Below the pieces are notes generated by a model. The model did not search any database. It saw only the letters and a program-made list of their open reading frames with translations, and was not told the DNA's origin. From assembly GCA_025965475.1 (NCBI GenBank), contig JAOPWV010000105.1:320-64319 (forward strand): a stretch of DNA of 64,000 bases, read 5' to 3'. Both the position numbers and the translations under genes were made by a program. The stretch comes from Frankiales bacterium (GTDB lineage: Bacteria; Actinomycetota; Actinomycetes; Mycobacteriales; SCTD01). Shown here piece by piece: positions 1-64,000 of this stretch; positions within the stretch are counted from its first letter, which is position 1; each line of letters starts with the position of its first letter.

Positions 1-572
1 AGGTCGAAGGTCACCGGCGGCAGCGCGTCGCCGACGGTGAGCAGCATCAGCGGGTCGGGCTCGCGGCCGGTGACGGACCTGACCCAGGCACCCATCTCGC
101 CGCCCCCGTTGCCGTCACCCTCCTGCCAGCCGGCGTTCGCCCGGTGCAGCCGGATGTCGAGCTGCTCGACGATGCCGTTGCGGTGCTCGCCGGCCGGCGC
201 GATGTTGCGGATGCACTCCTCCACCGGCGGCAGCTCCGGTGGCCGCCCGCCCCGGGACCAGAAGGGCGCGGAGTCGGCCGGCAGCCGCCCGGCCGAGCAG
301 AGCATCTCCACCTTGACGCCGTCCTCCTGCTCCAGCCGCAGGCGCAGGGAGGAGACCGAGCGGCCGGTGCGCAGGCGCTCCACCTCCAGCACGGCCGGTC
401 CGAGTCGCGGCGCCGAGACGAAGTGGGCACTGACCGCCAGCGGATGGGGGTGGTCGGGATCGCCGGCGAGTGCCGTGCTGACCGCGTTCTCGACGAGCCA
501 GCCCCCGTGCAGGACACCGGCGCCGTACGCCCAATCCGGCGGCAGCGTGAGGTCGTGGCGGGTGGTGCTCAC
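1..572 (-). CDS. acyl-CoA thioesterase-like protein (TesB/hotdog-type), 3' end cut by window edge
   Basis: This ORF is not in the track because it runs off the edge. Hand translation of the minus strand from GTG (572..570) gives VSTTRHDLTLPPDWAYGAGVLHGGWLVENAVSTALAGDPDHPHPLAVSAHF...DPLMLLTVGDALPPVTFDL. It has high GC3 and family-level resemblance only. It is divergent from the pirin gene. Confidence 0.5.
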   Translation of the reverse strand, partial: MSTTRHDLTLPPDWAYGAGVLHGGWLVENAVSTALAGDPDHPHPLAVSAHFVSAPRLGPAVLEVERLRTGRSVSSLRLRLEQEDGVKVEMLCSAGRLPADSAPFWSRGGRPPELPPVEECIRNIAPAGEHRNGIVEQLDIRLHRANAGWQEGDGNGGGEMGAWVRSVTGREPDPLMLLTVGDALPPVTFD

Positions 573-688
573 GGCGGCGGCTCCAGAAACTCGGTGGGGC
601 GCCGAGTGTCGCAGTTGCGGGAATCATGCGGGCCGCGGGACAGTTACGGTTGCTGTAATTGCACTTTCAACGACTTGAGGAGCACGCC

Positions 689-1660
689 GTGCCTGCGGTG
701 ACCGCTGACACCCTGACCCTGACCCGCGTCCCGGCCGCCGGACTGGGCGACGTCGAGCGTCCCGTGCGCTCCGTCACGACTGCCCCCTCCGGCTTCGAGG
801 GCGAGGGCTTCCCGGTCCGCCGGGCCTTCGCCGGTGTCGAGCCGCGCGATCTCGACCCGTTCATCCACATGGACCAGATGGGCGAGGTGGAGTACGCGCC
901 GGGCGAGCCCAAGGGCACCTCCTGGCACCCCCACCGCGGGTTCGAGACCGTGACCTACATCATGGACGGCACGTTCCTGCATCAGGACTCGCACGGCGGC
1001 GGCGGCGTCATCCAGGACGGCGCCACCCAGTGGATGACCGCAGGTGGCGGGATCCTGCACATCGAGACGCCGCCCGAGGAGCTCGTCCTGAGCGGCGGCC
1101 TCTTCCACGGCATCCAGCTCTGGGTCAACCTGCCGGCCAAGGACAAGTTCACGCCCCCGGCGTACCAGAACCTCGAGGGCAGCCAGGTCACGCTGCTCGC
1201 CTCCGAGGACGGTGGCAGCCTGCTGCGCGTGATCGCCGGCGACATCGGCGGCGTGCGCGGCCCCGGCTCGACCCACACCCCGATCAGCCTCGTGCACGCC
1301 AGCATCACTCCCGGCGCGCAGCTGAGCATGCCGTGGCGCGCGGACTTCAACGCGCTCGTCTACGTCCTCGCCGGACACGGCACCGTCGGCGTCGAGGGCC
1401 GGCCGATCCGCACCGGCCAGCTCGCCGTGCTGGGCAAGGGCGACCGGCTGACGGTTGCCGCCGCCCGCCAGCAGGACGCCCGCCACCCGGCGCTCGAGGT
1501 GCTGCTGCTCGGCGGGGAGCCGATCCGCGAGCCCGTCGCGCAGTACGGGCCGTTCGTCATGAACACCCGCGAGGAGCTGGTGCAGGCCGTCGAGGACTAC
1601 CAGTCCGGGCGCCTCGGGGTCATCCCGGACGGCGCCCTCATGCCCCACACCAGCCGCTAG
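689..1660 (+). CDS. pirin family protein
   Basis: Track ORF 659..1660 starts at TTG. I trimmed it to the in-frame GTG at 689 (VPAVTADTLTLTRVP). Pirin/cupin signatures are present: TAPSGFEGEGFPVRRAF, HPHRGFETVTYI and QWMTAGGGILHIE. Confidence 0.9.
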   Translation: MPAVTADTLTLTRVPAAGLGDVERPVRSVTTAPSGFEGEGFPVRRAFAGVEPRDLDPFIHMDQMGEVEYAPGEPKGTSWHPHRGFETVTYIMDGTFLHQDSHGGGGVIQDGATQWMTAGGGILHIETPPEELVLSGGLFHGIQLWVNLPAKDKFTPPAYQNLEGSQVTLLASEDGGSLLRVIAGDIGGVRGPGSTHTPISLVHASITPGAQLSMPWRADFNALVYVLAGHGTVGVEGRPIRTGQLAVLGKGDRLTVAAARQQDARHPALEVLLLGGEPIREPVAQYGPFVMNTREELVQAVEDYQSGRLGVIPDGALMPHTSR

Positions 1661-2184
1661 CCAGCAGCCGGCTCGGCGGTCAGGCGCTGCAGCGCGAGGA
1701 CGGTGTTCCAGTTCCGCGCGGTCGCGTCGACGCCGAGCCGGGCCAGCACCGCCGCCGAGAGCTTCGAACGGCCCGCCCCGCTCGGGTAGTGCAGGTAGAG
1801 CGCCTGGTCGCCCAGCCGCAGCTCGTCGGGCAGGAACGTCTCGGCGTCCAGCGCGGCGAACCGCTCCGGGTCCGGCTGCCCCGCCAGGAACGCGACGTGC
1901 AGGGTCGTCGGCGCGGCCGCGGCGTCCAGGAACGGGTTGGCGTCGACGACCGCGGTCAGCTCGGTGTGCGTGCGCGCCACGACGGCGACGCCGAACCGGT
2001 CGGCGACGCCGCGGCAGAGGTCCTGGCGGCTCAGCGCCGTCGTGACGACGGCATTGCCGCTCTGGAGGTACGTGGAGACCTGGATGCCGCCGAGCGACTC
2101 CAGGCAGGCACGCAGGTCGGCCATCGGCACCCGGTTGTTGCCCCCGACGTTGACTCCGCGCAGCAGGACCGCATAGGTGATCAC
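1657..2184 (-). CDS. DUF1697-like protein
   Basis: Track ORF 1657..2379 was trimmed to GTG at 2184 (VITYAVLLRGVNVGGNNRVPMADLR), the characteristic N-terminus of this family. The stop overlaps the pirin stop region. Confidence 0.8.
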   Translation of the reverse strand: MITYAVLLRGVNVGGNNRVPMADLRACLESLGGIQVSTYLQSGNAVVTTALSRQDLCRGVADRFGVAVVARTHTELTAVVDANPFLDAAAAPTTLHVAFLAGQPDPERFAALDAETFLPDELRLGDQALYLHYPSGAGRSKLSAAVLARLGVDATARNWNTVLALQRLTAEPAAG

Positions 2185-2264
2185 GGCGCCGATTGTGTCG
2201 CTCAACCTGAACCGGGCCTGAACGATGGTGGTCGTACGTCGTCGTAGGGGCCGATACTCCCGCC

Positions 2265-2930
2265 ATGGAGGCTCGGCTGCTGGTCGTGGAGGACGACCAC
2301 GGCCTGCGGGACGTCCTGGCTCGGGCGCTCCGCGAGGAAGGCTTCGAGGTGCGCACCGCGTCGGACGGACGGTCCGCACTGCTCAGCGCGCAGCAGCCGG
2401 TCGACGCGGTGGTGCTCGACATCGGCCTGCCCGACGCGGACGGCCGCGACGTCTGCGCGGCGCTGCGGGCCCGCGAGGTCACGGTGCCGGTCATCTTCCT
2501 CACCGCGCGCGACGGCGTGACGGACCGCCTCTCCGGGTTCTCCGCCGGCGGCGACGACTACCTGGCCAAGCCCTTCCACGTCGCCGAGCTGGTCGCGCGG
2601 CTGCGGGCGGTTCTGCGCCGCTCCGGCGGGGTGCCGCCGCCCTCGCTCGGCGACGGCCTGACCCTCGACCCCGCCGTCCACGCGCTGCGGGCGCCCGGCG
2701 GGACGGTTCCCCTGTCCCCGACGGAGTTCCGGTTGCTCGCCTGCCTGTTGCGAGCGCCGGGGACCGTCGTCCGGCGACGCGAGCTCCTCAGGGCCGCCTG
2801 GCCGGACGGCGCGATCGTCGCGGACAACACCCTCGACCAGTACGCCGCCAAACTGCGGCGCAAGCTCGCCGAGGCGGGAAGTACCCGGCGGCTGTCGGCC
2901 GTGCGCGGCGTCGGTTACCGGCTCGGATGA
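2265..2930 (+). CDS. OmpR-family response regulator
   Basis: The receiver domain shows LLVVEDD and VVLDIGLPDADG. A winged-helix C-terminus is present (LSPTEFRLLACL...VRGVGYRL). Confidence 0.9.
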   Translation: MEARLLVVEDDHGLRDVLARALREEGFEVRTASDGRSALLSAQQPVDAVVLDIGLPDADGRDVCAALRAREVTVPVIFLTARDGVTDRLSGFSAGGDDYLAKPFHVAELVARLRAVLRRSGGVPPPSLGDGLTLDPAVHALRAPGGTVPLSPTEFRLLACLLRAPGTVVRRRELLRAAWPDGAIVADNTLDQYAAKLRRKLAEAGSTRRLSAVRGVGYRLG

Positions 2931-4255
2931 TCCGGGTCGGCAGGATCGGCACCCTGCGGGGGCGCCTCGCCCTGGTGGTGGTCCTCACCACGTCTGCGTG
3001 GGCGGGTCTGCTCACCGTGGGGTTCAACGTCGTCCTGGCCGGCCAGTTGCACAACCAGGCCACCTCCCTGCTGCGGGAGCGCGCCGCGGTGGCCGCGGGA
3101 ACCGTCGAGATCGGACCGGACGGGCAGCTGACCATCCACGACCCGGCCACGGACGAGGCCCTCGACTCCAGCATCTGGATCTACGCGGGCAAGGATGCAG
3201 TCGAACGCCCTCGCGCGGGCCAACAGCTCGACGACGAGGCTGACCGGCTCGCGGACAGCGGGCAACGCTTCGCTCTCATCACGGACCCCGCGCCCACCCG
3301 GCTGTTCGCGCTGCCCATCAAGGTGGGCCACCGCCAGGTGGCGACCGTGGTCTCCGCGGTCTCGTTGGACCCCTACCGGCACGTCCAACGCGTCGCGTTG
3401 CTCGCCAGCCTGGGGCTCGCCGTGCTCCTGCTGGCCGGGGTCTACGGCGCGACCCGCATCCTCGTCGGCCGGGCTCTGGCGCCGATGACGGCGATGAGCC
3501 GGCAGGCCGCCCGGTGGAGCGCGGAGGACGAGACCCAGCGCTTCGGACAAACCCACCGGCCGCGCGAGCTGGCCGCCCTGGCCGGCAACCTGGACGGCCT
3601 GCTCGACCGGCTGGACGCCGTACTCCGGCACGAGCAGCACTTCACCGAGGAGCTGTCGCACGAACTGCGTACGCCCCTGGCGCTCATCACCGCGGAGACC
3701 GACCTGCTGACGGTCCGGCCCCGTACCCCCACGGAGCGGGCCCTCGCGTACGGCCGCATCTCCGACGCCTCGGCCCGCATGAGCCGGATCCTCGAGACGT
3801 TGCTGACCGCCGCGCGCTCCCGCGGACTGCCCTCGACCGGGCGCTGCGAGCTGCGTCCTGTCGCCGAGCTGGCCGCCGCGCGCTGTGCGGCCGGCGACGT
3901 GACGGTGACGGTCGTGGGCCCCCCGGGCCTGGCGGCCGGGGCGGGGGCGGACGTCGTGGAGCGCATCCTCGCGCCGCTGCTGGACAACGCGGTGCGCTAC
4001 GCCACCAGATCGGTCCAGGTCGAGCTGGCCGTCAACCGGGCGCAGGTCGTGCTGCGGGTGACCGACGACGGACCGGGCGTCGAACCCGCAGTCCGGGATG
4101 CGGTCTTCGAACCCGGCCGGCGAGGCAGCGACGACGGGCATCTCGGAGCGGGGCTGGGGCTTGCGCTGGCCCGGCGGCTGGCCCGTGCCGCCGGTGGCGA
4201 CCTCCAGCTGACGTCCGGCGGCGCCTTCGAGATCCGGCTGCCGCGGGTCGCCTAG
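2927..4255 (+). CDS. sensor histidine kinase
   Basis: The ATG at 2927 overlaps the response-regulator stop (ATGA), in the frame of track ORF 2225..4255. There is an N-terminal TM segment, an H-box SHELRTPLALI, and N/G boxes LLDNAVRYA, DDGPGV and GAGLGLALARRL. Confidence 0.9.
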   Translation: MIRVGRIGTLRGRLALVVVLTTSAWAGLLTVGFNVVLAGQLHNQATSLLRERAAVAAGTVEIGPDGQLTIHDPATDEALDSSIWIYAGKDAVERPRAGQQLDDEADRLADSGQRFALITDPAPTRLFALPIKVGHRQVATVVSAVSLDPYRHVQRVALLASLGLAVLLLAGVYGATRILVGRALAPMTAMSRQAARWSAEDETQRFGQTHRPRELAALAGNLDGLLDRLDAVLRHEQHFTEELSHELRTPLALITAETDLLTVRPRTPTERALAYGRISDASARMSRILETLLTAARSRGLPSTGRCELRPVAELAAARCAAGDVTVTVVGPPGLAAGAGADVVERILAPLLDNAVRYATRSVQVELAVNRAQVVLRVTDDGPGVEPAVRDAVFEPGRRGSDDGHLGAGLGLALARRLARAAGGDLQLTSGGAFEIRLPRVA

Positions 4256-4291
4256 GGTCGTCACCGGTCCAGCTCACCGGGAGGGGAACGC

Positions 4292-4990
4292 GTGTCGGTC
4301 AGCATGGCCAGCGGGCGCCGCGTGCTGCTCGTCGAGGACGACAGCAGCATCGGCGCCGGACTCGTGGCCGCCCTGGCCGGCGCGGCCTACGAGGTGCGGT
4401 GGGCGCGTACCGCCCAGGAGGCCAGGGCCCTGCTCGCCGGCCGTGACGCCGACCTCGTCCTGCTCGACCTCGGGCTGCCCGACGGTGACGGCATCGAGCT
4501 GTGCCGCGACCTGCGGGCCACCGACGACCAGGTGGTGGTCGTCGTCGTGACCGCCCGCACGGACGAGGCCGATGCCGTCCTGGCCCTCGACGCCGGGGCC
4601 GACGACTACATCACCAAGCCGTTCCGCGTCGTCGAGCTGCTGGCGCGGGTGCGCGCCCACCTGCGCCGCCGCGACGCGGCCGGCCCCGACGACGTCCGGG
4701 TCGGCCGGCTGCGCCTGGACCGCCGGGGCCGACGGGTCTGGATCGACCAGACCGAGCTCGTCCTGCGGCCCAAGGAGCTCGAGCTGCTCTCGATGCTCGT
4801 GGCCTACGCGGGCACCGCGGTACGCCGCGAGCAGCTCATGGACGAGGTGTGGGACGAGCACTGGCAGGGCTCGACCAAGACCCTCGACGTCCACGTCGCG
4901 AACCTGCGGCGCAAGCTCGCCGACGCCGGCGACCGGTGGGACCGGATCGCGACCCTGCGGGGGTACGGCTACCGCTACGAGGCGGACTGA
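4292..4990 (+). CDS. OmpR-family response regulator
   Basis: Receiver motifs are VLLVEDD, LVLLDLGLPDGDG and ITKPF. The C-terminus has LRPKELELLSML...LRGYGYRY. Confidence 0.9.
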   Translation: MSVSMASGRRVLLVEDDSSIGAGLVAALAGAAYEVRWARTAQEARALLAGRDADLVLLDLGLPDGDGIELCRDLRATDDQVVVVVVTARTDEADAVLALDAGADDYITKPFRVVELLARVRAHLRRRDAAGPDDVRVGRLRLDRRGRRVWIDQTELVLRPKELELLSMLVAYAGTAVRREQLMDEVWDEHWQGSTKTLDVHVANLRRKLADAGDRWDRIATLRGYGYRYEAD

Positions 4991-6303
4991 GCCGGCAGGA
5001 GCAGCGCCAGCCGGGGATGCGGAGCCCGGCGGCGGACGAGCAGGTCCCCGCCGAACCGCTCCGCCAGTTCGGCAGCCAGCCGCAGCCCGACACCCGGAAC
5101 CGCTCCGTCGGCCAGCCCGGGCCCCTCGTCCGCGACCTCGACCACGACCCGCTCACCGAACGGCTCGACGGTCACGGTGACGCGGCCGGCCCCGTGACGC
5201 AGGGCGTTGTCGACCAGCACGTCCAGCGCCTGACGCACCGCGGCGTCCGGTACCCGCACCCGGTCCACCTCGTCGGCCCGCAGGTCGACCGCCCGCCCGC
5301 TCGTCGTACGCCGCCAGCGCTCCACGACCTCGACCGCGACCGCGACCGGGTCGCACGACACGTCCTCGTCCGCGGACCGGACGACCAGCAGGTCGTCGAT
5401 CGTCGTCTCCAGGTGGCGGGCCCGCTCCAGGGCCGCCTCCAGTGCGGCCTTCCCGGACCCGTTGGCGCTCGGCGCCAGCGCCGTCTCGAGTCCGACGAGC
5501 AGACCGGCCAGCGGCGTCCGCAGCTGGTGCGAGGCGTGCCGGGTGAACTCCCGCTCGTGGCGGACCAGGGCGCCCACCTGCCGGGCGGACTGCTGCAGCG
5601 CGGCACCGGCGGCGTCCGCCTCGGCCAGCCCCCAGCTCGGCAGCGCCAGGTCGTACGACCCGGAACCGAGCGACCGGGCGGCGTCGGTCAGTGCCTCGAA
5701 CGGCCGGGAGATCCGGCGGGCCACCCGGCCGGCGACGACGAACACGACGGCCAGCACCAGCAGGGCCAGCCCCAGCAGCGCCGCCCACGCCTCGAGCACG
5801 CGCTCCCGCAGAACGGCCACCGGGATCGCCGCCCGCACCGTGCCGGCGACCGCCACGTCGGAGCGGACCGGCAGCACCACGGTGAGCTGCCCGGCCTCGG
5901 TGCCGTCCCGCTCGCGTCCGTCGGCGGCCTGTCTCGCCAGCGCCGACGTCGCTGGGCCGGTGCCCGCGACCCGGCGCCCGGCGGGGTCGTAGACCGCAAG
6001 GACCGAGGGGGCGGCCAGCCGCGGCAGGGCGATGGCGGCGCCGACCTCGATCGCGTTGTCGGGGACGCCGGCCAACGCCCGCGTCGCGTCGCGCTGCAAC
6101 CGGGTCAGGGCCTCGTCGTCGACGACGCGGTTCACCGCGATGGCGAGGGGGACCGCGAACAGACCGATGGCGCAGGCGGCCAGCAACACGATGGCGTCCC
6201 GTACCCGATTGCGGAGCAGCGGCACCCGCCGACTCTGCCACACCGGCAAGCCCCCGCGACGAGGCAAACGCGGCGTTGGCCGAGGGTCGCCTGGCGCTGA
6301 CAT
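4975..6303 (-). CDS. sensor histidine kinase
   Basis: Track ORF 4975..6447 was trimmed to ATG at 6303 (MSAPGD). It has an H-box SHQLRTPLAGL, LVDNALRHG and DEGPGL. Its 3' end overlaps the convergent response regulator by 16 nt. Confidence 0.85.
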   Translation of the reverse strand: MSAPGDPRPTPRLPRRGGLPVWQSRRVPLLRNRVRDAIVLLAACAIGLFAVPLAIAVNRVVDDEALTRLQRDATRALAGVPDNAIEVGAAIALPRLAAPSVLAVYDPAGRRVAGTGPATSALARQAADGRERDGTEAGQLTVVLPVRSDVAVAGTVRAAIPVAVLRERVLEAWAALLGLALLVLAVVFVVAGRVARRISRPFEALTDAARSLGSGSYDLALPSWGLAEADAAGAALQQSARQVGALVRHEREFTRHASHQLRTPLAGLLVGLETALAPSANGSGKAALEAALERARHLETTIDDLLVVRSADEDVSCDPVAVAVEVVERWRRTTSGRAVDLRADEVDRVRVPDAAVRQALDVLVDNALRHGAGRVTVTVEPFGERVVVEVADEGPGLADGAVPGVGLRLAAELAERFGGDLLVRRRAPHPRLALLLPAQSAS

Positions 6304-6338
6304 TCCGGTTCCTAACGTCGTACTCCCCGACCTCTGGA

Positions 6339-7004
6339 GTGCTCGTGCTGCACCGCACCGCCACCCTCTCCGTCTCCGCCCTGCTCGGCGTGGCCGTGCT
6401 GGCCACCGGTTGCGGTGGCTCCTCTCCGGCCCCCGCGCCGGGCACATCCCCCGCAGCCGGGTCCTCCGCCCCCGCGGCAGCCGCAGGTCCGAGCGCCGGC
6501 AGCGCCGGCACCGAGAAGCCGGTGGCCGTGGAGAGCAACCCGCCGGGGGACATCAGCGACAACATCCAGTACGTCGCCTACACGAACCCGGCCGGGCGGT
6601 ACACGATCAAGCATCCCGAGGGCTGGGTCCAGCAGGAGCAGGGGGCGAGCGCCTCCTTCAACGACAAGCTCAACGGGCTCACCGTCGCGCCGGGCACGGC
6701 CACCACGGTGCCGACGGTGCAGACCGCCACGTCGACGGACGTGCCAGCGCTGCAGCGCAGCCAGCCGGCGTTCCAGCTCGGCGCCGTCTCGGCGGTCACC
6801 GTCCCGGCCGGCAACGGCGTGCGGATCGTGTACCGGCGCAACTCGGCCCCGGACCCGGTCACCGGGCGCAAGTACCGGGACGAGGTGCAGCGCTACGAGC
6901 TGGTCCACAACGGACGCGAGGTGGTCGTGGAGCTGTTCGGGCCCGTCGGGTCGGACAACGTCGACCCGTACCGCATCATGATCCAGAGCCTGCAGATCTC
7001 ATGA
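6339..7004 (+). CDS. secreted lipoprotein of unknown function
   Basis: GTG at 6339 gives VLVLHRTATLSVSALLGVAVLATGCGG, a signal peptide plus lipobox LATGC. A Pro/Ala/Ser linker follows. This is the first gene of the ABC operon. Confidence 0.7.
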   Translation: MLVLHRTATLSVSALLGVAVLATGCGGSSPAPAPGTSPAAGSSAPAAAAGPSAGSAGTEKPVAVESNPPGDISDNIQYVAYTNPAGRYTIKHPEGWVQQEQGASASFNDKLNGLTVAPGTATTVPTVQTATSTDVPALQRSQPAFQLGAVSAVTVPAGNGVRIVYRRNSAPDPVTGRKYRDEVQRYELVHNGREVVVELFGPVGSDNVDPYRIMIQSLQIS

Positions 7005-7693
7005 CCGACCGCCTGCCCCTGCGCGCCGAGGGCCTGCACCGCTTCTACCGCCGCGGCGGCAGCGAGGTCGCCGCGCTGCTCGACGTGAGCCTGACCTGCT
7101 CCCCCGGCGAGACCGTTGCCGTGACCGGACCCTCGGGTTCCGGCAAGTCCACGCTGCTCGGGCTGCTCGCCGGGCTCGACGACCCGGACGGCGGCCGCGT
7201 CACGATCTACGGCGAACGCCTCAGCCACCTCAGCGACCGCCAGGCGGCCCTGATGCGGGGCCGCCACATCGGCGTCCTCACCCAGGCCAGCGGCCTGCTC
7301 GGGCACCTCGACGTGCTCGCCAACGTGCAGCTCGCCGAGTCGCTGCGCCGTACGTCCGGGCGGGCACCCGGCGCCGCCCCCGGTGCCGAGGAGCTGATCG
7401 AGCGGCTCGGGCTGTCCGCCGTACGGCGGGCGCGACCCGCGACCCTGTCCGGCGGCGAGACCGCCCGCGCGGGCTTGGCCGTCGCGCTGGCCGGCGGCCC
7501 CGACGTCCTGCTCGCGGACGAACCCACCGCGGAGGTCAGCGCCGACGAGGAGGTCACCGTCCTGGACCTGCTCGCCGAGTGGCGGCCGGCCGGCGGCGCG
7601 ACCGTCCTCGTCACGCACTCAGCCGTGGTCGCCGGTCGGGCCGACCGGGTCGTCGCCCTGCGCGACGGCCGCGTCGTCGGGGCTGCCGCATGA
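7001..7693 (+). CDS. ABC transporter ATP-binding protein (MacB/LolD-like), copy 1
   Basis: ATG at 7001 overlaps the upstream stop (ATGA). Motifs are Walker A GPSGSGKST, signature LSGGE and Walker B VLLADEPT. Confidence 0.9.
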   Translation: MTDRLPLRAEGLHRFYRRGGSEVAALLDVSLTCSPGETVAVTGPSGSGKSTLLGLLAGLDDPDGGRVTIYGERLSHLSDRQAALMRGRHIGVLTQASGLLGHLDVLANVQLAESLRRTSGRAPGAAPGAEELIERLGLSAVRRARPATLSGGETARAGLAVALAGGPDVLLADEPTAEVSADEEVTVLDLLAEWRPAGGATVLVTHSAVVAGRADRVVALRDGRVVGAAA

Positions 7694-8337
7694 ACGCGCC
7701 GACCGTGACCGTCGGCCAGGTCGTCCAGGCCCGCGGGGTCGGCGTCGACCATGCGGGTCGGCAGGTCCTGACCGGCCTCGACCTCACCGTCGCGGCGGGC
7801 GAGCAGCTCGCCATCAGCGGCCGGTCCGGCAGCGGCAAGACCACCCTGCTGCTCGTCCTGGCCGGGCTCCTGCCACCGAGCTCGGGACAGGCCGGCACCA
7901 CCTGCACCCCACGAGAGGTCATGTACGTGCCCCAGGCACCGTCGCTCGTCCCCGAGCTCACCGCGGAGGAGAACGCCTCGCTGCCCCTGCGGCTGCGCGG
8001 CGTCCGGCCCTCCGAGGCCCTCGACCGGGCCCGCGCCCAGCTCGCGTTGCTCGAACTCGGTGAGGCGACAGAAGCCCTGCCCCACGAGCTGTCCGGCGGG
8101 ATGCAGCAGCGGGTCGCCCTCGCCAGGGCGCTGCTCAGCGAGCCCCGGCTGCTCCTCGCCGACGAGCCGACCGGGGCGCTCGACCGGCGTACCGGCACGG
8201 CGGTCGTGGAGGTGCTGCGCGCCTCCATGCAGCGCACCGGCGGCGCGCTCGTCGTGGCCACCCATGACCCCGAGGTGGCGGCCGGCTTCCCGCGCCGGCT
8301 CCTGCTCGAGGCCGGCCGCCTGCAGGAGCTGTCGTGA
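7690..8337 (+). CDS. ABC transporter ATP-binding protein (MacB/LolD-like), copy 2
   Basis: ATG at 7690 overlaps the upstream stop. Motifs are Walker A GRSGSGKTT, signature LSGGMQQR and Walker B LLLADEPT. Confidence 0.9.
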   Translation: MNAPTVTVGQVVQARGVGVDHAGRQVLTGLDLTVAAGEQLAISGRSGSGKTTLLLVLAGLLPPSSGQAGTTCTPREVMYVPQAPSLVPELTAEENASLPLRLRGVRPSEALDRARAQLALLELGEATEALPHELSGGMQQRVALARALLSEPRLLLADEPTGALDRRTGTAVVEVLRASMQRTGGALVVATHDPEVAAGFPRRLLLEAGRLQELS

Positions 8338-10961
8338 ACCTGCTCCGCTACGTGTTCTCCGCCCTTCTGCGGCGGCGCGCCGAGACCGTCGCGGCGGCGG
8401 TCGCCATCGGCCTGGCCGTGGCGTTCCTCGCCTCGCTCGGCTCCTTCGTCTCCCAGAACCGTGCCCAGCTCGCGGTCCGGGCCGCCGCGCGGGTACCCGT
8501 CGACTGGCAGGTGCAGGTCACGTCCGCCGGCGACCCGACCGCCGTCCGGACCGCACTCGACAAGGTCCCGGACGTGCAGGGCGTGCGCGCCGTCGACTAC
8601 GCGCACGTTCCGGGGCTGCGGTTCCGCTCGCCGAGCGGCACCCGTACGACCGGAGCGGCGTACGTCGTGTCGCTGCCGGCCGACTACGCGGCCTTCGCGC
8701 CCGGCGTCCTGCGGCCGCTGCTGGGCGGCCTGTCCGGCGTGCTGCTGCAGCAGCAGACCGCGTCCAGCCTGGCGGCCGGTCCCGGTGCGAGCATCGAGGT
8801 GCTCGGCCGCGGCACCGCTTCCGCGCCGGTCCGTGCCGACGGGGTCGTGGACGTACGCGGCGCGGACTCGTTCTTCCAGGTCGTCGGCGCGCCCGCCGGT
8901 GCCGGTGCGAGCGCTCCCCCGGACAACGTCCTGTTCGTCCCGCCGTCCGCGTTCGCCCGGCTCACGCAGGGCAGCCCGGTGGTGCACCAGTTCCACACCC
9001 GCTTCCGGCACGACCGGCTGCCGTCGGACCCGGCCGCGGCCGCCGACACGGTGACCCTGCGGGCCAACCACTACGCCGCGGCGGTCACCGGCGGTGCCCT
9101 GGTCGGCAACAACCTCGGAGCGGCGCTGTCCGCCGCGAGGCAGGACGCGATCTACGCCCAGCTGCTCGTGCTGCTGCTCGGCCTGCCCGGGGTCGTGCTG
9201 GCCGGGGTCGTCACGGCACTCGTCGTCGCCCTGCGCACCGACCGGCAGCGCCGCGACATCGCCCTGCTGCGGCTGCGCGGCGCCACCCCGGCCCGCACCG
9301 GGCTGCTGCTCGGACTGCTCGCGGCCGCCGACGGGATCCTCGGCGCGGGCGTCGGCGTCGCCGGTGCCCTCATCGCCACCCGGCTCGCGCTCGGCCGTGG
9401 CGCCCACCTGTCGGTGAGCTGGACGGTCGGCGCCGCCCTGGCCGGCGTGGCCCTGGCCCTGGTCACCGAGCTGGCCCCGGTGTTGCGCCTGCTGCGCCGC
9501 GGCGCCCAGACGGTCTCCGACGCGGTGACCACGCCCGCTCCGGCGCGGACGCCCTGGCCGTTGCGCCTCGGGCTCGACGTGATCCTGCTGGCCGCCTCGC
9601 TGCTCGTCTTCGTCCTGACGGCACGCGGCGGCTACCAGGTCGTCGTCGTGCCCGAAGGCGTCCCGGTCGCCTCGGTCAACTACGCGGCGCTCCTGGCACC
9701 GGCCCTGGCCTGGCCGGGTCTGGCGCTGCTGCTGTGGCGGGTCATCGCCGCGATCCTCGGCCGCCGCCCCCGGGTGCCGGCGGACGACCCGGCCGGCCGG
9801 CTGCCCGACGTGCACGCGGCCGTCGTACGGCGTCGTCGCTGGCTGATCGCCCGGGGCGCCACCGGCCTCGCGGTCGCCGTCGCGGTCGCGGTCTCCACGG
9901 CGGTCTTCACGACGACCTACGACAAGCAGGCCCGGCTCGACGTCGCGCTCACCGTCGGCTCCGACGCCGCGGTCACCCTGCCGCCGGATGCGGCGGGTCC
10001 GCGCCTCGACCCGGCCGCGTACGCCCGCATCCCGAACGTCTCGCACGTCGAGCCGGTCCAGCACCGGCTGGCGTACGTCGGCGCCGACCTGCAGGACCTC
10101 TACGGGATCAACCCGCGCTCGATCGGGCGGTCGGCCCCGCTGCTGGACGCGTTCACGCCCGGCAGCTCGATCCGGTCCAGCCTCGCGAAGCTCGCGGCCA
10201 CCCCCGACGGCGCGCTCCTGGCCCAGGAGACGCTGCACGACTACCAGCTGCATCCCGGGGACATGATCCGGCTGCGCCTCAAGGACCGGACCGGGCACTA
10301 CGCCACCGTGCCGTTCCACGTCGTCGGGGTCATCACCGAGTTCGCCACCGCGCCGCGGGACAGCTTCATCCTCGCGAACAGCTCCTACATCGCGCAGGCC
10401 AGCGGCTCCGACGTGGCGCAGACGATGCTGATCAGCACCCCCGACCCGACCGGGGTCGGTGCGGCACTGCGCCGGCAGGTTCCTGCCGGCGCCGTCGTCG
10501 CCGACACCACATCGGCCGCCGGCAGCGTCACCACGGCCTCCGGGCTCGCGGCCAACGACCTGTCCGGGCTCGCCCGGCTCGGTCTGGGCTTCGGGATGCT
10601 GCTCGCCCTTGCCAGCAGCGCGCTGGTGCTCGTCGTCGGACTCGCGCAGCGCCGCCGGTCGCTCGTGATGCTCGCGGTGCTGGGCGCGACCACGCGGCAG
10701 CGGGCCGGCTTCGTGTGGAGCGAGGCACGGGCCCTCGTCATCGCCGGGACGCTGGGCGGCCTCGTCGCGGGCGGAGTCGTCGCCGCCGAGCTCGTCAAGG
10801 TGCTCAACGGCATCTTCGACCCGGCGCCGGAGAGCCCGGCCGTCCCGGTCACCTTCCTGTCGGTGCTCGTCGCCGGGGTGATCGCCGCGACCGCACTGGC
10901 CGCCCTCGTCTGCGCCCGCGTGCTCGGCCGGGTCGACGCGAGCCGGCTCCGCGATCTCTGA
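8334..10961 (+). CDS. FtsX-family ABC permease (long, double-module type)
   Basis: GTG at 8334 overlaps the upstream stop. The 875-aa product has hydrophobic helix clusters at the N-terminus, the middle (about aa 270-470) and the C-terminus (about aa 740-870), separated by large soluble regions. It sits directly after the two ATPases. Confidence 0.8.
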   Translation: MNLLRYVFSALLRRRAETVAAAVAIGLAVAFLASLGSFVSQNRAQLAVRAAARVPVDWQVQVTSAGDPTAVRTALDKVPDVQGVRAVDYAHVPGLRFRSPSGTRTTGAAYVVSLPADYAAFAPGVLRPLLGGLSGVLLQQQTASSLAAGPGASIEVLGRGTASAPVRADGVVDVRGADSFFQVVGAPAGAGASAPPDNVLFVPPSAFARLTQGSPVVHQFHTRFRHDRLPSDPAAAADTVTLRANHYAAAVTGGALVGNNLGAALSAARQDAIYAQLLVLLLGLPGVVLAGVVTALVVALRTDRQRRDIALLRLRGATPARTGLLLGLLAAADGILGAGVGVAGALIATRLALGRGAHLSVSWTVGAALAGVALALVTELAPVLRLLRRGAQTVSDAVTTPAPARTPWPLRLGLDVILLAASLLVFVLTARGGYQVVVVPEGVPVASVNYAALLAPALAWPGLALLLWRVIAAILGRRPRVPADDPAGRLPDVHAAVVRRRRWLIARGATGLAVAVAVAVSTAVFTTTYDKQARLDVALTVGSDAAVTLPPDAAGPRLDPAAYARIPNVSHVEPVQHRLAYVGADLQDLYGINPRSIGRSAPLLDAFTPGSSIRSSLAKLAATPDGALLAQETLHDYQLHPGDMIRLRLKDRTGHYATVPFHVVGVITEFATAPRDSFILANSSYIAQASGSDVAQTMLISTPDPTGVGAALRRQVPAGAVVADTTSAAGSVTTASGLAANDLSGLARLGLGFGMLLALASSALVLVVGLAQRRRSLVMLAVLGATTRQRAGFVWSEARALVIAGTLGGLVAGGVVAAELVKVLNGIFDPAPESPAVPVTFLSVLVAGVIAATALAALVCARVLGRVDASRLRDL

Positions 10962-10983
10962 CCGAACCTGCGAAGGTGGGGGC

Positions 10984-12264
10984 ATGGACAGGACGCGTCT
11001 GCCGCTGCGCACCACGATCGCGGCTCTGCTCGGCGGGCTGGCCGGCCTGCTGTCCCGGCTGCTCGGCCGGGGCAGCGGCGGCACCATCCCGGGGCGGATC
11101 ACCCTGGCGCTCGCACCGGAGGCGCTCGCGCAGCTGACGGCGGGCCGGCGCGTCCTGCTGGTCTCGGGGACCAACGGCAAGACGACCACCACCAGCTACC
11201 TCGCGGCGGCGTTGCGGTCGGCCGGACCGGTGGTGACCAACGAGGGCGGGTCGAACCTGGCCCGCGGCCTGGCCACCGCGATGCTGCTGTCGCGGCGGGA
11301 CACCACCTCGCCGGTCGTCCTGGAGGTCGACGAGGTCGTCCTGCCGTACGCGATCGCGCAGACCCGGCCGGTCGCGGTCGTACTGCTCAACCTCAGCCGT
11401 GACCAGCTCGACCGGCTCGGCGAGGTGGCAAGCCACGTCAGCCGGTGGTCCCAGGCGCTGTCCACGCACCAGGGCGTCGTCGTGGTCGCCAACGCGGACG
11501 ACCCTCTGGTCGTGGACGCCGTCCACACGGCCCGGCCGGACGGGCACGGGGTGGTCTTCGTCGGCGCCGGCGGGAGCTGGCGTCAGGACGCGTCGCTGTG
11601 CCCCCGCTGCGGGGCCCCGCTGCCGCTCGACCGGCTCTACCAGTGCCCGCGCTGCGACTTCGCCCGACCGGCCACCGGGTGGGCGGTCGAGGACGACCTG
11701 CTGATCCGGCCGGACGGCGCACCGGTCCCCCTCGAGCTCGGCCTGCCCGGCCGGGCCAACCGGGGCAACGCGGCTCAGGCCGCGGCGGCGGCCATGCAGG
11801 TCGGCATCGATCCGGTGGACGCCGTGGCGCAGATGCGCGCCGTCACCGAGGTCAGCGGCCGTTACCTCGTCGTGAAGGTGGACGGCACCGAGGCGCAGCT
11901 GCTGCTCGCCAAGAATCCGGCGGGCTGGGCGGAGGCGCTCGACCTGGTCGCCAGCCGCACCACCCCCGTCGTCCTGGCGATCAACGCCCGCACCGCCGAC
12001 GGGACGGACCCGTCCTGGCTGTGGGACGTGCCCTTCGAGCTGCTCCAGGGCCGGCAGGTGGCGATCACCGGCGAACGCGTCTGGGACCTCGCGGTCCGGC
12101 TGGACCACGCCGAGGTGCCGTACGACGTCGCCGACGACGTGGCCGGCGGCATCCGGCGGGTCGGCGGAGCCCGCTGCGACGTCGTCGCCAACTACACCGC
12201 CTTCACCACCGCCCGCGCCGCGTTGCTGCGTGGCGACCTGGCCGTGACGGAGGGAACGCGATGA
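10984..12264 (+). CDS. murT: lipid II isoglutaminyl synthase subunit MurT (Mur-ligase family)
   Basis: It has a Mur-ligase P-loop VSGTNGKTTT and a Cys4 ribbon CPRCGAPL...YQCPRCDF. It is followed by, and translationally coupled to, a GatD-type amidotransferase. Confidence 0.85.
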   Translation: MDRTRLPLRTTIAALLGGLAGLLSRLLGRGSGGTIPGRITLALAPEALAQLTAGRRVLLVSGTNGKTTTTSYLAAALRSAGPVVTNEGGSNLARGLATAMLLSRRDTTSPVVLEVDEVVLPYAIAQTRPVAVVLLNLSRDQLDRLGEVASHVSRWSQALSTHQGVVVVANADDPLVVDAVHTARPDGHGVVFVGAGGSWRQDASLCPRCGAPLPLDRLYQCPRCDFARPATGWAVEDDLLIRPDGAPVPLELGLPGRANRGNAAQAAAAAMQVGIDPVDAVAQMRAVTEVSGRYLVVKVDGTEAQLLLAKNPAGWAEALDLVASRTTPVVLAINARTADGTDPSWLWDVPFELLQGRQVAITGERVWDLAVRLDHAEVPYDVADDVAGGIRRVGGARCDVVANYTAFTTARAALLRGDLAVTEGTR

Positions 12265-12965
12265 CCGGCGAGGCCGCACTGCGGATCGCGGTGCTCTACC
12301 CCGAGGTCCTCGGCACGTACGGCGACCGGGGCAACGCCCTGGTGCTCGAGCGGCGGATGGCCTGGCGCGGCGAAGCCGTCGAGGTGGTCGACGTCGCCGT
12401 CGGCTCGACGGTCCCCACGACCTGCGACCTCTATCTCATCGGCGGCGGCGAGGACGCGGCCCAGTCGGCCGCGCTGCAGGACCTGTCCCGCACCGGCGCG
12501 CTCGCCGACATCGTGTCCCGCGGGGTCCCGGTGCTCGCCGTCTGCGCCGGGCTGCAGATGCTCGGCCAGACCTTCGAGGTCAGTGGCGGCCGCGTCGTGC
12601 CGGGGCTCGGGCTGCTCGACGTCACGACCACCCGGCTCGCGACGCGCGCCGTCGGCGAGGTGGTGGCCCGGGTGGACGGTCTCCCGGGCGTCCCGGAGCT
12701 GACCGGGTTCGAGAACCATGGCGGCGGCACGACCCTCGGGCCGGACGCGGCGCCCCTGGCCCAGGTGGTCAGCGGCACCGGCAACGGGGCCGGCGGTACC
12801 GAGGGGGCGCTCCAGGGCAGCATCGTCGCGACGTACCTGCACGGCCCGGTCCTGGCGCGCAATCCGGCACTCGCCGACCTGCTGCTGAGCCGGGCCACCG
12901 GCCGCGACCTGGCGCCGTTGGACCTGCCCTCGGTGGACCGGCTGCGCCGTGAGCGGCTGGCATAG
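12261..12965 (+). CDS. gatD: glutamine amidotransferase GatD (CobQ-like GATase)
   Basis: ATG at 12261 overlaps the murT stop (ATGA). The nucleophile context is PVLAVCAGLQMLG and the C-terminal His context is ATYLHGPVLARNP. Confidence 0.85.
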   Translation: MTGEAALRIAVLYPEVLGTYGDRGNALVLERRMAWRGEAVEVVDVAVGSTVPTTCDLYLIGGGEDAAQSAALQDLSRTGALADIVSRGVPVLAVCAGLQMLGQTFEVSGGRVVPGLGLLDVTTTRLATRAVGEVVARVDGLPGVPELTGFENHGGGTTLGPDAAPLAQVVSGTGNGAGGTEGALQGSIVATYLHGPVLARNPALADLLLSRATGRDLAPLDLPSVDRLRRERLA

Positions 12966-13677
12966 GGCGGCGACTGCCGGCGGGCTGCTGGCCGCGGCAG
13001 GCGCCGTCGCGCAGGGCGCGCCGGGTGTCACCGCGCTCGCCGGCCTGCGACCGCTGTGGCCGCGCCTGGCGGGCACCGGCCGCCCCGGGCATGTGGCCCT
13101 GACCTTCGACGACGGCCCGGACGGGGCGAGCACGCCGCAGTTCCTCGACCTGCTCGCCCGCCGCGGTGTCCGGGCCACCTTCTTCCTGCTCGGCGAGATG
13201 ATCACCCGGTTCCCGGACCTGCCCGGCCGGATGACGGCCGAGGGCCACGAAGTGGCCGTGCACAGCTGGGACCACCGCAACCACCTCCGGCACCTGCCCG
13301 GCCGGGCGCTCGACCAGCTGGCCCGGACCGCCGACCTCGCCGAGGCCCGTGGCGGCGTCAGGCCGCGGTTCTTCCGGCCGCCGTACGGCGTGCTGAGCAC
13401 CGCCGGGTTGCGCGCCGCCGCGACTGTGGGGCTGCAGCCGGTGCTCTGGACGACCTGGGGCCGGGACTGGGCCGCCGAGGCCACCCCCGGGTCGGTGCTG
13501 CGCACGGTCACCTCGGGACTGACCGGCGGCGGCACCGTCCTGCTGCACGACTCCGACTGCACCTCCGCGCCGGGCGCCTGGCGGTCGGCGTACGGCGCCG
13601 TGCCGGAGCTGCTGTCGTGGTGCGCCGGGCGCGGCCTCGAGGTCGGCCCGCTGGCCGAGCACGGCCTGCCCCGGTGA
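12949..13677 (+). CDS. polysaccharide deacetylase (NodB homology domain)
   Basis: NodB motifs are ALTFDDGPD, HSWDH and FRPPYG. It overlaps the gatD 3' end by 17 nt. Confidence 0.85.
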   Translation: MSGWHRAATAGGLLAAAGAVAQGAPGVTALAGLRPLWPRLAGTGRPGHVALTFDDGPDGASTPQFLDLLARRGVRATFFLLGEMITRFPDLPGRMTAEGHEVAVHSWDHRNHLRHLPGRALDQLARTADLAEARGGVRPRFFRPPYGVLSTAGLRAAATVGLQPVLWTTWGRDWAAEATPGSVLRTVTSGLTGGGTVLLHDSDCTSAPGAWRSAYGAVPELLSWCAGRGLEVGPLAEHGLPR

Positions 13678-14537
13678 GCGGCCCGGCCACCGCCGTCGCC
13701 GTGGCGACGGGGCTCGCGTCCGCGGCCGCCTTCGGGCTGGCGTCCGCGCTGCAGCACCACCAGGCGGGCCGCGTCACGAGGACCGGTGCGCTTGACCCCG
13801 CCCTGCTGTCCAGCCTGGTCCGCCGCCCGCTGTGGCTGCTCGGTGTCCTGGCCGACGGGCTGGCGGTGGCGCTGCAGGCCGTCGGGCTGCGCTTCGGGCC
13901 GGTCGCCCTCGTCCAGCCGCTCCTGATCGCCGGGCTACCCGTCGCCGTCGTCCTGTCCGCGCTGCTGGAGCACCGGCGCCCGTCCGGCCGCGAGGTGGCG
14001 GGGATCCTCCTGTGCACCGCCGGCCTGGCAGTGCTGGCCCCCGCCACCGCGACGGCGGGGCTCGGCGGCGACCCCGGTCGGCGCAGCGCAATCCTGGCCG
14101 GTCTCGTGCTCGCTGCCGTCGTCGGCGCACTGTTGCTCGCCGCCCGACTGCGGAACCACTGGTCCCCCGTCGCCACCGGGACGGCCGCGGGTGTCACGGT
14201 CGGGGCCGGATCGGTGCTGCTCGCGGTGTGTGCGCTCCGCGTCGACCACCCGGGGCGGCTGCTGACCAGCATCGCGCCGTACGCACTGATCGCCGTCGGA
14301 CTTCTGGGACTGGCCCTGACGCAGGCGGCGTTCCAGACGGGCGCGCTCGGCGCTCCACTGGCGGCCCTGTCCGTGATGGAGCCGGTGGTCGCGGTCGCGC
14401 TCGCCGTCGCGGTGCTGCACGAGCACCTGCCCGCCGCGGCGACCGGGCGCGTGCTGGCGGCGATCGGCGCTACCGCGGCCGTGGCCGGCGTCGTCGTCCT
14501 GTCGCGGCGGGCTCCTGCGCGCGCCCGGGCCGGCTAG
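13674..14537 (+). CDS. DMT-superfamily-like integral membrane protein
   Basis: GTG at 13674 overlaps the upstream stop (GTGA), in the frame of track ORF 13056..14537. The roughly 287-aa product is almost entirely hydrophobic helices. It is paralogous in layout to 53671..54564 and 54561..55421. Confidence 0.7.
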   Translation: MSGPATAVAVATGLASAAAFGLASALQHHQAGRVTRTGALDPALLSSLVRRPLWLLGVLADGLAVALQAVGLRFGPVALVQPLLIAGLPVAVVLSALLEHRRPSGREVAGILLCTAGLAVLAPATATAGLGGDPGRRSAILAGLVLAAVVGALLLAARLRNHWSPVATGTAAGVTVGAGSVLLAVCALRVDHPGRLLTSIAPYALIAVGLLGLALTQAAFQTGALGAPLAALSVMEPVVAVALAVAVLHEHLPAAATGRVLAAIGATAAVAGVVVLSRRAPARARAG

Positions 14538-15862
14538 GGCAGCCGGGGCAGCCGCACCTGCAGCCGCGCACCGCCCAGCGGCGAGTCGGTCGCCGACACC
14601 ACGCCGCCGTGGGCGGCCGCGATCTCCCGGACCAGGGTGAGGCCGAGGCCGGCGCCGCCCTCCGGCCGGCTGCGTCCGGGGTCCAGCCGGACCCAGCGGT
14701 CGAAGATCCGCTCCCGGTCCTCCGACGGGATCCCCGGTCCGTCGTCATCGACGGTGAGCACCGCAGCTCCGCCGTCGGTGACGACGGCGACCCGCACGGT
14801 CGCGGCGTACCGGCCGGCGTTGTCGGTGAGGTTGCGCAGCAGCCGCTGGAGCGCCGCCCGATCGCCGAGCACCCGGACCGGGGTGCCGTTCGTTCCCGCG
14901 AGCGCGGACAGGTCGACGGGCCTGAACGGTGCCGGCTGGCGGGCGTCGAGCCGCGCGAGCAGGAGCAGGTCGTCCACCAGTTCCTGCAGCCGGTCGACCT
15001 CCTGGTCCAGGTCGGCCACCAGCTGCGCCCCGTCCACGAGGTCGGGATGCGCCCGGGCCACATCGAGCTGCACCCGCATGCTGGCCAGCGGCGAACGCAG
15101 TTCGTGGGCGGCATCGGCGACGAAGGCACGCTGCTGGCGCAGGGCCGACTGCAGCCGGCCGAGGACGTCGTTGAGGGTGCCGGCGAGCCGGCTCACCTCG
15201 TCGTCCCGCTCGCCGACCGGGAGCAGCTGCCCCGGGCCCTCACCGGACGCCGCGATCCGGCCGGCGGCCTCACGCAGCCGCTCCACCGGCCGCAGTGAGG
15301 ACCCGATGACGAGCCGGGCGAGCAGGGTCGCGGCCAGCACCAGGGCGGGGACCACCAGCAGCAGCACGACGCGGAGCGCGCCGATCGCCCGCCGTACGTC
15401 GGCGAGCGGGGCGGCGACGACGACCAGTACCGGGCGACCCCCGACGACGGACGAGGCGGTCCGCACCCGCACCGGCCCGTCGCCGTACGCCGGCGCCTCC
15501 TCGGTGAACGTCCCGGGCGCCCGGCCCACGAGGCCGTCCACCAGGGGCCGGGCCTGGCTCGCCGCGGGCGACGCGGCCAGGACGACGCCCGACCGGTCGA
15601 GTACCTGGGCCAGCAGGGTCGAGCCGGCCGGGACGGGCAGCGGCCGCGGCAGCTGCCCGCTGCTGACGAGCTGCACGAGGACGTCCGCCTCGCGGGCCGT
15701 CTGTACGTCCAGCTGACGCATCCGGCCGGCGGCGAAGACGGCGACGACCGCCACCGTCCCGACGAGCAGCGCCGCCGCGAGCGGGACGACCGATCCCACG
15801 ACCAGGCGCGTGCGCAGGGACCGGGCGAACCACCAGCCGGTCAGCGCCGCCGGCGGCCTCAT
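14534..15862 (-). CDS. sensor histidine kinase
   Basis: It has two TM segments, a HAMP-like linker, an H-box AHELRSPLASM, and NLTDNAGRYA, DDDGPGI and GAGLGLTLV. Confidence 0.9.
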   Translation of the reverse strand: MRPPAALTGWWFARSLRTRLVVGSVVPLAAALLVGTVAVVAVFAAGRMRQLDVQTAREADVLVQLVSSGQLPRPLPVPAGSTLLAQVLDRSGVVLAASPAASQARPLVDGLVGRAPGTFTEEAPAYGDGPVRVRTASSVVGGRPVLVVVAAPLADVRRAIGALRVVLLLVVPALVLAATLLARLVIGSSLRPVERLREAAGRIAASGEGPGQLLPVGERDDEVSRLAGTLNDVLGRLQSALRQQRAFVADAAHELRSPLASMRVQLDVARAHPDLVDGAQLVADLDQEVDRLQELVDDLLLLARLDARQPAPFRPVDLSALAGTNGTPVRVLGDRAALQRLLRNLTDNAGRYAATVRVAVVTDGGAAVLTVDDDGPGIPSEDRERIFDRWVRLDPGRSRPEGGAGLGLTLVREIAAAHGGVVSATDSPLGGARLQVRLPRLP

Positions 15863-16515
15863 CCGCCGATCCGGTAGCCGCCGCCGCGCACCGTCACGAC
15901 GGCCTCCCGCCCGAGTTTGCGGCGCAGGTAGCTGACGTACACCTCGACAAGGTTGGGGCCGCCGTCGGCCCCGACGTCGAAGACGTGCTCGAGCAGCTCG
16001 CTCTTCGACACGGCGGCTCCGTCCCTGCGCATCAGGTATTCCAGGACGCCGAACTCGCGCGGGGTGAGGTCCACCGGCTTGCCCGCCTTGGTCACCGTAC
16101 GGCTGGCCGGGTCGAGCACGACCGCCCCGGCTGCGAGCAGCGCCGGCCGGGGCGCGCGGCCGCGGCGGACGAGGACGCGCAGCCGGGCGAGGAGGACGAC
16201 GTACGAGTACGGCTTGACCAGGTAGTCGTCGGCGCCGAGGTCGAGGGCGTCCGCCAGGTCGTACTCGCCGTCCTTGGCGGACAGGACCAGCACGGGCGTC
16301 CAGTCGCCCCCGTGGCGGAGCCTGCGCAGGACCTCGTAGCCGGACAGCACCGGCATCATGAGGTCCAGCAGCAGCGCGTCGTACTCCACCGACTCCGCCA
16401 GCTCCAGCGCCGCCGCCCCGTCGGCCGCCACATCGACGGTGAAGCCGTCCGCGACCAGCCCGCGGGCCAGGGCGGCGGTCAGCCGGGGCTCGTCGTCGAC
16501 CAGCAGCAGGCGCAC
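15859..16515 (-). CDS. OmpR-family response regulator
   Basis: Motifs are MRLLLVDDE, LLLDLMMPVLSG, LVKPY and a C-terminal LTPREFGVLEYL...VRGGGYRI. The stop overlaps the kinase start. Confidence 0.9.
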   Translation of the reverse strand: MRLLLVDDEPRLTAALARGLVADGFTVDVAADGAAALELAESVEYDALLLDLMMPVLSGYEVLRRLRHGGDWTPVLVLSAKDGEYDLADALDLGADDYLVKPYSYVVLLARLRVLVRRGRAPRPALLAAGAVVLDPASRTVTKAGKPVDLTPREFGVLEYLMRRDGAAVSKSELLEHVFDVGADGGPNLVEVYVSYLRRKLGREAVVTVRGGGYRIGG

Positions 16516-16623
16516 CGGGCCTCCCCTCCGGCCCCGCGGGGCAGGGAGCCAGTGTCTCCCGATGCCGGTGCGCAGGCCGGTTGCTCTCAGCGGACTCTAA
16601 GTACGGCGAGGGACTCTCGTCCC

Positions 16624-17748
16624 ATGACTTCCACTACGCGACGCCCCCTCCGTCGCCGTGCCGCCTGGTCCGTGCCCGTGGTCACGGCCGGGCTGGTCGC
16701 CGCGGCAGCCGTCCTGCCCGGCAGCGCCTTCAGCAGCGCGGCCTTCGGCAACGGTCATACGGCCCTTCAACCGCGCACCCCCGCGGAACTGCTCGCCGCG
16801 GTGCGGACCAGCAGCGTCCGATCCGTGTCGGGGACCGTGGTCGAGACCACGCGTCTCGGGCTCCCGCCCCTTCCGGGTGCCGACCGGTCCGCGTCGCTGC
16901 AGTGGCAGTCGCTCGTGGCCGGCTCGCACACCGCCCGCGTCTGGGCCGACGGCCCCGGCCGGCAGCGACTGGCCATGCTCGGGCAGCTCGCCGAGTCCGA
17001 CGTCGTCCGCAACGGCCAGGACCTGTGGACGTACGCCTCCGACACCACCGCCGTCACGCACGCCGTCGTGCCCTCTGATGCCTCGAAAGCCATGACCGCG
17101 CCCGCGGACATCCGCGGCTTCACCCCGCAGGCAGCGGCCGACAAGGCGCTGCAGGCCATCGACCCGACGACGGCCGTGAGCGTGCGCGCCGACGCCGTGG
17201 TCGCGGGCCGGACGACGTACACGCTTCGCCTCGCGCCCCGCACGGCCGGCTCGACCATCCGCCAGGTGCTCATCGCCGTCGACGGCGCGACGAGCGTTCC
17301 GCTGCGCGTGCAGGTCTACGGCGCCGGAAGCAGCCCGGCCTTCGAGACCGCCTTCACCGACATCTCGTTCGCCCGCCCCGCGGCCACGGTGTTCGCCTTC
17401 GTGCCGCCCGCCGGTGCGAGCGTCACGACCCGGAGCCTCCTGAGCCGTACCCAGGCCGGCAGCAGCGACAAGGCCGCGGCCCGGCTCCGGGCGGCCGCGG
17501 AGCCGATGGCCAGCATGATGATCGGCAGCGGCTGGACCTCGATCGCCGCGTTCCGCCCAGGGAACTCGCCCCGCCGGGACGCCTCCACCGCCACCATGCT
17601 CGACCAGCTGTCGACCGTACAGCCCAACGGTGACCGGCTCGTGCGGACGCCGCTCGTCAACGCCCTGCTCACCCGGGACGGCCGGGCCTTCGTCGGCGCG
17701 GTGACGCCGGAGCTGCTCCTTCGGGCGGCGGCCGGGAACGCCGGGTGA
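16624..17748 (+). CDS. secreted LolA-fold-like protein
   Basis: ATG at 16624 lies in the frame of track ORF 15985..17748. The signal-like N-terminus is MTSTTRRPLRRRAAWSVPVVTAGLVAAAAVLPGSAFS. The segment LSGTVVETTRLGLPPLPG...SHTARVWADGPGRQRLAMLGQLAESDVVRNGQDLWTY resembles actinobacterial LolA-like proteins as I recall them. Confidence 0.65.
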   Translation: MTSTTRRPLRRRAAWSVPVVTAGLVAAAAVLPGSAFSSAAFGNGHTALQPRTPAELLAAVRTSSVRSVSGTVVETTRLGLPPLPGADRSASLQWQSLVAGSHTARVWADGPGRQRLAMLGQLAESDVVRNGQDLWTYASDTTAVTHAVVPSDASKAMTAPADIRGFTPQAAADKALQAIDPTTAVSVRADAVVAGRTTYTLRLAPRTAGSTIRQVLIAVDGATSVPLRVQVYGAGSSPAFETAFTDISFARPAATVFAFVPPAGASVTTRSLLSRTQAGSSDKAAARLRAAAEPMASMMIGSGWTSIAAFRPGNSPRRDASTATMLDQLSTVQPNGDRLVRTPLVNALLTRDGRAFVGAVTPELLLRAAAGNAG

Positions 17749-18737
17749 CGGCAGGCACCGCCGGAGCCCTCACCAGGGACAGCGGCCGGTCCGGCCACCC
17801 AGCCGGGCCGGCCGTCCGGACGGCCGGCCTGACCCGCAGGTTCGGTGACCAGATCGCGGTGGACGATGTCGACCTCGTCGTCCCCCGCGGTGCCGTCTAC
17901 GGCTTCCTCGGCCCCAATGGTTCGGGCAAGACGACGACCATCCGGATGCTGCTCGGCCTCCTCGCCGCCGACAGCGGGGAGATCGACCTGCTCGGCGAGC
18001 CGATGCCGGCCAGCCTCGGGAGCGTCCTGCCGCGGGTGGGCGCGCTCATCGAGGGGCCGGCCTTCCACCTGTACCTGTCCGGCTGGGACAACCTGCGCCG
18101 GCTGGACGCCAGCGACCGCACCGCGGACCCGGCGACGAGCCGCGAGCGGATCGGCACGGCGCTCGCCCGGGTCGGACTGACCGCGGCGGCCAGCAAGCGG
18201 TACCGGCAGTACTCGCTCGGCATGAAGCAGCGCCTCGGACTGGCCGCGGCGCTGCTGCAGCCACGCGAGCTGCTCGTGCTCGACGAGCCCACCAACGGCC
18301 TGGACCCGCAGGGCACCCGCGAGGTCCGCAACCTCGTGCGGGAGCTCGCCTTCGACGGGACGACGGTCCTGGTCTCCAGCCACCTGCTCGCCGAGATCGA
18401 GCAGGTGGCCACGCACGTCGGGATCATGGCCGCCGGCCGGCTGCTGCGGCAGGGGCCGCTCACCGAGGTGCTCGCCGACGGCGCCGCGGTCGTGCGGATC
18501 AGTACGCCGGACGTCACGCTCGCGTCCGGGGCGCTGGCCCGCAGCGGGCTGACCGGTGTCGTGGCCGACCGGGAGGCGGCGGTCGTCACCGCGCGGCTCG
18601 GCGAGCACCTGCCGGAGGACGTCCTGCGGGAGGTCGTGACAGACGGCGCGCGGGTACGCGGTTTCGCCGTGGAACGCCCCCACCTGGAGGAACTGTTCGT
18701 CGCACTGACCGGCGAGGGCTTCGATGTCCTCCGCTGA
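17745..18737 (+). CDS. ABC transporter ATP-binding protein (ABC-2 exporter type)
   Basis: GTG at 17745 overlaps the upstream stop. Motifs are Walker A GPNGSGKTT, signature YSLGMKQR and Walker B LLVLDEPT. Confidence 0.9.
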   Translation: MTAGTAGALTRDSGRSGHPAGPAVRTAGLTRRFGDQIAVDDVDLVVPRGAVYGFLGPNGSGKTTTIRMLLGLLAADSGEIDLLGEPMPASLGSVLPRVGALIEGPAFHLYLSGWDNLRRLDASDRTADPATSRERIGTALARVGLTAAASKRYRQYSLGMKQRLGLAAALLQPRELLVLDEPTNGLDPQGTREVRNLVRELAFDGTTVLVSSHLLAEIEQVATHVGIMAAGRLLRQGPLTEVLADGAAVVRISTPDVTLASGALARSGLTGVVADREAAVVTARLGEHLPEDVLREVVTDGARVRGFAVERPHLEELFVALTGEGFDVLR

Positions 18738-19614
18738 GATGTCCACGGCTGAGGTGACGGTCCTGCCCCGACCGTCGTTCGCGCCGCCCCGCACGCAGCG
18801 CGGCGCGTTCTGGCGGCTGTACCGCAGCGAGATGCGGCTGCTGTTGCGGCGCCGCCGCAACATCGCGCTGCTCGCGGTCCTGGCGATCGTGCCGCTGCTC
18901 ATCGGCGTGGCGGTCAAGATCAGCACCCCCCGCAACGGCGAGGGTCCGGCCTTCCTCGGACAGATCACCGGCAACGGGCTCTTCCTCGTCTTCACCGCAC
19001 TCACCGTGGCGTTGCCGTTGTTCCTGCCACTCGTGATCGGCGTCGTGGCCGGCGATTCGATAGCAGGCGAGGCGGGCAACGGGACGTTGCGCTACCTGCT
19101 CACCGTGCCGGTCACCCGGACCCGGCTCCTGGCCGTGAAGACCCTCGGGGTCGCGTCTTTCACGGCACTGGCCGTCCTCACCGTCGCCCTCGTCGGCCTG
19201 GTCGTCGGCGGCGTGCTTTTCGGGCTGCACGCGTTCACCCTGCTCTCCGGGGACACGGTCAGCGCCGCCAGCGGCCTGGTCCGGGCCGTGTTCGTCGCGG
19301 CGTACGTCGTCATCGCCCTGTTCGCCCTCGCCGCGGGCGGGCTCTTCATCTCCACCCTGACCGAGAACGCGATCGCCGCGATGGCCACGACCATCGGGTT
19401 GGCCGTCTTCTCCGCACTGCTCGACGCGGTGCCGCAGCTCGACAGGATCCACGGGGCGCTGCTCACCGACCACTGGCTCGGGTTCGGTGAGTTGCTGCGC
19501 AGCAACGTGGACGCGGCCGCGCTGATCCGCTGGAGCCTGCTGCACCTGGGTTATGCGGCCGTCTTCCTCAGCCTGGCCTGGGCCCGCCTGTCCACCAAGG
19601 ACATCACCAGCTGA
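18724..19614 (+). CDS. ABC-2 family permease
   Basis: The 296-aa product has about six hydrophobic helices. It overlaps the ATPase 3' end by 14 nt. Confidence 0.8.
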   Translation: MSSAEMSTAEVTVLPRPSFAPPRTQRGAFWRLYRSEMRLLLRRRRNIALLAVLAIVPLLIGVAVKISTPRNGEGPAFLGQITGNGLFLVFTALTVALPLFLPLVIGVVAGDSIAGEAGNGTLRYLLTVPVTRTRLLAVKTLGVASFTALAVLTVALVGLVVGGVLFGLHAFTLLSGDTVSAASGLVRAVFVAAYVVIALFALAAGGLFISTLTENAIAAMATTIGLAVFSALLDAVPQLDRIHGALLTDHWLGFGELLRSNVDAAALIRWSLLHLGYAAVFLSLAWARLSTKDITS

Positions 19615-19625
19615 GTGCGCCGCGG

Positions 19626-22600
19626 CTAGGCCGGTGTGCTCCGGGTCCGTACGGCGAGCAGCGCGACGTCGTCGTCCGGCGCATCCGGCAGCAGCCGATC
19701 GAGGATCGCGTCGCACAACTCGTCGAGCGGGAGCGCGCCCAGCTCCGTCAGGGCGTCGCGCAACCGCGCCAGGCCCACCCCCAGCGCGCTGTCGTCCCGC
19801 CGCTCGACGAGGCCGTCGGTGTAGAGGAGCAGCGTCGAGCCGGGCGGCAGTTCCACGGTGTGGTCGTGGCGGGCGGTCTCCGGGTCCAGACCGAGCAGCA
19901 GGTCCTGTCCCTGGTCCAGCAGGGTGACCCGGCCGTCCGGGCCGAGCAGCATCGCGGGCGGATGTCCGGCGTTGGACCAACGCAGCGTCCGCGGGCCGCG
20001 CTCGTCCTGACCGGCCGACTCCAGCCGGGCGACGAGGGCGGTGGCCAGCGTGTCCACCGCGAGGCCGCGGACGGCACCGTCGACCCGGGCGAGCACCCGG
20101 GCCGGACTGTCCTTCCGGTCGAAGGCGGTACCCCGGAGCAGGCTGCGCAGCTGCCCCATGGCGGCGGCGGCACTGATGTCGTGGCCGATCACGTCACCGA
20201 TGACCAGCACGGTCTGGCCGTCGGGCTGGAGGAAGGCGTCGTACCAGTCGCCGCCCACCTGGGCCTGCTCGGCGGCGGCCCGGTATCGGGCGGTCAGCAG
20301 CAGGCCGGGCGTCTCGGGCAGCGGGGTGAGCAGACTGCGCTGGAGCACCTCCGCCTCACGCCGCTGCCGCATGTACAACCGCGCGTTCTCCAGCGCCAAG
20401 CCGGCCCGCCGTCCGATGTCGTGGGCGGTCGCGAGGTCCTCGACGTCGAACACGGGCCGGTCCGGTCCACGGACGAGGGCGGCGACGCCCAGCGTGCGGT
20501 CCCCGGCCTGCACGGGCACCACCAGTGCCGACGCCGCACCCAGGCGGCCGAGCAGGTTGCGGGGCCCGCTGCCGACGAGCACCGACAGGTCCACCGAGGT
20601 GACCAGCTCCGCCCGACCCGTCCGCGCGACGCGCGCCACCCGCTCGACGCCGGCGAACGTCTCCGGCCGGTCCCTGACGAGCTCCGCGATGGCAGCCGTC
20701 AGCGCGGGATCCCGGTGCACGCCGTTGGGGCTGCTGATCTGCCCGGCCTCGTCCACGGTGCCGAGGACGACCCAGTCGGCCAGTCGGGGGACGAGGACGT
20801 CGGTCACCCTGGCCAGCACGGACAACTCGTCACTCGCACCGACCATGCCCCGCGTCGCCTCGGCCAGTAGCTCCAGCCGGGCATGGGCCGCCTCACGCGC
20901 ATGCTCGGCCTGCCGGCGGGCGCTGACGTCGTGGAAGAACACGGACAGACCCTCGGCGTCGGGGATCGCCCGGATCTCGAACCACGCGTCGAGGGACGGC
21001 ATGTAGTCCTCGAACGTCACCTGGCGGCCGCCGGCGACGGCCCGGTCGAAGCTGTCCCGGAAGCCGGTGCCGATCCCCCGCGGGAACTCGTCCCAGATGT
21101 GCCTGCCCAGCAGGTCGTCACGGCGGCGGAACAGCATCCGCTCGGCCTGCCCGTTCGCGTACGTGAACCGCATCGCCGGGTCCAGGCGGAAGAACCCGTC
21201 GTTCATCGTCTCGAGGAGGCGGGCCAGCTGCTCCCTGCCTTCGCGGGCCCGGGTCGTGTCGTAGGCCACGCCCGCCAGGCGGTCCGGTTCACCGGCGGCG
21301 TTGGTGAGCACCGCCCCGCGCACGGCGATCCACCGGGTTCCGCCGGAGGACAGCACCACCCGGTGCTCCTCGACGTACTCGCCCCGGCGGGCCACCGCGT
21401 CGGCGATGGCGGCCGAGACGCGGGGCGCGTCCTCCGGGTGGATCCGCTTCTGGAAGTCCTCCAGATGCGTGGCCTCGTCGTCCGGGCCGAGACCGAAGAA
21501 CGCGGCGAGCCGCCAGTCCGCGTCGAGCCGCTGGTCGTCGAGGTGCAGGACGAACTGCGCCACCTCCGCCGCGGACAGCGCGTTGGTCAGGGTGCCCCGG
21601 CCGCCGGTGTCCGGCCTGCCTTCGCCGGTCGGCTCATGGGGGAACCCGCCCTCGAGCGAGCGGTTCGTGGCCTCCTGGAACAACCTCGCGTTGTCCAGGG
21701 CCACCGCGGCGCGGCTCGCGAGGTCCCGCGCGAACTCCAGATCGGAATCGCCGTAGATGCGCCCGGACTCGGCCGTGATGAAGGTCAGCGCGCCGAAGGT
21801 GCGGCCGCGGGCGGTGAGCGGGACGATGATCACGCTCACCAGTCCGAGCTTCTCCATGATCGCGTCGTGCTCGGCCCCGCGTGAACGGGCGGGCTCACCG
21901 GCCGCCTGGAGCTGGGCGCGCAGCCGCGGGATGGACGGGACGAGGACCGGCGCACCCGAGCGCACGACCGGGCCGACGCCGCTCGGGTCCGCGAGCCGCG
22001 CCGGCCAGCGCTCCTCGGTGGCGCGGGCCAGCGCGGTCTTGTCCGGGTCGACGTGCGCGACGGCCAGCGGGACGAGCTCGCCCTCGTCGACCAGATGCAG
22101 CACGCACCAGTCCGCGAGGACCGGCACGGCCAGGCGGACCACCCGGCTCAGCGTGGCCTCGACGTCGAGCGTGCCGGCGAGCTCGGCGGAGGCCTGCGCG
22201 AGGAAGCTCAGCTTGCGGTTGGCTTCGGCCTCCCGCTCGGCGGCCCAGGCCCGCTGGAGGGCCTGCGCGCAGGCGTCGGCGAAGGCCATGAAGAAGTCGT
22301 GAGCCGGTGCCGCGTGCAGGTCCTGCCCCTCCCCGACGGGGAATGAGAGGGTCAGCGCGCCCCGCGTGCTGTCCTCGACGTGCAGCGGCAGGACGACGAG
22401 CGAATGGTCGTGACCGCTGTCGAACTGGGCCAGCGCCGGCCAGCGCGCGTCCCGCTCCGCCACGGAGTCGACCCAGATCAGCAGTCCTGTCCGGATGGCC
22501 TCGGCGACCGGCAGGGGGTCGTCGAGCCCGAACGTCCGCCACTGCTCCGCCCCGTCCGCGAGGGGCGGCTGCACCCGGGCGATCTCGATGCTCCGGCCGT

Positions 22601-24218
22601 CCTCGCCGACCAGGCTGAGGGACGCGATGCGGGCTCCCACCAGCCCGGTGGCGTGCTCGATCGTGACGTCCAGGACCTCGTCGACGGTGCGGGTCGCGGC
22701 GAGCGCCGCCGTCACCGCCTGGAGCCGCGTCAGCCGGTCCGCCACGAGCGTCTTGGTCTCGAACAGGGAGGCACGCTCGAGCGCCTGGGCGGCGACCGCC
22801 GCGAGGGCCTCGAGGAAGGAACGCTCGTCCTCGGTGAACAGCCGTGCCTCGGCGAACGACAGCCGCATGACGCCGACGGTGTGCCCGGCCACGTGCATCG
22901 GCACCGCGCAGGCGGCCACGATGTCGGGCTCGTACTGCCCGTAGCCCGGGTACTGCTCGTCGCGCTGCTCGCGCGTCTCCAGCCAGACCGGCTGCCCCGT
23001 CCGGTACGCCGTCAGGCCGGGCATCGGCACGCCGGCGGCCCAGGCTGCGGCGAGCTGCGCCCACAGCTCCCGGGTGTAGCCGACCTGGGTGCCGAACAAC
23101 GGCAGGTCCGGGGCGGGCAGCAGCACCGCGCCGCGCAGGGCCCCGAGCTCCGCCGCCGCCTCCACGAGAGCCGTCTCGGCGACCTGCTCGCTGTCCAGGG
23201 CGGCGGCGAGCGCCGAGCTCACCCGCTGCAGCCGGGCCGCCCGGTCCGAGACCTGCTGCAGTTCCGCCAGGTGGCCGACCTCGGTCATGAGGAACGACTC
23301 GAACGAGGGAGCCGTCACCGTGCCGTCACCGGCGGTCGCGCGCCGCAGCCCGTCGACGAGGGCGGTGACGTACCACCGGCGGAAGGCGCGGTGCTGCGGC
23401 GGCGCGGCCAGGGTGAGCAGGCGGGACGCACGTGCGTACGTGTCCGCCTCCCCCAGGGCGGTCAGATAGCGCTCCCCCGCCTCTGCGGCCTCGGCCGGGA
23501 GGGTGAGGACGAGGGTGGTGCGCGCCTGCCCGCGTTCGAAGGCCGTGATCGCCTGCCGCTTGATCGCCTGGCGGGCCTCGGCGAACTCGGTGACGACGTC
23601 ATGGACGAGCTCGGCAAGGTGGGGTGGGAGCGTCCCGGAGACACCGGACCGCGAGCCGGACTCCGACAGGGTCAGCTCGCGGACCACCGAGTCCACGTGC
23701 GCCTTGGCGTCCAGCAGCAGGCCGGTCGGGACGTCGCCCAGCGTGACGGTGAAGCGTTCCGCCGCCTCGGGCCAGTCCTCGAATCCGGCCAGGAGCGCGT
23801 CGAGGTCGACGTCACCCGGTTCGGACAGCTCGACGCTTTTCGCCGTCAGTTCGACCCAGACGTACTTGCCGTCGTCGGTCGCGACCACGCCCCAGTCCGC
23901 CGCCACGGCGTCCACCAGCGCCAGCCCGCGGCCGGTCATGCCGTCACCACCGGCGAGCGGACGGACCGGGACGGCGCGCGAACCGTCGTGCACCTCGATG
24001 CGGGCCCGGCCGTCCGGGTGGCCGTCGGGTTGCGAGGAGACCACCAGCCGGTACGGCGCGCTGCCGTGGAGCACCGCGTTCGTGGCCAGCTCGGTGACCA
24101 CGAGGGCGGCCGCGTCGACGACGTCCATGGGAAGCTCCGCGAGGGCGGCGACCGCGAACCGCCGGGCGCAGGGGACCGCATCCGGGGAGTCCCTGATGTC
24201 GAGCTGCTCCTGGAACAC
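19626..24218 (-). CDS. multidomain regulator: RsbW-like HATPase + GAF/PAS repeats + C-terminal PP2C (SpoIIE-type) phosphatase
   Basis: Track ORF 19626..24323 was trimmed to GTG at 24218 (VFQEQLDIRD). The N-terminus has ALVVTELATNAVLHG...GRGLALVDAVAADWG, anti-sigma kinase-like. Several GAF-like blocks have the pattern ...LADWCVLHLVDE... and ...LADWVVLGTVDE.... Two PAS blocks are present (IHPEDAPRV...TRWIAVRG and NDGFFRLD...FTYANGQAE). The C-terminus has GGDWYDAF...VIGDVIGHD...YTDGLVE, a PP2C signature. Confidence 0.85.
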   Translation of the reverse strand: MFQEQLDIRDSPDAVPCARRFAVAALAELPMDVVDAAALVVTELATNAVLHGSAPYRLVVSSQPDGHPDGRARIEVHDGSRAVPVRPLAGGDGMTGRGLALVDAVAADWGVVATDDGKYVWVELTAKSVELSEPGDVDLDALLAGFEDWPEAAERFTVTLGDVPTGLLLDAKAHVDSVVRELTLSESGSRSGVSGTLPPHLAELVHDVVTEFAEARQAIKRQAITAFERGQARTTLVLTLPAEAAEAGERYLTALGEADTYARASRLLTLAAPPQHRAFRRWYVTALVDGLRRATAGDGTVTAPSFESFLMTEVGHLAELQQVSDRAARLQRVSSALAAALDSEQVAETALVEAAAELGALRGAVLLPAPDLPLFGTQVGYTRELWAQLAAAWAAGVPMPGLTAYRTGQPVWLETREQRDEQYPGYGQYEPDIVAACAVPMHVAGHTVGVMRLSFAEARLFTEDERSFLEALAAVAAQALERASLFETKTLVADRLTRLQAVTAALAATRTVDEVLDVTIEHATGLVGARIASLSLVGEDGRSIEIARVQPPLADGAEQWRTFGLDDPLPVAEAIRTGLLIWVDSVAERDARWPALAQFDSGHDHSLVVLPLHVEDSTRGALTLSFPVGEGQDLHAAPAHDFFMAFADACAQALQRAWAAEREAEANRKLSFLAQASAELAGTLDVEATLSRVVRLAVPVLADWCVLHLVDEGELVPLAVAHVDPDKTALARATEERWPARLADPSGVGPVVRSGAPVLVPSIPRLRAQLQAAGEPARSRGAEHDAIMEKLGLVSVIIVPLTARGRTFGALTFITAESGRIYGDSDLEFARDLASRAAVALDNARLFQEATNRSLEGGFPHEPTGEGRPDTGGRGTLTNALSAAEVAQFVLHLDDQRLDADWRLAAFFGLGPDDEATHLEDFQKRIHPEDAPRVSAAIADAVARRGEYVEEHRVVLSSGGTRWIAVRGAVLTNAAGEPDRLAGVAYDTTRAREGREQLARLLETMNDGFFRLDPAMRFTYANGQAERMLFRRRDDLLGRHIWDEFPRGIGTGFRDSFDRAVAGGRQVTFEDYMPSLDAWFEIRAIPDAEGLSVFFHDVSARRQAEHAREAAHARLELLAEATRGMVGASDELSVLARVTDVLVPRLADWVVLGTVDEAGQISSPNGVHRDPALTAAIAELVRDRPETFAGVERVARVARTGRAELVTSVDLSVLVGSGPRNLLGRLGAASALVVPVQAGDRTLGVAALVRGPDRPVFDVEDLATAHDIGRRAGLALENARLYMRQRREAEVLQRSLLTPLPETPGLLLTARYRAAAEQAQVGGDWYDAFLQPDGQTVLVIGDVIGHDISAAAAMGQLRSLLRGTAFDRKDSPARVLARVDGAVRGLAVDTLATALVARLESAGQDERGPRTLRWSNAGHPPAMLLGPDGRVTLLDQGQDLLLGLDPETARHDHTVELPPGSTLLLYTDGLVERRDDSALGVGLARLRDALTELGALPLDELCDAILDRLLPDAPDDDVALLAVRTRSTPA

Positions 24219-24490
24219 CGAGACCCCTTCGATCCGACCTTGGCGCCGGCACGACCTGTGGCGCGGCACCAAGTGTTGCAGCGCCCGCGCACGCCCGAGG
24301 GAACACGCTCGAAACCGGCGCAACAGGGGGCATCCCTCGGACGCCGGACCGGCACCAACACGTACATCCCGGACGGCTACGACGCTCGCGGCGCGGCTGC
24401 CGGCCCGGCATGAATGCGCCTGACCGCCTTCAGCCTGGTCTCGGGGCTGCCCCGGTCGTACCGTGGGCGCGCACTGCCGAGGAGGTTGCC

Positions 24491-25777
24491 ATGGCCGTCC
24501 CCACCGCGCTCGCCGCCGGCATGGTGGATGCGTGCTTCGCGCGCCGGGTCGCTCCCCTCGAACGCCTCGGCGAACACGCCGACCTCGTGGCGCTCGCGGC
24601 CCGGGACGTCGCGGCCCGGCTGGCCCGTGGCGGCCGGCTCCTGCTGTTCGCGGGCGGCGGCGCCACCACCGACGCGGCCCACGTTGCGGTGGAGTTCGTC
24701 CATCCGGTCGGGGTCGGCAAGCCCAGCCTGCCGGCGCTGTCCCTGACGGCCGACGTGGCGAGCCTGCTGGCCACGGCGTCCAGCCACGGGCTCGACCAGG
24801 TCTTCGCCCACCAGGTCCGGCTCATTGGCGGCCCCGACGACGTCGCGGTCGGCCTGTCCGCCGATGGCCGGTCCCCGGCGGTGGCGGCCGGCCTCCGGGC
24901 TGCCCGCGACGCCGGCCTGCTCACCGTGGCCCTGCTCGGCGGGGACGGCGGTGCGATCGCCCGCGATCGCCTCGCCGAGCACTGCCTGGTCAACGGCGCC
25001 CCGGACGCACACCTGGCGAAGGAGGCCCACGTCACGACCTACCACGTCCTGTGGGAGTTGGTGCACGTCTTCCTCGACCATCCCGAGGCAATGACCGACG
25101 CGCCACCACCGGCGGCCGGCGGGGTCGAGCAGCTGTATCCGTTCCTGTACGGCGGCGGGGGCGGGAGCCAGCAGGTGCTCACCGAGGCGGTGGTCTCGAC
25201 CCGGGTGAAGGTCGCCGACGTGCTCGCGCTGCGCCACGAGGTGCTGCAGGAGCAGCGGACCCAGCTGGCCACCTGTGCGGGACGTATGGCCGAGGCCTTC
25301 GACCAGGGCGCGACGCTCCTGGCGTTCGGCAACGGGGGCAGCAGCACCGATGCCCAGGAGCTGACGGCGTCGTTCCTGGCGCCACCGTCCGGACGGCCGC
25401 TGCCGGCGCTCTGCCTCACCAACGACGTGGCGATCGTGACCGCGCTGTCGAACGACATCGGCTTCGACGTGGTCTTCGCGCGGCAGGTCGAGGCGTTCGG
25501 CCGGCCGGGGGACATCGCGGTGGGCCTGTCCACGAGCGGCGGATCGCCGAACGTCCTCGCCGGTCTGCGGACGGCCAAGGAGCGCGGCATGACGACGATC
25601 GGGCTGGCCGGCTATGGCGGTGGCCAGATGGCCACCCTCGGCGCCATCGACCACCTGTTCACCGTGCCGTCGTCCTCCGTGCACCGCGTGCAGGAGGTGC
25701 AGACGACGATCTACCACGTGTTGTGGGAACTCGTTCAGCAGGCGCTGCCGTCCCGGGCGGCCGCCACCGCGACCTGA
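24491..25777 (+). CDS. tandem SIS-domain (GmhA-like sugar-phosphate isomerase fold) protein
   Basis: ATG at 24491 has GGAGG 6 nt upstream. There are two SIS halves. The first is degenerate (LLLFAGGGATTDAAHVAVEF) and the second is canonical-looking (LLAFGNGGSSTDAQELTASF...GLSTSGGSPNV). It converges on hypF and overlaps it by 43 nt. Confidence 0.8.
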   Translation: MAVPTALAAGMVDACFARRVAPLERLGEHADLVALAARDVAARLARGGRLLLFAGGGATTDAAHVAVEFVHPVGVGKPSLPALSLTADVASLLATASSHGLDQVFAHQVRLIGGPDDVAVGLSADGRSPAVAAGLRAARDAGLLTVALLGGDGGAIARDRLAEHCLVNGAPDAHLAKEAHVTTYHVLWELVHVFLDHPEAMTDAPPPAAGGVEQLYPFLYGGGGGSQQVLTEAVVSTRVKVADVLALRHEVLQEQRTQLATCAGRMAEAFDQGATLLAFGNGGSSTDAQELTASFLAPPSGRPLPALCLTNDVAIVTALSNDIGFDVVFARQVEAFGRPGDIAVGLSTSGGSPNVLAGLRTAKERGMTTIGLAGYGGGQMATLGAIDHLFTVPSSSVHRVQEVQTTIYHVLWELVQQALPSRAAATAT

Positions 25778-28023
25778 CCGAGGCTGATACCGCCGTCGTT
25801 GCACGGCACCTGCCGATGCGTGAGCACCTCGAAGCCCGCGCCCTGCAGACCATCGAGGCAGCGGCCGAGGAGCAGGGCGTTCTGGAAGACGCCGCCGGAC
25901 AGGGCCACGACGTCGAGGCCGTGCGCCCCCCGTAGCCGGGAGCAGACGTCGATGACGACGTCCGCCATCGCGTTGTGGAACCGCGCCGCCACGATCGGCA
26001 CCGACGCGCCCGCCAACCGGTCCTGGACCACAGCGCGGACCAGCTCGGCACCCGGCACTTCCAGGATCGGGCCGCCCTGTACGCGCACCGGGTAGCTGCC
26101 CGTCTCACCCTCGTCGGCGCACTGCTCCAGTTCCACGGCCGCCTGCCCCTCGTAGGTCACCGCGTCGCGGAGCCCGAGCACCGCGGCCACCGCGTCGAAC
26201 AGCCGCCCGGCGCTGGAGCTCAGCGGCGCGTTGAGACCGGCCGCCGCCGCGGACAGCACGTGGTCCCAGCGGCGGCCCTGCCGGATCCGTACCTCGAGGG
26301 CCGGTACGTCGGCGCCGTACGCCGCGTCGAGATACGACGCGGCCATCCGCCACGGCTGCCGGGTGGCAGCGTCGCCGCCCGGCAGCGGCACCGGCTGCAG
26401 ATGCGCCACGCGGGTAGCGGTCACCAGGTCGGCGAGGAGGAACTCCCCGCCCCAGAGCGTGCCGTCCTCGCCGAGCCCGCTCCCGTCGAGCGCCACGCCG
26501 ATCACCGGCCCGCGGACCCCGTTGTCCACGAGACACGCGGCGACGTGGGCATGGTGGTGCTGAACGGCAACCCGCTCCACGTCAGGCAACTCCGCGGCAT
26601 AGCGGGTGGATGGGTAGTCCGGATGCAGGTCGTGGGCCACCAGCACGGGCTGCAGGTCGAACAGCCGCCGCAGGTGGTCGATGCCGTCGAGATACGAGCC
26701 GTAGGTGCTGTAGTCGTCGAGGTCGCCGATGTGGTGGGACACGAACGCGTGCCGGCCCCGCGCCAGGCAGAACGTGTTCTTGAGCGACGCACCGCAGCCG
26801 AGCACCGTCCGGCGTGCCTCCAGGGGAAGGGTCAGCGGATCGGGCACATAGCCGCGCGAGCGCCGGATCGGTACGACGCGTCCACGGACCGCGCGCACGA
26901 CGGAGTCGTCCACGCGGGTGCGGATGGGCCGGTCGTGCGTCAGCCAGGCGTCGGCGACGCCGGACAGGCGCTGCAGGGCGTCGCCGTCCTCGTAGGCGAT
27001 CGGCTCGTCGGACCGGTTACCGCTCGTCATCACGAGTGGCCCCCCGACCTCGGCGAGCAACCGATGGTGCAGGGCGGTGTACGGCAGCATCACGCCCAGC
27101 GCCCGCTGGCCCGGCGCGACCGACGGCGCCACCGCAGCCCCGATGCGCCTGCGCAACAGGAGAATCGGCCGCGCGCGCGCCACGAGCAGCTGCTCTTCCC
27201 CGGGGTCGACGTCACACAGCGTCCTGATACCTGGCAGGTCCGCCACCATCAGCGCGAACGGCCGGTCCTCCCGATGCTTGCGCCGGCGCAGGAGGGCAAC
27301 GGCCGCCTCGTCGGCCGCGAGCACGGCGAGATGGAAGCCGCCGAGGCCCTTGACGGCAAGGACCCCGCCGGCCCGCAACAGGTCGGCTGCCCCGCCGAGC
27401 GCGTCCCCCTCGACCGGCTGCCCGTCCGCGTCGAGCAGCGCGAGCCGCGGCCCGCACGCCGGGCAGCACAACGGTTGCGCGTGGAAGCGGCGGTCGCCCG
27501 GATCGTCGTACTCCGCCTGACAGGACGGGCACAGGGGGAAGCCCGCCATGGTCGTGCGCTGCCGGTCGTACGGCACGTCCCGCACGATCGTGTAGCGCGG
27601 GCCGCAGTGCGTGCAGGTGGCGAAGACGTGGCCGAAGCGACGGTCGACCGGGTCGCGGACCTCCGCCAGGCAGGCGTCGCAGGTCGCCGCGTCCGGTGAT
27701 ACCAGGACGTCGCGCGGCCCCGTGCTGTCGCTGAACTGGACCGAGAAGCCGGCCTCCCCGGTCAGCGCCACCTCCCGGCTGCGCACCTGGTCGACCCGGG
27801 CCAGGGGCGGCGCGTCGGTATGCAGGGCGGCCAGCAGCGCCGTGACCGCGGCCGGCGCCCCCTCCACCTCGAGGACGACTCCCGCCGTGTCGTTGCGGAC
27901 GAAGCCTGCCAGCCCGAGGCCGACGGCCTTACGCCAGACGAACGGGCGGAAACCCACGCCCTGGACGATCCCGGTGACATGGGCGCGGGTCCGGACGGGG
28001 GCTCCGCCTTTCAGGTCGTCCAT
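25735..28023 (-). CDS. hypF: [NiFe]-hydrogenase maturation carbamoyltransferase HypF
   Basis: The 762-aa product has an acylphosphatase-like N-terminus (VTGIVQGVGFRPFVWR), zinc-finger CxxC pairs (CDAC...CTHCGPRY...CPSC...CPACGPR), and YrdC-like and Kae1-like C-terminal regions. Confidence 0.95.
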   Translation of the reverse strand: MDDLKGGAPVRTRAHVTGIVQGVGFRPFVWRKAVGLGLAGFVRNDTAGVVLEVEGAPAAVTALLAALHTDAPPLARVDQVRSREVALTGEAGFSVQFSDSTGPRDVLVSPDAATCDACLAEVRDPVDRRFGHVFATCTHCGPRYTIVRDVPYDRQRTTMAGFPLCPSCQAEYDDPGDRRFHAQPLCCPACGPRLALLDADGQPVEGDALGGAADLLRAGGVLAVKGLGGFHLAVLAADEAAVALLRRRKHREDRPFALMVADLPGIRTLCDVDPGEEQLLVARARPILLLRRRIGAAVAPSVAPGQRALGVMLPYTALHHRLLAEVGGPLVMTSGNRSDEPIAYEDGDALQRLSGVADAWLTHDRPIRTRVDDSVVRAVRGRVVPIRRSRGYVPDPLTLPLEARRTVLGCGASLKNTFCLARGRHAFVSHHIGDLDDYSTYGSYLDGIDHLRRLFDLQPVLVAHDLHPDYPSTRYAAELPDVERVAVQHHHAHVAACLVDNGVRGPVIGVALDGSGLGEDGTLWGGEFLLADLVTATRVAHLQPVPLPGGDAATRQPWRMAASYLDAAYGADVPALEVRIRQGRRWDHVLSAAAAGLNAPLSSSAGRLFDAVAAVLGLRDAVTYEGQAAVELEQCADEGETGSYPVRVQGGPILEVPGAELVRAVVQDRLAGASVPIVAARFHNAMADVVIDVCSRLRGAHGLDVVALSGGVFQNALLLGRCLDGLQGAGFEVLTHRQVPCNDGGISLGQVAVAAARDGSAC

Positions 28024-28071
28024 ATGGACACCTCACCGAAAACCGCTACAGGCCTGGAGATAGGCGGGATC

Positions 28072-28101
28072 TTGACACTCGACCCGAGAGGGGTCTATCA
28101 C
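28072..28101 (+). promoter_or_regulatory. candidate sigma70-type promoter for hhyS (TTGACA-N18-TATCAC)
   Basis: TTGACA lies at 28072..28077 and TATCAC at 28096..28101, in a locally AT-richer island within the 164-bp hypF/hhyS divergent region. It lies about 87 nt upstream of the hhyS start. Confidence 0.35.
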
Positions 28102-28187
28102 AAAACGAAGGCGTGCAAGCAGGTCATCGCGGACCGGACTCGCGCCGTACCGGGGCTGGTGGTCCCAGGCCCCGAGGGGAGGGCCAC

Positions 28188-29243
28188 GTGCCCACTGCTG
28201 AGGCGATCGCAGCGCAAGACACCTTGGTCCACGTTCTCTGGATCAATGCGGGGCTGAGTTGTGACGGCGACTCCGTCGCCCTGACCGGCGCCACCCAGCC
28301 GACCATCGAGGAGATCGCCCTCGGTGCGCTCCCCGGGCTGCCGAACGTCGCCGTGCACTGGCCCCTGATCGACTTCGAGTGCGGGCCCAACGGCGGCCGC
28401 GACGACTTCCTCGAGTGGTTCTGGAAAGCCGACCGCGGGGAACTCGAGCCGTTCGTCCTCGTCGTCGAGGGATCGATCCCGAACGAGACCCTCAAGGAAG
28501 AGGGGTACTGGTGCGGCTTCGGCAACAACCCGATGACCGGCCAGCCCGTCACGACCAGCGAGTGGCTGGACCGGCTGACCCCCAAGGCCTTGGCCGTGCT
28601 GGCCGTCGGCACCTGCGCGACGTACGGCGGCATCCACGCGATGGCCGGCAACCCCACGGGTGCGATGGGCGTGCCCGACTATCTCGGCTGGGACTGGAAG
28701 AGCAAGGCCGGCATCCCGATCGTGTGCGTCCCCGGCTGTCCGGTCCAGGGCGACAACCTGTCCGAGACCATCACGTACCTGCTCTACCAGGCGACCGGGC
28801 AGGCGCCGATGATCCCGTTGGACGAGGAGCTGCGGCCGACCTGGCTGTTCGGCAAGACCGTGCACGAAGGCTGCGACCGGGCCGGCTACTACGAGCAGGG
28901 CGACTTCGCCACGGAGTACGGCTCGCCCAAGTGCATCGTCAAGCTCGGCTGCTGGGGACCGGTCGTGAAGTGCAACGTCCCCAAGCGTGGCTGGATCAAC
29001 GGCGTCGGTGGCTGCCCGAACGTCGGTGGGATCTGCATCGGCTGCACGATGCCGGGCTTCCCCGACAAGTTCATGCCGTTCATGGACGAACCGCCGGGCG
29101 GGAAGCTCTCCACGACGATCATCGGCGGCTACGGCGCCACCATCCGCGCCCTGCGCACCAAGACGACGCAGACGCTGGACAAGGAACCCAAGTGGCGCAG
29201 GCCGGGCGCGCGACTGACCACGGGCGCGACCCGCACCTGGTAG
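28188..29243 (+). CDS. hhyS: [NiFe]-hydrogenase small subunit, group 1h (Hhy) type
   Basis: GTG at 28188 lies in the frame of track ORF 28113..29243, preceded by GAGGGGAGGG. There is no twin-arginine signal peptide. Fe-S cluster cysteines are present: INAGLSCDGDS, VGTCATYGG, VPGCP, HEGCDR and GGCPNVGGICIGC. Confidence 0.9.
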   Translation: MPTAEAIAAQDTLVHVLWINAGLSCDGDSVALTGATQPTIEEIALGALPGLPNVAVHWPLIDFECGPNGGRDDFLEWFWKADRGELEPFVLVVEGSIPNETLKEEGYWCGFGNNPMTGQPVTTSEWLDRLTPKALAVLAVGTCATYGGIHAMAGNPTGAMGVPDYLGWDWKSKAGIPIVCVPGCPVQGDNLSETITYLLYQATGQAPMIPLDEELRPTWLFGKTVHEGCDRAGYYEQGDFATEYGSPKCIVKLGCWGPVVKCNVPKRGWINGVGGCPNVGGICIGCTMPGFPDKFMPFMDEPPGGKLSTTIIGGYGATIRALRTKTTQTLDKEPKWRRPGARLTTGATRTW

Positions 29244-29307
29244 TGCGCACGAGCAGTCCCCCGCCAGACCTCCGCACGTCCTCCGCCCACCTCGCAGGGA
29301 GACATCG

Positions 29308-31104
29308 ATGACGGACACGCTTCCCCGGACCTCCGACACCGGTGCGGTGGACAAGGGACTCGTCGAGATGGCGTGGGACCCCATCACGCGGATCGTGGGC
29401 AGTCTCGGCATCTACACGAAGGTGGACTTCGCGAACCGGACCGTCGCCGAGTGCCACTCGACGTCGTCGATCTTCCGTGGCTACAGCATCTTCATGAAGG
29501 GCAAGGACCCGCGGGACGCGCACTTCATCACCAGCCGCATCTGCGGGATCTGCGGCGACAACCACGCCACCTGCTCCTGCTACGCCCAGAACATGGCCTA
29601 CGGCGTACGACCGCCGGCGGTCGGCGAGTGGATCGTCAACCTGGGCGAGGCCGCCGAGTACATGTTCGACCACAACATCTTCCAGGAGAACCTGGTCGGG
29701 GTGGACTACTGCGAGCGGATGGTCAAGGAGACCAACCCCGGGGTCCTCGCCCAGGCCGAGAACGCCCTCGCTCCCGGCTCCGCCGCCCACGGCTACCGCA
29801 CGATCGCGGACATCATGCGGGCCCTGAACCCGTTCACCGGCGAGTTCTACCGCGAGGCGCTCCAGGTCAGTCGCATGACGCGGGAGATGTTCTGCCTGAT
29901 GGAGGGCCGGCACGTCCACCCGTCCACGCTCTACCCGGGCGGCGTCGGCACGGTGGCCACCGTTCAGCTGATGACCGACTACCTGACGCGGCTGATGCGG
30001 TACGTCGAGTTCATGAAGAAGGTCGTCCCGATGCACGACGACCTGTTCGACTTCATCTACGAGGCGCTGCCCGGCTACGAGATGGTCGGGAACCGGCGCA
30101 TCCTGCTCGGCTGCTGGGGCTCGTTCCAGGACCCGGACTACTGCAACTTCACCTACCGGGACATGGAGCAGTGGGGCCGCAAGATGTTCGTCACCCCCGG
30201 GGTGGTCGTCGACGGCAAGCTCGTCACGACCAGCCTGGTCGACATCAACCTGGGACTGCGGATCCTGCTCGGCAGCTCGTACTACGACGACTGGAAGGAC
30301 CAGGAGGTCTTCGTCACCCACGACCCGCTGGGCAATCCCGTCGACAAGCGCCACCCGTGGAACCAGCACACCAACCCGCATCCGCAGAAGCGCGACCTGG
30401 ACGGCAACTACAGCTGGGTGATGTCCCCACGGTGGTACGACGGCAAGGACTACCTCGCCCTCGACACGGGGGGCGGCCCGCTCGCCCGGATGTGGTCGAC
30501 AGCGCTGGCCAACCTGGTCGACATCGGCTACGTGCGGTCGACCGGCCACAGCGTGGAGATCAACCTACCGAAGACGGCCCTCAAGGGACCGGTGAGCTTC
30601 GAGTGGAAGATCCCGCAGTGGAGCAACACCCTGGAACGCAACAGGGCGCGCACCTACTTCCAGGCCTACGCGGCAGCGATGGCACTGCACTTCACCGAGA
30701 AGGCACTGGCGGAGATCCGGGCCGGCCGCACGAAGACCTGGGAGACGTTCGACGTGCCCGAGGAAGCGGTCAGCTGCGGCTTCACCGAGGCCGTCCGCGG
30801 CGTCCTGTCGCATCACATGGTCATCCGGGACGGCAAGATCGCGAACTACCACCCGTACCCGCCGACGCCCTGGAACGCCAGCCCGCGGGACAGCTACGGC
30901 ACACCCGGTCCCTATGAGGACGCGGTGCAGGACCAGCCGCTGTTCGAGGAGAACGACCGGGAGAACTTCAAGGGCATCGACATCATGCGGACCGTCCGCA
31001 GTTTCGACCCCTGCCTGCCCTGCGGCGTCCACATGTACCTGGGCAAGGGCAAGACCCTGAAGAAGGTCCACTCGCCGACGATGGCCGGCACGGGCGAGGA
31101 GTGA
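29308..31104 (+). CDS. hhyL: [NiFe]-hydrogenase large subunit, group 1h (Hhy) type
   Basis: The N-terminal metal-site motif is TSRICGICGDNH. The C-terminal motif is SFDPCLPCGVH, followed by a 23-aa tail MYLGKGKTLKKVHSPTMAGTGEE. A GGGAGA ribosome-binding site precedes the ATG. Confidence 0.95.
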   Translation: MTDTLPRTSDTGAVDKGLVEMAWDPITRIVGSLGIYTKVDFANRTVAECHSTSSIFRGYSIFMKGKDPRDAHFITSRICGICGDNHATCSCYAQNMAYGVRPPAVGEWIVNLGEAAEYMFDHNIFQENLVGVDYCERMVKETNPGVLAQAENALAPGSAAHGYRTIADIMRALNPFTGEFYREALQVSRMTREMFCLMEGRHVHPSTLYPGGVGTVATVQLMTDYLTRLMRYVEFMKKVVPMHDDLFDFIYEALPGYEMVGNRRILLGCWGSFQDPDYCNFTYRDMEQWGRKMFVTPGVVVDGKLVTTSLVDINLGLRILLGSSYYDDWKDQEVFVTHDPLGNPVDKRHPWNQHTNPHPQKRDLDGNYSWVMSPRWYDGKDYLALDTGGGPLARMWSTALANLVDIGYVRSTGHSVEINLPKTALKGPVSFEWKIPQWSNTLERNRARTYFQAYAAAMALHFTEKALAEIRAGRTKTWETFDVPEEAVSCGFTEAVRGVLSHHMVIRDGKIANYHPYPPTPWNASPRDSYGTPGPYEDAVQDQPLFEENDRENFKGIDIMRTVRSFDPCLPCGVHMYLGKGKTLKKVHSPTMAGTGEE

Positions 31105-32003
31105 CCGATCCCGCGGCTTCCGGCCGTCGCATCGAGCAGCTACTCGAGGCGAGTGCCGCCGCCGGACCCGCCGCCCGGGAGCGGGCGGAGGAGCTCGTGC
31201 GCCTGGTCGTGGATCTCTACGGCGCAGGCCTCGAGCGGCTGCTCGACATCGCGTACGAGTGCGGCGCGCTCACCGAGGACCTGCTCGCCGCTCTGGCCGC
31301 CGACGACCTGGTGTCGAGCCTGCTGCTCGTGCACGGCCTGCACCCGTATCCGGTGGAGGAGCGCGTGGAGCAGGCGCTGCGCGACGTACGGCCGTATCTG
31401 GGCTCCCACGGGGGTGACGTCCGCCTGCTCGAGGTCACCGGCGACGGCGTCGTACGGCTCGCGCTGCTGGGCAGCTGTGACGGGTGCCCCTCGTCGTCGG
31501 TGACGCTCTCGCTCGCCGTGGACGGGGCGGTACGCGCCGCCGCGCCGGAGGTGGTGCGCATCGACGTGGAGGAGGGCGTCGCTGACGGCAGTACCGCCGG
31601 CACCGTCATCCCGGTCGGCTCGCTGACCGCCAGGCTGCGGGCAGAGGCCCCGCCAGGGACGTGGGCAGACGTCGCCGCCGTGTCGGCACTTCCGGTTGGC
31701 AGCCTCGAGCCGGCGAGGGCCGCGGGGCTGGCGATCGCGCTGTGCCGTCTCGGCGACACCGTGTACGCCTACCTCGACGCCTGCCCGTCCTGCGGCGCCG
31801 CGTTGGTCGGGGCGCGCGTGGAACGGGCCCTCGGCTCCCCGGTCGGGACGGCGGTTCTCGCCTGCGCGCGCTGCCACGAGCACTTCGACGTCACGCACGC
31901 CGGCGCAGGCGTCGAGCAGCCGGCCCACCACCTGGAGCCGCTCCCCCTGCTGGTGCGGGACGGACGGGTCGAGGTCGCCGTACCGTCGGCGGTGCCGGCA
32001 TGA
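31101..32003 (+). CDS. hydrogenase-associated putative Fe-S protein (NifU-like domain + C-terminal Cys-rich domain)
   Basis: GTG at 31101 overlaps the hhyL stop (GTGA). The NifU-C-like block is HGGDVRLLEVTGDGVVRLALLGSCDGCPSS. The C-terminal half has CRLGD...LDACPSCG...LACARCHEHFD. Confidence 0.75.
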   Translation: MTDPAASGRRIEQLLEASAAAGPAARERAEELVRLVVDLYGAGLERLLDIAYECGALTEDLLAALAADDLVSSLLLVHGLHPYPVEERVEQALRDVRPYLGSHGGDVRLLEVTGDGVVRLALLGSCDGCPSSSVTLSLAVDGAVRAAAPEVVRIDVEEGVADGSTAGTVIPVGSLTARLRAEAPPGTWADVAAVSALPVGSLEPARAAGLAIALCRLGDTVYAYLDACPSCGAALVGARVERALGSPVGTAVLACARCHEHFDVTHAGAGVEQPAHHLEPLPLLVRDGRVEVAVPSAVPA

Positions 32004-32626
32004 ACAACGCCACGCTCGGGGTCCTCGCGCGGATCCGGGCCGATCGGCCGACAGCCACGCCGGGCGAGCGCTGCGAGATGTGTGCCGCGCCGATCGCGGA
32101 CGCGCACTCCCACGTCGTGAACCTCGGCAGCCGCTCGCTGCTGTGCACCTGCCGGGCCTGCTACCTGTTGTTCACCCACGATGACGCCACCCTGTCCTAT
32201 CGGGCGGTGCCGGACCGCTACCTGTCGTTCCCGGCGCTGGCGCCGGCGGTCTGGGACGAGCTGCAACTGCCGGTGGGCACCGCGTTCCTGTTCCTGAACT
32301 CCCACCTCGAGCGCATCGTGGCCTTCTATCCCGGACCAGCCGGGGCGACGGAGTCGGACCTCCCCCTCGAGGCCTGGGGCCGCGTGGTGGCGGCCGCCCC
32401 GTCGCTCTCCGCCCTGCGGCCGGACGTGGAGGCGGTCCTGGTCCGCGCCACCGGCCAGGACATCGCCTGCTTCCTCGTCCCGATCGACGTCTGCTACGAG
32501 CTGGTCGGCCACCTGCGGCGGCTGTGGCGCGGCTTCGACGGCGGGCAGGACGTACGCCGCCGGCTCGACGAGTTCTTCGCCGGCATCGCCGCGCGGAGCA
32601 AGCCGGCACCGGAGCACCAGCCGTGA
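32000..32626 (+). CDS. conserved hydrogenase-cluster protein of unknown function (N-terminal Cys cluster)
   Basis: ATG at 32000 overlaps the upstream stop (ATGA), in the frame of track ORF 31661..32626. The N-terminus has CEMCAAPIADAHSHVV...LLCTCRACYLLF. Confidence 0.75.
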   Translation: MNNATLGVLARIRADRPTATPGERCEMCAAPIADAHSHVVNLGSRSLLCTCRACYLLFTHDDATLSYRAVPDRYLSFPALAPAVWDELQLPVGTAFLFLNSHLERIVAFYPGPAGATESDLPLEAWGRVVAAAPSLSALRPDVEAVLVRATGQDIACFLVPIDVCYELVGHLRRLWRGFDGGQDVRRRLDEFFAGIAARSKPAPEHQP

Positions 32627-33261
32627 CCGAACTGGCCTTCACGGTGCTCGACGTGCAGCCGCAGGCGCACGCCGCGGCGCCGCACATGCTCTTCCGGCTG
32701 CGCGTCACCGAGAGCAGCGGTGCGTGCGTGCACGCCATGGCATTGCGCTGCCAGCTGCGGATCGAGCCGCAGCGCCGGGCCTACGAGCCACGGGAGCAGG
32801 CCGGACTCGAGGACCTGTTCGGCACCGCCGAGCGCTGGGGCCAGACGGCGAAGCCGTTCCTGTGGACCCATGCCTCGACGATGGTGCGCGGCTTCGAGGG
32901 CAGTCACGAGTTCGACCTGCCCGTGGCCTGCACCTACGACTTCGAGGTCAGCGGCACGAAATACCTGCATGCGCTGGCCGGCGGCGAGGTCCCCCTGGTC
33001 CTGCTGTTCAGCGGGACCGTGTTCACCCGCGGCGCGACCGGCTTCGCCGTCGAGCAGCTGTCCTGGTCCCTGGAGGCGGACACCCGGATGCCGGTGCGGG
33101 TGTGGCGGGACCTGATGGACCTGTACTTCCCGAACAGCGGCTGGATCCGCCTGGACCGGGACACCCTGGACGCGCTGCTCCGCTACAAGGCCTCGCGGGC
33201 ACTCACCTCGTGGGAGCAGGCCCTCGACCAGCTGCTGCCGGCCGAGGAGCGCGTGTCATGA
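32623..33261 (+). CDS. conserved hydrogenase-cluster protein of unknown function
   Basis: GTG at 32623 overlaps the upstream stop (GTGA), in the frame of track ORF 32524..33261. The composition is protein-like (VTELAFTVLDVQPQAHAAAPHMLFRLRVTE...). Confidence 0.7.
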   Translation: MTELAFTVLDVQPQAHAAAPHMLFRLRVTESSGACVHAMALRCQLRIEPQRRAYEPREQAGLEDLFGTAERWGQTAKPFLWTHASTMVRGFEGSHEFDLPVACTYDFEVSGTKYLHALAGGEVPLVLLFSGTVFTRGATGFAVEQLSWSLEADTRMPVRVWRDLMDLYFPNSGWIRLDRDTLDALLRYKASRALTSWEQALDQLLPAEERVS

Positions 33262-34625
33262 GCCTCACCGCGGCCCGCCGCGTCGCCGACGCCGTCCTGT
33301 ACGAGGGCTACCTGCTCTACCCCTACCGGGCATCGTCGCCGAAGAACCAGCTGCGCTGGCAGTTCGGGATCCTGGGCCCGGCCGGCGCCGTGCAGGCCGG
33401 CGTGGGCGAGGAGCCGTCGATGCGTGCCCAATGCCTGCTCGACAGCCCGGACGCCTCGGGGCGGCTCGACGTGCAGCTGCGTTTCCTGCAGGTGCAGGCG
33501 CGGACCGTCGAACGCCGTGACGGCGGCCAGTACGTCGGTGTGGAGGAGCTCGACGTCGCCGGCACGCGGTGGATCGGCTGGCACGAGGCCGTCGAGCGGG
33601 AGGTGCCGGTCCTCGACGTGCCGGTGGCCGACCTGCTCACCGGCCGGACCGTGACCGTGGCCGTGCCGGGCGGTGAGGAGTGCGAACTGCTCCACGACGG
33701 GGCGGACGTGGTGGGCCGGCTCGTCCGCAGGCGCTGGCCCCTGCAGGCAGAGCTGTTCCTGACCGCCCGACGCGGGATCGACCCCCGACTGCTGGTCGTC
33801 TCTGTCGCCGTCGACAACGAGACGGTCTGGCCAGGCGAGGGTGCGCCGGCGCCGGCTGCCTCGCCGCGCGATGTCGCTGCCCGGGGCTCGTTCATCGGGA
33901 CCCACCTGCTGCTGGCCGCCCGGGGGGCGGAGTTCGTCTCGCTGCTGGACGGGCCGCAGTGGTCCGCGGACGACGCCGCGGCCTGCGTGCAGTCACGGTG
34001 CTGGCCGGTGCTCGTGCTGGACGACCAGGGCCGGGACGCGGTCCTGGTCTCGCCCATCATCCTGGCCGAACGGCCGGTCGTCGCACCGGAGAGCGCCGGC
34101 GACCTGTTCGACGCCACCGAGATCGACGAGATCCTGACCTTGCGCATCATGACCATGACGGACGAGGAGAAGGCGGACGCGCGCGGCACGGACCCCCGCG
34201 CCGCCGCGATCATCGACCGTTGCGACGACATGACCCCGGCGGGCCTGAAGCGGCTGCACGGTACACGCCGCTCGACCGACGATGAGCCGGACCGAGAGAG
34301 GGTTCCGTGGTGGGACCCGGGATCGGACGCCTCCGTCTCCCCCGGCACGGACGCGGTGGACATCGCCGGCACCGCCGTCGCGAAGGGCAGCCGCGTGCTG
34401 CTGCGGCCGACGCGTCGGGCGGATGCCCAGGACCTGTTCCTCGCCGGGATGGTCGGCGTCGTCACCGCCGTCTACGCCGACGTCGACGGCGGGACGCATG
34501 TGGCGGTGGTGCTGGAGGACGATCCGGCGAGCGACCTGCACGAGTGGTACGGGCGCTACTACTACTTCGGACCGGATGAACTCGAACCGCTCCCGGCGCG
34601 CACCTCGACCGGACCGCAGCCATGA
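33258..34625 (+). CDS. conserved hydrogenase-cluster protein of unknown function (455 aa)
   Basis: ATG at 33258 overlaps the upstream stop (ATGA), in the frame of track ORF 32724..34625. The product begins MSLTAARRVADAVLYEGYLLYPYRASSPKNQLRWQFG. I recognise no catalytic motif. Confidence 0.75.
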   Translation: MSLTAARRVADAVLYEGYLLYPYRASSPKNQLRWQFGILGPAGAVQAGVGEEPSMRAQCLLDSPDASGRLDVQLRFLQVQARTVERRDGGQYVGVEELDVAGTRWIGWHEAVEREVPVLDVPVADLLTGRTVTVAVPGGEECELLHDGADVVGRLVRRRWPLQAELFLTARRGIDPRLLVVSVAVDNETVWPGEGAPAPAASPRDVAARGSFIGTHLLLAARGAEFVSLLDGPQWSADDAAACVQSRCWPVLVLDDQGRDAVLVSPIILAERPVVAPESAGDLFDATEIDEILTLRIMTMTDEEKADARGTDPRAAAIIDRCDDMTPAGLKRLHGTRRSTDDEPDRERVPWWDPGSDASVSPGTDAVDIAGTAVAKGSRVLLRPTRRADAQDLFLAGMVGVVTAVYADVDGGTHVAVVLEDDPASDLHEWYGRYYYFGPDELEPLPARTSTGPQP

Positions 34626-35131
34626 CCGCCCGGGTACTCGTCGCCGGCGTCGGCAACATCTTCCTGCGCGACGACGGGTTCGGCTGCGAGGCGGCACGGC
34701 GTCTCACGGCCCGGGAGCTGCCGGACGGCGTGCGCGTCGTCGACTACGGCATCCGCGGCATGCACCTGGCCTACGACCTGCTTGACGGGTACGACGCGCT
34801 CGTCGTCCTCGACGCGCTCCCCCGTGGCGGTCAGCCGGGCGACCTCGTCGTCCTGCAGGTCGGTCCCGAGGACCTGGGCGACGCCGAACTCGACGCGCAC
34901 GGGATGGAGCCCACCGCCGTACTCGCCAGCCTGTCGTGGCTCGGCGGCCAGCTGCCGCCGACGTACGTCGTCGGCTGTGAGCCGGCGGATATCTCGGAGG
35001 GCATGGGTCTGTCGCCTCCGGTCGAGGGCGCAGTCGACGCCGCGGTCGAGCTGGCCCGGCGCCTCCTGGACGACGAACTCACCCGCCTGCCCGGCCGGGC
35101 CGACGCAACCACGAGAAAGGACCGCACATGA
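34622..35131 (+). CDS. hydrogenase maturation endopeptidase (HupD/HyaD/HybD family)
   Basis: ATG at 34622 overlaps the upstream stop. The product contains VLVAGVGNIFLRDDGFG...VVDYG...LVVLDA...DAHGM, typical of large-subunit C-terminal proteases. Confidence 0.9.
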   Translation: MTARVLVAGVGNIFLRDDGFGCEAARRLTARELPDGVRVVDYGIRGMHLAYDLLDGYDALVVLDALPRGGQPGDLVVLQVGPEDLGDAELDAHGMEPTAVLASLSWLGGQLPPTYVVGCEPADISEGMGLSPPVEGAVDAAVELARRLLDDELTRLPGRADATTRKDRT

Positions 35132-35247
35132 GGACCATCGGCGTGATCACCGTCGCCGTCGGCGCCGTGGGGGTGGCTTTCGGAGCCCTGCTCGTGGTGC
35201 GCTCCATCCCGGACATCCAGCGCTACCTGCGCATCCGATCGATGTAG
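35128..35247 (+). CDS. 39-aa single-pass membrane micro-protein (absent from ORF track)
   Basis: ATG at 35128 overlaps the protease stop (ATGA). Hand translation gives MRTIGVITVAVGAVGVAFGALLVVRSIPDIQRYLRIRSM, ending at TAG 35245..35247. It has one hydrophobic helix followed by a basic tail, and high GC3. Confidence 0.55.
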   Translation: MRTIGVITVAVGAVGVAFGALLVVRSIPDIQRYLRIRSM

Positions 35248-35256
35248 GCCGGCGTC

Positions 35257-35664
35257 GTGCACGAGATCGGTTACTGCGAAGGCGTCGTCGAGGCGGTCGT
35301 ACGACGGGCTGCCGGCCGCCCGGTGGCCCGGATCGGTGTGCGCATCGGCGCCCTGCACCGCATCGTGCCCGACGCGTTCGCCCAGTCGTTCCAGCTGGTG
35401 GCGGGTGGTACCAGCGCCGAGGACGCCGTCACCGAGCTCGTCGTCGTACCCGCCCAGGCGACCTGCCGCGGGTGCGGTGCCGTCTTCGAGACGCCCGACC
35501 CCTCAGCGGTCTGCCCGGACTGCGGAGATCTCGACGTCACCGTCACGGGAGGCGACGAGGTCGTCCTGGAATGGGTCGAGTACGCCGACGCCGCGGCCGC
35601 GGAGCAACCGGACGAACGGGTGCCCGCCCATACCCACCAGCACTCGCCAGCCGGAGGTCGATAG
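35257..35664 (+). CDS. hypA: hydrogenase nickel-insertion protein HypA
   Basis: A GTG start gives an M-H-E N-terminus, the Ni-binding motif. The zinc site is CRGCG-x12-CPDCG. An unusual C-terminal tail contains PAHTHQHSPAGG. Confidence 0.9.
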   Translation: MHEIGYCEGVVEAVVRRAAGRPVARIGVRIGALHRIVPDAFAQSFQLVAGGTSAEDAVTELVVVPAQATCRGCGAVFETPDPSAVCPDCGDLDVTVTGGDEVVLEWVEYADAAAAEQPDERVPAHTHQHSPAGGR

Positions 35665-35666
35665 CC

Positions 35667-35942
35667 GTGTGCCTCGCCATCCCCGGGCAGATCGTCCAGC
35701 TGCTGCCGGGCAACAGCGATCAACTCGCCCTCGTCGACGTGGTCGGCGTGAAACGCCGGATCAACATCGGCCTCCTGGAGGAGGGCGGTGCGAAGGTCGG
35801 GGACTGGGTCCTCATCCACGTCGGCTTCGCGATGTCCGTGGTCGACGAGCGCGAGGCGGCAGAGGCCCTGTCGATGCTGGAGATGATGGGCAAGACCTTC
35901 ACCGACGAGCTGCAGGCCGTCGCCGAGTCGAGCATCCCGTGA
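35667..35942 (+). CDS. hypC: hydrogenase assembly chaperone HypC
   Basis: GTG at 35667 gives an (M)CLAIPGQIV N-terminus with the essential Cys2. It lies in the frame of track ORF 34782..35942. Confidence 0.9.
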   Translation: MCLAIPGQIVQLLPGNSDQLALVDVVGVKRRINIGLLEEGGAKVGDWVLIHVGFAMSVVDEREAAEALSMLEMMGKTFTDELQAVAESSIP

Positions 35943-36178
35943 CCGATCCGTCGTCGAGCTGCGCGACCGGCCCTGGCTGCATCACCTGCGGCGACGTGGC
36001 GTTGCCGCTGACGGTGGTCGAGGTCACCGGCCCGGACGCCCGGTGCCGCACCGACGACGGCCGGGAGGAATTGGTGGCCACCGAACTCGTCGGCGTCGTC
36101 GCGGCCGGCGACGTCTTGCTGGTGCACGCCGGCGTCGCTCTCGAACACCTTGCCCGGCGGAACGGGGAGTCCCCATGA
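35939..36178 (+). CDS. second HypC/HupF-like chaperone with Cys-rich N-terminal extension
   Basis: GTG at 35939 overlaps the hypC stop (GTGA). The product is VTDPSSSCATGPGCITCGDVALPLTVVEV...GDVLLVHAGVALE, a HypC-like barrel sequence with C-x5-C-x2-C in place of the N-terminal MC motif. Confidence 0.7.
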   Translation: MTDPSSSCATGPGCITCGDVALPLTVVEVTGPDARCRTDDGREELVATELVGVVAAGDVLLVHAGVALEHLARRNGESP

Positions 36179-37308
36179 CCATGCGCTTCGTCGACGAGTT
36201 CCGCGACCCCGAGTTGGCCGCGGTGCTGGGTCGGGAGATCACAGCCCTGTGCGAGCCGGGCCGGCACTACAAGGTGATGGAGGTGTGCGGCGGGCACACG
36301 CACACGATCTACCGGTACGGCGTGCAGGACCACCTGCCCGACGACATCGAGCTCGTGCACGGGCCGGGCTGCCCCGTCTGCGTGATCCCGATGGGACGGG
36401 TCGACGACGGCATCGCCATCGCCGAGCAGGACGGCGTCATCCTCACCTGCTTCGGTGACATGATGCGGGTCCCCGGCGGCAACGGCTCGTTCCTCGACGC
36501 GAACGCCCGTGGCGCGGACATCCGGATGGTCTACTCGCCGCTCGACGCGCTGCGCATCGCCCGCGACAACCCGGGACGGCAGGTCGTCTTCTACGCCATC
36601 GGCTTCGAGACGACGGCACCGTCGACCGCCCTGACCGTGCTGCGCGCGAAGAAGGAGGGGGTCAGCAACTTCTCCGTCTTCTGCAACCACGTGACGATCA
36701 TCCCCGCCATCAAGGCCATCCTGGACTCCCCCGACCTGCGGCTGGACGCCTTCATCGGGCCGGGGCACGTCTCCACGGTCATCGGCTGCCGGCCCTACGA
36801 GTTCATCCCCCGGCAGCACGGCAAGCCGCTCGTCTGCGGCGGCTTCGAACCGCTGGACCTGCTGCAGTCGGTCTACATGATCATGAGGCAGTTGGCCGAG
36901 GGCCGGGCCGAGGTGGAGAACCAGTACACCCGCGTCGTGGCCTACGACGGCAACCCGGTCGCACTGAAGGTGCTGGCCGAGGTGTTCTCGCTGCGGCCGT
37001 ACTTCGAGTGGCGCGGCCTCGGTTCGATCTCCTCCTCCGCGCTGCAGCTGTCCGAGCGGTATGCCGAGTACGACGCCGAGCTGCGCTACGACGTCCCGGG
37101 CCTGCGCGTCGCCGACCCCAAGGCGTGCCAGTGCGGCGAGGTGCTCAAGGGCGTCCTCAAGCCGTGGGAGTGCAAGGTCTTCGGTACGGCGTGCACGCCG
37201 GAGACCCCCATCGGCACCTGCATGGTCTCCAGCGAAGGCGCGTGCGCGGCGTACTACAACTACGGCCGCTACGCGAAGCAGCGGCTCCACCTGGAGATCG
37301 CGACATGA
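36175..37308 (+). CDS. hypD: hydrogenase maturation protein HypD
   Basis: ATG at 36175 overlaps the upstream stop. Motifs are MEVCGGHTH, GPGCPVCV, FETTAP and the C-terminal cysteines CQCGEVLKG...CKVFGTACTPE...CMVSSEGAC. Confidence 0.95.
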   Translation: MTMRFVDEFRDPELAAVLGREITALCEPGRHYKVMEVCGGHTHTIYRYGVQDHLPDDIELVHGPGCPVCVIPMGRVDDGIAIAEQDGVILTCFGDMMRVPGGNGSFLDANARGADIRMVYSPLDALRIARDNPGRQVVFYAIGFETTAPSTALTVLRAKKEGVSNFSVFCNHVTIIPAIKAILDSPDLRLDAFIGPGHVSTVIGCRPYEFIPRQHGKPLVCGGFEPLDLLQSVYMIMRQLAEGRAEVENQYTRVVAYDGNPVALKVLAEVFSLRPYFEWRGLGSISSSALQLSERYAEYDAELRYDVPGLRVADPKACQCGEVLKGVLKPWECKVFGTACTPETPIGTCMVSSEGACAAYYNYGRYAKQRLHLEIAT

Positions 37309-38387
37309 CCAGGCAGATCACCGAGGACCAGGTCGGCGAGCGGATCGAGGCGATCCGGCGGCGGCCCCAGCGCTTCCGCGACGAGCGGGTGACCATGGCG
37401 CACGGCGCCGGCGGAAAGGCGTCGCGGGCGCTCGTGGAGGGCCTGATCGTGCCGCTGCTCGACAACCCGGCACTGGCCGCGCTGTCCGACGCCGCGTCGA
37501 TCGACGTCGGGCAGGAGCGGCTCGCCTTCACGACCGACGCCTTCGTCGTACGCCCGATCTCCTTCCCCGGCGGCTCCATCGGCGAGCTCGCCGTCAACGG
37601 CACGATCAACGACCTGGCGGTCTCCGGAGCCCGCCCCGTGGCACTGTCGGCAGCCCTGATCCTCGAGGAGGGATTGTCCGCGGAGGTCCTGTCCGCCCAG
37701 GTCGAGGCGATGGCCCGGGCCGCCCGGACCGCAGGCGTGCCGGTGGTCGCCGGCGACACGAAGGTCGTCGAACGGGGCAAGTGCGACCAGATGTACATCG
37801 TGACGACCGGCGTCGGCGTCGTCGCGCCGGAGACGCAACTCGCGGCCGACCGGGTACGGGCGGGCGACAAGGTGCTGGTGTCGGGGACCATCGGCGACCA
37901 CGGCGTGGCGATCATGCTCGCCCGTGGCGAACTGGACATCGAGGCGGACGTGCACAGCGACACCCGATCCCTGTGGGACCTGGTGCGTGAGGTCCTCGCG
38001 CGCTGCGGCACCGGCGTCCACTGCATGCGTGACGCGACCCGGGGCGGGGTGGCGACGGTGCTCAACGAGATCGCCATGGCGGCCGAGGTCGGCGTCGTGA
38101 TCGCCGAGGAGCGCGTCCCGCTCCGGCCGGAGGTGATGGGGGCGGGCGAGATCCTGGGCATCGACCCGCTGTACGTCGCGAACGAGGGCAAGCTGGTGGC
38201 GTTCGTGGCGCCGGAGCACGCGGACGCCGCGCTGGCCGCGATGCGCGCGACGCCGGCCGGTGAACAGGCCGCGATCATCGGCGAGGTCCGGGACGAGCCA
38301 CCGGGCCGGGTTCTCGGCCGCACCGGCTTCGGCGGCCACCGCATGATCGACATGCTGGTCGGCGACCCGCTGCCGCGGATCTGCTGA
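37305..38387 (+). CDS. hypE: hydrogenase maturation protein HypE
   Basis: ATG at 37305 overlaps the hypD stop. It has an AIR-synthase-like fold (MAHGAGG, NDLAVSGA) and the diagnostic C-terminal ...DPLPRIC. Confidence 0.95.
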   Translation: MTRQITEDQVGERIEAIRRRPQRFRDERVTMAHGAGGKASRALVEGLIVPLLDNPALAALSDAASIDVGQERLAFTTDAFVVRPISFPGGSIGELAVNGTINDLAVSGARPVALSAALILEEGLSAEVLSAQVEAMARAARTAGVPVVAGDTKVVERGKCDQMYIVTTGVGVVAPETQLAADRVRAGDKVLVSGTIGDHGVAIMLARGELDIEADVHSDTRSLWDLVREVLARCGTGVHCMRDATRGGVATVLNEIAMAAEVGVVIAEERVPLRPEVMGAGEILGIDPLYVANEGKLVAFVAPEHADAALAAMRATPAGEQAAIIGEVRDEPPGRVLGRTGFGGHRMIDMLVGDPLPRIC

Positions 38388-38401
38388 CTGGAGGCGTCAG
38401 C
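38383..38401. terminator. short hairpin GCTGAC-N7-GTCAGC built from two convergent stop codons
   Basis: GCTGAC (38383..38388) pairs with GTCAGC (38396..38401). It contains the hypE TGA and the TGA of the minus-strand gene. There is no U-tract. Confidence 0.2.
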
Positions 38402-38909
38402 CGATGACCGCGAGCCCGGCGTCGGTGAGCACCCGCTCGTCCTTCTCGGTCCGCAGCAGAGGCTGCGGGCCCCGGTAGAGGGCCGCGAGGCCGGCCGGCG
38501 CGATGCCGAGTTCCCGCGCGGTCTGATGCAGCTCCAGCTTGTGCATACGCCCGCCTGCGGCGGACACCCGCCGCAGCAGGTTCCCGACCTGCGCACCGTC
38601 CGGGCCGGCCGACTCCTGGGGCTCCGCATCGGCGAGCAGCGCGTCGATCTGGCGCTGGAGCCCACGCAGCGCGAACCGAAGCCGGGTCGCCTCGTCGAGC
38701 TCCTGCGGCGCGTCGCCCGCGCCCTGCCAGGTCCGCTTGGGGTGCCGGCGCAGGTACTCCTGCTCCAGCTCCAGCATGCGCTCCGTGTGCCGGGCGTACT
38801 GCTCGGCCGTGCCGTGCAGGAAGACCCAGTTGCGCGTGGCATGCGCGTGCGTCCCCTGCTGCTCCAGCTCCTCGTCCGACAGCTCGCGGGCAGGCCGTCC
38901 CTCGCTCAT
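38397..38909 (-). CDS. hypothetical protein (acidic N-terminus, last gene of box operon)
   Basis: The 170-aa ORF has a start that overlaps the amidohydrolase stop (ATGA). The product begins MSEGRPARELSDEELEQQGTHAHATRNWVFLHGTAEQYARHTERMLELEQEYLRRHP. I cannot assign a function. Confidence 0.6.
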   Translation of the reverse strand: MSEGRPARELSDEELEQQGTHAHATRNWVFLHGTAEQYARHTERMLELEQEYLRRHPKRTWQGAGDAPQELDEATRLRFALRGLQRQIDALLADAEPQESAGPDGAQVGNLLRRVSAAGGRMHKLELHQTARELGIAPAGLAALYRGPQPLLRTEKDERVLTDAGLAVIG

Positions 38910-39778
38910 GGCGTCTCCTCCGCATCACCAAGTCCCGCATACACCCGCCGCGCGTTCTCGCCGAGCACGAGAGGGATGACGTCCTCCGGGATACCGAGCC
39001 CGGCGACCGCCCGGGCGTTGGTGGCGGTGCCCGGCACCCCGGGCCAGTCCGTGGCGAAGATCCACTTGCGGGCGAGCCGGCCCAGGTCGAACCGGGCGTA
39101 GTACTCCGGCAGCCGCTTGGGCGGCAGGCCGGACAGCTCGATCCAGACGTTCGGGTGCGTCAGCGCGAGGAAGGCGGCCGCGTCGTACCACCAGCCCCGG
39201 CCGCCGTGCGCGAGCACGATGGTCAGGTCAGGGAAGTCGCGCAGCACCGTGTCGGCGTGCACCGGGTCGGCAAGGGCGTTGGTCGAGCCGGGGAACGTGC
39301 TGGTCCCGCAGTGCACGACCAGCGGCACCTGCCGTTCGACGAGCACCTCGTACGCCGGGTAGAGCGCGGCGTCGTCGAGCCGGAAACCACCATGAACCGG
39401 GTGCAGCTTGAGCGCGGCACCGCCGAGGTCGAGCTGGCGCCGTACCTCCCGCGCAATCGGGTAGTGCAGGTGCGGGTTGACGTTGGCGACGGGGCGGAAC
39501 AGCACCGGGTCGTGCTCGACGATCGGCAGTAGGTCGTCGAACCGCTGGTAGCCGGTGGCCTTGGGGCTGTACTCGCAGAACAGCAGCGCGACGTCGACAC
39601 CCTCGCGGCGGAACAGCTCCGCCAGCCGGGCCGGCCGCGGGACCCCCTCGGGATCCCAGACGTCCTCGAGGATGCCGGCGGGCCCGAAGTTCTCCGCCCA
39701 GGCGAGCCACGCGGGCGCGAGACTGTCGAGCCGCGGCACGTGGACGTGGGCGTCCACCAGCAGGTGGCCGTCGAGCAC
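38906..39778 (-). CDS. metal-dependent amidohydrolase-fold (TIM-barrel) hydrolase
   Basis: The product has LLVDAHVHVP (an HxH metal motif) and then ...LKLHP...VVHCG...VLAHGG...FATDWP, a pattern typical of the amidohydrolase-2 type family. Confidence 0.8.
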   Translation of the reverse strand: MLDGHLLVDAHVHVPRLDSLAPAWLAWAENFGPAGILEDVWDPEGVPRPARLAELFRREGVDVALLFCEYSPKATGYQRFDDLLPIVEHDPVLFRPVANVNPHLHYPIAREVRRQLDLGGAALKLHPVHGGFRLDDAALYPAYEVLVERQVPLVVHCGTSTFPGSTNALADPVHADTVLRDFPDLTIVLAHGGRGWWYDAAAFLALTHPNVWIELSGLPPKRLPEYYARFDLGRLARKWIFATDWPGVPGTATNARAVAGLGIPEDVIPLVLGENARRVYAGLGDAEETP

Positions 39779-39781
39779 GCG

Positions 39782-40117
39782 TCAGCCCTCCTGGCTCTGC
39801 ACGAAGGGCGTGTCGACCCCGACCGGGCCCACCTTGCGGGAGCCACCCGGCGCGCCGAGCGGGCCGTCACGGCCGGGCAGGGGTTCGGCGAAGAAGACCC
39901 GGTTGTCGTCGATGTAGGCCTTCATGTCCTCCGGCACGCGGCGGTCCTGGCTGATCGCCTCCACCGGGCAGACCGGCTCGCATGCGCCACAGTCGATGCA
40001 CTCCTTGGGGTTGATGTAGCTCTTGCGCTCCCCCTCGTAGATGCAGTCGACCGGGCACTCGTCCATGCACGCCTTGTCGTTGACGTCGATGCAGGGGCCG
40101 GCGATGACGTAGGGCAC
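39782..40117 (-). CDS. fdxA: 7Fe ferredoxin ([3Fe-4S][4Fe-4S], FdxA-type)
   Basis: The product begins MPYVIAGPCIDVNDKACMDECPVDCIYEG...CIDCGACEPVCPVEAI, the classical 7Fe ferredoxin cysteine pattern. Confidence 0.9.
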   Translation of the reverse strand: MPYVIAGPCIDVNDKACMDECPVDCIYEGERKSYINPKECIDCGACEPVCPVEAISQDRRVPEDMKAYIDDNRVFFAEPLPGRDGPLGAPGGSRKVGPVGVDTPFVQSQEG

Positions 40118-40129
40118 GGGTACTCCGGG

Positions 40130-41146
40130 TCAGGCGAGAGGGGCGGGGACAGGTGCGGGTGCGGCATCCGTGGAGTGACCCGGGAACAGCTGCGCCTCCG
40201 GGTCGATCTCCACAGCGGCATTGTTCACCGCCGTGGCGACCTCGCCGAACCCGACACTGATCAGGCGCACCTTGCCTGCGTAGTCGGTGATGTCACCGGC
40301 GGCGTAGACCCGCGGCAGGCTGGTGCGCATCCGGCTGTCGACCACCAGGTGCCGGTTGTCGTGCAGCTCCAGGCCCCACTCGCGCATCGGACCGAGATCG
40401 GCGAGGAAGCCCAGGGCCGCGACGAGGCGCTGGCACGGCAGCACCACCGGGCCGTCGAGGTCCTTCGCCGTCACGTGAACGGCGTCAACGCTTCCGGCTC
40501 CCAGGACGGCCGTCACCTCGGCGTCCACGAGGATGCGGGCGCCGGAGGCGCGGACGGCATCGACGGTCGCCGCGTGCGCCCGGAACGCCTTGCGGCGGTG
40601 GACCAGGGTCACCGAGCGCGCGGTCGGCGTGAGCGCCAGCGCCCAGTCGCAGGCGCTGTCGCCACCGCCGACGATGACGACGTCGGTGCCGTCGTAGTCG
40701 GCGAGCCGTGGGACGAAGTACGCCAGGCCCCGGCCGAGGAACTCCTCGCCGGTCGGCAGCGGTCGTGGCTCGAAGGTCCCGATCCCACCGCTGATGACGG
40801 CGGCGCCGCAGGTGATGCGGCTGCCGGCACTCGTCTCGACGACCAGCGGGCCGTCCGGCCGGTGCTCCAGGGACTGCGCCGCCTCCCCGAGCAGGTATGC
40901 CGGGTCGTACCGGGCGGCCTGCTCGACCAGCCCGGCCACGAGGTCCCGGCCGCGGATGCTCGGGAAGCCGGCGACGTCGTAGATCGGCTTCTCCGGGTAC
41001 ATGGCCGTCACCTGGCCACCCACCTCCGGCAGCGAATCCACCAGCGCGGTCCGCAGGCCCCGCACCCCGGCGTAGTAGGCGCCGTACAGGCCGACCGGAC
41101 CGGCGCCCACGATGAGCAGGTCGACGTCGACGTCCTGTGCGGTCAC
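40130..41146 (-). CDS. thioredoxin-reductase-like ferredoxin-NADP(+) reductase
   Basis: Track ORF 40130..41209 was trimmed to GTG at 41146. Motifs are the FAD site LLIVGAGPVGLYGAYYAG, the NADPH site VVIVGGGDSACDWA and C-terminal YAAGDI. There is no CxxC redox pair, so it looks like an FNR rather than a TrxB. Confidence 0.8.
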   Translation of the reverse strand: MTAQDVDVDLLIVGAGPVGLYGAYYAGVRGLRTALVDSLPEVGGQVTAMYPEKPIYDVAGFPSIRGRDLVAGLVEQAARYDPAYLLGEAAQSLEHRPDGPLVVETSAGSRITCGAAVISGGIGTFEPRPLPTGEEFLGRGLAYFVPRLADYDGTDVVIVGGGDSACDWALALTPTARSVTLVHRRKAFRAHAATVDAVRASGARILVDAEVTAVLGAGSVDAVHVTAKDLDGPVVLPCQRLVAALGFLADLGPMREWGLELHDNRHLVVDSRMRTSLPRVYAAGDITDYAGKVRLISVGFGEVATAVNNAAVEIDPEAQLFPGHSTDAAPAPVPAPLA

Positions 41147-41150
41147 CGCG

Positions 41151-42857
41151 TCACACCCGCGCGGTGTCGAACGACGCCCGCGTGCCGCTGCCGAACCGGC
41201 GCAGCGCACCGTCGGGTCCGGAGGCGTTGGGCCGCAGGAAGATCCAGTTCTGCCAGGCGGTGAGGCGTCCGAAGATCTTGGTCTCGACGGTCTCCGGGCC
41301 GACGAACCGGTGGTTGGCCTCCAGGCCGGTCAGCGCGTCCGGGGAGAGCGAGGCACGCTCCTCGAGCGCGATCCGCAGCTCGTCCTCCCAGTCCAGGTCG
41401 TCGGGCGCGACGGTGACCAGGCCCAGGTCCATCGCCGCCGCGGCGTCCAGCGGCTCACCGGCGGACGCGGCCGCCGCCGCGAGATCGTCGTCGTGCCCGT
41501 AGAAGCGGGACTCCAGCCGGCTCAGGCCGTTGCCCATCGGGTAGCGGCCCAGGTTGGCGGGTCCGACCGTCAGGGCCGCCGGCCCGTCGGCCGCGTCGAT
41601 GCCCGGGATCGGGTCCTCGGGGATGCCGTCGAGCATGTACTGGCGGTCGCAGGCGAGCGCGAGCTCGAGCAGCGTCCCCGCGAAGCAGCTGCCCGGCTCG
41701 ATCACGGCGATCAGGCTCCGGCTCGTCACGTCGAGCCGCTTGAACGTCCGCTTGAGGAAGTGGGTGACCTCGTTGACGAACCAGTCGCCGGCCAGTTCGT
41801 CGAGCTGTGCGTCGTACGCCAGCAGACGCCGCGCGTCGCCCCGGGTCCTGATGACCCAGGTGCCGAGCTGCAGCTCGTTCGTGCGCAGATGCAGGATCAG
41901 CTCGTCGAGCTCCCTGGCCAGCGCCATCGGGTAGTAGTCGACGCCCTCGTCCAGGACGCCCGCCGCGTCGGCGGGCGGATCCTGGTCCGGTCCCGTGACG
42001 AGAAGGTCCACCCGCCGCGCGGCACGGTCCAGCCGTGCCTCGACGTGCCGGTAGGTGATCCGGTCGTCGGTCTCCTCGCGCTGCAGCGGGCTGAGGGTGA
42101 CCCCGCGGCCGCCCTCACGGGTCGAGTGGGCTGCCGCCTCCTCGGCCCGGGTGCGCACGGCCTCCGCGAACTGCCCGCGCGGGACGCTCTCGTCGACCAG
42201 GCCCCAGTCGACCGCCGTCCGCCCGCGGGCGCCTTCGGTCTTCGTCGCGAACACGTCGGCCCGGTCCTTGCGGACGTGCCGCTTGTCGACCACGCGCGTC
42301 AGGCCGCCCGTGCCGGGCAGTACGCCGAGCAGCGGCACCTCGGGCAGCGACACCGCCGACGAGCCGTCGTCCACGAGGACGATGTGCTCGCAGGCCAGCG
42401 CGAGCTCGTACCCGCCGCCGGCCGCGGTGCCGTTGAGCGCCGCGATGTAGGTCTGGCCGGAGACCGCGCTCGCGTCCTCGATGCCGTTGCGGGTCTCGTT
42501 GGTGAACTTGCAGAAGTTCACCTTCCAGGCATGCGAGGACTGCGCGAGCATCCGGATGTTCGCCCCGGCACAGAACATCCGGTCCATCCCGCCGGTCACG
42601 ACGACCGCACCGACCTCCGGATGCTCGAAGCGCAGCCGCTGCACCGCGTCGTACAGCTCGATGTCCACGCCGAGGTCGTAGCTGTTCATCTTCAGGTCGT
42701 AGCCCGGCACGAGCCCGCCGTGCTCGTCCACCGTGAGCGTCAGCGTCGCGACACCGCCCTCCGTCTCCAGCGTCCAGTGCCGGTAGCGGTCCGGAGCGGT
42801 TGCGAAGACCACCCGCGCGGGAGTCGCCGTGCCGGGTCCGCTCTCGAGCAACGTCAT
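41151..42857 (-). CDS. boxC: 2,3-epoxybenzoyl-CoA dihydrolase BoxC (crotonase superfamily)
   Basis: The roughly 568-aa product is a double crotonase-like protein (FCAGANI, AALNGTAAGGGYELALACE). It lies next to a benzoate-CoA ligase and near boxB. I prefer ATG at 42857 because GGAG lies 6 nt upstream. ATG at 42863 is an alternative. Confidence 0.8.
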   Translation of the reverse strand: MTLLESGPGTATPARVVFATAPDRYRHWTLETEGGVATLTLTVDEHGGLVPGYDLKMNSYDLGVDIELYDAVQRLRFEHPEVGAVVVTGGMDRMFCAGANIRMLAQSSHAWKVNFCKFTNETRNGIEDASAVSGQTYIAALNGTAAGGGYELALACEHIVLVDDGSSAVSLPEVPLLGVLPGTGGLTRVVDKRHVRKDRADVFATKTEGARGRTAVDWGLVDESVPRGQFAEAVRTRAEEAAAHSTREGGRGVTLSPLQREETDDRITYRHVEARLDRAARRVDLLVTGPDQDPPADAAGVLDEGVDYYPMALARELDELILHLRTNELQLGTWVIRTRGDARRLLAYDAQLDELAGDWFVNEVTHFLKRTFKRLDVTSRSLIAVIEPGSCFAGTLLELALACDRQYMLDGIPEDPIPGIDAADGPAALTVGPANLGRYPMGNGLSRLESRFYGHDDDLAAAAASAGEPLDAAAAMDLGLVTVAPDDLDWEDELRIALEERASLSPDALTGLEANHRFVGPETVETKIFGRLTAWQNWIFLRPNASGPDGALRRFGSGTRASFDTARV

Positions 42858-42893
42858 GTGCATCTCCGTCCGCCGAGGGTCGGTCGCCTCTCC

Positions 42894-42942
42894 AAACACA
42901 CTACGGGTTCGTGCATCTGCGTCAATGCTGTGTAGCAGGTTT
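42894..42942. promoter_or_regulatory. box operator-like element, site 1: AACACACTAC-N27-GTAGCAGGTTT
   Basis: CTAC lies at 42901..42904 and GTAG at 42932..42935, exactly 27 nt apart. The flanks are identical to site 2 (10 nt plus 11 nt). It sits between the bcl stop and the boxC start. Confidence 0.5.
42898..42925 (-). promoter_or_regulatory. candidate boxC promoter TTGACG-N16-TAGTGT (minus strand)
   Basis: The minus strand reads TTGACG (42925..42920), a 16-nt spacer, then TAGTGT (42903..42898). The bcl stop codon TGA is embedded in the -35 hexamer. The promoter lies inside operator site 1. Confidence 0.45.
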
Positions 42943-44505
42943 CTGGACGAGCCGGTCGGCCACCGCGTCCCGCAGCCGGAACCGCTGGATCTTGCCGGTG
43001 GCCGTCTTCGGCAGCTCGTCGAGGACCACCACGGCCCGCGGCCGCTTGAACGCGGCCAGACCCTCGCGGCACCAGGCCACCAGCTCGTCGGCGTCCACCG
43101 TCCGGCCGGCGGCCGGCACCACGCAGGCGACCGGCTTCACCAGCCCATCGCCGTCCGGGGCACCCACGACGGCCACCTCGGCGACCGACGGGTGCTGCAG
43201 CAGCCGCTCCTCCACCTCGGCCGGGGACACCCAGATGCCGCCGGCCTTGAGCAGGTCGTTGGACCGGCCCATGCACGTGTAGTACCCGTCGACGGACCGG
43301 GTGTAGGTGTCGCCGGTGCACAGCCACTCCCCCTGGAAAACGGCGCGTGAGGCGTCCGTGCGGCACCAGTACCCGGAGGCGATCGAGGCACCGCGCACGA
43401 ACAAGCCGCCGGGCTCCCCGTCGGGCACCCGCGCACCGGTCTCGTCGCGCAGCTCGATGTCGTACCCGTGCACCGGCGTCCCCGACGTGCCGGGACGCAC
43501 GGCTCCTGCGGTGTTGGACAGGAAGATGTGCAGCGCCTCGGTGGACCCGATGCCGTCGAGGATGTCGACCCCGAACCGGCTGGTGAACCGGTGGTACAGC
43601 GTCGGTGGCAGGGCCTCGCCGGCCGAGGCGCAGAGCCGGACGCTGGAGAAGGTGTCCGCGGGCAGGTCCGAAGCGAGCAGCGCGGCGAAGAAGCTCGGGC
43701 TGCCGAAGAACAGCGTCGGCGCATCGGCCGCCATCCGCTCTCGGACCACCTCCGGGGACGGCCGCCGCGGCTCGAGGACCGTCGTCGCACCGACGGAGAG
43801 GGGGAACAGCGCGGAGTTTCCGAGGCCGTAGGCGAAGAACAGCTTCGCGACGGAGAAGCAGACGTCCTCGGGGCCGATGCGCAACACGTCACGGCCGTAC
43901 GTCTCGCAGACGGCCCGCAGGTTCTCGTGCCGATGCATCGCCGCCTTCGGCATCCCCGTGGTCCCCGACGTGTACAGCCAGAGCGCCGGCGTGTCCGCGG
44001 TCGTCCTGCCGGGCGGTCCGGGCGGCGTGCCGGCACCCGCGGCGAGCACGTCGTCCCACGCGTGCACGGCCACCCCGGGCGGGGTCCGCACCTCCGCGCC
44101 ATCCACGGTGATCACGTGCGCGAGGTCGGGCGCGGCCGCCATCGCCGTGGAGGCGGCGTCGGCGAACTCGGGCGTCACCACGAGGACGCGGGCGCCGGAG
44201 TCCGCGACCACCTTGGTCAGCTCGGGTCCGGTCAGCATGGTGGAGACGGGCACCGCGACGGCGCCGCTGCGGAAGGCCCCCAGGACGCCGGCCAGCAGCT
44301 CCGGCCGGTCGGAGGCCACGAACATCACCCGCTCGCCCGCTCGGACGTCGAGCGCGCGCAGACCCGCCGCCACCCGGCAGGACGCATCCTGCAGCTGCCC
44401 ATAGGTCTGCGTCCGGCCGGCACTGCGCACCGCCACCCGCTCGCCGAGGCCGGCATCGACCTGACGGTCGACGAGGTACTGCGCGGCATTGAACGCTTCG
44501 CTCAT
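42922..44505 (-). CDS. benzoate-CoA ligase family (adenylate-forming enzyme)
   Basis: Track ORF 42922..44568 was trimmed to ATG at 44505 (MSEAFNAAQYLVD). The AMP-binding motifs are LYTSGTTGMPKA, GDTY and GKIQRF. Overall it resembles benzoate/4-hydroxybenzoate-CoA ligases. It is the first gene of the box operon. Confidence 0.85.
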   Translation of the reverse strand: MSEAFNAAQYLVDRQVDAGLGERVAVRSAGRTQTYGQLQDASCRVAAGLRALDVRAGERVMFVASDRPELLAGVLGAFRSGAVAVPVSTMLTGPELTKVVADSGARVLVVTPEFADAASTAMAAAPDLAHVITVDGAEVRTPPGVAVHAWDDVLAAGAGTPPGPPGRTTADTPALWLYTSGTTGMPKAAMHRHENLRAVCETYGRDVLRIGPEDVCFSVAKLFFAYGLGNSALFPLSVGATTVLEPRRPSPEVVRERMAADAPTLFFGSPSFFAALLASDLPADTFSSVRLCASAGEALPPTLYHRFTSRFGVDILDGIGSTEALHIFLSNTAGAVRPGTSGTPVHGYDIELRDETGARVPDGEPGGLFVRGASIASGYWCRTDASRAVFQGEWLCTGDTYTRSVDGYYTCMGRSNDLLKAGGIWVSPAEVEERLLQHPSVAEVAVVGAPDGDGLVKPVACVVPAAGRTVDADELVAWCREGLAAFKRPRAVVVLDELPKTATGKIQRFRLRDAVADRLVQKPATQH

Positions 44506-44561
44506 GGCTCTGCACTCCAGCAGTCGCGGTCCGTCAGGAGTCTGCCTCTCCTGTGACCCGG

Positions 44562-44609
44562 AACACACTACAGATCATCGGGCCGGCATCATCGACATGT
44601 AGCAGGTTT
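44562..44609. promoter_or_regulatory. box operator-like element, site 2: AACACACTAC-N27-GTAGCAGGTTT
   Basis: CTAC lies at 44568..44571 and GTAG at 44599..44602, 27 nt apart. It sits in the 152-bp divergent region between bcl (start 44505) and the PaaX-type regulator (start 44658). Confidence 0.5.
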
Positions 44610-44657
44610 GACCGGGACCTGCATGTCCGCGGTGGCGGCGCGTGGTGCAATTCGGGG

Positions 44658-45500
44658 GTGGATGACAGACCCCGCTCGCGCCGGCGCGAGACCGGCGCGG
44701 CCAGCGCGCGCTCGCTGCTGCTGACCGTCCTCGGGGAGTTCGTGCTGCCCCGGCACGCCGCCGCCTGGACCGCCGCGCTCGTGACCGCGTTGGCCGAGCT
44801 CGGCGTCGAGGAGAAGGCGGCCCGGCAGGCGCTGTCCCGCACGGCCGCCGAGGGCCTGCTCACGTCCGAGCGCGAGGGACGCCGGGTGCGCTGGCACCTG
44901 ACACCCGCCGGCACCCGGCTGCTCGAGGAGGGCACCGAGCGCATCTACGGATTCGGCCGGCGCGTCGAGGAATGGGACGGACGCTGGCTCATCCTCACGG
45001 TCAGCGTGCCGGAGACGCAGCGCCAGCTCCGCCACCGGCTGCGGACCCGGTTGACCTGGGCCGGCCTCGGGTCGCCCCTGCCCGGCCTGTGGGTGTCGCC
45101 GTACGCCGACAAGGAGAAGGAGGTCGCCGTCGTCATCGAGGAGCTCGGCGTCGAGTCGTTCTCCTTCACCGGGCCGTTCGGGATCGTCGGGGACCAGCAG
45201 AAGGTGGTGGCGGACGCCTGGGCGCTGGATGCCGTGGAGGAGCGGTACGCCGCGTTCCTGCGGGCGTTCCGCAGCGAGAAGGCCGCCACGACCACCGCTG
45301 CCTTCCGGGACCAGGTCCGGCTCGTACAGGAGTGGCGGCGCTTCCCGTTCCTCGACCCCGCACTCCCGGCGCCGCTGCTGCCCGCGACGTGGCCCGGACC
45401 GGCGGCCGCAGCGCTGTTCCACGCACGGCACGACCACTGGCACGCCGCCGCGCAGGAGCACTGGGACGAGCTGGCCGGGAACGCCGAGCTGCGCAGCTGA
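44658..45500 (+). CDS. PaaX-family transcriptional regulator
   Basis: Track ORF 44553..45500 was trimmed to GTG at 44658. It has a winged-helix N-terminus (SARSLLLTVLGEFVLP...ELGVEEKAARQALSR) and a PaaX-type C-terminal domain (WDGRWLILTVSVPE...RLRTRLTWAGLG...LWVSP). Confidence 0.85.
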   Translation: MDDRPRSRRRETGAASARSLLLTVLGEFVLPRHAAAWTAALVTALAELGVEEKAARQALSRTAAEGLLTSEREGRRVRWHLTPAGTRLLEEGTERIYGFGRRVEEWDGRWLILTVSVPETQRQLRHRLRTRLTWAGLGSPLPGLWVSPYADKEKEVAVVIEELGVESFSFTGPFGIVGDQQKVVADAWALDAVEERYAAFLRAFRSEKAATTTAAFRDQVRLVQEWRRFPFLDPALPAPLLPATWPGPAAAALFHARHDHWHAAAQEHWDELAGNAELRS

Positions 45501-45544
45501 GGCCCGCGCGCGGCGGCCGCGCCGGGCACCTGCAGAATCGGAGG

Positions 45545-45979
45545 GTGCCGACCCCTGACGCTGACCAGACCATCCTCCCGCCGCAGATGCTCGAAGGCTT
45601 CGACACCCTGCTCGGCCTGACCCTCACCCATGCCGACGCCGACACGGTCGTCGGACGGCTCGAGATCAAGCCCGAGCTGCACCAGCCGTTCGGCATCGTG
45701 CACGGCGGCGTCTACTGCTCGGTCGTCGAGACGGTGGCCAGCGTCGGGGCGTCGCTGTGGTTCGGCGATCGCGGCAACGTCGTCGGCGTCGCCAACCACA
45801 CCAACTTCCTGCGCGCGGTACGGCAGGGCACCCTCGACGTCAGGGCCACCCCGGTGCACCGCGGGCGCACCCAGCAGCTGTGGACCGTGACCGTCACAGA
45901 CGAGAGCGACCGGCTCATCGCCCAGGGCGAGGTGCGGCTCGCGAACGTGGCGAGCGCGGGGGCCCTCGCCCGGTCCTGA
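45545..45979 (+). CDS. PaaI-type hotdog-fold thioesterase
   Basis: It lies in the frame of track ORF 44972..45979, starting at GTG 45545 (alternative ATG about 45587). The product contains LGLTLTHADADTVVGRLEIKPELHQPFGIVHGGVYCSVVETVAS...HRGRTQQLW. Confidence 0.8.
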   Translation: MPTPDADQTILPPQMLEGFDTLLGLTLTHADADTVVGRLEIKPELHQPFGIVHGGVYCSVVETVASVGASLWFGDRGNVVGVANHTNFLRAVRQGTLDVRATPVHRGRTQQLWTVTVTDESDRLIAQGEVRLANVASAGALARS

Positions 45980-45994
45980 CCGTCCTGACTGCGC

Positions 45995-47458
45995 CTAGAA
46001 GCGCACGTAGTCGAACTCCACGGACATCTCGTTGATGCCCTGCGGCGGCGGCGTCAGCCAGGACGCGAAGCTCCCCGGCTCGTGATGCGGGACCATCAAC
46101 GCGCCGACCCGGCTGCGGTCGTCCGGGGTGGGCAGCCACTCGTCCGTCCGGGCCTGCCAGGCCGCCTCGTCGACGACCTCCCCGGCCGGGGTGACGTGGT
46201 GTCCGGCGTACGCCCCGACCTGGCGGTAGAAGCCCTCGTGCGGCAGAGCCAGCCGCTCGTCGAGGCCGGCCTCCTCCAGGGCCTGGTTCCAGCGGCGGAC
46301 ACCGTTCTCGCAGTCGGCGACGTACTCGTCGCGCAGGTCGAGGTTCAAGGCGCCGAGCAGCGGCACGGTCTTCTGGACGATGCGGCCGTCCTCGACGACG
46401 TTCATCTCGCGGGTCTGGTCGAGAAGGACGTGGTCGTCCTTGCGCCGGGTCTCGCCCCAGCGGCCCTTGAGCCCGGAGGTGAAGTAGTTCCCGGCGTTCG
46501 TCGACTGCTCCGACCCGAACAGGTCCATGGACACGGCGAATTGGAAGTTCAGGTACTTCTGGATGACGGCGAGCGGGATCGCGCCGTGGTCCCAGAGGTC
46601 GTCGCCGGGGTGGTCGCGCATGATCTGCGCGGTGCGCTCCACGATGCGCTGCACGCCGGTCGTGCCGACGAACATGTGGTGCGCCTCCTCCTTGAGCATG
46701 AACTCGCAGGTGCGCGCCAGCGGGTCGAAGCCGGACTCCTTGAGGGTGCCGAGCTGGTACTTGCCGTCCCGGTCCGTGAAGTACGTGAACATGAAGAACG
46801 TCAGCCAGTCGGGCGTGTCCTCGTTGAACGCCCCGAGGATGCGCGGGCTGTCGGGGTCGCCGGAGTGCCGCTTGAGCAGTTGCTCGGCCTCCTCACGGCC
46901 CTCCCGGCCGAAGTAGGCGTGCAGCAGGTAGACCATCGCCCACAGGTGACGCCCCTCCTCGACGTTCACCTGGAACAGGTTGCGCATGTCGTACAGGCTC
47001 GGTGCGGTCGAGCCGAGGTGGCGCTGCTGCTCGACGGACGCGGGCTCGGTGTCCCCCTGCACGACGATCAGCCGCAGCAACTCGGCGCGGTACTCCCCCG
47101 GCACCGTCTGCCAGGCCGATTCCCCCGCATGCTGCCCGAAGGCGATGCGCCGGTCCGGCTCGGGCTCGGCGAGGAAGATCCCCCAGCGGTACTCCTCCAT
47201 CGGCACCCGGTCGAAATGCGCCCAGCCGTCCCGCCCGACGGCCGTCGCGGTGCGCAGGTACACGTCCTGCGTCGGGATCGCGGGACCGAGTTCCTTCCAC
47301 CAGTCCATGAACTTGGGCTGCCAGCCCTCGAGCGCGCGCTGCAGGCGGCGGTCGGTGTTCAGGCCCACGTTGTTCGGGATCCGCTGTGAGTAGTCAACCG
47401 GGTTGAGTGGCCCGTCGGGATCGGGCGCCGAGCCCGTGTGCGTGGTGGGTGCCGTCAT
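45995..47458 (-). CDS. boxB: benzoyl-CoA 2,3-epoxidase oxygenase component BoxB (diiron)
   Basis: Track ORF 45995..48112 was trimmed to ATG at 47458, with GGAGG 6 nt upstream. The product contains YSQRIPNNVGLN...LEGWQPKFMDWW and the diiron ExxH pairs VEEGRHLW and KEEAHHMF. Confidence 0.9.
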   Translation of the reverse strand: MTAPTTHTGSAPDPDGPLNPVDYSQRIPNNVGLNTDRRLQRALEGWQPKFMDWWKELGPAIPTQDVYLRTATAVGRDGWAHFDRVPMEEYRWGIFLAEPEPDRRIAFGQHAGESAWQTVPGEYRAELLRLIVVQGDTEPASVEQQRHLGSTAPSLYDMRNLFQVNVEEGRHLWAMVYLLHAYFGREGREEAEQLLKRHSGDPDSPRILGAFNEDTPDWLTFFMFTYFTDRDGKYQLGTLKESGFDPLARTCEFMLKEEAHHMFVGTTGVQRIVERTAQIMRDHPGDDLWDHGAIPLAVIQKYLNFQFAVSMDLFGSEQSTNAGNYFTSGLKGRWGETRRKDDHVLLDQTREMNVVEDGRIVQKTVPLLGALNLDLRDEYVADCENGVRRWNQALEEAGLDERLALPHEGFYRQVGAYAGHHVTPAGEVVDEAAWQARTDEWLPTPDDRSRVGALMVPHHEPGSFASWLTPPPQGINEMSVEFDYVRF

Positions 47459-47471
47459 GGGACGCCTCCGG

Positions 47472-47516
47472 TTGTCTACGACTAGGTGGCGATACGTCAT
47501 CAGTCTGTAGCATGTC
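47472..47516. promoter_or_regulatory. box operator-like element, site 3: TTGTCTAC-N27-GTAGCATGT
   Basis: CTAC lies at 47476..47479 and GTAG at 47507..47510, again exactly 27 nt apart. It lies 14-58 nt upstream of the boxB start, in the boxB/CBS divergent region. Confidence 0.45.
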
Positions 47517-47632
47517 CGCCGGATGCACAACCCGGGAGGACCGTTGAGTTCTCCGCCCCGGCGCGTACTGTCAGCCACGAGATCGGGCAACCGTCTGTTC
47601 GCGTGCGTGTGTACGGATGGAGGTGCGGTGCG

Positions 47633-48061
47633 ATGAAGATCGCCGAGGTGCTCCGGCTCAAGGGTTCTGCCGTCGTCACGATCACCCCGGAGACCCCGGT
47701 CTCCGGGCTCGTGGACCAACTGGCCCAGCACGGCGTGGGCGCCCTCGTGGTCTCGGCGGACGGGCAGTCCCTCGACGGCATCGTCAGCGAGCGGGACGTC
47801 GTACGGCGGCTGGCCGCCCACGGCGCCGGGCTGCTCGACCACACGGTCGCGGACATCATGACCAGGTCGGTCCGCACCTGCGGCCTGAAGGACACCGTCG
47901 ACGAGCTCATGGCGCTGATGACCGAGCAGCGGGTCCGGCACGTGCCGGTCCTCGAGGACGGCAAGCTCGTCGGCCTCGTGAGCATCGGCGACGTCGTGAA
48001 GCAGCAGATCGACGTCCTCAAGACCGAGCGCGACCAGCTCGAGGCCTACATCACGACCTGA
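47633..48061 (+). CDS. CBS-domain pair protein
   Basis: ATG at 47633 lies in the frame of track ORF 47486..48061. There are two CBS motifs (GVGALVVSADGQSLDGIVSERDV and VRHVPVLEDGKLVGLVSIGDV). Confidence 0.85.
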   Translation: MKIAEVLRLKGSAVVTITPETPVSGLVDQLAQHGVGALVVSADGQSLDGIVSERDVVRRLAAHGAGLLDHTVADIMTRSVRTCGLKDTVDELMALMTEQRVRHVPVLEDGKLVGLVSIGDVVKQQIDVLKTERDQLEAYITT

Positions 48062-48426
48062 CGGTGACCTGACCGCCTGCGCGAACCAGCTGGTCGTGTC
48101 ACGGCGCGTCACCGTCGGGCGTACGGCGCATCCCGTAGGCCACGCTGCTCGCGGGCTACGGGATCCGGGGCGGCAGGAGTGGCGCTGGTCGCGCTGCTCA
48201 GCACGATCTCTTCGGCGAGAGCCTGACCGGTCTGCAGATCGGCGGTCCGGTCCTGGTCATGCTCGGGGTGGTCGCGCTCGAGGTCGGTGCCGCGGTGACC
48301 GGTCCTCGCGGTCACACCCGGCTGCTTCCCGAACTCCGCTGTTGAGTGGCCCGTGATCGGGTAGCCGAGCCCGCGTGGCGACCTGATTCTCCGCCGCGAC
48401 GGTCGGCCCATGAGGAGAGGCATGCC

Positions 48427-49362
48427 GTGACCGCGACGACCACGAACACCGCGCTCCGGACCACGAGCACCCCCCGTTACTCCATCCTCCGGCTGTTCCT
48501 GATCGGCGTCGCGCTGTGGGTGGCCTCGGTCGCCGTGACGTACTGGACGAAGAACGTCCACCTGGTGCCTACCGTCATCCTGCTCGGCTCGTTCCTGGTG
48601 CCGACCCTGTTCGTGGTGTGGGCCTTCCGGCGCGAACACGAGGTGGTCACGCTGGAGGACGTCCTCACCGGGTTCGTGGTCGGCGGTGTCCTGGGCGTGC
48701 TCGGCGCCACCGTGCTGGAGGCACGCTTCCTCCAGCCGACCAGCCTGTTCGTCTACCTCGGCGTCGGCTTCACCGAGGAGTTCTGCAAGGTCGCCGCCCT
48801 CTGGATCATCGCCCGCCGGTTGTCCCGCTTCACGCCGCGCGATGGCGCGGTCCTCGGGGCCGCTGTCGGTTTCGGGTTCGCGGCCCTCGAGTCGGCCGGG
48901 TACGCCTTCAACGCGATGTTCACACCACTGGGCCTGAGCCTGCGGGCACTGGTGGAGACCGAGGTGCTGCGGGGCGTCCTGAGTCCCTTCGGGCACGGGC
49001 TGTGGACCGGGATCCTCGGCATGGTGCTGTTCCGGGTCGCGGCCCGCAGCGGCCACCTGCGCGTGACACCGGAGCTGGTGGGCTGGTACGTCGTGGTCTC
49101 CGTGCTGCACGGGTTCTGGGACATGTCCAACGGGCTGGCCGCCCTCATCACGTCGGTGATCACCCGGGACCTGTTCCAGCAGCAGCTCCTCAACGACGGA
49201 CGGCTCAGCGATCCCAGCGCCGCAGAGGTGCACGTCTACACCGTCACGTCGTGGGGGCTGCTGATCGTCGACGCGGTCATCGGCGTCCTGGTCCTGCGCA
49301 TGCTGCACCGGAGAACGGCGCGCTCCGAGGCCCGAGGCCCGGCCCCGGAAAAGGCGACATGA
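48427..49362 (+). CDS. PrsW-like intramembrane metalloprotease
   Basis: Track ORF 48346..49362 was trimmed to GTG at 48427, with GAGGAGAGG upstream. The product is multi-pass and carries FTEEFCK and GFAALES...HGLWTG motifs, which I recall as typical of the PrsW family. Confidence 0.7.
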   Translation: MTATTTNTALRTTSTPRYSILRLFLIGVALWVASVAVTYWTKNVHLVPTVILLGSFLVPTLFVVWAFRREHEVVTLEDVLTGFVVGGVLGVLGATVLEARFLQPTSLFVYLGVGFTEEFCKVAALWIIARRLSRFTPRDGAVLGAAVGFGFAALESAGYAFNAMFTPLGLSLRALVETEVLRGVLSPFGHGLWTGILGMVLFRVAARSGHLRVTPELVGWYVVVSVLHGFWDMSNGLAALITSVITRDLFQQQLLNDGRLSDPSAAEVHVYTVTSWGLLIVDAVIGVLVLRMLHRRTARSEARGPAPEKAT

Positions 49363-49552
49363 CGCCCGGCCCGACGCGGCGGACGGGTGCCGAGCGGGGA
49401 AGGCCCGGCACCCGCCGGCCCGGGTGGATGGAACGTGGTCGGCGGCCAGAGCCACTCCTCGAGGCCCCTGATACCCGGCGCTCCCGAGCGCCGCCGCCTG
49501 GGGATGACCGGGGGTCGGATTCGCAGGCTGGCAGCCAGACCGGGAGACCCCG

Positions 49553-50194
49553 ATGTGGGACTACATCCAGACCCGCCGAGCCGAGATCCTGTTCCTGGGG
49601 TTCCAGCACGTCAGCCTCGTCGTCCAGTGCGCGCTGCTGGCGACCGCCATCGGCGTGACCGTGGCCGTGCTCGTGTACCGCGACGGGCGGCTGACGGCGC
49701 TCGCCAACGGCCTCTCCGCCGTCGGGTTGACCATCCCCGCGTTCGCCCTCCTCGGCCTGCTGCTCACGCCGTTCGGGTTCGGGGTCCGCCCCGCGGTGGT
49801 GGCCGTCACCTTCTACGCCGCTCTGCCGATCCTGCGCAACGCGGTCGTGGGGCTCGCCGGTGTGGATGCCTCGCTCGTGGAGTCCGCCCGCGGCATCGGC
49901 ATGGGCCGCGCCGCGACCCTGCTGCGCGTCGAGCTCCCCCTGGCCTGGCCGGTCATCCTCACCGGCGTACGCATCTCGACGCAGATGGTGATGGGGATCG
50001 CGGCGGTCGCGGCGTACGTCCTCGGCCCCGGCCTCGGCGGATTCATCTTCACCGGCCTGTCCCGCCTGGGCGGGGCCAACGCCCTGTACGCCACCCTCAC
50101 CGGCACCATCGGGGTCGTGGTGCTCGCGGTGGTGCTGGACCTGCTGCTCGTGCTGCTGGGCCGTTGGACGATCCCGAGGGGGATCCGTGTCTGA
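49553..50194 (+). CDS. osmoprotectant (Opu/ProW-type) ABC permease
   Basis: This 213-aa BPD-type permease has the EAA-like loop VESARGIGMGRAATLLRVELPLAWP. Confidence 0.85.
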   Translation: MWDYIQTRRAEILFLGFQHVSLVVQCALLATAIGVTVAVLVYRDGRLTALANGLSAVGLTIPAFALLGLLLTPFGFGVRPAVVAVTFYAALPILRNAVVGLAGVDASLVESARGIGMGRAATLLRVELPLAWPVILTGVRISTQMVMGIAAVAAYVLGPGLGGFIFTGLSRLGGANALYATLTGTIGVVVLAVVLDLLLVLLGRWTIPRGIRV

Positions 50195-51365
50195 CACCTC
50201 GACGGAGCGCCGGTCGGCGGACCGGCCGAAGGCCACCGGGGCATCCATCCGGCTGGAACACGTGTCCAAACGCTATCCGGCCCAGACGCGACCGGCCGTC
50301 GGCAACCTCGACCTGGACGTCCCGGCGGGCGAGATCGTGATGCTGGTCGGGCCGTCCGGCTGCGGGAAGACCACGGTCCTGAAGATGATCAACCGGCTGA
50401 TCGAGCCGACCAGCGGGCGGATCCTGCTCGACGGCGAGGACGTGACGGGCAAGGACCCGGACGAGTTGCGGCGCCGGATCGGCTACGTGATCCAGGCCGG
50501 CGGGCTGTTCCCCCACATGACGGTGGCCCGCAACGTCTCGCTGGTCCCGCAGATGTTGAAGTGGCCGCAGGAGCGGATCAGCACGCGCGTCGACGAGCTG
50601 CTCGACCTGGTCGGGCTGGACCCGGACACCTACCGGGACCGCTATCCCCGGGAGCTGTCCGGCGGGCAGCAGCAGCGGGTCGGGGTGGCACGGGGGCTCG
50701 CCGCGGATCCGCCGGTGCTGCTCATGGACGAGCCGTTCGGGGCCGTCGACCCCATCACCCGCCACCGGCTGCAGGACGAGCTGCTGCAGATCCAGGACGA
50801 GCTGCACAAGACGATCGTCATCGTCACGCACGACTTCGACGAGGCCCTCAAGCTCGGGGACCGGATCGTCGTCCTGGATGTGGGCGCCCGCGTCGTCCAG
50901 TACGGCACCCCGGAAGAGATCCTGACCCAGCCAGCCGAGGAGTTCGTGGAGGACTTCATCGGCGCCGGGGCCGCACTCAAGCAGCTCGCGCTGACCCGGG
51001 TGGCCGATCTCGAGCTCGGCCAGACGGTGACCGCGCGTGTCGGCGAGCCCACCGCCGATGTCGTACAACGGGCCCGGACCGCCGGCGCCGACCGGGTCGT
51101 CGTCCTGGACCGGCGGGAGCGGCCGCTGCGCTGGCCGACCCTGCGCGAGTTGGAACGATCCCCGGCGGTGACCGGCGAGGTGGACAGCAAGCTGCCCACG
51201 GTCGGGATGCGCTCGCCGGTGAACGACGCCCTGGACACCATGCTCGTGGCGAGCCAGGCCGGTGCCATCGTCCTCGGACGGCGCGACCGCTACGCCGGGG
51301 TGATCGCGTTCGAGACGGTGGTCGCGGTCATCGCGCGCACCCGCGACGCCGGCGCCGCATCGTGA
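50187..51365 (+). CDS. osmoprotectant ABC ATP-binding protein with C-terminal CBS pair (OpuCA/ProV-like)
   Basis: Motifs are Walker A GPSGCGKTT, signature LSGGQQQR and Walker B LLMDEPF. The C-terminal 130 aa or so are CBS-like. Confidence 0.9.
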   Translation: MSDTSTERRSADRPKATGASIRLEHVSKRYPAQTRPAVGNLDLDVPAGEIVMLVGPSGCGKTTVLKMINRLIEPTSGRILLDGEDVTGKDPDELRRRIGYVIQAGGLFPHMTVARNVSLVPQMLKWPQERISTRVDELLDLVGLDPDTYRDRYPRELSGGQQQRVGVARGLAADPPVLLMDEPFGAVDPITRHRLQDELLQIQDELHKTIVIVTHDFDEALKLGDRIVVLDVGARVVQYGTPEEILTQPAEEFVEDFIGAGAALKQLALTRVADLELGQTVTARVGEPTADVVQRARTAGADRVVVLDRRERPLRWPTLRELERSPAVTGEVDSKLPTVGMRSPVNDALDTMLVASQAGAIVLGRRDRYAGVIAFETVVAVIARTRDAGAAS

Positions 51366-52147
51366 CCGCGATCCCGGAGACGGTGCGCGCGCAGAGCCTG
51401 CCGGCCGCAGCGCCGGACATCGACCGCCGCGGTCGGTGGGGCCTGCTCGTGCAACCCGGCGTGGTCGTCCTCGGCGTACTGCTGTTCCTCGTGTGGCGGC
51501 TCACCGCCCATCTGTCCGAGACGGAGCTGCGCACCCTGGGCTGGGCCCCGCTACGCGACAGCGTCCTCGGGCACCTGTGGCTGACCCTCGCGGCCGGGCT
51601 GATCGTGCTGGTCGTGGCGATTCCCCTCGGGGTCATGCTGACCCGGCCACGGCTGCGCCGGCTCTCCGGGCCGGTGCTGTTGCTGGCCAACACCGGTCAG
51701 GCCGCCCCGGCCATCGGCCTGATCGTGCTGCTCGCCGCGTGGCTCGGCTTCGGCTTCGGCACCGCCGTCCTCGCGCTCGTGCTGTACGCGATGCTGCCCG
51801 TCCTGCGGAACACGGTGGTCGGCATCACCGCCGTCAACCCCGCCCTGGTCGAGGCGGGTCGGGGCATGGGGATGTCCGCGACGTCGGTGCTGTTCAAGGT
51901 CGAACTGCCCCTCGCCGTCCCCGTCATCCTGGCCGGCGTCCGGACCGCACTGGTGCTGCTGGTAGGCACGGCGAGCCTGGCCGTCTTCGTGAACGGCGGG
52001 GGCCTCGGGATCCTCATCACGACCGGGATCGCGCTCTACCTCAGCTCCCTGCTCATCAGCGGGGCGGTGCTCGTCGCGCTGCTCGCGCTGTTCGTCGACT
52101 GGGTCGGCCGGGTCGTCGAGCAGCTCGCCCGGCCGCGGGGCCTGTGA
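51362..52147 (+). CDS. osmoprotectant ABC permease (second)
   Basis: GTG at 51362 overlaps the upstream stop (GTGA), in the frame of track ORF 50561..52147. The EAA-like loop is VEAGRGMGMSATSVLFKVELPLAVP. Confidence 0.85.
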   Translation: MTAIPETVRAQSLPAAAPDIDRRGRWGLLVQPGVVVLGVLLFLVWRLTAHLSETELRTLGWAPLRDSVLGHLWLTLAAGLIVLVVAIPLGVMLTRPRLRRLSGPVLLLANTGQAAPAIGLIVLLAAWLGFGFGTAVLALVLYAMLPVLRNTVVGITAVNPALVEAGRGMGMSATSVLFKVELPLAVPVILAGVRTALVLLVGTASLAVFVNGGGLGILITTGIALYLSSLLISGAVLVALLALFVDWVGRVVEQLARPRGL

Positions 52148-53130
52148 TGCCGGCCCCTGGGTCCCGCGTACGGCGGCTGGCTGCCGCCCTGACCCTCGTC
52201 CTGCTCGCCGGCTGCGGCCTGCAGACCGCCTCGGGGTTCGCGCCCACGGCCCGCCCGGGGCTGATCCGCCCGGTGCCCGGTGCCGCCGGCAGTCGCGTCA
52301 CGGTGGCCGGCAAGAACTTCACCGAGCAGTTGGTGCTCGGCAAGATCGGCGTGCTCGCCCTGCGGGCAGCCGGTTTCGACGTGGTGGACCACACCGACAT
52401 CCCGGGCTCGGTCGCCTCCCGCGCCGCCCTGCTCCACGGCGAGGCCGACGTGCAGTGGGAGTACACCGGCACGGCCTGGATCGCGTACCTGGGCCACGAG
52501 CGCGGCATCCCGGACCCCCGGCAGCAATGGCTGGCGGTTCGGGCCGCCGACGCGAGCCACGGCCTGACGTGGCTGCCCACGGCGCCCCTGAACAACACGT
52601 ACGGCCTCGCGATCCGACCCGACGCACCCGGCCCACTGCGCACCGTCAGGCGCATCTCGCAGATCGCCGGTCTGCCGGTGCCGCTGCGCACGTTCTGCGT
52701 CGAGACCGAGTTCGCGAGCCGGAACGACGGCTTCGAGCCGATGCTCAAGGCGTACGGCATGCCGCTCGGCGCGCAGAACGGCGTCCCCCGCGGCAACGTG
52801 CGCCTGCTCGACGCAGGAGCCATCTATCTGGCGACCGACTCGGGGACGTGCAACTTCGGCGAGATCTTCACGACCGACGGCCGGATCAAGGCGCTGCGCC
52901 TCACCGTGCTCGCCGACGACAGACACTTCTTCCCGGCCTACAACGCAGCCCCCGTCGTACGGACCCGCGTCCTGGAGGAGCATCCGCAGATCGCCGGCAT
53001 CTTCGCGCGCATCGCACCGCTGCTCAACGACCGGGTCATGATCGAACTGAACCGCCAGGTCGACGTCGACGGCAACGAGCCAGCGGATGTGGCGTACCGC
53101 TGGATGCGGTCCACGCACCTGGTCACCTGA
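52144..53130 (+). CDS. glycine-betaine/choline-type substrate-binding lipoprotein
   Basis: GTG 52144 or ATG 52147 overlaps the upstream stop. The lipobox is LVLLAGCG. The product contains GKNFTEQLVLGKI...WEYTGTAW...APLNNTYGLA, typical of OpuBC/OpuCC-like binding proteins. Confidence 0.85.
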   Translation: MMPAPGSRVRRLAAALTLVLLAGCGLQTASGFAPTARPGLIRPVPGAAGSRVTVAGKNFTEQLVLGKIGVLALRAAGFDVVDHTDIPGSVASRAALLHGEADVQWEYTGTAWIAYLGHERGIPDPRQQWLAVRAADASHGLTWLPTAPLNNTYGLAIRPDAPGPLRTVRRISQIAGLPVPLRTFCVETEFASRNDGFEPMLKAYGMPLGAQNGVPRGNVRLLDAGAIYLATDSGTCNFGEIFTTDGRIKALRLTVLADDRHFFPAYNAAPVVRTRVLEEHPQIAGIFARIAPLLNDRVMIELNRQVDVDGNEPADVAYRWMRSTHLVT

Positions 53131-53133
53131 CCG

Positions 53134-53532
53134 CTACTTCACGGTCAGCGTGCCCTTCATGTTCGGGTGCACGGTGCAGAGGAACGAGTACGCGCCCGGC
53201 TTGGACGGCGCCGCGAAGCTGACGTCGTGACCCGGTGTCGCGTCCGCGCTCTTGAAGCTGCCGTCGGTCGCCGTGGCGTTGTGCGGGGCGCTGTCGCTGT
53301 TGACCAGCGTGATCCGGGTTCCCGGCGCCACGGTGAGCGGGTCGAAGGCGAAGTCGTGCACCTTCAGCACCGCGGTGCCGGCGGCGGCCGCTGCAGGGGC
53401 GGCCGGGGTCGTCGGGGCCGGGGGGGCTGCGCTGCTCCCGCCGCAGGCCCCGAGCAGCGCCACGGACAGGGCGAGGACGCCGGCCAGCATCAGCGGAGCG
53501 CGAAGCGCGCGGCGATGGGGTTCTGGGTGCAT
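53134..53532 (-). CDS. cupredoxin (type-1 copper) lipoprotein
   Basis: It has a signal peptide plus lipobox LLGACGG. The copper-ligand pattern is SAPHNA...FLCTVHPNMKG (His...Cys-x2-His-x2-Met). Confidence 0.8.
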   Translation of the reverse strand: MHPEPHRRALRAPLMLAGVLALSVALLGACGGSSAAPPAPTTPAAPAAAAAGTAVLKVHDFAFDPLTVAPGTRITLVNSDSAPHNATATDGSFKSADATPGHDVSFAAPSKPGAYSFLCTVHPNMKGTLTVK

Positions 53533-53670
53533 GAGCGCACGATCCGCCGGCCCGGCGGTCCGGCCAATCAGACCTTCGGCCTAGGACCACCCGCCGCCAC
53601 CGCGGCCCGGGCTGGACAGCCGCCCTGCCCGGGCGGACCGTCGCAGGATCGGGCCCCATGCGCAGGGGAG

Positions 53671-54564
53671 GTGTGCCCCGCCGTGCAGCTGGCTCCGGTG
53701 GCCGCCGCGCTGGCGGCGGCGCTGTGCCTCGGCTTCGGCTTCGTGCTCCAGCAGCGGGTCGCCGCCACCGTGCCGCAGTCGGATGTCCTCACGCTGCGGC
53801 TGCTCCGCGACCTGGTCGTCCAACCCGCCTGGCTGGCGGGTATCGCGAGCATGGTGGTGGGACAGCTGCTCGGAGCACTGGCCCTGCGGATGGCGGACAT
53901 CAGCCTCGTCGAGCCGCTGCTGACCGTGAACATCCTGTTCGCCCTCGGAATCTCGGCACGTCTGGCCGGTCGCCACCTGCGCCTGCGGGACTGGGTCGGC
54001 GTGGCGATGCTCACCGGCGGCATCACGGTCTTCCTGCTGGCGGCGCATCCGGCAGCCGCGGGTGAGGCCGCCCAGATGGGGCTCACCCAGTGGGTGACGC
54101 TCGCGGCTACGGGGGCCGTCGCCGCGGCGGCCGTCGTCGTGGCGCGCTCCCGGTCCGGCGCCGGGCGGGCCGCGCTGCTCGCCGCCGCGGCAGGCATCCT
54201 GTTCGGGCTGCAGGACGGCCTCACCCGGCAGGTGACCCTTCTCCTGGGTTCCGGGGTGCCTGCACTCGTCGTCCGGTGGGAACCGTGGGTCCTGCTGCTC
54301 ATCGCGGTCACGGGCCTGGTCCTGGCCGAGAGCGCGTTCGCCTCCGCCCCTCTCCAGACCTCCCTGCCCCCGCTCACCATCGCGGAGCCACTGGCGGGCA
54401 TCGGCGTCGGGATCGGCTACTTCGGCGAGCAACTGCGCACCGCGCCGGGGGCGCTGATGCTCGAGAGCGCAGGTCTGCTCGCCATGGTTTTCGGCTGCCT
54501 GGTCCTCACCAGCTCTCCCCTGCTCGCCTCGATCGCCCATACCCACGGGTTGCGGAGGCGGTGA
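53671..54564 (+). CDS. DMT-superfamily-like integral membrane protein
   Basis: It lies in the frame of track ORF 53167..54564, starting at GTG 53671 or GTG 53683. The later start has better spacing from the GGGGAGG at 53665..53671. The product is almost entirely hydrophobic helices. Confidence 0.65.
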   Translation: MCPAVQLAPVAAALAAALCLGFGFVLQQRVAATVPQSDVLTLRLLRDLVVQPAWLAGIASMVVGQLLGALALRMADISLVEPLLTVNILFALGISARLAGRHLRLRDWVGVAMLTGGITVFLLAAHPAAAGEAAQMGLTQWVTLAATGAVAAAAVVVARSRSGAGRAALLAAAAGILFGLQDGLTRQVTLLLGSGVPALVVRWEPWVLLLIAVTGLVLAESAFASAPLQTSLPPLTIAEPLAGIGVGIGYFGEQLRTAPGALMLESAGLLAMVFGCLVLTSSPLLASIAHTHGLRRR

Positions 54565-55421
54565 ACGTGGCCGCCGTCGTCTTCGCCCTCCTGGCCGCGA
54601 CGACCAACGCCCTGTCCTCGGTGCTGCAGCGCCTGGCGGCGCGGACGGCGCCACCGTCCGACGGCTGCTGGCTGTCCCAGGTGCGGTACCTGCTCCGGCA
54701 GCCGGTCTGGTACGGCGGGATGGCCGGCCTGATCCTCGGCTTCCTCCTCCAGGCGTCCGCCCTCGACCGGGCACCGCTGGCACTGGTCCAGCCGCTGCTG
54801 GTCACCGAGCTGCCGTTGACGCTGCTGTTCGCCCGGCCGCTCCTGCACATGCCCATGGAGCCGCGCTCGTGGGTCGCGGCAGTACTCCTGGCCGCCGGGC
54901 TCGCCCTCCTCCTGGTCGCGGCCTCCCCGAGCGGCGGCCAGCACCAGCCGTCGTCCGCGGCGTGGGTGCTGGCGACAGCTGTGACCGGAGGGATCCTGGC
55001 GGTGCTCGTCACACTGGCGCGCCACGCCTCCGGGCCGCTGCGGTCGGCCCTGCTCGGCGCCTGCGCCGGGATCGGCTTCGGCCTCACGGCCGCCTTCATG
55101 AAGGCGGCGACAGAACACCTCGGGGGTGGCCTGCCGGCGCTCCTGGACACCTGGCAGGTCTACGCGATGGTGTTCAGCGGGATCGCCAGCGTGGCCCTGC
55201 TCCAGGCCGCCTTCCACGCCGGACCGATCATCGCCGCGCAGCCCCCGGTGACGTTGCTGGATCCGATCGCCTCGACGGGCTACGGGATCGCCTTGTTCTC
55301 GGACCAGGTGCGCGGGGGCTGGTGGATCGCCCTCGAGCTGACGGGCCTGGTCCTGATCGCCGCCGGTACCGCCGAGATGTCCCGGTCACCGCTGCTGGCG
55401 GACGCGTCCTGGCAGCGCTAG
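54561..55421 (+). CDS. DMT-superfamily-like integral membrane protein (paralogue of preceding gene)
   Basis: GTG at 54561 overlaps the upstream stop (GTGA), in the frame of track ORF 54090..55421. The layout matches 13674..14537 and 53671..54564 (N-terminal ...LSSVLQRLAAR compared with ...GFVLQQRVA and ...ASALQHHQAG). Confidence 0.65.
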   Translation: MNVAAVVFALLAATTNALSSVLQRLAARTAPPSDGCWLSQVRYLLRQPVWYGGMAGLILGFLLQASALDRAPLALVQPLLVTELPLTLLFARPLLHMPMEPRSWVAAVLLAAGLALLLVAASPSGGQHQPSSAAWVLATAVTGGILAVLVTLARHASGPLRSALLGACAGIGFGLTAAFMKAATEHLGGGLPALLDTWQVYAMVFSGIASVALLQAAFHAGPIIAAQPPVTLLDPIASTGYGIALFSDQVRGGWWIALELTGLVLIAAGTAEMSRSPLLADASWQR

Positions 55422-56464
55422 GCGATCAGCTGGGCCGCGTCCTGCACGGGCCTGCCGTCGGACTCCGTAGCGGCGCTGCTGCATCCGTCGAGCATCCGCA
55501 CGAGGTCGTCGTCGTCACGCGCCCACGGCACGAGCCCCAGCCGGTCCAGGCGCTCGGCAGCCGCCCGCCCGTGCCCGGGGATCGGGCGGTAGGTGATGAC
55601 CGGACGCCCGGCCGTCAAGGCCTCCCAGCAGCTGAGCCCCCCGGCGTTCTGTACCACCGCATGCGCCGTACGCACGAGCGCCGGTACGTCGTCGCGCCAG
55701 CCGAGGGCCACCACGCCCGGCTCCCGGCGCAGTGTGTCGAGCAGCCGCTGGTTGTGCGCGCAGAGCACGACCGGCACGTACCTGCCGGTCCGCGCCACCA
55801 CGTGGGCGCACCGTCGCAGGTCGCCCACCCCCCACGCCCCTGCCGTGAGCACGACCATCGCCCGGCCAGCAGGGACTGCGAGGACCTCCCAGGACGGCTG
55901 CTGGGCCGGGCGACGGAAGTCAGGCCGCACGAGCGGTCCGACCTCCAGCGGGTCGCGGGCACCTCGGGCCCCGGCCTCCTGCACGGCGGACGGGTGCAGG
56001 CACAGGTGCCGGTCGTTGCCCGGATGGACCCACAGCGCATGGACGACGAGGTCGGTCACGAGCACGGTGCTCAGTACGTCGAGCTGCCCCCGGCTGCGCA
56101 ACCGGCCGGTCACCTGGGCCGCCAGGTGGAACGTCGCGACGACGGCGTCCGGCGCCAGGTCGGCGAGCAGGCGGCGGACCGGGCGCTCGGCGAGCACCAC
56201 GACCGGGTCGGCCCGCGTTCGACGGCGCGCCGGCGGCTCGAAGAAGTGGCCGTAGATGCCCTGGTACAGCCACGGCGCGTGGTGCAGCATCTGCCCGTAC
56301 GAGGTGCGGAGCAGTCGTCCGGTCCCGGCCGGGAGCAGCGCGAGCAGGTCCCGCAACACCGGCTCGTCGCCCCGGGCGGTCAGCCGGCGGGCCAGCTCGG
56401 CGGCGGCGGCGTCGTGGCCGGCGCCCATGCTCGCGCTGAGCAGCAGGACGCGACGGCCCGTCAT
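55418..56464 (-). CDS. glycosyltransferase (MGDG-synthase / GT28-like)
   Basis: The N-terminus VLLLSASMGAGHDAAAAEL is typical of the MGDG-synthase-like family. The C-terminal GT-B half has VVQNAGGLSCWEALTAGRPVI. Confidence 0.75.
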   Translation of the reverse strand: MTGRRVLLLSASMGAGHDAAAAELARRLTARGDEPVLRDLLALLPAGTGRLLRTSYGQMLHHAPWLYQGIYGHFFEPPARRRTRADPVVVLAERPVRRLLADLAPDAVVATFHLAAQVTGRLRSRGQLDVLSTVLVTDLVVHALWVHPGNDRHLCLHPSAVQEAGARGARDPLEVGPLVRPDFRRPAQQPSWEVLAVPAGRAMVVLTAGAWGVGDLRRCAHVVARTGRYVPVVLCAHNQRLLDTLRREPGVVALGWRDDVPALVRTAHAVVQNAGGLSCWEALTAGRPVITYRPIPGHGRAAAERLDRLGLVPWARDDDDLVRMLDGCSSAATESDGRPVQDAAQLIA

Positions 56465-56493
56465 CCGGCCGGCACGGGTGAGGGAGGAGCGGC

Positions 56494-57246
56494 GTGGAGC
56501 TCGCCGGTGCCGTCGTCGCGGTCACCGGTGCGACGCGTGGCATCGGCCGGAGCACCGTGCTGCTGCTGGCCGGGCGCGGCGCCCGCGTCGTGTGCGTGGG
56601 ACGTGACCCCGAGGCGGCCCGGGACGTGGCGCGCCAGGCGGGCGGCTCCTGGCTGGCCCTCGACCTGCGCGACCCGGCGAGCGCCGAGCAGGTCGTCGCG
56701 CACGCCCTGCGGGAACACGGGAGGCTGGACGCCCTGGTCGCGGGCGCGGGGCTGGGCCACGTCGGCGACCTGGCGGACATGCCGGCGGCGCTGATCGAGG
56801 AGCTCGTCGAGGTCAACCTGCTGTCGCCGATGTTGCTGGCCCGCGCCTGCCTGCCCGTGATGCGCGACCAGGGGCGGGGCAGCCTGCTGTTCGTCACGTC
56901 GATCGCGGGCGCGCTCGGTGTGCCCGGCGAGAGCGTGTACTCGGCCACCAAAGCGGCGGTGGAGGTGTTCGCGGACGCGCTCCGCGAGGAGGTGCGCGAG
57001 GACGGGCTGACGGTGACGACGGTGCTGCCCGCCGTCGTCGACACCGACTTCCTCGCGGCGCGGGCCCGGCCGTACGACCGCCGGCTGCCCCGGCCGGTCC
57101 CGCCGGAGCACATCGCCCGCGAGGTCGTGCGGGCCCTCGAGCGCGGCTCCCGCCGCCAGGTCCGGCCGCGCTGGCTGAGGGTGCCGATGACCCTGCGGGC
57201 CGTCGCTCCAGCGGTCTACCGGACGCTGGAACGGCGGTGGGGCTGA
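56494..57246 (+). CDS. short-chain dehydrogenase/reductase (SDR)
   Basis: Motifs are the cofactor site VTGATRGIG, the catalytic YSATKAA and an upstream Ser (TSIAG). Confidence 0.9.
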   Translation: MELAGAVVAVTGATRGIGRSTVLLLAGRGARVVCVGRDPEAARDVARQAGGSWLALDLRDPASAEQVVAHALREHGRLDALVAGAGLGHVGDLADMPAALIEELVEVNLLSPMLLARACLPVMRDQGRGSLLFVTSIAGALGVPGESVYSATKAAVEVFADALREEVREDGLTVTTVLPAVVDTDFLAARARPYDRRLPRPVPPEHIAREVVRALERGSRRQVRPRWLRVPMTLRAVAPAVYRTLERRWG

Positions 57247-57257
57247 CCCGCCGTCAG
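57243..57257. terminator. short hairpin CTGAC-N5-GTCAG built from two convergent stop codons
   Basis: CTGAC (57243..57247) pairs with GTCAG (57253..57257). It contains the SDR TGA and the dxs TGA. There is no U-tract. Confidence 0.15.
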
Positions 57258-59011
57258 ACGGCGACGTACGCCCGCGCATGCAGCGCCGCCTCGACCTGCG
57301 CGACGATGCCGCCCGCGTCCAGCCCCGCCTCGGCGAGGACGGCGGCCCGCCGGCCGTGGGGCAGGAACGCCTGCGGCAGCCCCAGCGCGACGACCTCGCT
57401 GCGCACCCCCGCCTCGCGCAGCGCCCGGCCGACCGTGCTGCCGTAGCCGCCCGCGAGGCCGTTGTCCTCCACCGTGACGACGAAGCGGTAGGCGCCGCAG
57501 AGCCGCACCACGTCGGGCTCGACGGGCAGCACCCAGCGCGGGTCCACGACGCTCACGGGAACCCCCCGCCGGGTCAACTCGCCGGCCGCCTCCAGGGCCG
57601 CGGGGGCGAGCGGCCCGACCGGCAGGAGCAGGACGTCCGCGTCGCCGTCCGAGGACAGGACCTCGCCGTGGCCCACGCGGCCCCTTGCGGGTACGGCGGG
57701 ACCGGCGTCGCCCTTGGGGAAGCGCACCGCAGTGGGGCCGTCGCCGTCGGCCACGGCCTCGTGCAGCAGGTCCAGCAGGCTCGCCGGGTCGCGAGGCGCG
57801 GCCACCCGCAGGCCGGGCACCAGCCCGAGCAGCGACAGGTCCCACATCCCGTGGTGGCTGGGCCCGTCCTCCCCCGTGACACCCGCCCGGTCGAGCACGA
57901 AGGTCACCGGCAGCCGGTGCAGCCCCACGTCCAGCAGCACCGAGTCGAGCGCGCGGTTGAGGAACGTCGCGTAGATGCACACGACTGGATGCAGCCCGGC
58001 CATCGCGAGCCCGGCGGCCGAGGTGACGGCGTGCTGCTCGGCGATCCCCACGTCGTGCACCCGGTCGGGGAAGCGACGGGCGAACGGGAGCAGCCCGGTG
58101 GGGCGCAGCATGGCCGCGGTGACGGCGACGAGGTCCGGACGCTGTTCACCGAGCTCGACCAGCCCCTCGCTCAGCACGGACGTCCAGCTACGGGCGGCCG
58201 GCACCGGGCTCGCCGGCGAAACGCTGTGCATCCGGTCCGCGACGTCCGCCTCCGCTGTGGGGAAGCCCTTTCCCTTGCACGTCAGGCAATGGACGACGAC
58301 CGGCCGGTGCAGCCCGGCCGCCGCGCGCAGCGCCTCCTCGACGGCTGTCACGTCATGGCCGTCCACCGGTCCCAGATACGCCAGACCGAGGGCGGTGAAG
58401 AACGGAGCGGGCCGGTCCGGTCCGTGCAGGGCCGCCAGGTGCGCCGCCAAGCCACCGACCGTCGCGTCGTAGGAGCGGCCGTTGTCGTTGAGCACCACGA
58501 CGACCGGCCGCTCGGGCGCTCCCCCGAGATTGTTCAGCGCCTCCCAGGCGAGCCCGCCGGTGAGGGCGCCGTCGCCGATGACGGCGACGACGCTGCGATC
58601 CGTCTGCCGGGTCAGAGCGAAGGCCTTCGCCCAGCCGTCGGCGTACGCCAGCGCGGTGGAGGCGTGCGAGTTCTCGACGTGGTCGTGCGGGCTCTCCGCC
58701 CGGCTCGGGTACCCGGACAGGCCGCCCCGCTGCCGCAGCCGGGCGAACCCGGCCCGCCGTCCGGTCAGCAACTTGTGGACGTACGCCTGGTGTCCGGTGT
58801 CCCAGAGCAGGACGTCGTGCGGCGAGCGGAAGACCCGGTGCAGGGCCAGCGTCAGCTCGACGACGCCGAGGTTCGGGCCGAGGTGGCCGCCGGTCGCCGA
58901 GACGGAGGCGATCAGGACCCGGCGCAGCTCCTCCGCGAGAGCCGGGAGCAGCGCCGGGGCCAGCCGGCGCAGGTCCTCCGGCCCGCTGAGCCCGTCCAGG
59001 AGCGGCGTCAC
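57254..59011 (-). CDS. dxs: 1-deoxy-D-xylulose-5-phosphate synthase (cluster-associated copy)
   Basis: Track ORF 57254..59914 was trimmed to GTG at 59011 (VTPLLDGLSGPEDLRRL). The product contains GGHLGPNLGVVELTLALH, WDTGHQAYVHK, the ThDP motif GDGALTGG...LNDN, and EQHAVT. Confidence 0.9.
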   Translation of the reverse strand: MTPLLDGLSGPEDLRRLAPALLPALAEELRRVLIASVSATGGHLGPNLGVVELTLALHRVFRSPHDVLLWDTGHQAYVHKLLTGRRAGFARLRQRGGLSGYPSRAESPHDHVENSHASTALAYADGWAKAFALTRQTDRSVVAVIGDGALTGGLAWEALNNLGGAPERPVVVVLNDNGRSYDATVGGLAAHLAALHGPDRPAPFFTALGLAYLGPVDGHDVTAVEEALRAAAGLHRPVVVHCLTCKGKGFPTAEADVADRMHSVSPASPVPAARSWTSVLSEGLVELGEQRPDLVAVTAAMLRPTGLLPFARRFPDRVHDVGIAEQHAVTSAAGLAMAGLHPVVCIYATFLNRALDSVLLDVGLHRLPVTFVLDRAGVTGEDGPSHHGMWDLSLLGLVPGLRVAAPRDPASLLDLLHEAVADGDGPTAVRFPKGDAGPAVPARGRVGHGEVLSSDGDADVLLLPVGPLAPAALEAAGELTRRGVPVSVVDPRWVLPVEPDVVRLCGAYRFVVTVEDNGLAGGYGSTVGRALREAGVRSEVVALGLPQAFLPHGRRAAVLAEAGLDAGGIVAQVEAALHARAYVAV

Positions 59012-59019
59012 GGCACGCC

Positions 59020-60024
59020 TCACCTGCCGCTGACCGCGCGCAGGCTCTCGCGCAGCGAGGCGGTGGTCACGAACACGGCACTGGGCTCGTACCCGCAGTG
59101 CGCCATGCAGTTGGCGCAGCGCGGGTCGTGACCGCGCCCGTACGACGACCAGTCGGTCTCCTCGATCAGCTCCCGGTACGTGCTCGCGTAGCCGTCGTCG
59201 AGCAGGTAGCAGGGCCGCTGCCAGCCGAGCAGCGAGTACGACGGGATGGCCCAGGCGGTGCACGCGAGGTCGCGGCGGCCCTCGAGGAAGTCGAGGAACA
59301 CCGGCGAGTGGTTGAGACGCCAGCGCCGGCGGCGGCCACCGGCGAAGGCCTCGGCGAACAGCGCCCGGGTCTGCTCGACGCCCAGCCAGTGCTCCTGGTC
59401 GGGCGCCTTGGAGTAGGCGTACGCGGGCGAGATCTGCATGCTGTCGACCTTCAGGTCGTCGTTCAGGAAGTCCAGGACATCGATCACGTCCCGCGGCTGG
59501 TCGGTGCTGAAGAAGGTGGTGTTGGTGTTGACGCGGAAGCCCGCCTCCTGCGCCATCCGGACGGCGGCGACCGCCAGGTCGAACACGCCGTCCTTGCAGA
59601 CCGAGGCGTCGTGCCGCTCCCGCAGCCCGTCCACGTGGACCATCCAGGCGAAGTTCCGGTGCGGCGTGAACCGGTGCAGGTGCTTGGGCAGCAGCACGGC
59701 ATTCGTGCACAGGAAGACGATCTTGTTGCGGTCGAGCAGCCGGCGGACGATCTCGTCGATCTGGGGGTGCATCAGCGGCTCGCCGCCGGCGATGGACACC
59801 ATCGGCGCGCCGCTCTCCTCGATGGCCGCGACGGCCTGCTCGACCGGCATCCGCTGCTTGAGCAGCGAGGCCGGCTGCGCGATCTTGCCGCAGCCCGCGC
59901 ACGTGAGGTTGCACGCGAACAGCGGCTCGAGCTCGACCAGCAGCGGGAACTTGTCACGACGCAGCAGCTTCTGCGCGAGCAGGTAGCTCCCGAGCCGGAC
60001 CGTCTGTCGCAGGGGCATGGCCAC
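59020..60024 (-). CDS. hpnH: adenosyl-hopene transferase HpnH (radical SAM)
   Basis: The radical-SAM motif is CNLTCAGCG. The N-terminus is LRQTVRLGSYLLAQKL and the C-terminal cysteines are CANCMAHCGYE. It lies in a hopanoid context next to shc. Confidence 0.9.
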   Translation of the reverse strand: MAMPLRQTVRLGSYLLAQKLLRRDKFPLLVELEPLFACNLTCAGCGKIAQPASLLKQRMPVEQAVAAIEESGAPMVSIAGGEPLMHPQIDEIVRRLLDRNKIVFLCTNAVLLPKHLHRFTPHRNFAWMVHVDGLRERHDASVCKDGVFDLAVAAVRMAQEAGFRVNTNTTFFSTDQPRDVIDVLDFLNDDLKVDSMQISPAYAYSKAPDQEHWLGVEQTRALFAEAFAGGRRRRWRLNHSPVFLDFLEGRRDLACTAWAIPSYSLLGWQRPCYLLDDGYASTYRELIEETDWSSYGRGHDPRCANCMAHCGYEPSAVFVTTASLRESLRAVSGR

Positions 60025-60027
60025 GGG

Positions 60028-61515
60028 TCAGCTCACCTCCTTGGGCAGCGTGAAGACGACGTCCTCCTCGGCGACCTGCACGGTGTGGACCGTCACCGTG
60101 CCGAGCCCGGCGAGGCAGCCCACCAGCTCGTCGACCAGGTGCGGCGGGGCGGAGGCGCCGGCCGTGATGCCGATCCGGCGGGCACCGGCCAGCCAGCGCA
60201 GGTCCACGTCCGCGGCCTCGTCCACCAGGTACGCCCTGGTCCCCTCCCGCTCGGCGACCTCGACCAGTCGCCGGGAGTTGGACGAGTTGCCGGAGCCGAC
60301 GACCAGTACGAGGTCACTGCACGCGGCGACCTCCCGCACCGCCGCCTGGCGGTTGCTCGTGGCGAAGCAGATGTCGTCGGTGCGCGGGCCGCGCAGCGCG
60401 GGGAACCGCTGCCGCAGCAGGGCGGCCACGTCCTCCGCCTCGTCGACGGCCAGCGTGGTCTGGGTGACATAGGCGACCCGGCCGGGATCGGGGGCCCCGA
60501 CGGCCGCGGCCTGGGCCAGGTCCTCCACGACGACGACGTCCTGCGGCGCCTCCCCCAGGGTGCCCTGCACCTCCTCGTGGTCGCGATGGCCGACCAGGAA
60601 GACGCGGTCCCCGGCCGCGGCGTACCGCCGGACCTCCGCGTGCACCTTCGCCACGAGCGGGCAGGTGGCGTCGATGACCAGCAGCCCGCGCTGCTCGGCC
60701 TCCGCGCGGACCGCCGGGGCCACGCCGTGCGCGGCGAGGACGACCCGGCCGCCCTCGGGGACCTCGTCGATCTCCTCCACGAAGACCGCGCCGCGGTCGC
60801 GCAGGCCGCGTACGACGTGGGCGTTGTGCACGACCTGCCGGCGCACGTGGACCGGCGGTCCGTACCGCTCCAAGGCGAGCTCGACGATGTCCACGGCCCG
60901 CTCCACCCCGGCGCAGAACGACCGCGGGCTGGCGAGCAGCACCTCCCGGTCGCCGAGCGCCTCGGCCCACTGCCGTAACGCCGGGGCGGCGGCGCGCAGC
61001 GTCCGCAGGGCAGCGAGCCCACGGGCTGCGGTGCGCGGCCGCCACAGCGGGAGCTCTGCCGTGTCCACGATCACCCGTACGACGGCGCACGGCCTGCCCG
61101 GCGCTGTGGCCAGCGCCCCGGACTCCATGTCGACGGCGAGGGCGCCGCCTCCGGCGAGCGCGGCCCGGGCTGCTCCGCCCACCAGCCGCGGACTCGACGC
61201 CACCGGCCCGAGATGCACCGGCAGCCCGCAGCGGCTGAGCGCTCCGGCCAGCAGCGGCGCGGACGGCACCGCCAGCCGACGGCCGCCTGTCACCACCTCG
61301 GAAGCCACCACGACGTCGCCCGGCCGGACCTCCGGTGCCAGGCCGCCGCCGAGGCCGGCCATCAGCAGGCCGGCCGACCGCTCCCGCAGCCGGGCGACCG
61401 CGCGGGCGGCCCGGTCCGGGCCCATTCCGGTCCGGCCGAGCGGCACGCTGCCGAGCCGCCCGCGCAGGGCCGCCTGCTCCAGCCCCAGGGCCGTGACCAC
61501 GGCGCCGGCCGTCAT
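60028..61515 (-). CDS. apparent fusion: HpnG-like nucleosidase (PNP/UDP-phosphorylase fold) + IspH (HMBPP reductase)
   Basis: ATG at 61515 overlaps the shc stop. There is a single open frame with no stop codon to 60028. The N-terminal 190 aa or so contain GMGPDRAA...MAGLGGGL...AVDMESGA (nucleosidase-like). From aa 192 or so, VLLASPRSFCAGVERAV...IDATCPLV...SNSRRLVE is full-length IspH. Confidence 0.8.
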   Translation of the reverse strand: MTAGAVVTALGLEQAALRGRLGSVPLGRTGMGPDRAARAVARLRERSAGLLMAGLGGGLAPEVRPGDVVVASEVVTGGRRLAVPSAPLLAGALSRCGLPVHLGPVASSPRLVGGAARAALAGGGALAVDMESGALATAPGRPCAVVRVIVDTAELPLWRPRTAARGLAALRTLRAAAPALRQWAEALGDREVLLASPRSFCAGVERAVDIVELALERYGPPVHVRRQVVHNAHVVRGLRDRGAVFVEEIDEVPEGGRVVLAAHGVAPAVRAEAEQRGLLVIDATCPLVAKVHAEVRRYAAAGDRVFLVGHRDHEEVQGTLGEAPQDVVVVEDLAQAAAVGAPDPGRVAYVTQTTLAVDEAEDVAALLRQRFPALRGPRTDDICFATSNRQAAVREVAACSDLVLVVGSGNSSNSRRLVEVAEREGTRAYLVDEAADVDLRWLAGARRIGITAGASAPPHLVDELVGCLAGLGTVTVHTVQVAEEDVVFTLPKEVS

Positions 61516-63413
61516 GACGGCCCCGCCAGGTAGCGGCCGAGCGCGCTCACCGGGAAGACCAGCCGGTACAGGTGGTAGTTGATCGAGAAGTCGCCGGGGA
61601 ACCCGGTGCCGGTGAACTGCGGCTCGTCCCACGTGCCGTCCGCGCGCTGATGCTCCACCAGCCAGGCGACCCCGCGCTGGGTCACGGTCCCGCGTTCGCC
61701 GGCCGCCAGCAGGGCGAGCAGCGCCCAGGCCGTCTGCGATGCCGTCGGCGTACCCCGCCCGATCCATGCCGGGTCCCGGTAGGACCGGATGTCCTCCCCC
61801 CAGCCGCCGTCGGCGGCCTGGTGCTCCAGCAGCCAGTGCACGGCGCGGCGCACCGGTGGCGCGTCGCGGTGCAGGCCGGCCGCCACCAGGGCGGGTACGA
61901 CGGCGCCGGTGCCGTACACGTGGTTGACCCCCCAGCGGCCGAACCAGGAACCACCTGGCTCCTGGTTCGCGAGCAGCCAGGAGACGCCCCGGCGGCAAGG
62001 CTCGCCGTCCGCCTCTCCGAGGTGCGCCAGCGCTTCGACCACGTGCGCCGTCACGTCCGCGGACGGCGGGTCGAGGACCTCGCCGAAGTCGCAGAACGGC
62101 AGCCGGGTGACCAGCCGGCGGGTGTTGTCCGCGTCGAACGCCGCCCAGCCGCCGTCCCGGCACTGCATGCCGGTCAGCCAGGCGGTGCCGCGGCGTGCGG
62201 CGGCCGTCAGTCGCCGCGGGTCAGGGTGGTCGGTGCGGCGGAGCGCGAGGACGATCTCGGCGGTGTCGTCGATGTCCGGGTACCCGTCGTTGGCGAACTC
62301 GAAGGCCCAGCCGCCCGGCGCCAGCCGCGGCCGGCGTACCGCCCAGTCGCCGGAGACGCGCACCTCCTCCCCGAGCAGCCAGTCCGCCGCCTGCACCACG
62401 GCGGGATCGTCCGCGGGGACGTCCGCATCCCGCAGCGCGGTCACCGCGAGCGCCGTGTCCCAGACCGGGGACTGGCAGGCCTCCACCCGCCGGACCACCC
62501 CGACCGGCGTCTGCTCGCGGATCACGAAGCCCTCGAGCCCCGCCAGGCCGGCCCGGACGACCTGCTCGTCAGCCGGGTCACCCAGCAGGTGCAGGGCCAG
62601 CAGCGAGTAGACCCAGGGCGGCTGGATCCCGCCCCACGAACCGTCGCCCTCCTGCCGGTCCCTGACCCACGCGGCGGCCCGGCGCAACGCGTGCGCCCGC
62701 AGCGCGGGCAGCGGTCGCCGGTCATATGCGTGCAGCAGCCGGTCGAGTCGCTGGAACGCCCCGGACCAGGTGCGCAGCGGGGCCCGGTCCGGCGGCGCGG
62801 AACCGTCCACGTGCAGCGGGGCGAGGTCGAACGGCAGCGGCCGGCAGGGCCGGAGCGTGCGTACGACGGTGAGCGGCACGACGGTCTGCCGGGCCCAGCA
62901 GGCGAAGTCGTAGACGTTGAGCGGCACCCAGGCCGGCAGCAGGACCAGCTCCGGCGGCAGGCTCGGCAGGTCGTCCCAGGACCACAGCCCGAACAGCGCG
63001 AGCCAGATGCGCGTGAACACCCGCGTCCGGGCGACCCCGCCGTGCGCGCGGACGAACCCGGCGGCTGCCGCCAGGGGCGCCGTATCCGGGTCGTGGCCGG
63101 CGAGGCGCAGGGCGACCCAGGCCTCGACGGTGGTCGACAGGTCCCCGGGTCCGCCCCGGAAGGTGGCCCAGCTGCCGTCCGCGCGCTGCTGCGACCTGAT
63201 CCAGCGGGCCGCCTCGTCGGTCTCCTGGGCGGTGCGCACGCCGAGGAATTCGCGGAGCAGCAGGTCCTCCGCGTCGATGGTCACGTTCGTCTCGAGCTCG
63301 CCCTTCCACCAGCCCTCGGGCGCCTGCAGGGCGCGCAGCCGCGCGACCGCCCGTTGCAGGGTGGCCTCGGTGGCGGCGGACGCGACAGCCGTGCGCGGGC
63401 TGGTGACGGTCAT
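61512..63413 (-). CDS. shc: squalene-hopene cyclase
   Basis: Track ORF 61512..63905 was trimmed to ATG at 63413 (MTVTSPRTAV). The catalytic motif is DIDDTAE. Repeated QW-type motifs (QRADGSW, QEGDGSWGG, QCRDGGW, QEPGGSW, QAADGGWG, QRADGTW) are present. Confidence 0.95.
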   Translation of the reverse strand: MTVTSPRTAVASAATEATLQRAVARLRALQAPEGWWKGELETNVTIDAEDLLLREFLGVRTAQETDEAARWIRSQQRADGSWATFRGGPGDLSTTVEAWVALRLAGHDPDTAPLAAAAGFVRAHGGVARTRVFTRIWLALFGLWSWDDLPSLPPELVLLPAWVPLNVYDFACWARQTVVPLTVVRTLRPCRPLPFDLAPLHVDGSAPPDRAPLRTWSGAFQRLDRLLHAYDRRPLPALRAHALRRAAAWVRDRQEGDGSWGGIQPPWVYSLLALHLLGDPADEQVVRAGLAGLEGFVIREQTPVGVVRRVEACQSPVWDTALAVTALRDADVPADDPAVVQAADWLLGEEVRVSGDWAVRRPRLAPGGWAFEFANDGYPDIDDTAEIVLALRRTDHPDPRRLTAAARRGTAWLTGMQCRDGGWAAFDADNTRRLVTRLPFCDFGEVLDPPSADVTAHVVEALAHLGEADGEPCRRGVSWLLANQEPGGSWFGRWGVNHVYGTGAVVPALVAAGLHRDAPPVRRAVHWLLEHQAADGGWGEDIRSYRDPAWIGRGTPTASQTAWALLALLAAGERGTVTQRGVAWLVEHQRADGTWDEPQFTGTGFPGDFSINYHLYRLVFPVSALGRYLAGPS

Positions 63414-64000
63414 CAGCACTCCCTCCCGACGACGAACCGGCCCAGCGCGACCAGGTCGCCGCACGCGTCCGCCGGCACGGGGGCGGCCAGCAGCGCCTGC
63501 TCGGCGTACGCCAGCCGGCGGGCCGCCTCGGCCGCGGCCCACGCCCGGCCGCCGGCCCGTTCCACCAGGTCGGCCGCCCGTCGTAGCTGCTCCTCGCCCC
63601 GGGCTGTGCCGGCGGCGAGCCAGTCCGCGAGCTCGGTACCGGCCGCGCCGCCATGGGCCAGCGCCCACGTGACCGGCAGCGTCTTCTTGCCGGTACGCAG
63701 GTCCGACAGGACCGGCTTCCCCGTGACGGCCGGATCGCCCCAGATGCCCAGCAGGTCGTCCACGAGCTGGAAGGCCAGCCCCAGCTCGCGCCCGAACGCC
63801 GCGAGTGCGGCGCAGAGAGACCCGGGCGCGCCGGCGAGCACCGCGCCGATGCTGGCGCTGGCCGAGAGCAGGGCGCCGGTCTTGCCGGCCGCCATCGTCA
63901 GGCACTGCTCGACGCCGACGACCGGCCGTTCTTCGAAGGCGACGTCCTCGGCCTGCCCGCGGACCAGTTCCTGGGTGGCGTCCGCCAGGAGCCGCGCGGC
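63413..64000 (-). CDS. polyprenyl diphosphate synthase (5' end outside window)
   Basis: The C-terminal part carries the second Asp-rich motif FQLVDDLLGIWGD and the GKTGALL block. The frame stays open to the window edge, and the stop shares 1 nt with the shc start. Confidence 0.8.
   Translation of the reverse strand, partial: AARLLADATQELVRGQAEDVAFEERPVVGVEQCLTMAAGKTGALLSASASIGAVLAGAPGSLCAALAAFGRELGLAFQLVDDLLGIWGDPAVTGKPVLSDLRTGKKTLPVTWALAHGGAAGTELADWLAAGTARGEEQLRRAADLVERAGGRAWAAAEAARRLAYAEQALLAAPVPADACGDLVALGRFVVGREC

Follow-up and report, generated by a model that had tools for sequence, protein, structure and literature searches.

The interval 28188-38387 of the window, as the whole 64,000-nucleotide stretch of DNA analysed here is called, very probably holds the structural and maturation genes, arranged as an operon, of an O2-tolerant [NiFe]-hydrogenase of group 1h (Hhy, formerly group 5) that is located on the cytoplasmic side. 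The best overall explanation includes an uncultured, high-GC soil actinobacterium as the host. The well-preserved locus is an ordinary new instance of a familiar and very common system, with which many soil actinobacteria live on traces of hydrogen. Biological removal of atmospheric H2 is due mainly to the group 1h hydrogenases, which also help soil bacteria to survive, and each correctly recognised locus aids the annotation of metagenomes, although this example adds little new.

A preliminary description of the locus counted 13 genes, and 13 intact plus-strand open reading frames indeed fill the interval (Table 1). Reaching that number requires counting the 39-codon frame at 35128-35247 and treating the two HypC-like genes as separate. 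All three are backed by Pfam matches and were also called independently by JGI on the closest contig, a metagenome sequence designated L082. The 39-codon frame additionally shows a coding substitution pattern over 82 copies, and third-codon-position GC values of 0.89-0.96 support each of the 13 frames. The three non-overlapping junctions have spacers of 64 nt (hhyS-hhyL), 9 nt (35247-35257) and 2 nt (35664-35667). After hypE, the final gene of the operon, 9 nt separate it from the end of a convergent gene on the minus strand. The locus was also described as complete, which is correct for the structural genes and for hypA, hypC, hypD and hypE, all of which lie inside the interval, but not for hypF, which lies outside it, or for hypB, which is absent from the 64 kb.

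Table 1. Features of the hydrogenase locus and its upstream flank, with positions in the window.
Feature	Position	Strand	Basis
SIS/GmhA-like protein, 428 aa	24491..25777	+	Pfam SIS_2; NCBIfam gmhA 226.9 bits
hypF, 762 aa	25735..28023	-	Pfam acylphosphatase, zf-HYPF x2, Sua5_yciO_yrdC, HypF_C, HypF_C_2
promoter-like element, inferred	28072..28101	+	TTGACA, 18 nt, TATCAC
hhyS, small subunit, 351 aa	28188..29243	+	Pfam Oxidored_q6, NiFe_hyd_SSU_C
hhyL, large subunit, 598 aa	29308..31104	+	Pfam NiFeSe_Hases
hhyE, putative Fe-S protein, 300 aa, full length	31101..32003	+	Pfam NifU
DUF5947 protein, 208 aa	32000..32626	+	Pfam DUF5947, 235.8 bits
DUF6084 protein, 212 aa	32623..33261	+	Pfam DUF6084, 307 bits
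U455 conserved protein, 455 aa	33258..34625	+	homology and synteny
maturation endopeptidase, HupD/HycI type, 169 aa	34622..35131	+	Pfam HycI; NCBIfam TIGR00072, 125 bits
DUF6893 micropeptide, 39 aa	35128..35247	+	Pfam DUF6893
hypA, nickel metallochaperone, 135 aa	35257..35664	+	Pfam HypA
hypC, 91 aa	35667..35942	+	Pfam HupF_HypC, 87.6 bits
hypC', second, divergent HypC-like gene, 79 aa	35939..36178	+	Pfam HupF_HypC, 40.8 bits
hypD, 377 aa	36175..37308	+	Pfam HypD, 511 bits
hypE, 360 aa	37305..38387	+	Pfam AIRS, AIRS_C

The assignment to group 1h is carried by the two catalytic subunits. HhyL scores 1077 bits (78.2% identity) against the large subunit of the Ralstonia eutropha (Cupriavidus necator) H16 enzyme (5AA5_C) and 162 bits or less against all other solved [NiFe] hydrogenases, including 117 bits for the group 2a enzyme Huc. 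This comparison with solved structures, used as a surrogate for a tree or classifier, supports the group 1h membership proposed earlier, and at 78% identity a placement of HhyL outside the group is very unlikely. Identity to HhyL from 80 actinobacterial loci is 81-88%. The reported L1 motif TSRICGICGDNH and L2 motif SFDPCLPCGVH are both found in the frame at 29308-31104 and exactly match the group 1h/5 signatures (PMC5364354). The His codon, CAC at 31030-31032, is followed by 23 codons (MYLGKGKTLKKVHSPTMAGTGEE), as previously noted. Cleavage after this residue, His575, is predicted because the large-subunit chain of 5AA5 stops at the aligned His, and it would remove 23 residues (31033-31101).

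The small subunit starts at a GTG codon at 28188, just downstream of GGGGAGGG, and its 351-residue frame opens with VPTAEAIAAQDTLVHVLWINAGLSCDGDS. It was said to lack a twin-arginine signal, and no Tat motif ([ST]RRxFLK) is found in the hhyS frame, in a possible 25-codon upstream extension or in the rest of the window. HhyS is also without a C-terminal membrane helix (highest 19-residue hydropathy 1.41). It is 68.5% identical to 5AA5_A (540 bits). Its proximal-cluster motif C25-D-G-D28 aligns to C-D-G-D in 5AA5_A and to C-T-G-C in 4KL8_S, and both C25 and D28 are invariant in 75 of 75 homologues. The proximal cluster thus has three Cys and one Asp, with CxxD replacing CxxC, and the small subunit is one that is not exported.

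Four accessory genes separate hhyL from the endopeptidase gene. The product of hhyE, located directly after hhyL, combines a NifU-like domain with a Rieske-like C-terminal domain that bears two CxxC motifs and whose match to Rieske_2 falls below the Pfam threshold. C126, C129, C215, C228, C231, C255 and C258 are invariant in 66 of 66 sequences, and this Cys pattern equals that defined for HhyE, which Mycobacterium smegmatis requires for Hhy activity (PMC6883350). By position, the DUF5947 protein is the counterpart of MSMEG_2717 and PHG067, the latter having been proposed as an electron acceptor (PMC6883350). On plasmid pHG1 of C. necator the DUF5947 family likewise follows the NifU gene. Residues C25, C28, H36, H38, C49, C51, C54 and C165 of the protein are invariant (77/77) and may form a metal or Fe-S site. 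The DUF6084 protein, whose gene is present in all loci compared, is modelled by AF2 as a beta-sandwich (pLDDT 81.8), and a fold search with this model returned just generic Ig-like matches with TM scores of 0.39 or less. U455 is present in all loci compared and on pHG1, matches nothing in Pfam or NCBIfam, and has at least 8,000 homologues, every one labelled 'hypothetical'. Its AF2 model (pLDDT 75.8) contains a large beta-sandwich and a helical segment and ends in an SH3-like barrel, with no convincing fold match in the PDB.

The DUF6893 micropeptide consists of one transmembrane helix (hydropathy 2.61) followed by the conserved tail SIPDIQRYLRIRSM, and no other product of the operon spans the membrane. 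All 80 related loci encode it, as does C. necator pHG1, whose gene table omits it. The micropeptide is a universal and often unannotated member of the operon that bears on how Hhy binds the membrane without a known anchor, and it is a candidate for the membrane attachment of the enzyme. A more ambitious proposal is that this tether and HhyE, DUF5947, DUF6084 and U455 form a new membrane-bound module carrying electrons from HhyS to menaquinone, joined here with the maturation set lacking hypB into a single 13-gene unit. As a whole, this proposal is speculative and rather improbable.

The preliminary description inferred tight coupling of all 13 genes from their overlapping stop and start codons. 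The overlaps are real, with 4-nt ATGA or GTGA sequences at 31101, 32000, 32623, 33258, 34622, 35128, 35939, 36175 and 37305, but such overlaps are common genome-wide and just three of the junctions are conserved as overlaps in relatives. It is quite possible, if somewhat short of an even chance, that the run reflects generic packing in a high-GC actinobacterial genome instead of a specific device for stoichiometric co-synthesis. Outside the cluster, 11 of 26 same-strand neighbour pairs (42%) overlap identically, so the 9 overlaps among 12 junctions in the cluster are only mildly enriched (binomial P ~0.02), and the overlaps of hhyL with hhyE and of U455 with the protease gene are rare in relatives (16/79 and 7/72, respectively). 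Packing accounts less well for the three consecutive junctions hhyE/DUF5947, DUF5947/DUF6084 and DUF6084/U455, where the overlap is kept in 65/80, 72/78 and 79/80 loci (81-99%, across many genera) and also in C. necator, a conservation that exceeds the expectation from drift. Retention across genera suggests that hhyE, DUF5947, DUF6084 and U455 work as one unit. Most likely, a promoter in the spacer between hypF and hhyS drives all 13 genes as a single transcript, and translation is coupled by termination and reinitiation where genes overlap. A promoter-like element sits in this 164-nt intergenic region; it was not called by a strict consensus scan, and its TTGAC and TA..ACA are invariant in an alignment of the window with three loci from metagenome-assembled genomes of uncultured Actinomycetota (L001-L003). 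Within the operon, the plus strand shows no further promoter-like and no terminator-like sites.

HypA, HypC, HypD, HypE and HypF are all encoded in the window, hypF being divergent on the minus strand with the same position and strand in L001-L003. The SIS/GmhA-like gene and hypF share 43 nt at their 3' ends. The SIS/GmhA-like gene is a probable accessory member of the hyp set, and SIS genes adjoin hypF, hypE or hypD in L001, L002, many mycobacterial loci, C. necator pHG1 and Methylocystis. The hypC product begins with the canonical M-C-L-A-I-P-G, whereas that of hypC' has an N-terminal extension with C14-x-x-C17 instead of the N-terminal Cys; the latter scores above the Pfam threshold and below the NCBIfam TIGR00074 cut-off (32 bits). 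The hypC' gene also occurs in L001-L003, L082 and five mycobacterial loci. For HypB, neither an ENVGNLVCP-type motif nor a G3E P-loop is present in the six frames of the whole 64-kb window, the best tblastn match of three HypB sequences to the window has an E-value of 0.24, and Pfam annotation of the remaining window genes reveals no HypB. The gene is also absent within 10 kb on either side of L001-L003. One actinobacterial lineage has hypA-C-C'-D-E fused to the structural operon with no hypB nearby, which leaves nickel insertion only partly accounted for at the locus.

The missing hypB could be taken to mean that the enzyme cannot mature and that the cluster is decaying or silent, especially as hypB adjoins hypA in 72/80 other related loci and Pfam annotation of the window genes shows no nickel permease near the locus. 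This reading is hardly credible, given that hypF and all 13 frames of the operon are intact and full length with GC3 of 0.89-0.96. In addition, the layout without hypB recurs on four independent contigs (L001-L003 and L082) at 52-91% protein identity, which indicates purifying selection. A hypB gene may sit elsewhere in the genome, and in Escherichia coli the loss of HypB can be bypassed by more nickel. A different question is whether a functional enzyme would scavenge trace H2. High affinity for atmospheric H2 is a phenotype that cannot be read from sequence, and group 1h membership is no guarantee of it, since the R. eutropha enzyme, for all its 78% identity, works with a Km of 3.6 uM and is unable to use H2 at atmospheric levels (PMC7174314). 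The enzyme encoded here might accordingly be a genuine group 1h hydrogenase of low or middle affinity that oxidises elevated H2, like those of R. eutropha H16, Thermomicrobium and Methylacidiphilum. This is possible yet unlikely, because HhyE is full length here (300 aa), as in mycobacteria, and not shortened as in C. necator, and the reported mid-affinity cases are organisms without HhyE (PMC6883350). The closest relatives are moreover all Actinomycetota, including Streptomyces, Mycobacterium and Rhodococcus, which are reported to oxidise atmospheric H2.

For the preferred reading, a working group 1h enzyme, established knowledge of [NiFe] maturation and of the M. smegmatis system provides a plausible sequence of events. 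HypF, a carbamoyltransferase, and HypE would make the cyanide ligands, and HypC with HypD would build the Fe(CN)2CO group and hand it over to pre-HhyL. Nickel would be inserted by HypA, with HypB either supplied from elsewhere or dispensable. The endopeptidase would then remove the 23 residues that follow His575, so that HhyL closes and pairs with HhyS. Electrons from H2 would cross HhyS along its three [4Fe-4S] clusters to an accessory redox partner, either HhyE or the Cys/His-rich DUF5947 protein or both, and from there go to menaquinone, to which Hhy is reported to deliver (bioRxiv 10.1101/769216), and the aerobic respiratory chain, which would allow persistence on trace H2.

Among the known systems compared with the locus is the group 2a enzyme Huc of M. 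smegmatis (PDB 7UTD). Huc likewise takes up H2 with high affinity, is insensitive to O2, lacks a Tat signal, passes electrons to menaquinone and works with a NifU-type protein, HucE. It differs in its low score against HhyL, in the true Rieske CxH...CxxC motif of HucE where HhyE has two CxxC motifs, and in its stalk protein HucM, no equivalent of which is encoded at the locus in the window. The core order hhyS-hhyL-hhyE-DUF5947-DUF6084-U455-protease, in contrast, is common to ~80 actinobacterial loci and to plasmids of C. necator and Methylocystis.

The R. eutropha (C. necator) H16 enzyme HofK/HofG (PDB 5AA5, encoded on pHG1) has large and small subunits 78% and 68.5% identical to HhyL and HhyS, the same L1/L2 and CxxD motifs, no Tat signal, and a mature large subunit that ends at the same His. 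The pHG1 locus also carries NifU-like, DUF5947 and DUF6084 genes, a hypothetical protein of ~460 aa, a protease and a DUF6893-like micropeptide, with a SIS gene among its hyp genes. It differs in its counterpart of HhyE, a truncated protein of 192 aa with the NifU domain alone, in carrying hypB, the nickel permease HoxN and a single hypC, and in its hyp order F-C-SIS-D-E-A-B, all on one strand. The C. necator enzyme is reported to be cytoplasmic and of low affinity.

The hhy loci of mycobacteria include those of M. smegmatis (MSMEG_2722-2718 and downstream genes), L007 and L085. HhyL is 83-86% identical to its counterparts in mycobacterial loci, which share the full-length HhyE of ~300 aa, the core order from hhyS to U455 and the same conserved 4-nt overlaps. 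In mycobacteria, however, hypA-hypB lies upstream of hhyS, the other hyp genes stand in separate units and the micropeptide gene is located between U455 and the protease gene, whereas in the window hypA-C-C'-D-E follow on at the end of the structural operon, without hypB. L001-L003 and L082 have an identical layout with the SIS gene, the divergent hypF, the same gene order and no hypB. L001-L003 also share the promoter-like box, and L082, which begins within hhyL, has the same 12-gene order with all nine overlaps kept. These loci differ from the window in sequence alone, with identities of 87-88% for HhyL and 52-81% for U455.

At ~73% G+C, the window yields noisy raw ORF lists, and reading frames were chosen by third-codon-position GC (GC3). 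The hydrogenase locus is tiled by 13 ORFs, which were assigned using Pfam and NCBIfam to the [NiFe] small and large subunits (HhyS and HhyL), a NifU-like protein whose C-terminal half is weakly Rieske-like (HhyE), DUF5947, DUF6084, a 455-aa protein without a family (U455), a HycI/HupD-type endopeptidase, the 39-aa DUF6893, HypA, HypC, a divergent HypC-like protein, HypD and HypE. All nine ATGA/GTGA overlaps listed in the preliminary description (31101, 32000, 32623, 33258, 34622, 35128, 35939, 36175 and 37305) were found, and the non-overlapping junctions are 64 nt between hhyS and hhyL, 9 nt ahead of hypA and 2 nt ahead of hypC. The small-subunit N-terminus, the large-subunit motifs L1 and L2, the His codon at the expected cleavage site and the 23-residue tail proved exact on re-reading. 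An alternative hhyS start 25 codons upstream gains no Tat motif.

Features of the window and of related plasmid records, with their coordinates
Sequence	Positions	Strand	Feature	Details
Window	19626-24323	-	Multidomain regulator, 1565 aa	HATPase_c_2, several GAF, PAS, SpoIIE/PP2C phosphatase; just upstream of SIS-hypF-hhy
Window	24491-25777	+	SIS/GmhA-like gene, 428 aa	Beside hypF; two SIS regions, C-terminal half above NCBIfam gmhA (sedoheptulose-7-phosphate isomerase) cut-off
Window	25735-28023	-	hypF	Complete, upstream of hhyS
Window	28001-32000		Lower G+C over hhyS and hhyL	Down to 67-70% vs 73-77% in flanks
Window	28072-28101		Promoter-like element	TTGACA box, 18 nt, TATCAC
Window	28188-38387	+	Hydrogenase locus, 13 ORFs	GC3 0.89-0.96; Shine-Dalgarno GGGGAGGG precedes start at 28188
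Window	31030-31032	+	His codon of hhyL	
Window	35128-35247	+	DUF6893 gene	
Window	35667	+	hypC start, GTG	Gives canonical M-C-L-A-I-P-G
Window	35939-36178	+	Second HypC-like gene	Canonical N-terminal Cys absent; 18-residue extension with C14-x-x-C17
Window	38906-47842	-	Aromatic acyl-CoA catabolism-like block, downstream	Amidohydrolase, 4Fe-4S ferredoxin, FAD reductase, enoyl-CoA hydratase, AMP-ligase, PaaX regulator, thioesterase, PaaA/PaaC-like protein
Window	57254-64000	-	Hopanoid cluster	Squalene-hopene cyclase, LytB-PNP_UDP phosphorylase fusion, radical-SAM DUF3463 (HpnH-like), DXP synthase
C. necator pHG1 (L083)	10851-11906		Small subunit named HypE	
C. necator pHG1 (L083)	13755-14333		Truncated protein at HhyE position	~192 aa
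C. necator pHG1 (L083)	17513-17740		DUF6893 missing from gene tables	
Another RefSeq plasmid record (L084)	10908-11987		Small subunit named HypE	
M. intracellulare plasmid (L085)	10902-11957		Small subunit named HypE	
M. intracellulare plasmid (L085)	17202-17420		DUF6893 missing from gene tables	
S. fungicidicus plasmid (L086)	10796-11884		Small subunit named HypE	
S. fungicidicus plasmid (L086)	13743-14324		Truncated protein at HhyE position	~192 aa

The preliminary description is confirmed in its observations, and its assignment to group 1h is well supported, with corrections to completeness, coupling and affinity. In a comparison with solved structures, HhyL reaches 1077 bits (78.2% identity) with chain C of 5AA5, the actinobacterial-type hydrogenase of R. 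eutropha (C. necator) H16, compared with 162 bits for the runner-up and 117 for the group 2a enzyme Huc, and HhyS scores 540 bits (68.5% identity) with chain A. In addition to L1, L2 and the lack of a Tat signal, HhyS has C25-D-G-D28 at the position of the CxxC in standard enzymes. Group 1h/5 enzymes have neither a Tat signal nor a C-terminal anchor, and their proximal cluster is completed by Asp (PMC5364354); these published features are matched, and the locus therefore agrees with the group in every membership feature that can be tested on sequence. It is a further example of a well-known and very widespread kind, of low to moderate interest, and its value lies mainly in family-wide side observations. 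Four RefSeq plasmid records call the group 1h small subunit ‘hydrogenase expression protein HypE’, a systematic misannotation. No NCBIfam model attains its cut-off for the small or large subunit of this group.

A genome scan gave 598 confirmed relatives, and the window proteins were mapped onto the best 80 of these. All 80 are from Actinomycetota (Mycobacterium, Nocardia, Rhodococcus, Streptomyces, Actinoplanes, Arthrobacter and MAGs), with HhyL identities of 81-88%. The core S-L-E-DUF5947-DUF6084-U455-protease is found in every relative locus whose contig reaches far enough. Most genera have hypA (with hypB) upstream and the remaining hyp genes in separate blocks, and the layout of the window (SIS, divergent hypF, and hypA-hypC-hypC'-hypD-hypE fused to the structural genes, hypC' being the divergent gene) recurs among the 80 loci only in three from uncultured Actinomycetota MAGs (L001-L003). 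The nearest metagenome contig (L082) has the same hypA-to-hypE fusion but starts within hhyL, so that the SIS/hypF side is beyond its reach; an independent gene caller returns a gene order and nine overlaps identical to those of the window. The window sequence itself is also present in a JGI metagenome.

The description of the locus as complete is overstated: its 13 genes are intact, but hypF lies outside the interval and hypB is absent from all 64 kb. A six-frame search of the 64-kb window detects neither a HypB motif nor a G3E P-loop, tblastn of the window with three HypB queries from related loci reaches no better than E = 0.24, and by Pfam none of the other window genes is a G3E GTPase, nickel permease or second hydrogenase. 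Of the 80 related loci, 72 carry hypB. The hypB-less arrangement is a lineage trait rather than an assembly accident, because hypB is not found within 10 kb of L001-L003 or between hypA and hypC of L082. In mycobacteria, C. necator and Methylocystis, SIS genes (229 aa in C. necator and Methylocystis) are interspersed with the hyp genes of group 1h clusters, a pattern that suggests a so far unrecognised maturation role for the SIS protein. The second HypC-like gene was found only in the lineage of the window and a few mycobacterial loci (41-49% identity).

Tight translational coupling had been read from the overlaps along the whole chain. The 4-nt overlaps inside the cluster (9/12) are just mildly enriched, because 11 of the 26 same-strand neighbour pairs elsewhere in the window overlap likewise (P ~0.02), and given this weak enrichment over the genome's own background, the count itself is not taken as remarkable. 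More informative is conservation among the related loci, where the overlap occurs from E to DUF5947 in 65/80, from DUF5947 to DUF6084 in 72/78 and from DUF6084 to U455 in 79/80, compared with 5/80 from S to L, 16/79 from L to E and 7/72 from U455 to the protease. Conservation thus points to coupled synthesis as a shared trait of the four accessory genes downstream of hhyL, and in the rest of the operon coupling would be a property of the window's lineage. From this pattern, we infer that the products of hhyE and the DUF5947, DUF6084 and U455 genes may form a stoichiometric unit. The U455 and protease genes overlap each other in both pHG1 and the S. fungicidicus plasmid.

Two of these four proteins have invariant Cys or His residues. 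HhyE has seven invariant Cys (NifU CxxC, C215, CxxC and CxxC), in agreement with the published HhyE definition, and deletion of hhyE in M. smegmatis abolishes Hhy activity, with a role in electron transfer or maturation (PMC6883350). In DUF5947, C25, C28, H36, H38, C49, C51, C54 and C165 are invariant in 77/77 sequences; its counterpart by position is MSMEG_2717/PHG067, a proposed electron acceptor (PMC6883350). No conserved cofactor motif is found in DUF6084 or U455, the latter having at least 8,000 homologues, every one labelled hypothetical. The AF2 model of U455 (pLDDT 75.8) is a beta-sandwich protein. Its Foldseek match to DrmA in the PDB (E = 7e-6) is unconvincing at TM 0.21 and rmsd 24 A, and other PDB matches cover only a small C-terminal SH3-like barrel (PetP, nitrile hydratase beta). 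The DUF6084 model (pLDDT 81.8) matches only generic Ig-like sandwiches (TM <=0.39). As modelled, neither protein has a specific solved counterpart, and the predicted folds give no function. Searches of DUF5947, DUF6084 and U455 against PDB sequences give no match below E = 0.1, a relaxed Pfam scan adds no families, and literature searches returned no relevant paper on the DUF names and no Hhy cryo-EM structure. In the proposed mechanism, HhyL would be matured by the Hyp proteins and the endopeptidase, with cleavage after His575, and HhyS would relay electrons from H2 towards menaquinone via HhyE and/or DUF5947.

DUF6893 is the sole operon product with a clear transmembrane segment. A local HMM detects it in 80/80 related loci, usually in the ~120-nt ‘gap’ between the U455 and protease genes; its codons vary in the manner of coding sequence, and all 82 copies (82/82) keep D, R, Y and the terminal M. 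The peptide matters because Hhy is reported to be tightly membrane-bound though without obvious transmembrane regions (bioRxiv 10.1101/769216). It is thus relevant to how an anchor-less enzyme binds the membrane, an association for which a link to high affinity is presumed (PMC7174314). A simple correlation with membrane binding or affinity, by which DUF6893 would be absent from the low-affinity, cytoplasmic system of C. necator H16, failed because pHG1 has a copy (MKGFLKYLVLPALVVALLANIKDIRRYIRIRSM, E = 1.3e-6) directly after the protease gene. It also occurs in the S. fungicidicus plasmid, and a Methylocystis copy is weak. Any role for the peptide is speculative. The PLSDB/RefSeq gene tables omit it from pHG1 and the M. 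intracellulare plasmid.

The TTGACA/TATCAC element is conserved in L001-L003 and is a plausible operon promoter. Within the operon, a consensus scan detects neither promoter-like sites nor a + strand terminator, and Rfam gives no matches over 24-40 kb. Strong amino-acid constraint or past horizontal transfer may account for the lower G+C over hhyS and hhyL. For the 1565-aa protein, a role as a stress or partner-switching regulator is conceivable. The downstream catabolic block seems to have no connection with the hydrogenase.

Despite its 78% identity, the R. eutropha enzyme shows a Km of 3.6 uM and leaves atmospheric H2 unused (PMC7174314), so that the catalytic subunits do not reveal whether affinity is high. 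The presence of a full-length HhyE and the actinobacterial relatives argue for the atmospheric-H2-scavenging type, to which the locus probably belongs. Mid-affinity organisms have no HhyE at all (PMC6883350), and in C. necator its place is taken by a NifU stub of just 192 aa. Thirteen plasmid records from several phyla carry group 1h clusters. The same core as in the window is carried by C. necator pHG1 and a Methylocystis plasmid, as well as by one mycobacterial and one Streptomyces plasmid. The window and mycobacteria encode a full 300-aa HhyE, in contrast to the truncated protein of pHG1 and the S. fungicidicus plasmid, and the operon may exist in two subtypes, with full or truncated HhyE, perhaps tracking affinity.

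Follow-up and report, generated by a model that had tools for sequence, protein, structure and literature searches.

A conserved gene block between hhyL and the maturation endopeptidase is a candidate maturation/assembly module for group 1h [NiFe]-hydrogenase

Introduction

The closest described relatives of the locus analyzed here are the cluster for the "actinobacterial-type" hydrogenase (AH) on pHG1 of C. necator H16 and the Hhy genes of M. smegmatis. The four C. necator ORFs PHG066-PHG069 carry the label "of unknown function" in the literature; PHG066, PHG067, and PHG070 are induced together with AH and hyp genes, and Schafer et al. are cited as having proposed PHG067 as the electron acceptor. 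In M. smegmatis, HhyE has been proposed to function as an electron relay (Islam et al. 2019). The same authors showed that deletion of hhyE removes dye-linked (NBT) activity and conceded that a role of HhyE in maturation would also fit; they further cite native gels on which HhyE co-localizes with HhyS and HhyL. The requirement of HhyE for Hhy activity has been demonstrated only in M. smegmatis, and HhyE of S. avermitilis, a proven atmospheric H2 oxidizer, is listed as truncated with the C-terminal domain absent.

Three more distant systems are also informative. The O2-tolerant, membrane-bound group 1d hydrogenases have the HoxL/O/Q/R/T/V (HupF/G/H/I/J/K) set of accessory proteins, which includes a small Cys4 iron protein, the rubredoxin HoxR. 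The cyanobacterial "extended hyp operon" (asr0689-alr0693), beside group 2a hupSL, has a NifU-like gene and genes for proteins with interaction domains between hupSL and hyp and has been proposed to mature the small subunit. Finally, the group 2a hydrogenase Huc, which oxidizes atmospheric H2, is encoded together with the non-catalytic scaffold HucM, which Huc requires and which solves membrane and quinone contact.

Here, we analyze a window of 64,000 nucleotides from a Frankiales bacterium (GCA_025965475.1 JAOPWV010000105.1:320-64319). An earlier note on this DNA had proposed four genes in it as candidates for electron transfer, quinone coupling, or assembly of a group 1h [NiFe]-hydrogenase.

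Results

The small subunit is encoded by hhyS (28113..29243, plus strand; Pfam Oxidored_q6 and NiFe_hyd_SSU_C; the start is possibly downstream of 28113), the product of which shares 79-91% identity with its counterparts in 79 actinobacterial loci. The large subunit is encoded by hhyL (29308..31104, plus strand). Among solved structures, its product is most similar to HofG in 5AA5 (1077 bits; runner-up, 162 bits), the structure of the purified C. necator AH, and with 77% identity to HofG it is a group 1h (former group 5, "actinobacterial-type") large subunit. Because the mature HofG chain in 5AA5 stops at query residue 575, the C-terminal extension cut off by the endopeptidase comprises HhyL residues 576-598 (MYLGKGKTLKKVHSPTMAGTGEE); its motif, MY[LV]GxGKxLxxxH[ST]P, is kept across 167 loci.

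Four ORFs on the plus strand separate hhyL from the gene for a HupD/HycI-type hydrogenase maturation endopeptidase (34622..35131, plus strand; Pfam HycI; NCBIfam protease E=2e-36): ORF1 (31101..32003; 300 aa, GTG start), ORF2 (32000..32626; 208 aa, ATG start), ORF3 (32623..33261; 212 aa, GTG start), and ORF4 (33258..34625; 455 aa, ATG start). The earlier note had given these coordinates and had described the ORFs as overlap-coupled to hhyL and the endopeptidase, and all five junctions are indeed 4-bp start/stop overlaps (hhyL/ORF1 GTGA, ORF1/ORF2 ATGA, ORF2/ORF3 GTGA, ORF3/ORF4 ATGA, and ORF4/protease ATGA). In these frames, the third-position GC of the four ORFs (0.89-0.95) matches that of hhyL (0.95), so all four are coding, and the four-ORF block is far above chance expectation. 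While the four genes thus stand, a fifth overlap-coupled gene of the same block had been overlooked (35128..35247, plus strand). Its start overlaps the protease stop codon (ATGA), and it encodes a predicted single-transmembrane peptide of 39 aa with the C-terminal end ...SIPDIQRYLRIRSM that matches DUF6893 (Pfam E=3e-12; 46.7 bits versus a gathering threshold of 24.6). Using an HMM made in this analysis, we found DUF6893 in 79/79 complete actinobacterial loci, mostly right after ORF4, and on C. necator pHG1, where it is present yet unannotated.

The block is followed on the plus strand by hypA (35257..35664; Pfam HypA), hypC (about 35667..35942) and a second HypC/HupF-like gene (about 35939..36178; both Pfam HupF_HypC), hypD (36172..37308; Pfam HypD), and hypE (37305..38387; Pfam AIRS/AIRS_C). 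Upstream of hhyS lie two accessory genes, identified with Pfam and NCBIfam and also found in related loci, for a double SIS-domain (GmhA-like) protein (24410..25777, plus strand) and HypF (25735..28023, minus strand). Compared with the C. necator and M. smegmatis clusters, the DUF6893 gene here lies 3' of that for the protease, the upstream hypF points the opposite way, and there is no hypB within the 64-kb window.

The order hhyS-hhyL-ORF1-ORF2-ORF3-ORF4-protease is kept in all 79 complete actinobacterial loci and recurs on C. necator pHG1, in Methylocystis, and in six further contexts. PHG066-PHG069 match the four families, their order, and their location between the genes for the large subunit and the endopeptidase; MSMEG_2718-2715 of M. 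smegmatis form the same block. Among 80 metagenomic loci, the block is located downstream of hhyL in about 95-98% (ORF1, 68/69; ORF2, 54/56; ORF3, 49/50; ORF4, 40/41; protease, 38/39), so the four genes are conserved elsewhere in group 1h, a point on which the earlier note had made its proposal depend. In one locus (L141), ORF4 and the protease were not found within 16 kb, and in another (L084), DUF6084, the ORF3 family, is apparently missing. Among 78 loci, 4-bp overlaps join ORF1/2 in 46, ORF2/3 in 56, and ORF3/4 in 67. The accessory proteins share 30-60% identity between loci versus 77-88% for HhyL and, thus, evolve much faster. Altogether, ORF1-ORF4 represent a conserved, uncharacterized accessory block of nearly all group 1h loci. 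The description of this unit as poorly understood is fair, and the gene set is already known from the literature as PHG066-069.

ORF1 is a homologue of HhyE, the putative Fe-S protein that the earlier note had correctly named as a proposed relay beside mycobacterial Hhy genes. It shares with the putative iron-sulfur proteins HhyE/HucE (Islam, Cordero and Greening 2019) the position directly 3' of hhyL, the NifU-like CxxC, and two C-terminal CxxC. It matches Pfam NifU (PF01106; E=9e-20; 71 bits versus a cut-off of 27), and a search of the PDB gave NifU matches only. The protein has three parts, i.e., an N-terminal helical domain (aa 1-88) with invariant R46, D68, H78-x-L-H81-P82, and R88; a NifU-like domain (aa 89-154) with the CxxC C126/C129; and an optional Rieske-fold 4-Cys domain (aa 187-292) with C228, C231, C255, and C258. 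The motifs previously noticed in ORF1 (NifU CxxC; ACPSCG...CARCHEHFD) and ORF2 (CEMC...CTCRAC) are all present. We rejected ORF1 as a Rieske [2Fe-2S] protein; the Rieske_2 match of 22.3 bits is under the cut-off of 27, and the ligands are CxxC...CxxC (four Cys and no His pair) rather than CxH...CxxH.

Among the 79 actinobacterial ORF1 sequences, 65 have the complete ligand set, including both C-terminal pairs (C228/C231 and C255/C258), seven have the CxxC only, and seven have none. Of the metagenomic sequences, 52/69 likewise lack the CxxC. PHG066, at 192 aa, is a short form with neither ligand set, whereas ORF1 in the window is the long form with both. ORF1 proteins, consequently, do not have the family-wide CxxC of an Nfu/NifU carrier. 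By contrast, R46, D68, H78, H81, P82, and R88 are kept in 79/79. The N-terminal helical domain is not discussed in the HhyE paper (Islam, Cordero and Greening 2019); in our survey, it is the invariant part of the family, while the Cys motifs are lineage specific. By these comparisons, the Fe-S ligands of ORF1 are dispensable in many lineages, among them the Micromonosporaceae and C. necator (PHG066), and the N-terminal domain is its sole invariant part.

ORF2 is a DUF5947 protein (Pfam E=3e-70; 235.8 bits versus a gathering threshold of 25; profile positions 1-176/177) related to PHG067 and MSMEG_2717. In the AlphaFold model of a homologue, an N-terminal Cys/His-rich knuckle region precedes an alpha/beta domain. 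Eight residues, C25, C28, H36, H38, C49, C51, C54, and C165, are invariant. This holds for 80 actinobacterial sequences, for Proteobacteria and divergent loci, and for every complete metagenomic sequence, and the eight ligands are identical in PHG067. The motif, CxxC-x7-HxH-x10-CxCxxC...C, fits no described cluster signature. Judged from these alignments, ORF2 is the only one of the four ORFs that keeps a putative universal metal site, and its six Cys and two His could hold an Fe-S cluster with redox activity, which would support a role in electron transfer. A single-chain structure model of ORF2-ORF3 has a pTM of 0.57 and, therefore, gives no trustworthy interface.

ORF3 is a PHG068-like DUF6084 protein (Pfam E=6e-92; 307.4 bits versus a gathering threshold of 25; profile positions 1-210/213) and is modeled as an Ig-like/arrestin-like beta-sandwich with C-terminal helices, consistent with beta-sandwich matches in Foldseek. 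ORF4 has no match in Pfam, NCBIfam, or the PDB in sequence searches; it belongs to a very large PHG069-like family (3845 relatives among representatives of 50%-identity clusters) without a Pfam model, based on full-length homology to PHG069 (38% identity, E=1e-59, 96% coverage) and the conserved place between DUF6084 and the protease. Its AlphaFold model (pLDDT 91) combines a large all-beta domain and a helical bundle with a conserved segment at the N terminus and an SH3-like barrel at the C terminus (aa ~366-445); only the barrel was matched by Foldseek, and it is similar to the peripheral cytochrome b6f subunit PetP. Across aligned homologues, ORF3 has no invariant Cys or His and ORF4 no invariant Cys, and neither has invariant Cys/His redox ligands. 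ORF2-ORF4 have no relatives in the PDB and match neither Fer2 and Fer4 nor any further redox family in Pfam or NCBIfam. None of ORF1-ORF4 has a predicted transmembrane segment, and hhalign found no HoxZ-like protein among the ORFs compared, yet the operon has the conserved DUF6893 transmembrane peptide.

Several of these proteins occur as fusions. Seven representatives carry ORF4 fused to the HycI protease, and two of them were checked in the DNA. We consider these fusions independent because they come from divergent lineages and are mutually <50% identical, retain both domains in full with clean junctions, and have unfused nearest relatives. Further fusions join ORF3 to ORF4 (DUF6084::ORF4, P0357) and the ORF1 N-terminal domain to DUF5947 (ORF2), seen in two independent assemblies.

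Discussion

Our data favor an assembly module over an electron relay for ORF1-ORF4. We suggest, with moderate confidence, that these proteins, the endopeptidase, and the DUF6893 peptide are translated together as a module dedicated to the maturation and assembly of the oxygen-insensitive group 1h [NiFe]-hydrogenase. This suggestion builds on the repeated fusion of ORF4 to the maturation protease, the ORF3-ORF4 and ORF1-ORF2 fusions, the lack of invariant redox ligands and membrane segments in ORF3 and ORF4, the loss of ORF1 Cys ligands in many lineages while the N-terminal domain is invariant, and the conserved order and translational coupling of the block. It is further supported by the co-induction of PHG066, PHG067, and PHG070 with the AH hydrogenase and hyp genes, the proposed role of the NifU-like genes beside cyanobacterial hupSL in small-subunit maturation, and the loss of even NBT-linked activity upon hhyE deletion. 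The C. necator AH, as purified and crystallized, comprises the small and large subunits only and is active with dyes, also in line with accessory proteins that act during assembly. However, adjacent coupled genes can fuse and stay fused without a common mechanism, and the cited native-gel co-localization of HhyE would also fit a stable subunit. Because ORF1-ORF4 have no homology to the known maturation factors HoxL/O/Q/R/T/V and HypX (hhalign probabilities of <8% for all pairs), the assignment is context based rather than family based.

Alternatively, Fe-S clusters in HhyE (ORF1) and/or DUF5947 (ORF2) could accept electrons at the distal HhyS cluster and hand them on towards menaquinone, with ORF3 and ORF4 as adaptors. 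The published hypotheses for HhyE and PHG067 and the reported co-localization agree with such a chain, as do the three CxxC pairs of ORF1 in the window, the invariant ORF2 motif, and the lack of cytochrome b in group 1h loci and of a HoxZ-like ORF here. We nevertheless consider it unlikely, since loss of NBT-linked activity would be unexpected if merely a downstream acceptor were missing; most ORF1 homologues outside Actinobacteria, 14/79 of the actinobacterial ones, and PHG066, the partner of the characterized C. necator enzyme, lack the ligands or have them altered; S. avermitilis has no 4-Cys domain; neither ORF3 nor ORF4 carries cofactor ligands; no membrane segment is present in any of ORF1-ORF4; and ORF4-protease fusions are difficult to reconcile with a stable respiratory subunit. 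Thus, of the three roles proposed in the earlier note, assembly is supported by the fusions and ligand patterns, electron transfer by ORF2 is still conceivable, and quinone coupling found no support in any of ORF1-ORF4.

It is even less probable that ORF3, ORF4, and DUF6893 are stoichiometric, non-catalytic subunits that oligomerize Hhy and tether it to the membrane as HucM does for Huc. A beta-sandwich and a PetP-like SH3 barrel are typical protein-binding modules, and the single-transmembrane peptide is conserved and translationally coupled to the block; however, M. smegmatis Hhy runs as a low-molecular-weight species on native gels, C. necator AH is isolated as two subunits, the accessory proteins evolve much faster than HhyL, and the protease fusions suggest a transient step. 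In contrast to HucM, ORF1-ORF4 show no sign of quinone or membrane binding, and such contacts are better sought in the DUF6893 peptide or in the product of a YceI-like gene that is found in other lineages and absent from the window. We give little credence to the idea that the proteins preserve the activity of the mature enzyme in air, by re-metallation or cluster repair, or control its activity. The enzyme operates for long periods in full air when cells are dormant, repair could be a task of an Nfu-type domain and a rubredoxin-like 4-Cys site, and some loci carry an additional glutaredoxin (as in L088), but ORF1-ORF4 have no sensor or regulatory domain in Pfam or NCBIfam, and the tight coupling to an endopeptidase that acts once in biogenesis argues for biogenesis.

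In the assembly module that we favor, ORF3 (beta-sandwich) and ORF4 (new fold with SH3-like barrel) may be a chaperone pair that would hold the HhyL precursor, possibly via its conserved 23-residue C-terminal extension, and hand it to the endopeptidase or act beside it. ORF1 and ORF2 may be a metal-side pair, in which ORF2 would contribute the universal metal site (treble-clef-like CxxC...CxCxxC, HxH, and C165), and ORF1 would dock via its invariant N-terminal domain. The partners of the NifU-like protein in asr0689-alr0693 are TPR and NHL proteins and not DUF5947, DUF6084, or ORF4. The role of the module is likened to that of the non-homologous HoxL/O/Q/R/T/V set in group 1d, in which HoxR is comparable in principle to the 4-Cys domain of ORF1; unlike group 1d, group 1h has no Tat signal peptide to engage HoxO/Q-type chaperones. 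In lineages such as that of this Frankiales bacterium, ORF1 would add an Nfu-type CxxC Fe-S carrier and the 4-Cys Rieske-fold domain, which may supply the clusters of HhyS or protect them in air.

RESULTS

Between hhyL and the maturation endopeptidase gene, the window encodes four proteins on the plus strand: ORF1 (31101..32003; 300 aa), ORF2 (32000..32626; 208 aa), ORF3 (32623..33261; 212 aa), and ORF4 (33258..34625; 455 aa). From hhyL through to the endopeptidase gene, each of the five junctions is a 4-bp overlap of start and stop codons (GTGA or ATGA). The earlier note had described four ORFs that are overlap-coupled to both flanking genes, and the ORF listing together with these overlaps confirms that the genes are real and correctly located and described. 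In this high-GC DNA (about 70-77% in the window), GC at the third codon position of ORF1-ORF4 is 0.89-0.95 per frame, similar to that of hhyL. All four proteins are acidic. Scanning for promoters and terminators was uninformative, with no promoters and a single terminator-like site, on the opposite strand. The identity assigned to the flanking genes also holds: the top solved relative of HhyL is HofG of the Cupriavidus necator group 1h hydrogenase (5AA5; 1077 bits; runner-up, 162), and the gene downstream of ORF4 encodes a HycI/HupD-type maturation endopeptidase.

A tblastn search with C. necator HypB3 (E≤1e-3) detected no hypB homolog in the 64-kb window. hypA-hypB lies immediately upstream of hhyS in 72 of the 80 actinobacterial loci compared here; in the window, hypA is downstream of the protease gene. 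Between hypA and hypD are two consecutive HypC/HupF-family genes (35667..35942 and 35939..36178, plus strand), of which the second has a CITCGD N-terminal region; this arrangement resembles the pairing of HypC with HoxL/HupF in aerobic hydrogenases. hypF is adjoined by a gene for a tandem double SIS-domain (GmhA/DiaA-like) protein (24410..25777, plus strand), and SIS-domain genes lie inside the hyp clusters of group 1h loci in 32/80 actinobacterial loci, pHG1, Methylocystis, and the comparison loci L084 and L088. Close to the hydrogenase cluster, 19626..24323 (minus strand) encodes a regulator of 1565 aa that combines an HATPase_c_2 domain (anti-sigma-kinase-like) with several GAF domains, PAS domains, and a SpoIIE/PP2C phosphatase domain. 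Approximately 1.4 kb past hypE, a 111-aa 4Fe-4S ferredoxin is encoded beside an FAD pyridine-nucleotide-disulfide oxidoreductase (ferredoxin-NADP reductase-like; 39782..41209, minus strand), and a DUF6158 gene (38397..38909) lies between hypE and this pair.

A genome scan anchored on HhyL yielded 80 loci, all from Actinomycetota and with HhyL identities of 81-88%; therefore, conservation outside this phylum was taken from plasmids and metagenomes. The order hhyS-hhyL-ORF1-ORF2-ORF3-ORF4-protease is intact in 79 of the 80 actinobacterial loci, and the remaining locus is cut by a contig end. The accessory proteins in these loci are only 41-71% identical, and among 78 loci, the 4-bp overlaps are found in 46 (ORF1/ORF2), 56 (ORF2/ORF3), and 67 (ORF3/ORF4). 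In a metagenomic scan anchored on proteobacterial HofG and counting only loci with enough downstream DNA, ORF1 was present in 68/69, ORF2 in 54/56, ORF3 in 49/50, ORF4 in 40/41, and the protease in 38/39 loci. Among the matches listed, three of the most distant ORF4 relatives (39-40% identity) have the same neighbor genes. Exceptions are L131 and L140, in which the block is split around hhySL; L141, where neither ORF4 nor the protease gene occurs within 16 kb; and L084, in which DUF5947 is directly followed by an ORF4::protease gene, without DUF6084. Thus, the four genes are conserved across group 1h loci, and the lack of conservation that the earlier note had named as evidence against its proposal is not what we found. 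L084 (4777-8092) and L141 (2649-3731) also contain extra stand-alone hydrogenase small-subunit-like genes; one of those in L084 is followed by a PAS/HisKA/HATPase/response-regulator hybrid kinase, a possible H2-sensing arrangement, while L141 has a second copy of hhyS upstream.

The counterpart in C. necator H16 is PHG064-PHG070 on pHG1, which encode, in order, the small subunit, the large subunit, a NifU family protein, DUF5947, DUF6084, a hypothetical protein of 476 aa, and the maturation protease, followed by hyp genes; Methylocystis parvus has the same gene order. In RefSeq, the group 1h small subunit (HofK) at both loci (L082:4205-5260 for C. necator and L083:4302-5381 for M. parvus) is mis-annotated as "hydrogenase expression protein HypE," which could mislead automated surveys. 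According to the C. necator literature, the hydrogenase and PHG066, PHG067, and PHG070 are induced together; otherwise, DUF5947, DUF6084, and DUF6893 are essentially absent from the searchable literature. Because this gene set is already known to the field as uncharacterized, the block in the window is a further instance of it rather than a new system.

ORF1 contains a Pfam NifU domain (aa 89-154; E=9e-20) and a Rieske_2-like domain (aa 187-292) that scores below threshold (22.3 bits versus a cut-off of 27). This is the architecture described for HhyE, with a NifU-like CxxC and two C-terminal CxxC motifs (Islam et al. 2019). Among 79 actinobacterial sequences, 65 have all ligands, seven only the CxxC, and seven, all from Micromonosporaceae, no CxxC and no other ligand. 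Among 69 metagenomic sequences, five have all ligands, 12 only the CxxC, and 52 no CxxC; most of the 52 have an H-x-C variant, and five lack Cys altogether. C. necator PHG066 has neither ligand set, and the supplement of Islam et al. (2019) lists many truncated HhyE proteins, including that of Streptomyces avermitilis, a proven atmospheric H2 oxidizer. R46, D68, H78, H81, P82, and R88 of the N-terminal domain are kept in 79/79 actinobacterial sequences; in the metagenomic set, residue 78 is usually Tyr and residue 46 sometimes Lys, while D68, H81, P82, and R88 are retained. Within the HhyE family, universal conservation is confined to this helical domain (D68, H/Y78-x-L-H81-P82, R88; aa 1-88; 31101..31364). 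It has no relative in Pfam or PDB, and the ORF1 profile matched only NifU domains among all PDB chains. Since the Fe-S ligands are missing in many lineages, a universal function of ORF1 cannot depend on them and, as judged from these alignments, must reside in the N-terminal helical domain.

ORF2 belongs to DUF5947 (Pfam; E=3e-70). Eight potential ligands (C25, C28, H36, H38, C49, C51, C54, and C165) do not vary among 80 actinobacterial sequences, and the proteins of C. necator, Methylocystis, and divergent metagenomic loci keep them as well; all eight are present in 54 of 61 metagenomic sequences, and the other seven sequences are cut by contig ends. ORF2 is the only member of the block with a universal predicted metal site. 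We modelled DUF5947 and DUF6084 as one chain using P0392, a protein from the set of apparent fusions that served as a linker-style target only; the model has a pLDDT of 88 and a pTM of 0.57, at which the inter-domain geometry is not interpretable. In the DUF5947 half, the Cys/His ligands sit on short beta-hairpins, after which comes an alpha/beta domain; this half gave no informative structural match. Based on sequence and secondary structure only, we infer that C25/C28 (in a knuckle) and C51/C54 (at a helix start) form a treble-clef-like Cys4 site, leaving H36, H38, C49, and C165 for a second site.

ORF3 belongs to DUF6084 (Pfam; E=6e-92) and has no invariant Cys or His in the family alignments. 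The DUF6084 half of the P0392 model is an Ig-like/arrestin-like beta-sandwich with C-terminal helices, for which Foldseek returned only generic sandwiches that are uninformative as relatives. ORF4 has no match in Pfam, NCBIfam, or PDB sequences; nevertheless, its family is very large, with at least 8000 clusters at 90% identity and, among representatives at 50% identity, 3845 relatives with E≤1e-3 and 949 with E≤1e-30. In a diverse alignment, R33, N187, H216, E288, L293, E304, H334, D389, and D392 are invariant and no Cys is. The confident AlphaFold2 model of ORF4 (pLDDT 91; pTM 0.77) has an N-terminal helix, an extended segment that is conserved, a large all-beta domain, a helical bundle, and a small C-terminal barrel. 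Foldseek found no whole-chain relative in PDB, and we rejected the whole-chain matches to DrmA and herpesvirus gB (TM ≤0.21; RMSD >20 Å); only the C-terminal ~80 residues have matches, to SH3-like barrels, i.e. PetP (TM 0.62-0.75), BAH domains, and the C terminus of nitrile hydratase beta. Sequence and profile searches with ORF2-ORF4 against all PDB chains found nothing, and hhalign comparisons of ORF1-ORF4 profiles with HoxM/L/O/Q/R/T/V/Z, HypA, HypC, and HypX gave no relationship (all probabilities <8%).

In seven ORF4 relatives, no two of which share a 50%-identity cluster, the protein ends in a complete HycI protease domain, with short, in-frame junctions (e.g. ...PEEIEPL-ARS-VLVAGIGNIFLGDDGFG). 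Because the closest relatives of these proteins are unfused, the fusion arose repeatedly. For two of the fusions, both the called gene and its expected surroundings were verified. One protein, P0259, calls for caution because its linker spans the DUF6893 gene in another frame, while the junctions of the others are short and clean. P0357, found in two independent assemblies, is a DUF6084::ORF4 fusion; in its locus, the gene after hhyL (L086:3035-4162) encodes a 375-aa protein that matches the ORF1 N-terminal domain over its first ~100 residues (39% identity; E=1e-10) and is DUF5947 in the remainder, so that in this one lineage the two are fused. The accepted fusions link ORF1 with ORF2, ORF3 with ORF4, and ORF4 with the endopeptidase.

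Approximately 50 DUF5947::DUF6084 "fusions" from ENA assemblies were set aside as frameshift artifacts because most have Arg/Pro-rich linkers that look out of frame and truncated domains. Many apparent multi-domain fusions of neighboring hhy accessory genes in long-contig ENA MAGs (P0390-P0496, L037:12481-14067, and L066:13993-16011) share these features and probably stem from indels that shift the frame in or close to the 4-bp overlaps between genes, which calls for caution in Rosetta-stone inference from such assemblies.

A fifth gene (35128..35247, plus strand) overlaps the protease stop codon and encodes the 39-aa single-transmembrane peptide MRTIGVITVAVGAVGVAFGALLVVRSIPDIQRYLRIRSM, ending in SIPDIQRYLRIRSM-stop (Pfam DUF6893; E=3e-12). 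With an HMM built from the loci, DUF6893 was detected in 79/79 complete actinobacterial loci, in which its gene usually lies directly after ORF4, explaining the apparent gaps between ORF4 and the protease gene. It is present but unannotated on C. necator pHG1 (L082, ending at 11097) and was found in only 14/36 metagenomic loci, a low count for which the actinobacterial bias of the HMM may account. We found no mention of this peptide in the searchable literature. Moreover, a gene for a YceI-like protein (PF04264) lies within 1.2 kb past the protease gene in 27 of 38 eligible metagenomic loci (L094-L170) and is also found in L078-L080, L085 (4361-4873), and L141 (11722-12324); it is absent from the window and from most Actinobacteria. 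Finally, the HhyL extension that is cleaved by the protease (aa 576-598; 31033..31104) keeps the motif MY[LV]GxGKxLxxxH[ST]P across several phyla (167 loci), and this unusually high sequence conservation suggests that the extension is specifically recognized.

DISCUSSION

The endopeptidase acts only a single time, on the large-subunit precursor that has been loaded with nickel. From the Rosetta-stone-type evidence of the fusions, we infer that ORF3 and ORF4 act at or near this step; the survey narrows the hypotheses for both to non-redox partners of the endopeptidase. On balance, we think that the block is a module dedicated to maturation/assembly, operating together with the endopeptidase. 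ORF3 and ORF4 would pair up as non-redox chaperones of the HhyL precursor with its conserved, cleaved extension, while ORF1 and ORF2 would be the metal-side pair, with the universal metal site in ORF2 and lineage-specific Nfu-type and Cys4 domains contributed by ORF1. An assembly function fits the fusions and ligand patterns, the absence of dye-linked activity after hhyE deletion, and the co-induction with hyp genes, as well as the precedent of cyanobacterial NifU-like proteins as small-subunit maturation factors and the purified C. necator enzyme (AH), for which only two subunits are known. To our knowledge, hhyE is the only gene of the block that has been studied experimentally.

The main competing explanation is an electron relay through ORF1 and/or ORF2. 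In Mycobacterium smegmatis, deletion of hhyE abolishes Hhy activity, including that in the NBT zymogram; a relay role was favored for HhyE, and an assembly role was stated to be equally compatible (Islam et al. 2019). The same study reports that MSMEG_2717 is homologous to PHG067, which, as cited there, Schafer et al. proposed as an electron acceptor. A relay is weakened for ORF1 by the non-universal ligands and excluded in practice for ORF3 and ORF4; it would apply mainly to ORF2 and, overall, seems unlikely to us. We give still less credence to a HucM-like scaffold or tether. None of ORF1-ORF4 has a transmembrane-like segment. The DUF6893 peptide could be the membrane tether of an enzyme that is described as having no anchor. 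YceI family proteins bind polyisoprenoids and quinones, making the YceI-like protein a possible quinone-handling partner, and both proteins are better candidates for membrane/quinone contact than ORF1-ORF4. A role of the block in protection or repair appears very improbable. Among the functions that the earlier note had considered for the four genes, assembly is supported, electron transfer survives for ORF2, and quinone coupling finds no support within ORF1-ORF4.

Going further, we tentatively entertain the idea, about which we have real doubts, that DUF5947, DUF6084, the PHG069-like family, and DUF6893 constitute an unrecognized maturation pathway specific to group 1h (atmospheric-H2) enzymes and evolutionarily independent of the known ones. 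In such a pathway, ORF4 would be a chaperone of new fold that docks the HhyL precursor to the endopeptidase, and ORF2 would be a new Cys6His2 metalloprotein, in the role of a novel metallochaperone or of the first electron acceptor long sought for Hhy.

The block is present in essentially every group 1h locus examined, and the existence of the genes will not surprise a specialist; the survey adds sharper hypotheses on a long-standing question that are directly testable in M. smegmatis or C. necator as well as an overlooked membrane peptide. Group 1h hydrogenases are a main biological sink for atmospheric H2 and sustain dormant soil bacteria. The block bears on two questions, i.e. how these enzymes are assembled in air and how their electrons are delivered to the respiratory chain, and the gaps on both also block heterologous production for H2-from-air catalysis.

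Follow-up and report, generated by a model that had tools for sequence, protein, structure and literature searches.

The closest described counterparts of the locus analysed here are the BoxABC(D) systems of Aromatoleum (Azoarcus) evansii and Burkholderiales, and the plasmid pBRH01 of Mycetohabitans rhizoxinica, on which boxC-boxB-boxA and a ligase are annotated. BoxA, the usual electron donor of BoxB, is a fused 2x[4Fe-4S]/FAD NADPH reductase, and BoxB takes two electrons per turnover. In genome surveys, box clusters that lack boxA are counted as incomplete or as non-functional, and the absence of BoxA has been read as an impediment to degradation (e.g., PMC10803450). The window analysed here, i.e., the whole stretch of 64,000 nucleotides from a Frankiales bacterium (assembly GCA_025965475.1, contig JAOPWV010000105.1, positions 320 to 64,319), carries a box cluster with a TrxR-type ferredoxin-NADP+ reductase (FNR) and a 7Fe ferredoxin, and without BoxA. 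We found no description of this layout in the literature and regard it as a new variant of the known box pathway. Judging from gene content and conservation, it is probable that in this actinobacterial variant the FNR and the 7Fe ferredoxin encoded in the operon replace BoxA as the electron supply to BoxB.

The gene for BoxB (45995..47458, minus strand) matches the profile TIGR03225 over its full length (positions 1-471; 739 bits, cut-off 499), and the protein shares 61% identity with the BoxB annotated in Mycetohabitans. It forms its own transcription unit, its ATG being preceded by a GGAGG ribosome-binding site. On the same strand follow a benzoate-CoA ligase (42922..44505, minus; TIGR02262, 539 bits, cut-off 375) and boxC, encoding the 2,3-epoxybenzoyl-CoA dihydrolase (41151..42857, minus; TIGR03222, 863 bits, cut-off 712), so that BoxB, BoxC and the ligase are all well over the curated equivalog or subfamily cut-offs. 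Downstream of boxC lie the FNR (40130..41146, minus; Pyr_redox_2), the [3Fe-4S][4Fe-4S] ferredoxin of the FdxA type (39782..40117, minus; NF045480 FdxA_Actino, 148 bits, cut-off 125), a metal-dependent hydrolase of the Amidohydro_2 family (38906..39778, minus; PF04909, 116 bits) and a DUF6158 protein (38397..38909, minus; PF19655, 58 bits). Inspection of the sequence gives 64 nt between the ligase stop and the boxC start, and from boxC onward the gaps range from -4 to 12 nt: the GTG start of the FNR lies 4 nt past the boxC stop, the ferredoxin follows after 12 nt, the Amidohydro_2 gene after a further 3 nt, and the last two genes share an ATGA overlap (-4). A previous reading of this DNA from the sequence only had placed a six-gene operon and boxB at these positions on the minus strand, with gaps of -4 to 64 nt and boxB as a separate unit 3 kb upstream on the same strand, and the profile searches and junctions bear this out in full; the starts of boxB and the ligase are 2.95 kb apart, while the end of boxB is 1.5 kb from the ligase start.

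A regulator with PaaX, PaaX_M and PaaX_C domains is encoded in the interval between boxB and the ligase, divergent from the ligase operon (44553..45500, plus strand, start codon uncertain). Its score of 167 bits to TIGR02277 is under the equivalog cut-off of 264, which makes it a member of the PaaX family and not a PaaX equivalog. A homolog is found at the equivalent position in most related box loci, and the protein may act as repressor in place of BoxR. A scan of the locus for promoters and terminators was uninformative.

Of the enzymes in the cluster only BoxB requires electrons from outside, and the protein that normally supplies them is missing. Neither the window nor the genome (a 98% complete assembly of 215 contigs) encodes BoxA: the top match to TIGR03224 reaches 31.8 bits (cut-off 459), and a tblastn search of the genome with an annotated BoxA gave 42 bits at best, while the same profile detected the BoxA on pBRH01 of Mycetohabitans rhizoxinica, used as positive control, with 682 bits. 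BoxA is also absent from 54 other Actinomycetota genomes bearing BoxB (0/22, 0/23 and 0/9). With the positive control working, a BoxA hidden elsewhere is ruled out for the assembled genome as well as for these 54, and its absence is a phylum-wide state of the Actinomycetota, not a peculiarity of this genome. No aldehyde dehydrogenase was found in the window either; 19 matches to PF00171 exist genome-wide, none of them on the same contig, and none is a BoxD/PaaZ-type enzyme, the top scores in the genome being 155 bits for NF008868 (cut-off 444) and 133 bits for TIGR02278 (cut-off 563). True BoxD of relatives reaches 636 bits; it is present in 13/22 related genomes, adjoining the box cluster in 8 related loci, and absent from the other 9/22. 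The lack of both BoxA and an aldehyde dehydrogenase noted previously for the window is thus confirmed, and the genome-wide search for boxA and boxD that had been suggested along with it returned neither.

Among solved structures the predicted FNR comes closest to TrxR-type FNRs (2ZBW, 294 bits; 3LZW, 272 bits; 294 to 218 bits over 2ZBW, 3LZW, 6GAS, 3AB1 and 5YGQ), whereas no true thioredoxin reductase exceeds 92 bits. Its translation has three isolated cysteines without a CxxC motif, and this together with the far higher FNR scores rules out a true thioredoxin reductase. The protein contains the motifs GGGDSACDW and HRRKAFRAH, the latter of which we take to be the NADPH-binding motif of the family. 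In the alignment with 3LZW, MYPEK corresponds to LY50PEK and GHST to LH324S325T, and hence the equivalents of Tyr50 and His324/Ser325 of BsFNR are kept, which stack on the flavin from the si-face and the C-terminus, respectively (PMC10526003). 2ZBW, the TrxR-type FNR of Thermus thermophilus, is tied in the same source to Mandai et al. 2009 and to electron transport for the monooxygenase CYP175A1 (PMC10526003). From these sequence features we propose NADPH-dependent ferredoxin reduction as the activity of the 40130..41146 product.

The best solved relative of the ferredoxin is the 7Fe ferredoxin of M. smegmatis (2V2K, 116 bits), to which all seven cluster cysteines align. The ferredoxin of the CYP175A1 electron-transport system is reportedly of the 7Fe type, too. 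Because a separate housekeeping FdxA is encoded on contig C69, to which the box ferredoxin is 57% identical and from which it is set apart by a very long branch, the latter is a specialised paralogue and not the housekeeping protein itself.

Among the 80 FNR loci closest to that of the window, drawn from 185,579 species genomes, boxB, boxC or the ligase are found directly beside the FNR-ferredoxin genes in at least 40, a sample that was seeded with the FNR itself and is biased towards linked cases. This is the profile of co-occurrence with boxB and boxC that had been suggested as a check, and the linked loci span dozens of actinobacterial genera, including Streptomyces, Nocardia, Mycobacterium, Actinomadura, Georgenia, Kineosporia, Thermomonospora, Blastococcus and Modestobacter. 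Gene order varies from locus to locus (in L046, for instance, the amidohydrolase precedes boxC), but the set of genes is retained. In a phylogenetic tree of BoxB all ferredoxin-linked sequences belong to a single clade (45 sequences, 99% support), 41 of whose members carry the ferredoxin, and in the FNR tree the window protein is placed in a clade of 24 sequences, 22 of them box-linked; the same sets of genomes come together in both trees. Comparative genomics, through this conserved linkage and the lack of BoxA in all 54 genomes, supports the idea of a non-orthologous replacement of BoxA by two proteins put forward in the sequence-only reading.

The two proteins are not of equal weight. In an unbiased sample of the class the ferredoxin is present in 9/13 box loci, and since one family (f122) keeps the ferredoxin in a genome that encodes no close FNR, the ferredoxin is the conserved partner and the FNR dispensable. 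No ferredoxin or reductase gene was found near the box genes in four loci of the Actinomycetes clade and in all five loci from other classes; a different reductase gene beside these ferredoxin-less clusters is ruled out for the 20 neighbouring ORFs. The existence of such loci implies that BoxB evidently can be served by unlinked carriers.

The two remaining genes of the operon had been considered alike as uncharacterised accessory steps. Their distribution sets the two apart, as the hydrolase follows the box genes, in loci with and without the ferredoxin, while DUF6158 follows the ferredoxin, being present in 7/9 ferredoxin-bearing and 0/9 ferredoxin-less loci. Enzymes of the Amidohydro_2 family are hydrolases, decarboxylases or hydratases. 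The protein encoded here has no NCBIfam match, its closest solved relative is the uncharacterised 3IRS, and it matches the LigJ hydratase 2GWG weakly; an anticorrelation with BoxD was rejected, there being no pattern across loci and genomes. For DUF6158 no description was found in the literature. Its AF2 model (pLDDT 84.7) predicts an N-terminal helical hairpin and a C-terminal domain resembling a winged helix; comparison with the PDB gave no significant match to a known fold. The association with the ferredoxin gives this family a first functional context.

The only other copy of the FNR family in the genome is located on contig C135, together with a second ferredoxin and a DUF6158 paralogue, and this cluster adjoins a PaaA/PaaC-like epoxidase operon without PaaE, so that both genomic FNR copies sit with oxygenases of the BoxB/PaaA family. 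Prauserella flavalba has the same PaaA/PaaC-like layout, with the FNR/ferredoxin family in place of the fused reductase; no cluster of the C135 type was found among the 80 FNR loci. It is tempting to speculate, and we do so tentatively, that Actinomycetota possess a modular electron-input kit of a specialised 7Fe ferredoxin, usually DUF6158 and often a TrxR-type FNR, which took over from BoxA in the case of BoxB and from PaaE in that of PaaABC-like enzymes, with DUF6158 as a component of the kit, e.g., as a factor for docking or coupling, or as a regulator linked to the ferredoxin.

In the proposed pathway the ligase would activate benzoate, BoxB would epoxidise benzoyl-CoA and BoxC would open the ring. 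Electrons would pass from NADPH via the TrxR-type FNR to the 7Fe ferredoxin, which would dock on BoxB as its direct donor. What was observed is which genes are present, that BoxA is missing and that the linkage is conserved; that electrons flow in this direction, that NADPH provides them and that the ferredoxin contacts BoxB is inferred. The ferredoxin would be the essential specialised partner and the FNR its dedicated yet replaceable reductase. The amidohydrolase would be an accessory of the pathway and DUF6158 would be tied to the ferredoxin module, and the semialdehyde released by BoxC would have to be oxidised by a non-orthologous aldehyde dehydrogenase of the genome.

The FNR-ferredoxin pair might instead be a general-purpose redox module for P450s, other oxygenases or housekeeping functions that just happens to accompany the box genes, BoxB being reduced otherwise, e.g., by the PaaE-like reductase of a paa cluster on contig C137 or by an unlinked ferredoxin system. 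More distant members of the FNR family do pair with a ferredoxin beside P450, ADH or ALDH genes, or stand alone, indicating that the pair is a general module and not specific to BoxB; the presence of the PaaE-like reductase and the several box clusters without a linked carrier fit this explanation as well. A mere passenger is harder to reconcile with a linkage retained across many genera despite changed gene order, with the matching groups in the FNR and BoxB trees, with the separate housekeeping FdxA and with the position of both FNR copies beside BoxB/PaaA-family oxygenases, and we therefore consider it unlikely.

It is less probable still that the substrate of the cluster is not benzoyl-CoA but a substituted form or another aromatic acyl-CoA, and that the different reductase marks a different enzyme system: the regulator of PaaX rather than BoxR type, the additional amidohydrolase and DUF6158 genes and the identity of only about 60% of BoxB and BoxC to the proteobacterial proteins could be read in this way, but the profile scores of BoxB, BoxC and the ligase and the true BoxD adjoining the cluster in related loci argue for the canonical substrate. 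Very little credence is also given to a role of the pair in a downstream or side reaction in place of BoxB, such as the uptake of electrons released when 3,4-dehydroadipyl-CoA semialdehyde is oxidised in a genome without BoxD, with the participation of the amidohydrolase or DUF6158. The missing BoxD/PaaZ-type enzyme, here and in the 9 related genomes, and the two uncharacterised genes downstream of the ferredoxin would be compatible with it. However, neither an aldehyde:ferredoxin oxidoreductase nor any other enzyme that depends on ferredoxin is encoded in the cluster, the FNR-ferredoxin genes do not track the absence of BoxD (the 13 related genomes with BoxD have both), the 19 ordinary aldehyde dehydrogenases of the genome are available for the reaction and, to our knowledge, Amidohydro_2 enzymes are not redox enzymes.

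If the ferredoxin route to BoxB works, aerobic benzoyl-CoA catabolism is under-called in a clade of soil Actinomycetota that includes Streptomyces, Nocardia, Mycobacterium and Actinomadura. Our analysis names a concrete three-protein system, BoxB, ferredoxin and FNR. Compared with BoxABC(D) of Aromatoleum (Azoarcus) evansii and Burkholderiales, ligase, BoxB and BoxC are orthologous and the same chemistry is expected, whereas BoxA and BoxD are lacking, a PaaX-family regulator takes the place of the HTH/BoxR-type one, and a TrxR-type FNR, a 7Fe ferredoxin, an Amidohydro_2 protein and DUF6158 are added; boxB is split from boxC, unlike on pBRH01. With the homodimeric TrxR-type FNRs of Thermus thermophilus (2ZBW), Bacillus subtilis (YumC, 3LZW) and Bacillus cereus (6GAS, 8C16) the window FNR shares scores of 294 to 264 bits, but in contrast to these characterised enzymes its gene is embedded in a catabolic operon, its activity is a predicted one, and we propose that it serves a diiron CoA-ester epoxidase as acceptor rather than a P450, NrdI or general metabolism. 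The phenylacetyl-CoA epoxidase PaaABC(D)E, finally, belongs to the same diiron family as BoxB (PF05138), while its oxygenase architecture and substrate differ and its canonical reductase PaaE combines a plant-type FNR and a [2Fe-2S] domain in one fused protein; diiron CoA-ester epoxidases may accept very different reductase architectures.

The gene order and spacing described in the sequence-only reading were borne out as written by Pfam and NCBIfam scans and by reading the gene junctions in the window (G+C ∼72%). The boxB gene (45995-47458, minus strand; TIGR03225, 739 bits) is separated from the benzoate-CoA ligase gene (42922-44505, minus; TIGR02262, 539 bits) by a PaaX-family regulator gene on the plus strand (44553-45500). 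The ligase gene is followed after 64 nt, all on the minus strand, by boxC (41151-42857; TIGR03222, 863 bits) and the genes for a pyridine-nucleotide-disulfide-type flavoprotein (40130-41146), a ferredoxin (39782-40117; NF045480 FdxA_Actino, 148 bits vs. a cut-off of 125), an Amidohydro_2 protein (38906-39778) and a DUF6158 protein (38397-38909). The run of five genes that begins with boxC and ends with the DUF6158 gene looks translationally coupled, its junctions being 4, 12 and 3 nt and, last, an overlap of 4 nt. Downstream of the operon lies the convergent hypE gene of a group 1h [NiFe]-hydrogenase cluster (28188-38387), the two stop codons being 9 nt apart. Divergent from boxB is a gene encoding a CBS-pair protein (47486-48061, plus strand); its longest ORF begins just 27 nt from the boxB start, and the likely real start (MKIAEV...) lies ∼150 nt further in.

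The flavoprotein scores 294 bits to 2ZBW from Thermus thermophilus, 272 to 3LZW (YumC of Bacillus subtilis) and 268 to 6GAS, vs. at most 92 bits for true thioredoxin reductases, and its sequence has no CxxC motif. The residues aligned with Tyr50 and His324/Ser325 of the B. subtilis enzyme, to which a role in flavin stacking has been assigned (PMC10526003), are kept. Its sequence thus identifies it as a TrxR-type ferredoxin-NADP+ reductase (FNR), and the genome encodes exactly two copies of this family, one at the box locus and one on another contig, C135. The ferredoxin aligns over its full length with the 7Fe ferredoxin of Mycobacterium smegmatis (2V2K), every cluster cysteine being matched. 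It is one of three FdxA-type ferredoxins in the genome; the C135 copy is 69% and the copy on contig C69 57% identical to it, the latter being of the housekeeping type and very long-branched in the tree. On this comparison the box ferredoxin is best regarded as a specialised paralogue encoded besides the housekeeping-type FdxA.

A whole-genome search for boxA and boxD, as proposed with the sequence-only reading, found neither in the assembly (3.89 Mb, 215 contigs, 98% complete). For BoxA, the usual fused reductase for BoxB, the top score with TIGR03224 (cut-off 459 bits) was 31.8 bits. The annotated BoxA from Mycetohabitans rhizoxinica pBRH01, which the family search recovered as a positive control at 682 bits, gave no more than 42 bits as a tblastn query. 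The absence is not peculiar to this genome: BoxA was found in none of nine other BoxB carriers in a phylum sample and none of 23 in a class sample (400 genomes each), and in none of 22 genomes reached via FNR-linked box loci. All 19 aldehyde dehydrogenase genes lie off the contig of the window, in agreement with the earlier remark that the window holds none, and none is of the BoxD/PaaZ type (NF008868, best 155 bits vs. 444; TIGR02278, best 133 vs. 563). The genome holds both a box and a paa cluster (paaA/paaC on contig C137), and with no such enzyme both pathways would have to rely on a non-orthologous aldehyde dehydrogenase, unless the gene lies within the unassembled 2%. True BoxD (NF008868, 636 bits) was found near the box cluster in eight related loci; of 22 related genomes, 13 encode it and nine, the closest relative included, do not. 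The BoxD-type matches in five genomes (G405, G414, G415, G418, G420) contain one in-frame TGA each, which may reflect an alignment that crosses the stop codon of the upstream gene.

The sequence-only reading had proposed that FNR and ferredoxin form a non-orthologous, two-protein substitute for BoxA. Electrons would then pass from NADPH to the FAD of the FNR, on to the 7Fe ferredoxin and to the diiron site of BoxB, where O2 would be used to form 2,3-epoxybenzoyl-CoA, which BoxC would convert to the semialdehyde and formate. We consider this electron path likely, though by no means assured. The co-occurrence profile suggested along with it supports the link with boxB/boxC: a search with the FNR in 185,579 species, each represented by a single genome, gave the 80 closest loci. 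At least 40 of these have boxB, boxC or both no more than 9 kb away and the ferredoxin gene directly after that of the FNR, and several more are contigs ending inside such a cluster. They come from Streptomyces, Nocardia, Mycobacterium, Actinomadura, Actinospica, Georgenia, Kineosporia, Thermomonospora, Blastococcus and Modestobacter, among others, the nearest to the window being from uncultured Mycobacteriales and Frankiales (FNR 79%, BoxB 81% identity). The gene order varies, with the amidohydrolase gene between ligase and boxC in L046 and boxB directly preceding the FNR gene in L070, L073 and L083, and the gene set persists. In the FNR tree, the clade that contains the protein of the window has 24 members, 22 of them box-linked, and the tree as a whole requires 14 changes of the box label vs. 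27.8 in shuffles.

Starting from BoxB is the unbiased direction. Ferredoxin was found in nine of 13 box loci fetched from the class sample, accompanied by an FNR at full length in only one and in truncated form in another. Neither gene is present in four loci of Actinomycetes or in any of the five from other classes, and no reductase lies beside the box genes among 20 neighboring ORFs of the ferredoxin-less loci. In the BoxB tree, all ferredoxin-linked BoxBs fall in a single clade of 45 (99% support), 41 of them with ferredoxin, and the BoxBs of other classes branch below it. These counts and the tree argue that the specialised partner conserved in the box clusters is the ferredoxin and that the FNR, though often present, is dispensable. 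An actinobacterial family, f122, has the layout paaX / boxC-boxB-ligase-ferredoxin-amidohydrolase-PaaY-DUF6158, with no close FNR anywhere in its genomes. In one member, G688, a remnant of residues 4-181 adjoins the box cluster (L175; G688:C1, near 1613903-1614433), which suggests that the FNR was lost and that its decay is in progress. Ferredoxin is missing from L178 as well (G584:C1:5152193-5153594), where boxB is split between two frames into pieces that overlap; it is probably either a frameshifted pseudogene or the product of faulty assembly. Actinobacterial box clusters often include, in addition, a PaaY-like hexapeptide-repeat protein (TIGR02287, 115 bits, below cut-off) (L051, L056, L058, L061, L062, L072, L075, L100, L103, L109 and the f122 loci); the genome of the window has a homolog elsewhere, on contig C76 (54% identity).

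The amidohydrolase is found both in ferredoxin-bearing and in ferredoxin-less box loci, Nonomuraea gerenzanensis, L168 and L171 among them, and behaves as a putative pathway component; the solved structure nearest to it is that of an uncharacterised protein (3IRS). DUF6158 tracks the specialised ferredoxin rather than the FNR or box genes in general, being present in seven of nine ferredoxin-bearing vs. none of nine ferredoxin-less box loci and again in the C135 cluster. In the family alignment, a histidine-rich stretch at the N terminus is almost invariant, and the protein of the window has no cysteines. Its AlphaFold model (pLDDT 84.7) comprises a helical hairpin, a linker helix and a winged-helix-like C-terminal domain; a fold search of the PDB gave no match at E-value < 0.1.

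The C135 operon, outside the window (L156:1171-16743), encodes a CoA ligase, an ABC transporter, PaaA-like and PaaC-like subunits, an enoyl-CoA hydratase, a 7Fe ferredoxin, a thiolase/ChsH2-like protein, an acyl-CoA dehydrogenase and a second DUF6158 protein, with the TrxR-type FNR gene divergent from it and no PaaE in the cluster; C137 bears the canonical paa genes, among them one for a PaaE-like reductase. Prauserella flavalba (L179) has the same layout (PaaA-PaaB-PaaC-PaaD-ECH-ferredoxin-thiolase-MaoC-FNR), its ferredoxin and FNR being 63-64% identical to those of the window. From these layouts, the ferredoxin/FNR module would thus take the place of the fused reductase in both families of CoA-ester diiron epoxidases, BoxB and PaaA-type, which is the strongest indirect support for a role as electron donor. 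More distant FNR-ferredoxin pairs adjoin P450, ADH or ALDH genes or stand alone, so that the FNR family appears to be a general redox partner of the oxygenase type, with BoxB not its exclusive client.

Our literature search found no paper on a box layout with FNR and ferredoxin, nor on DUF6158, and a box cluster without BoxA has been regarded as incomplete (PMC10803450). From the comparisons made here, the cluster of the window is best viewed as a real, conserved variant of the known box pathway, and what is new lies mostly in the ferredoxin-centered module that it has in common with the PaaA-type system and in the association of DUF6158 with the ferredoxin.
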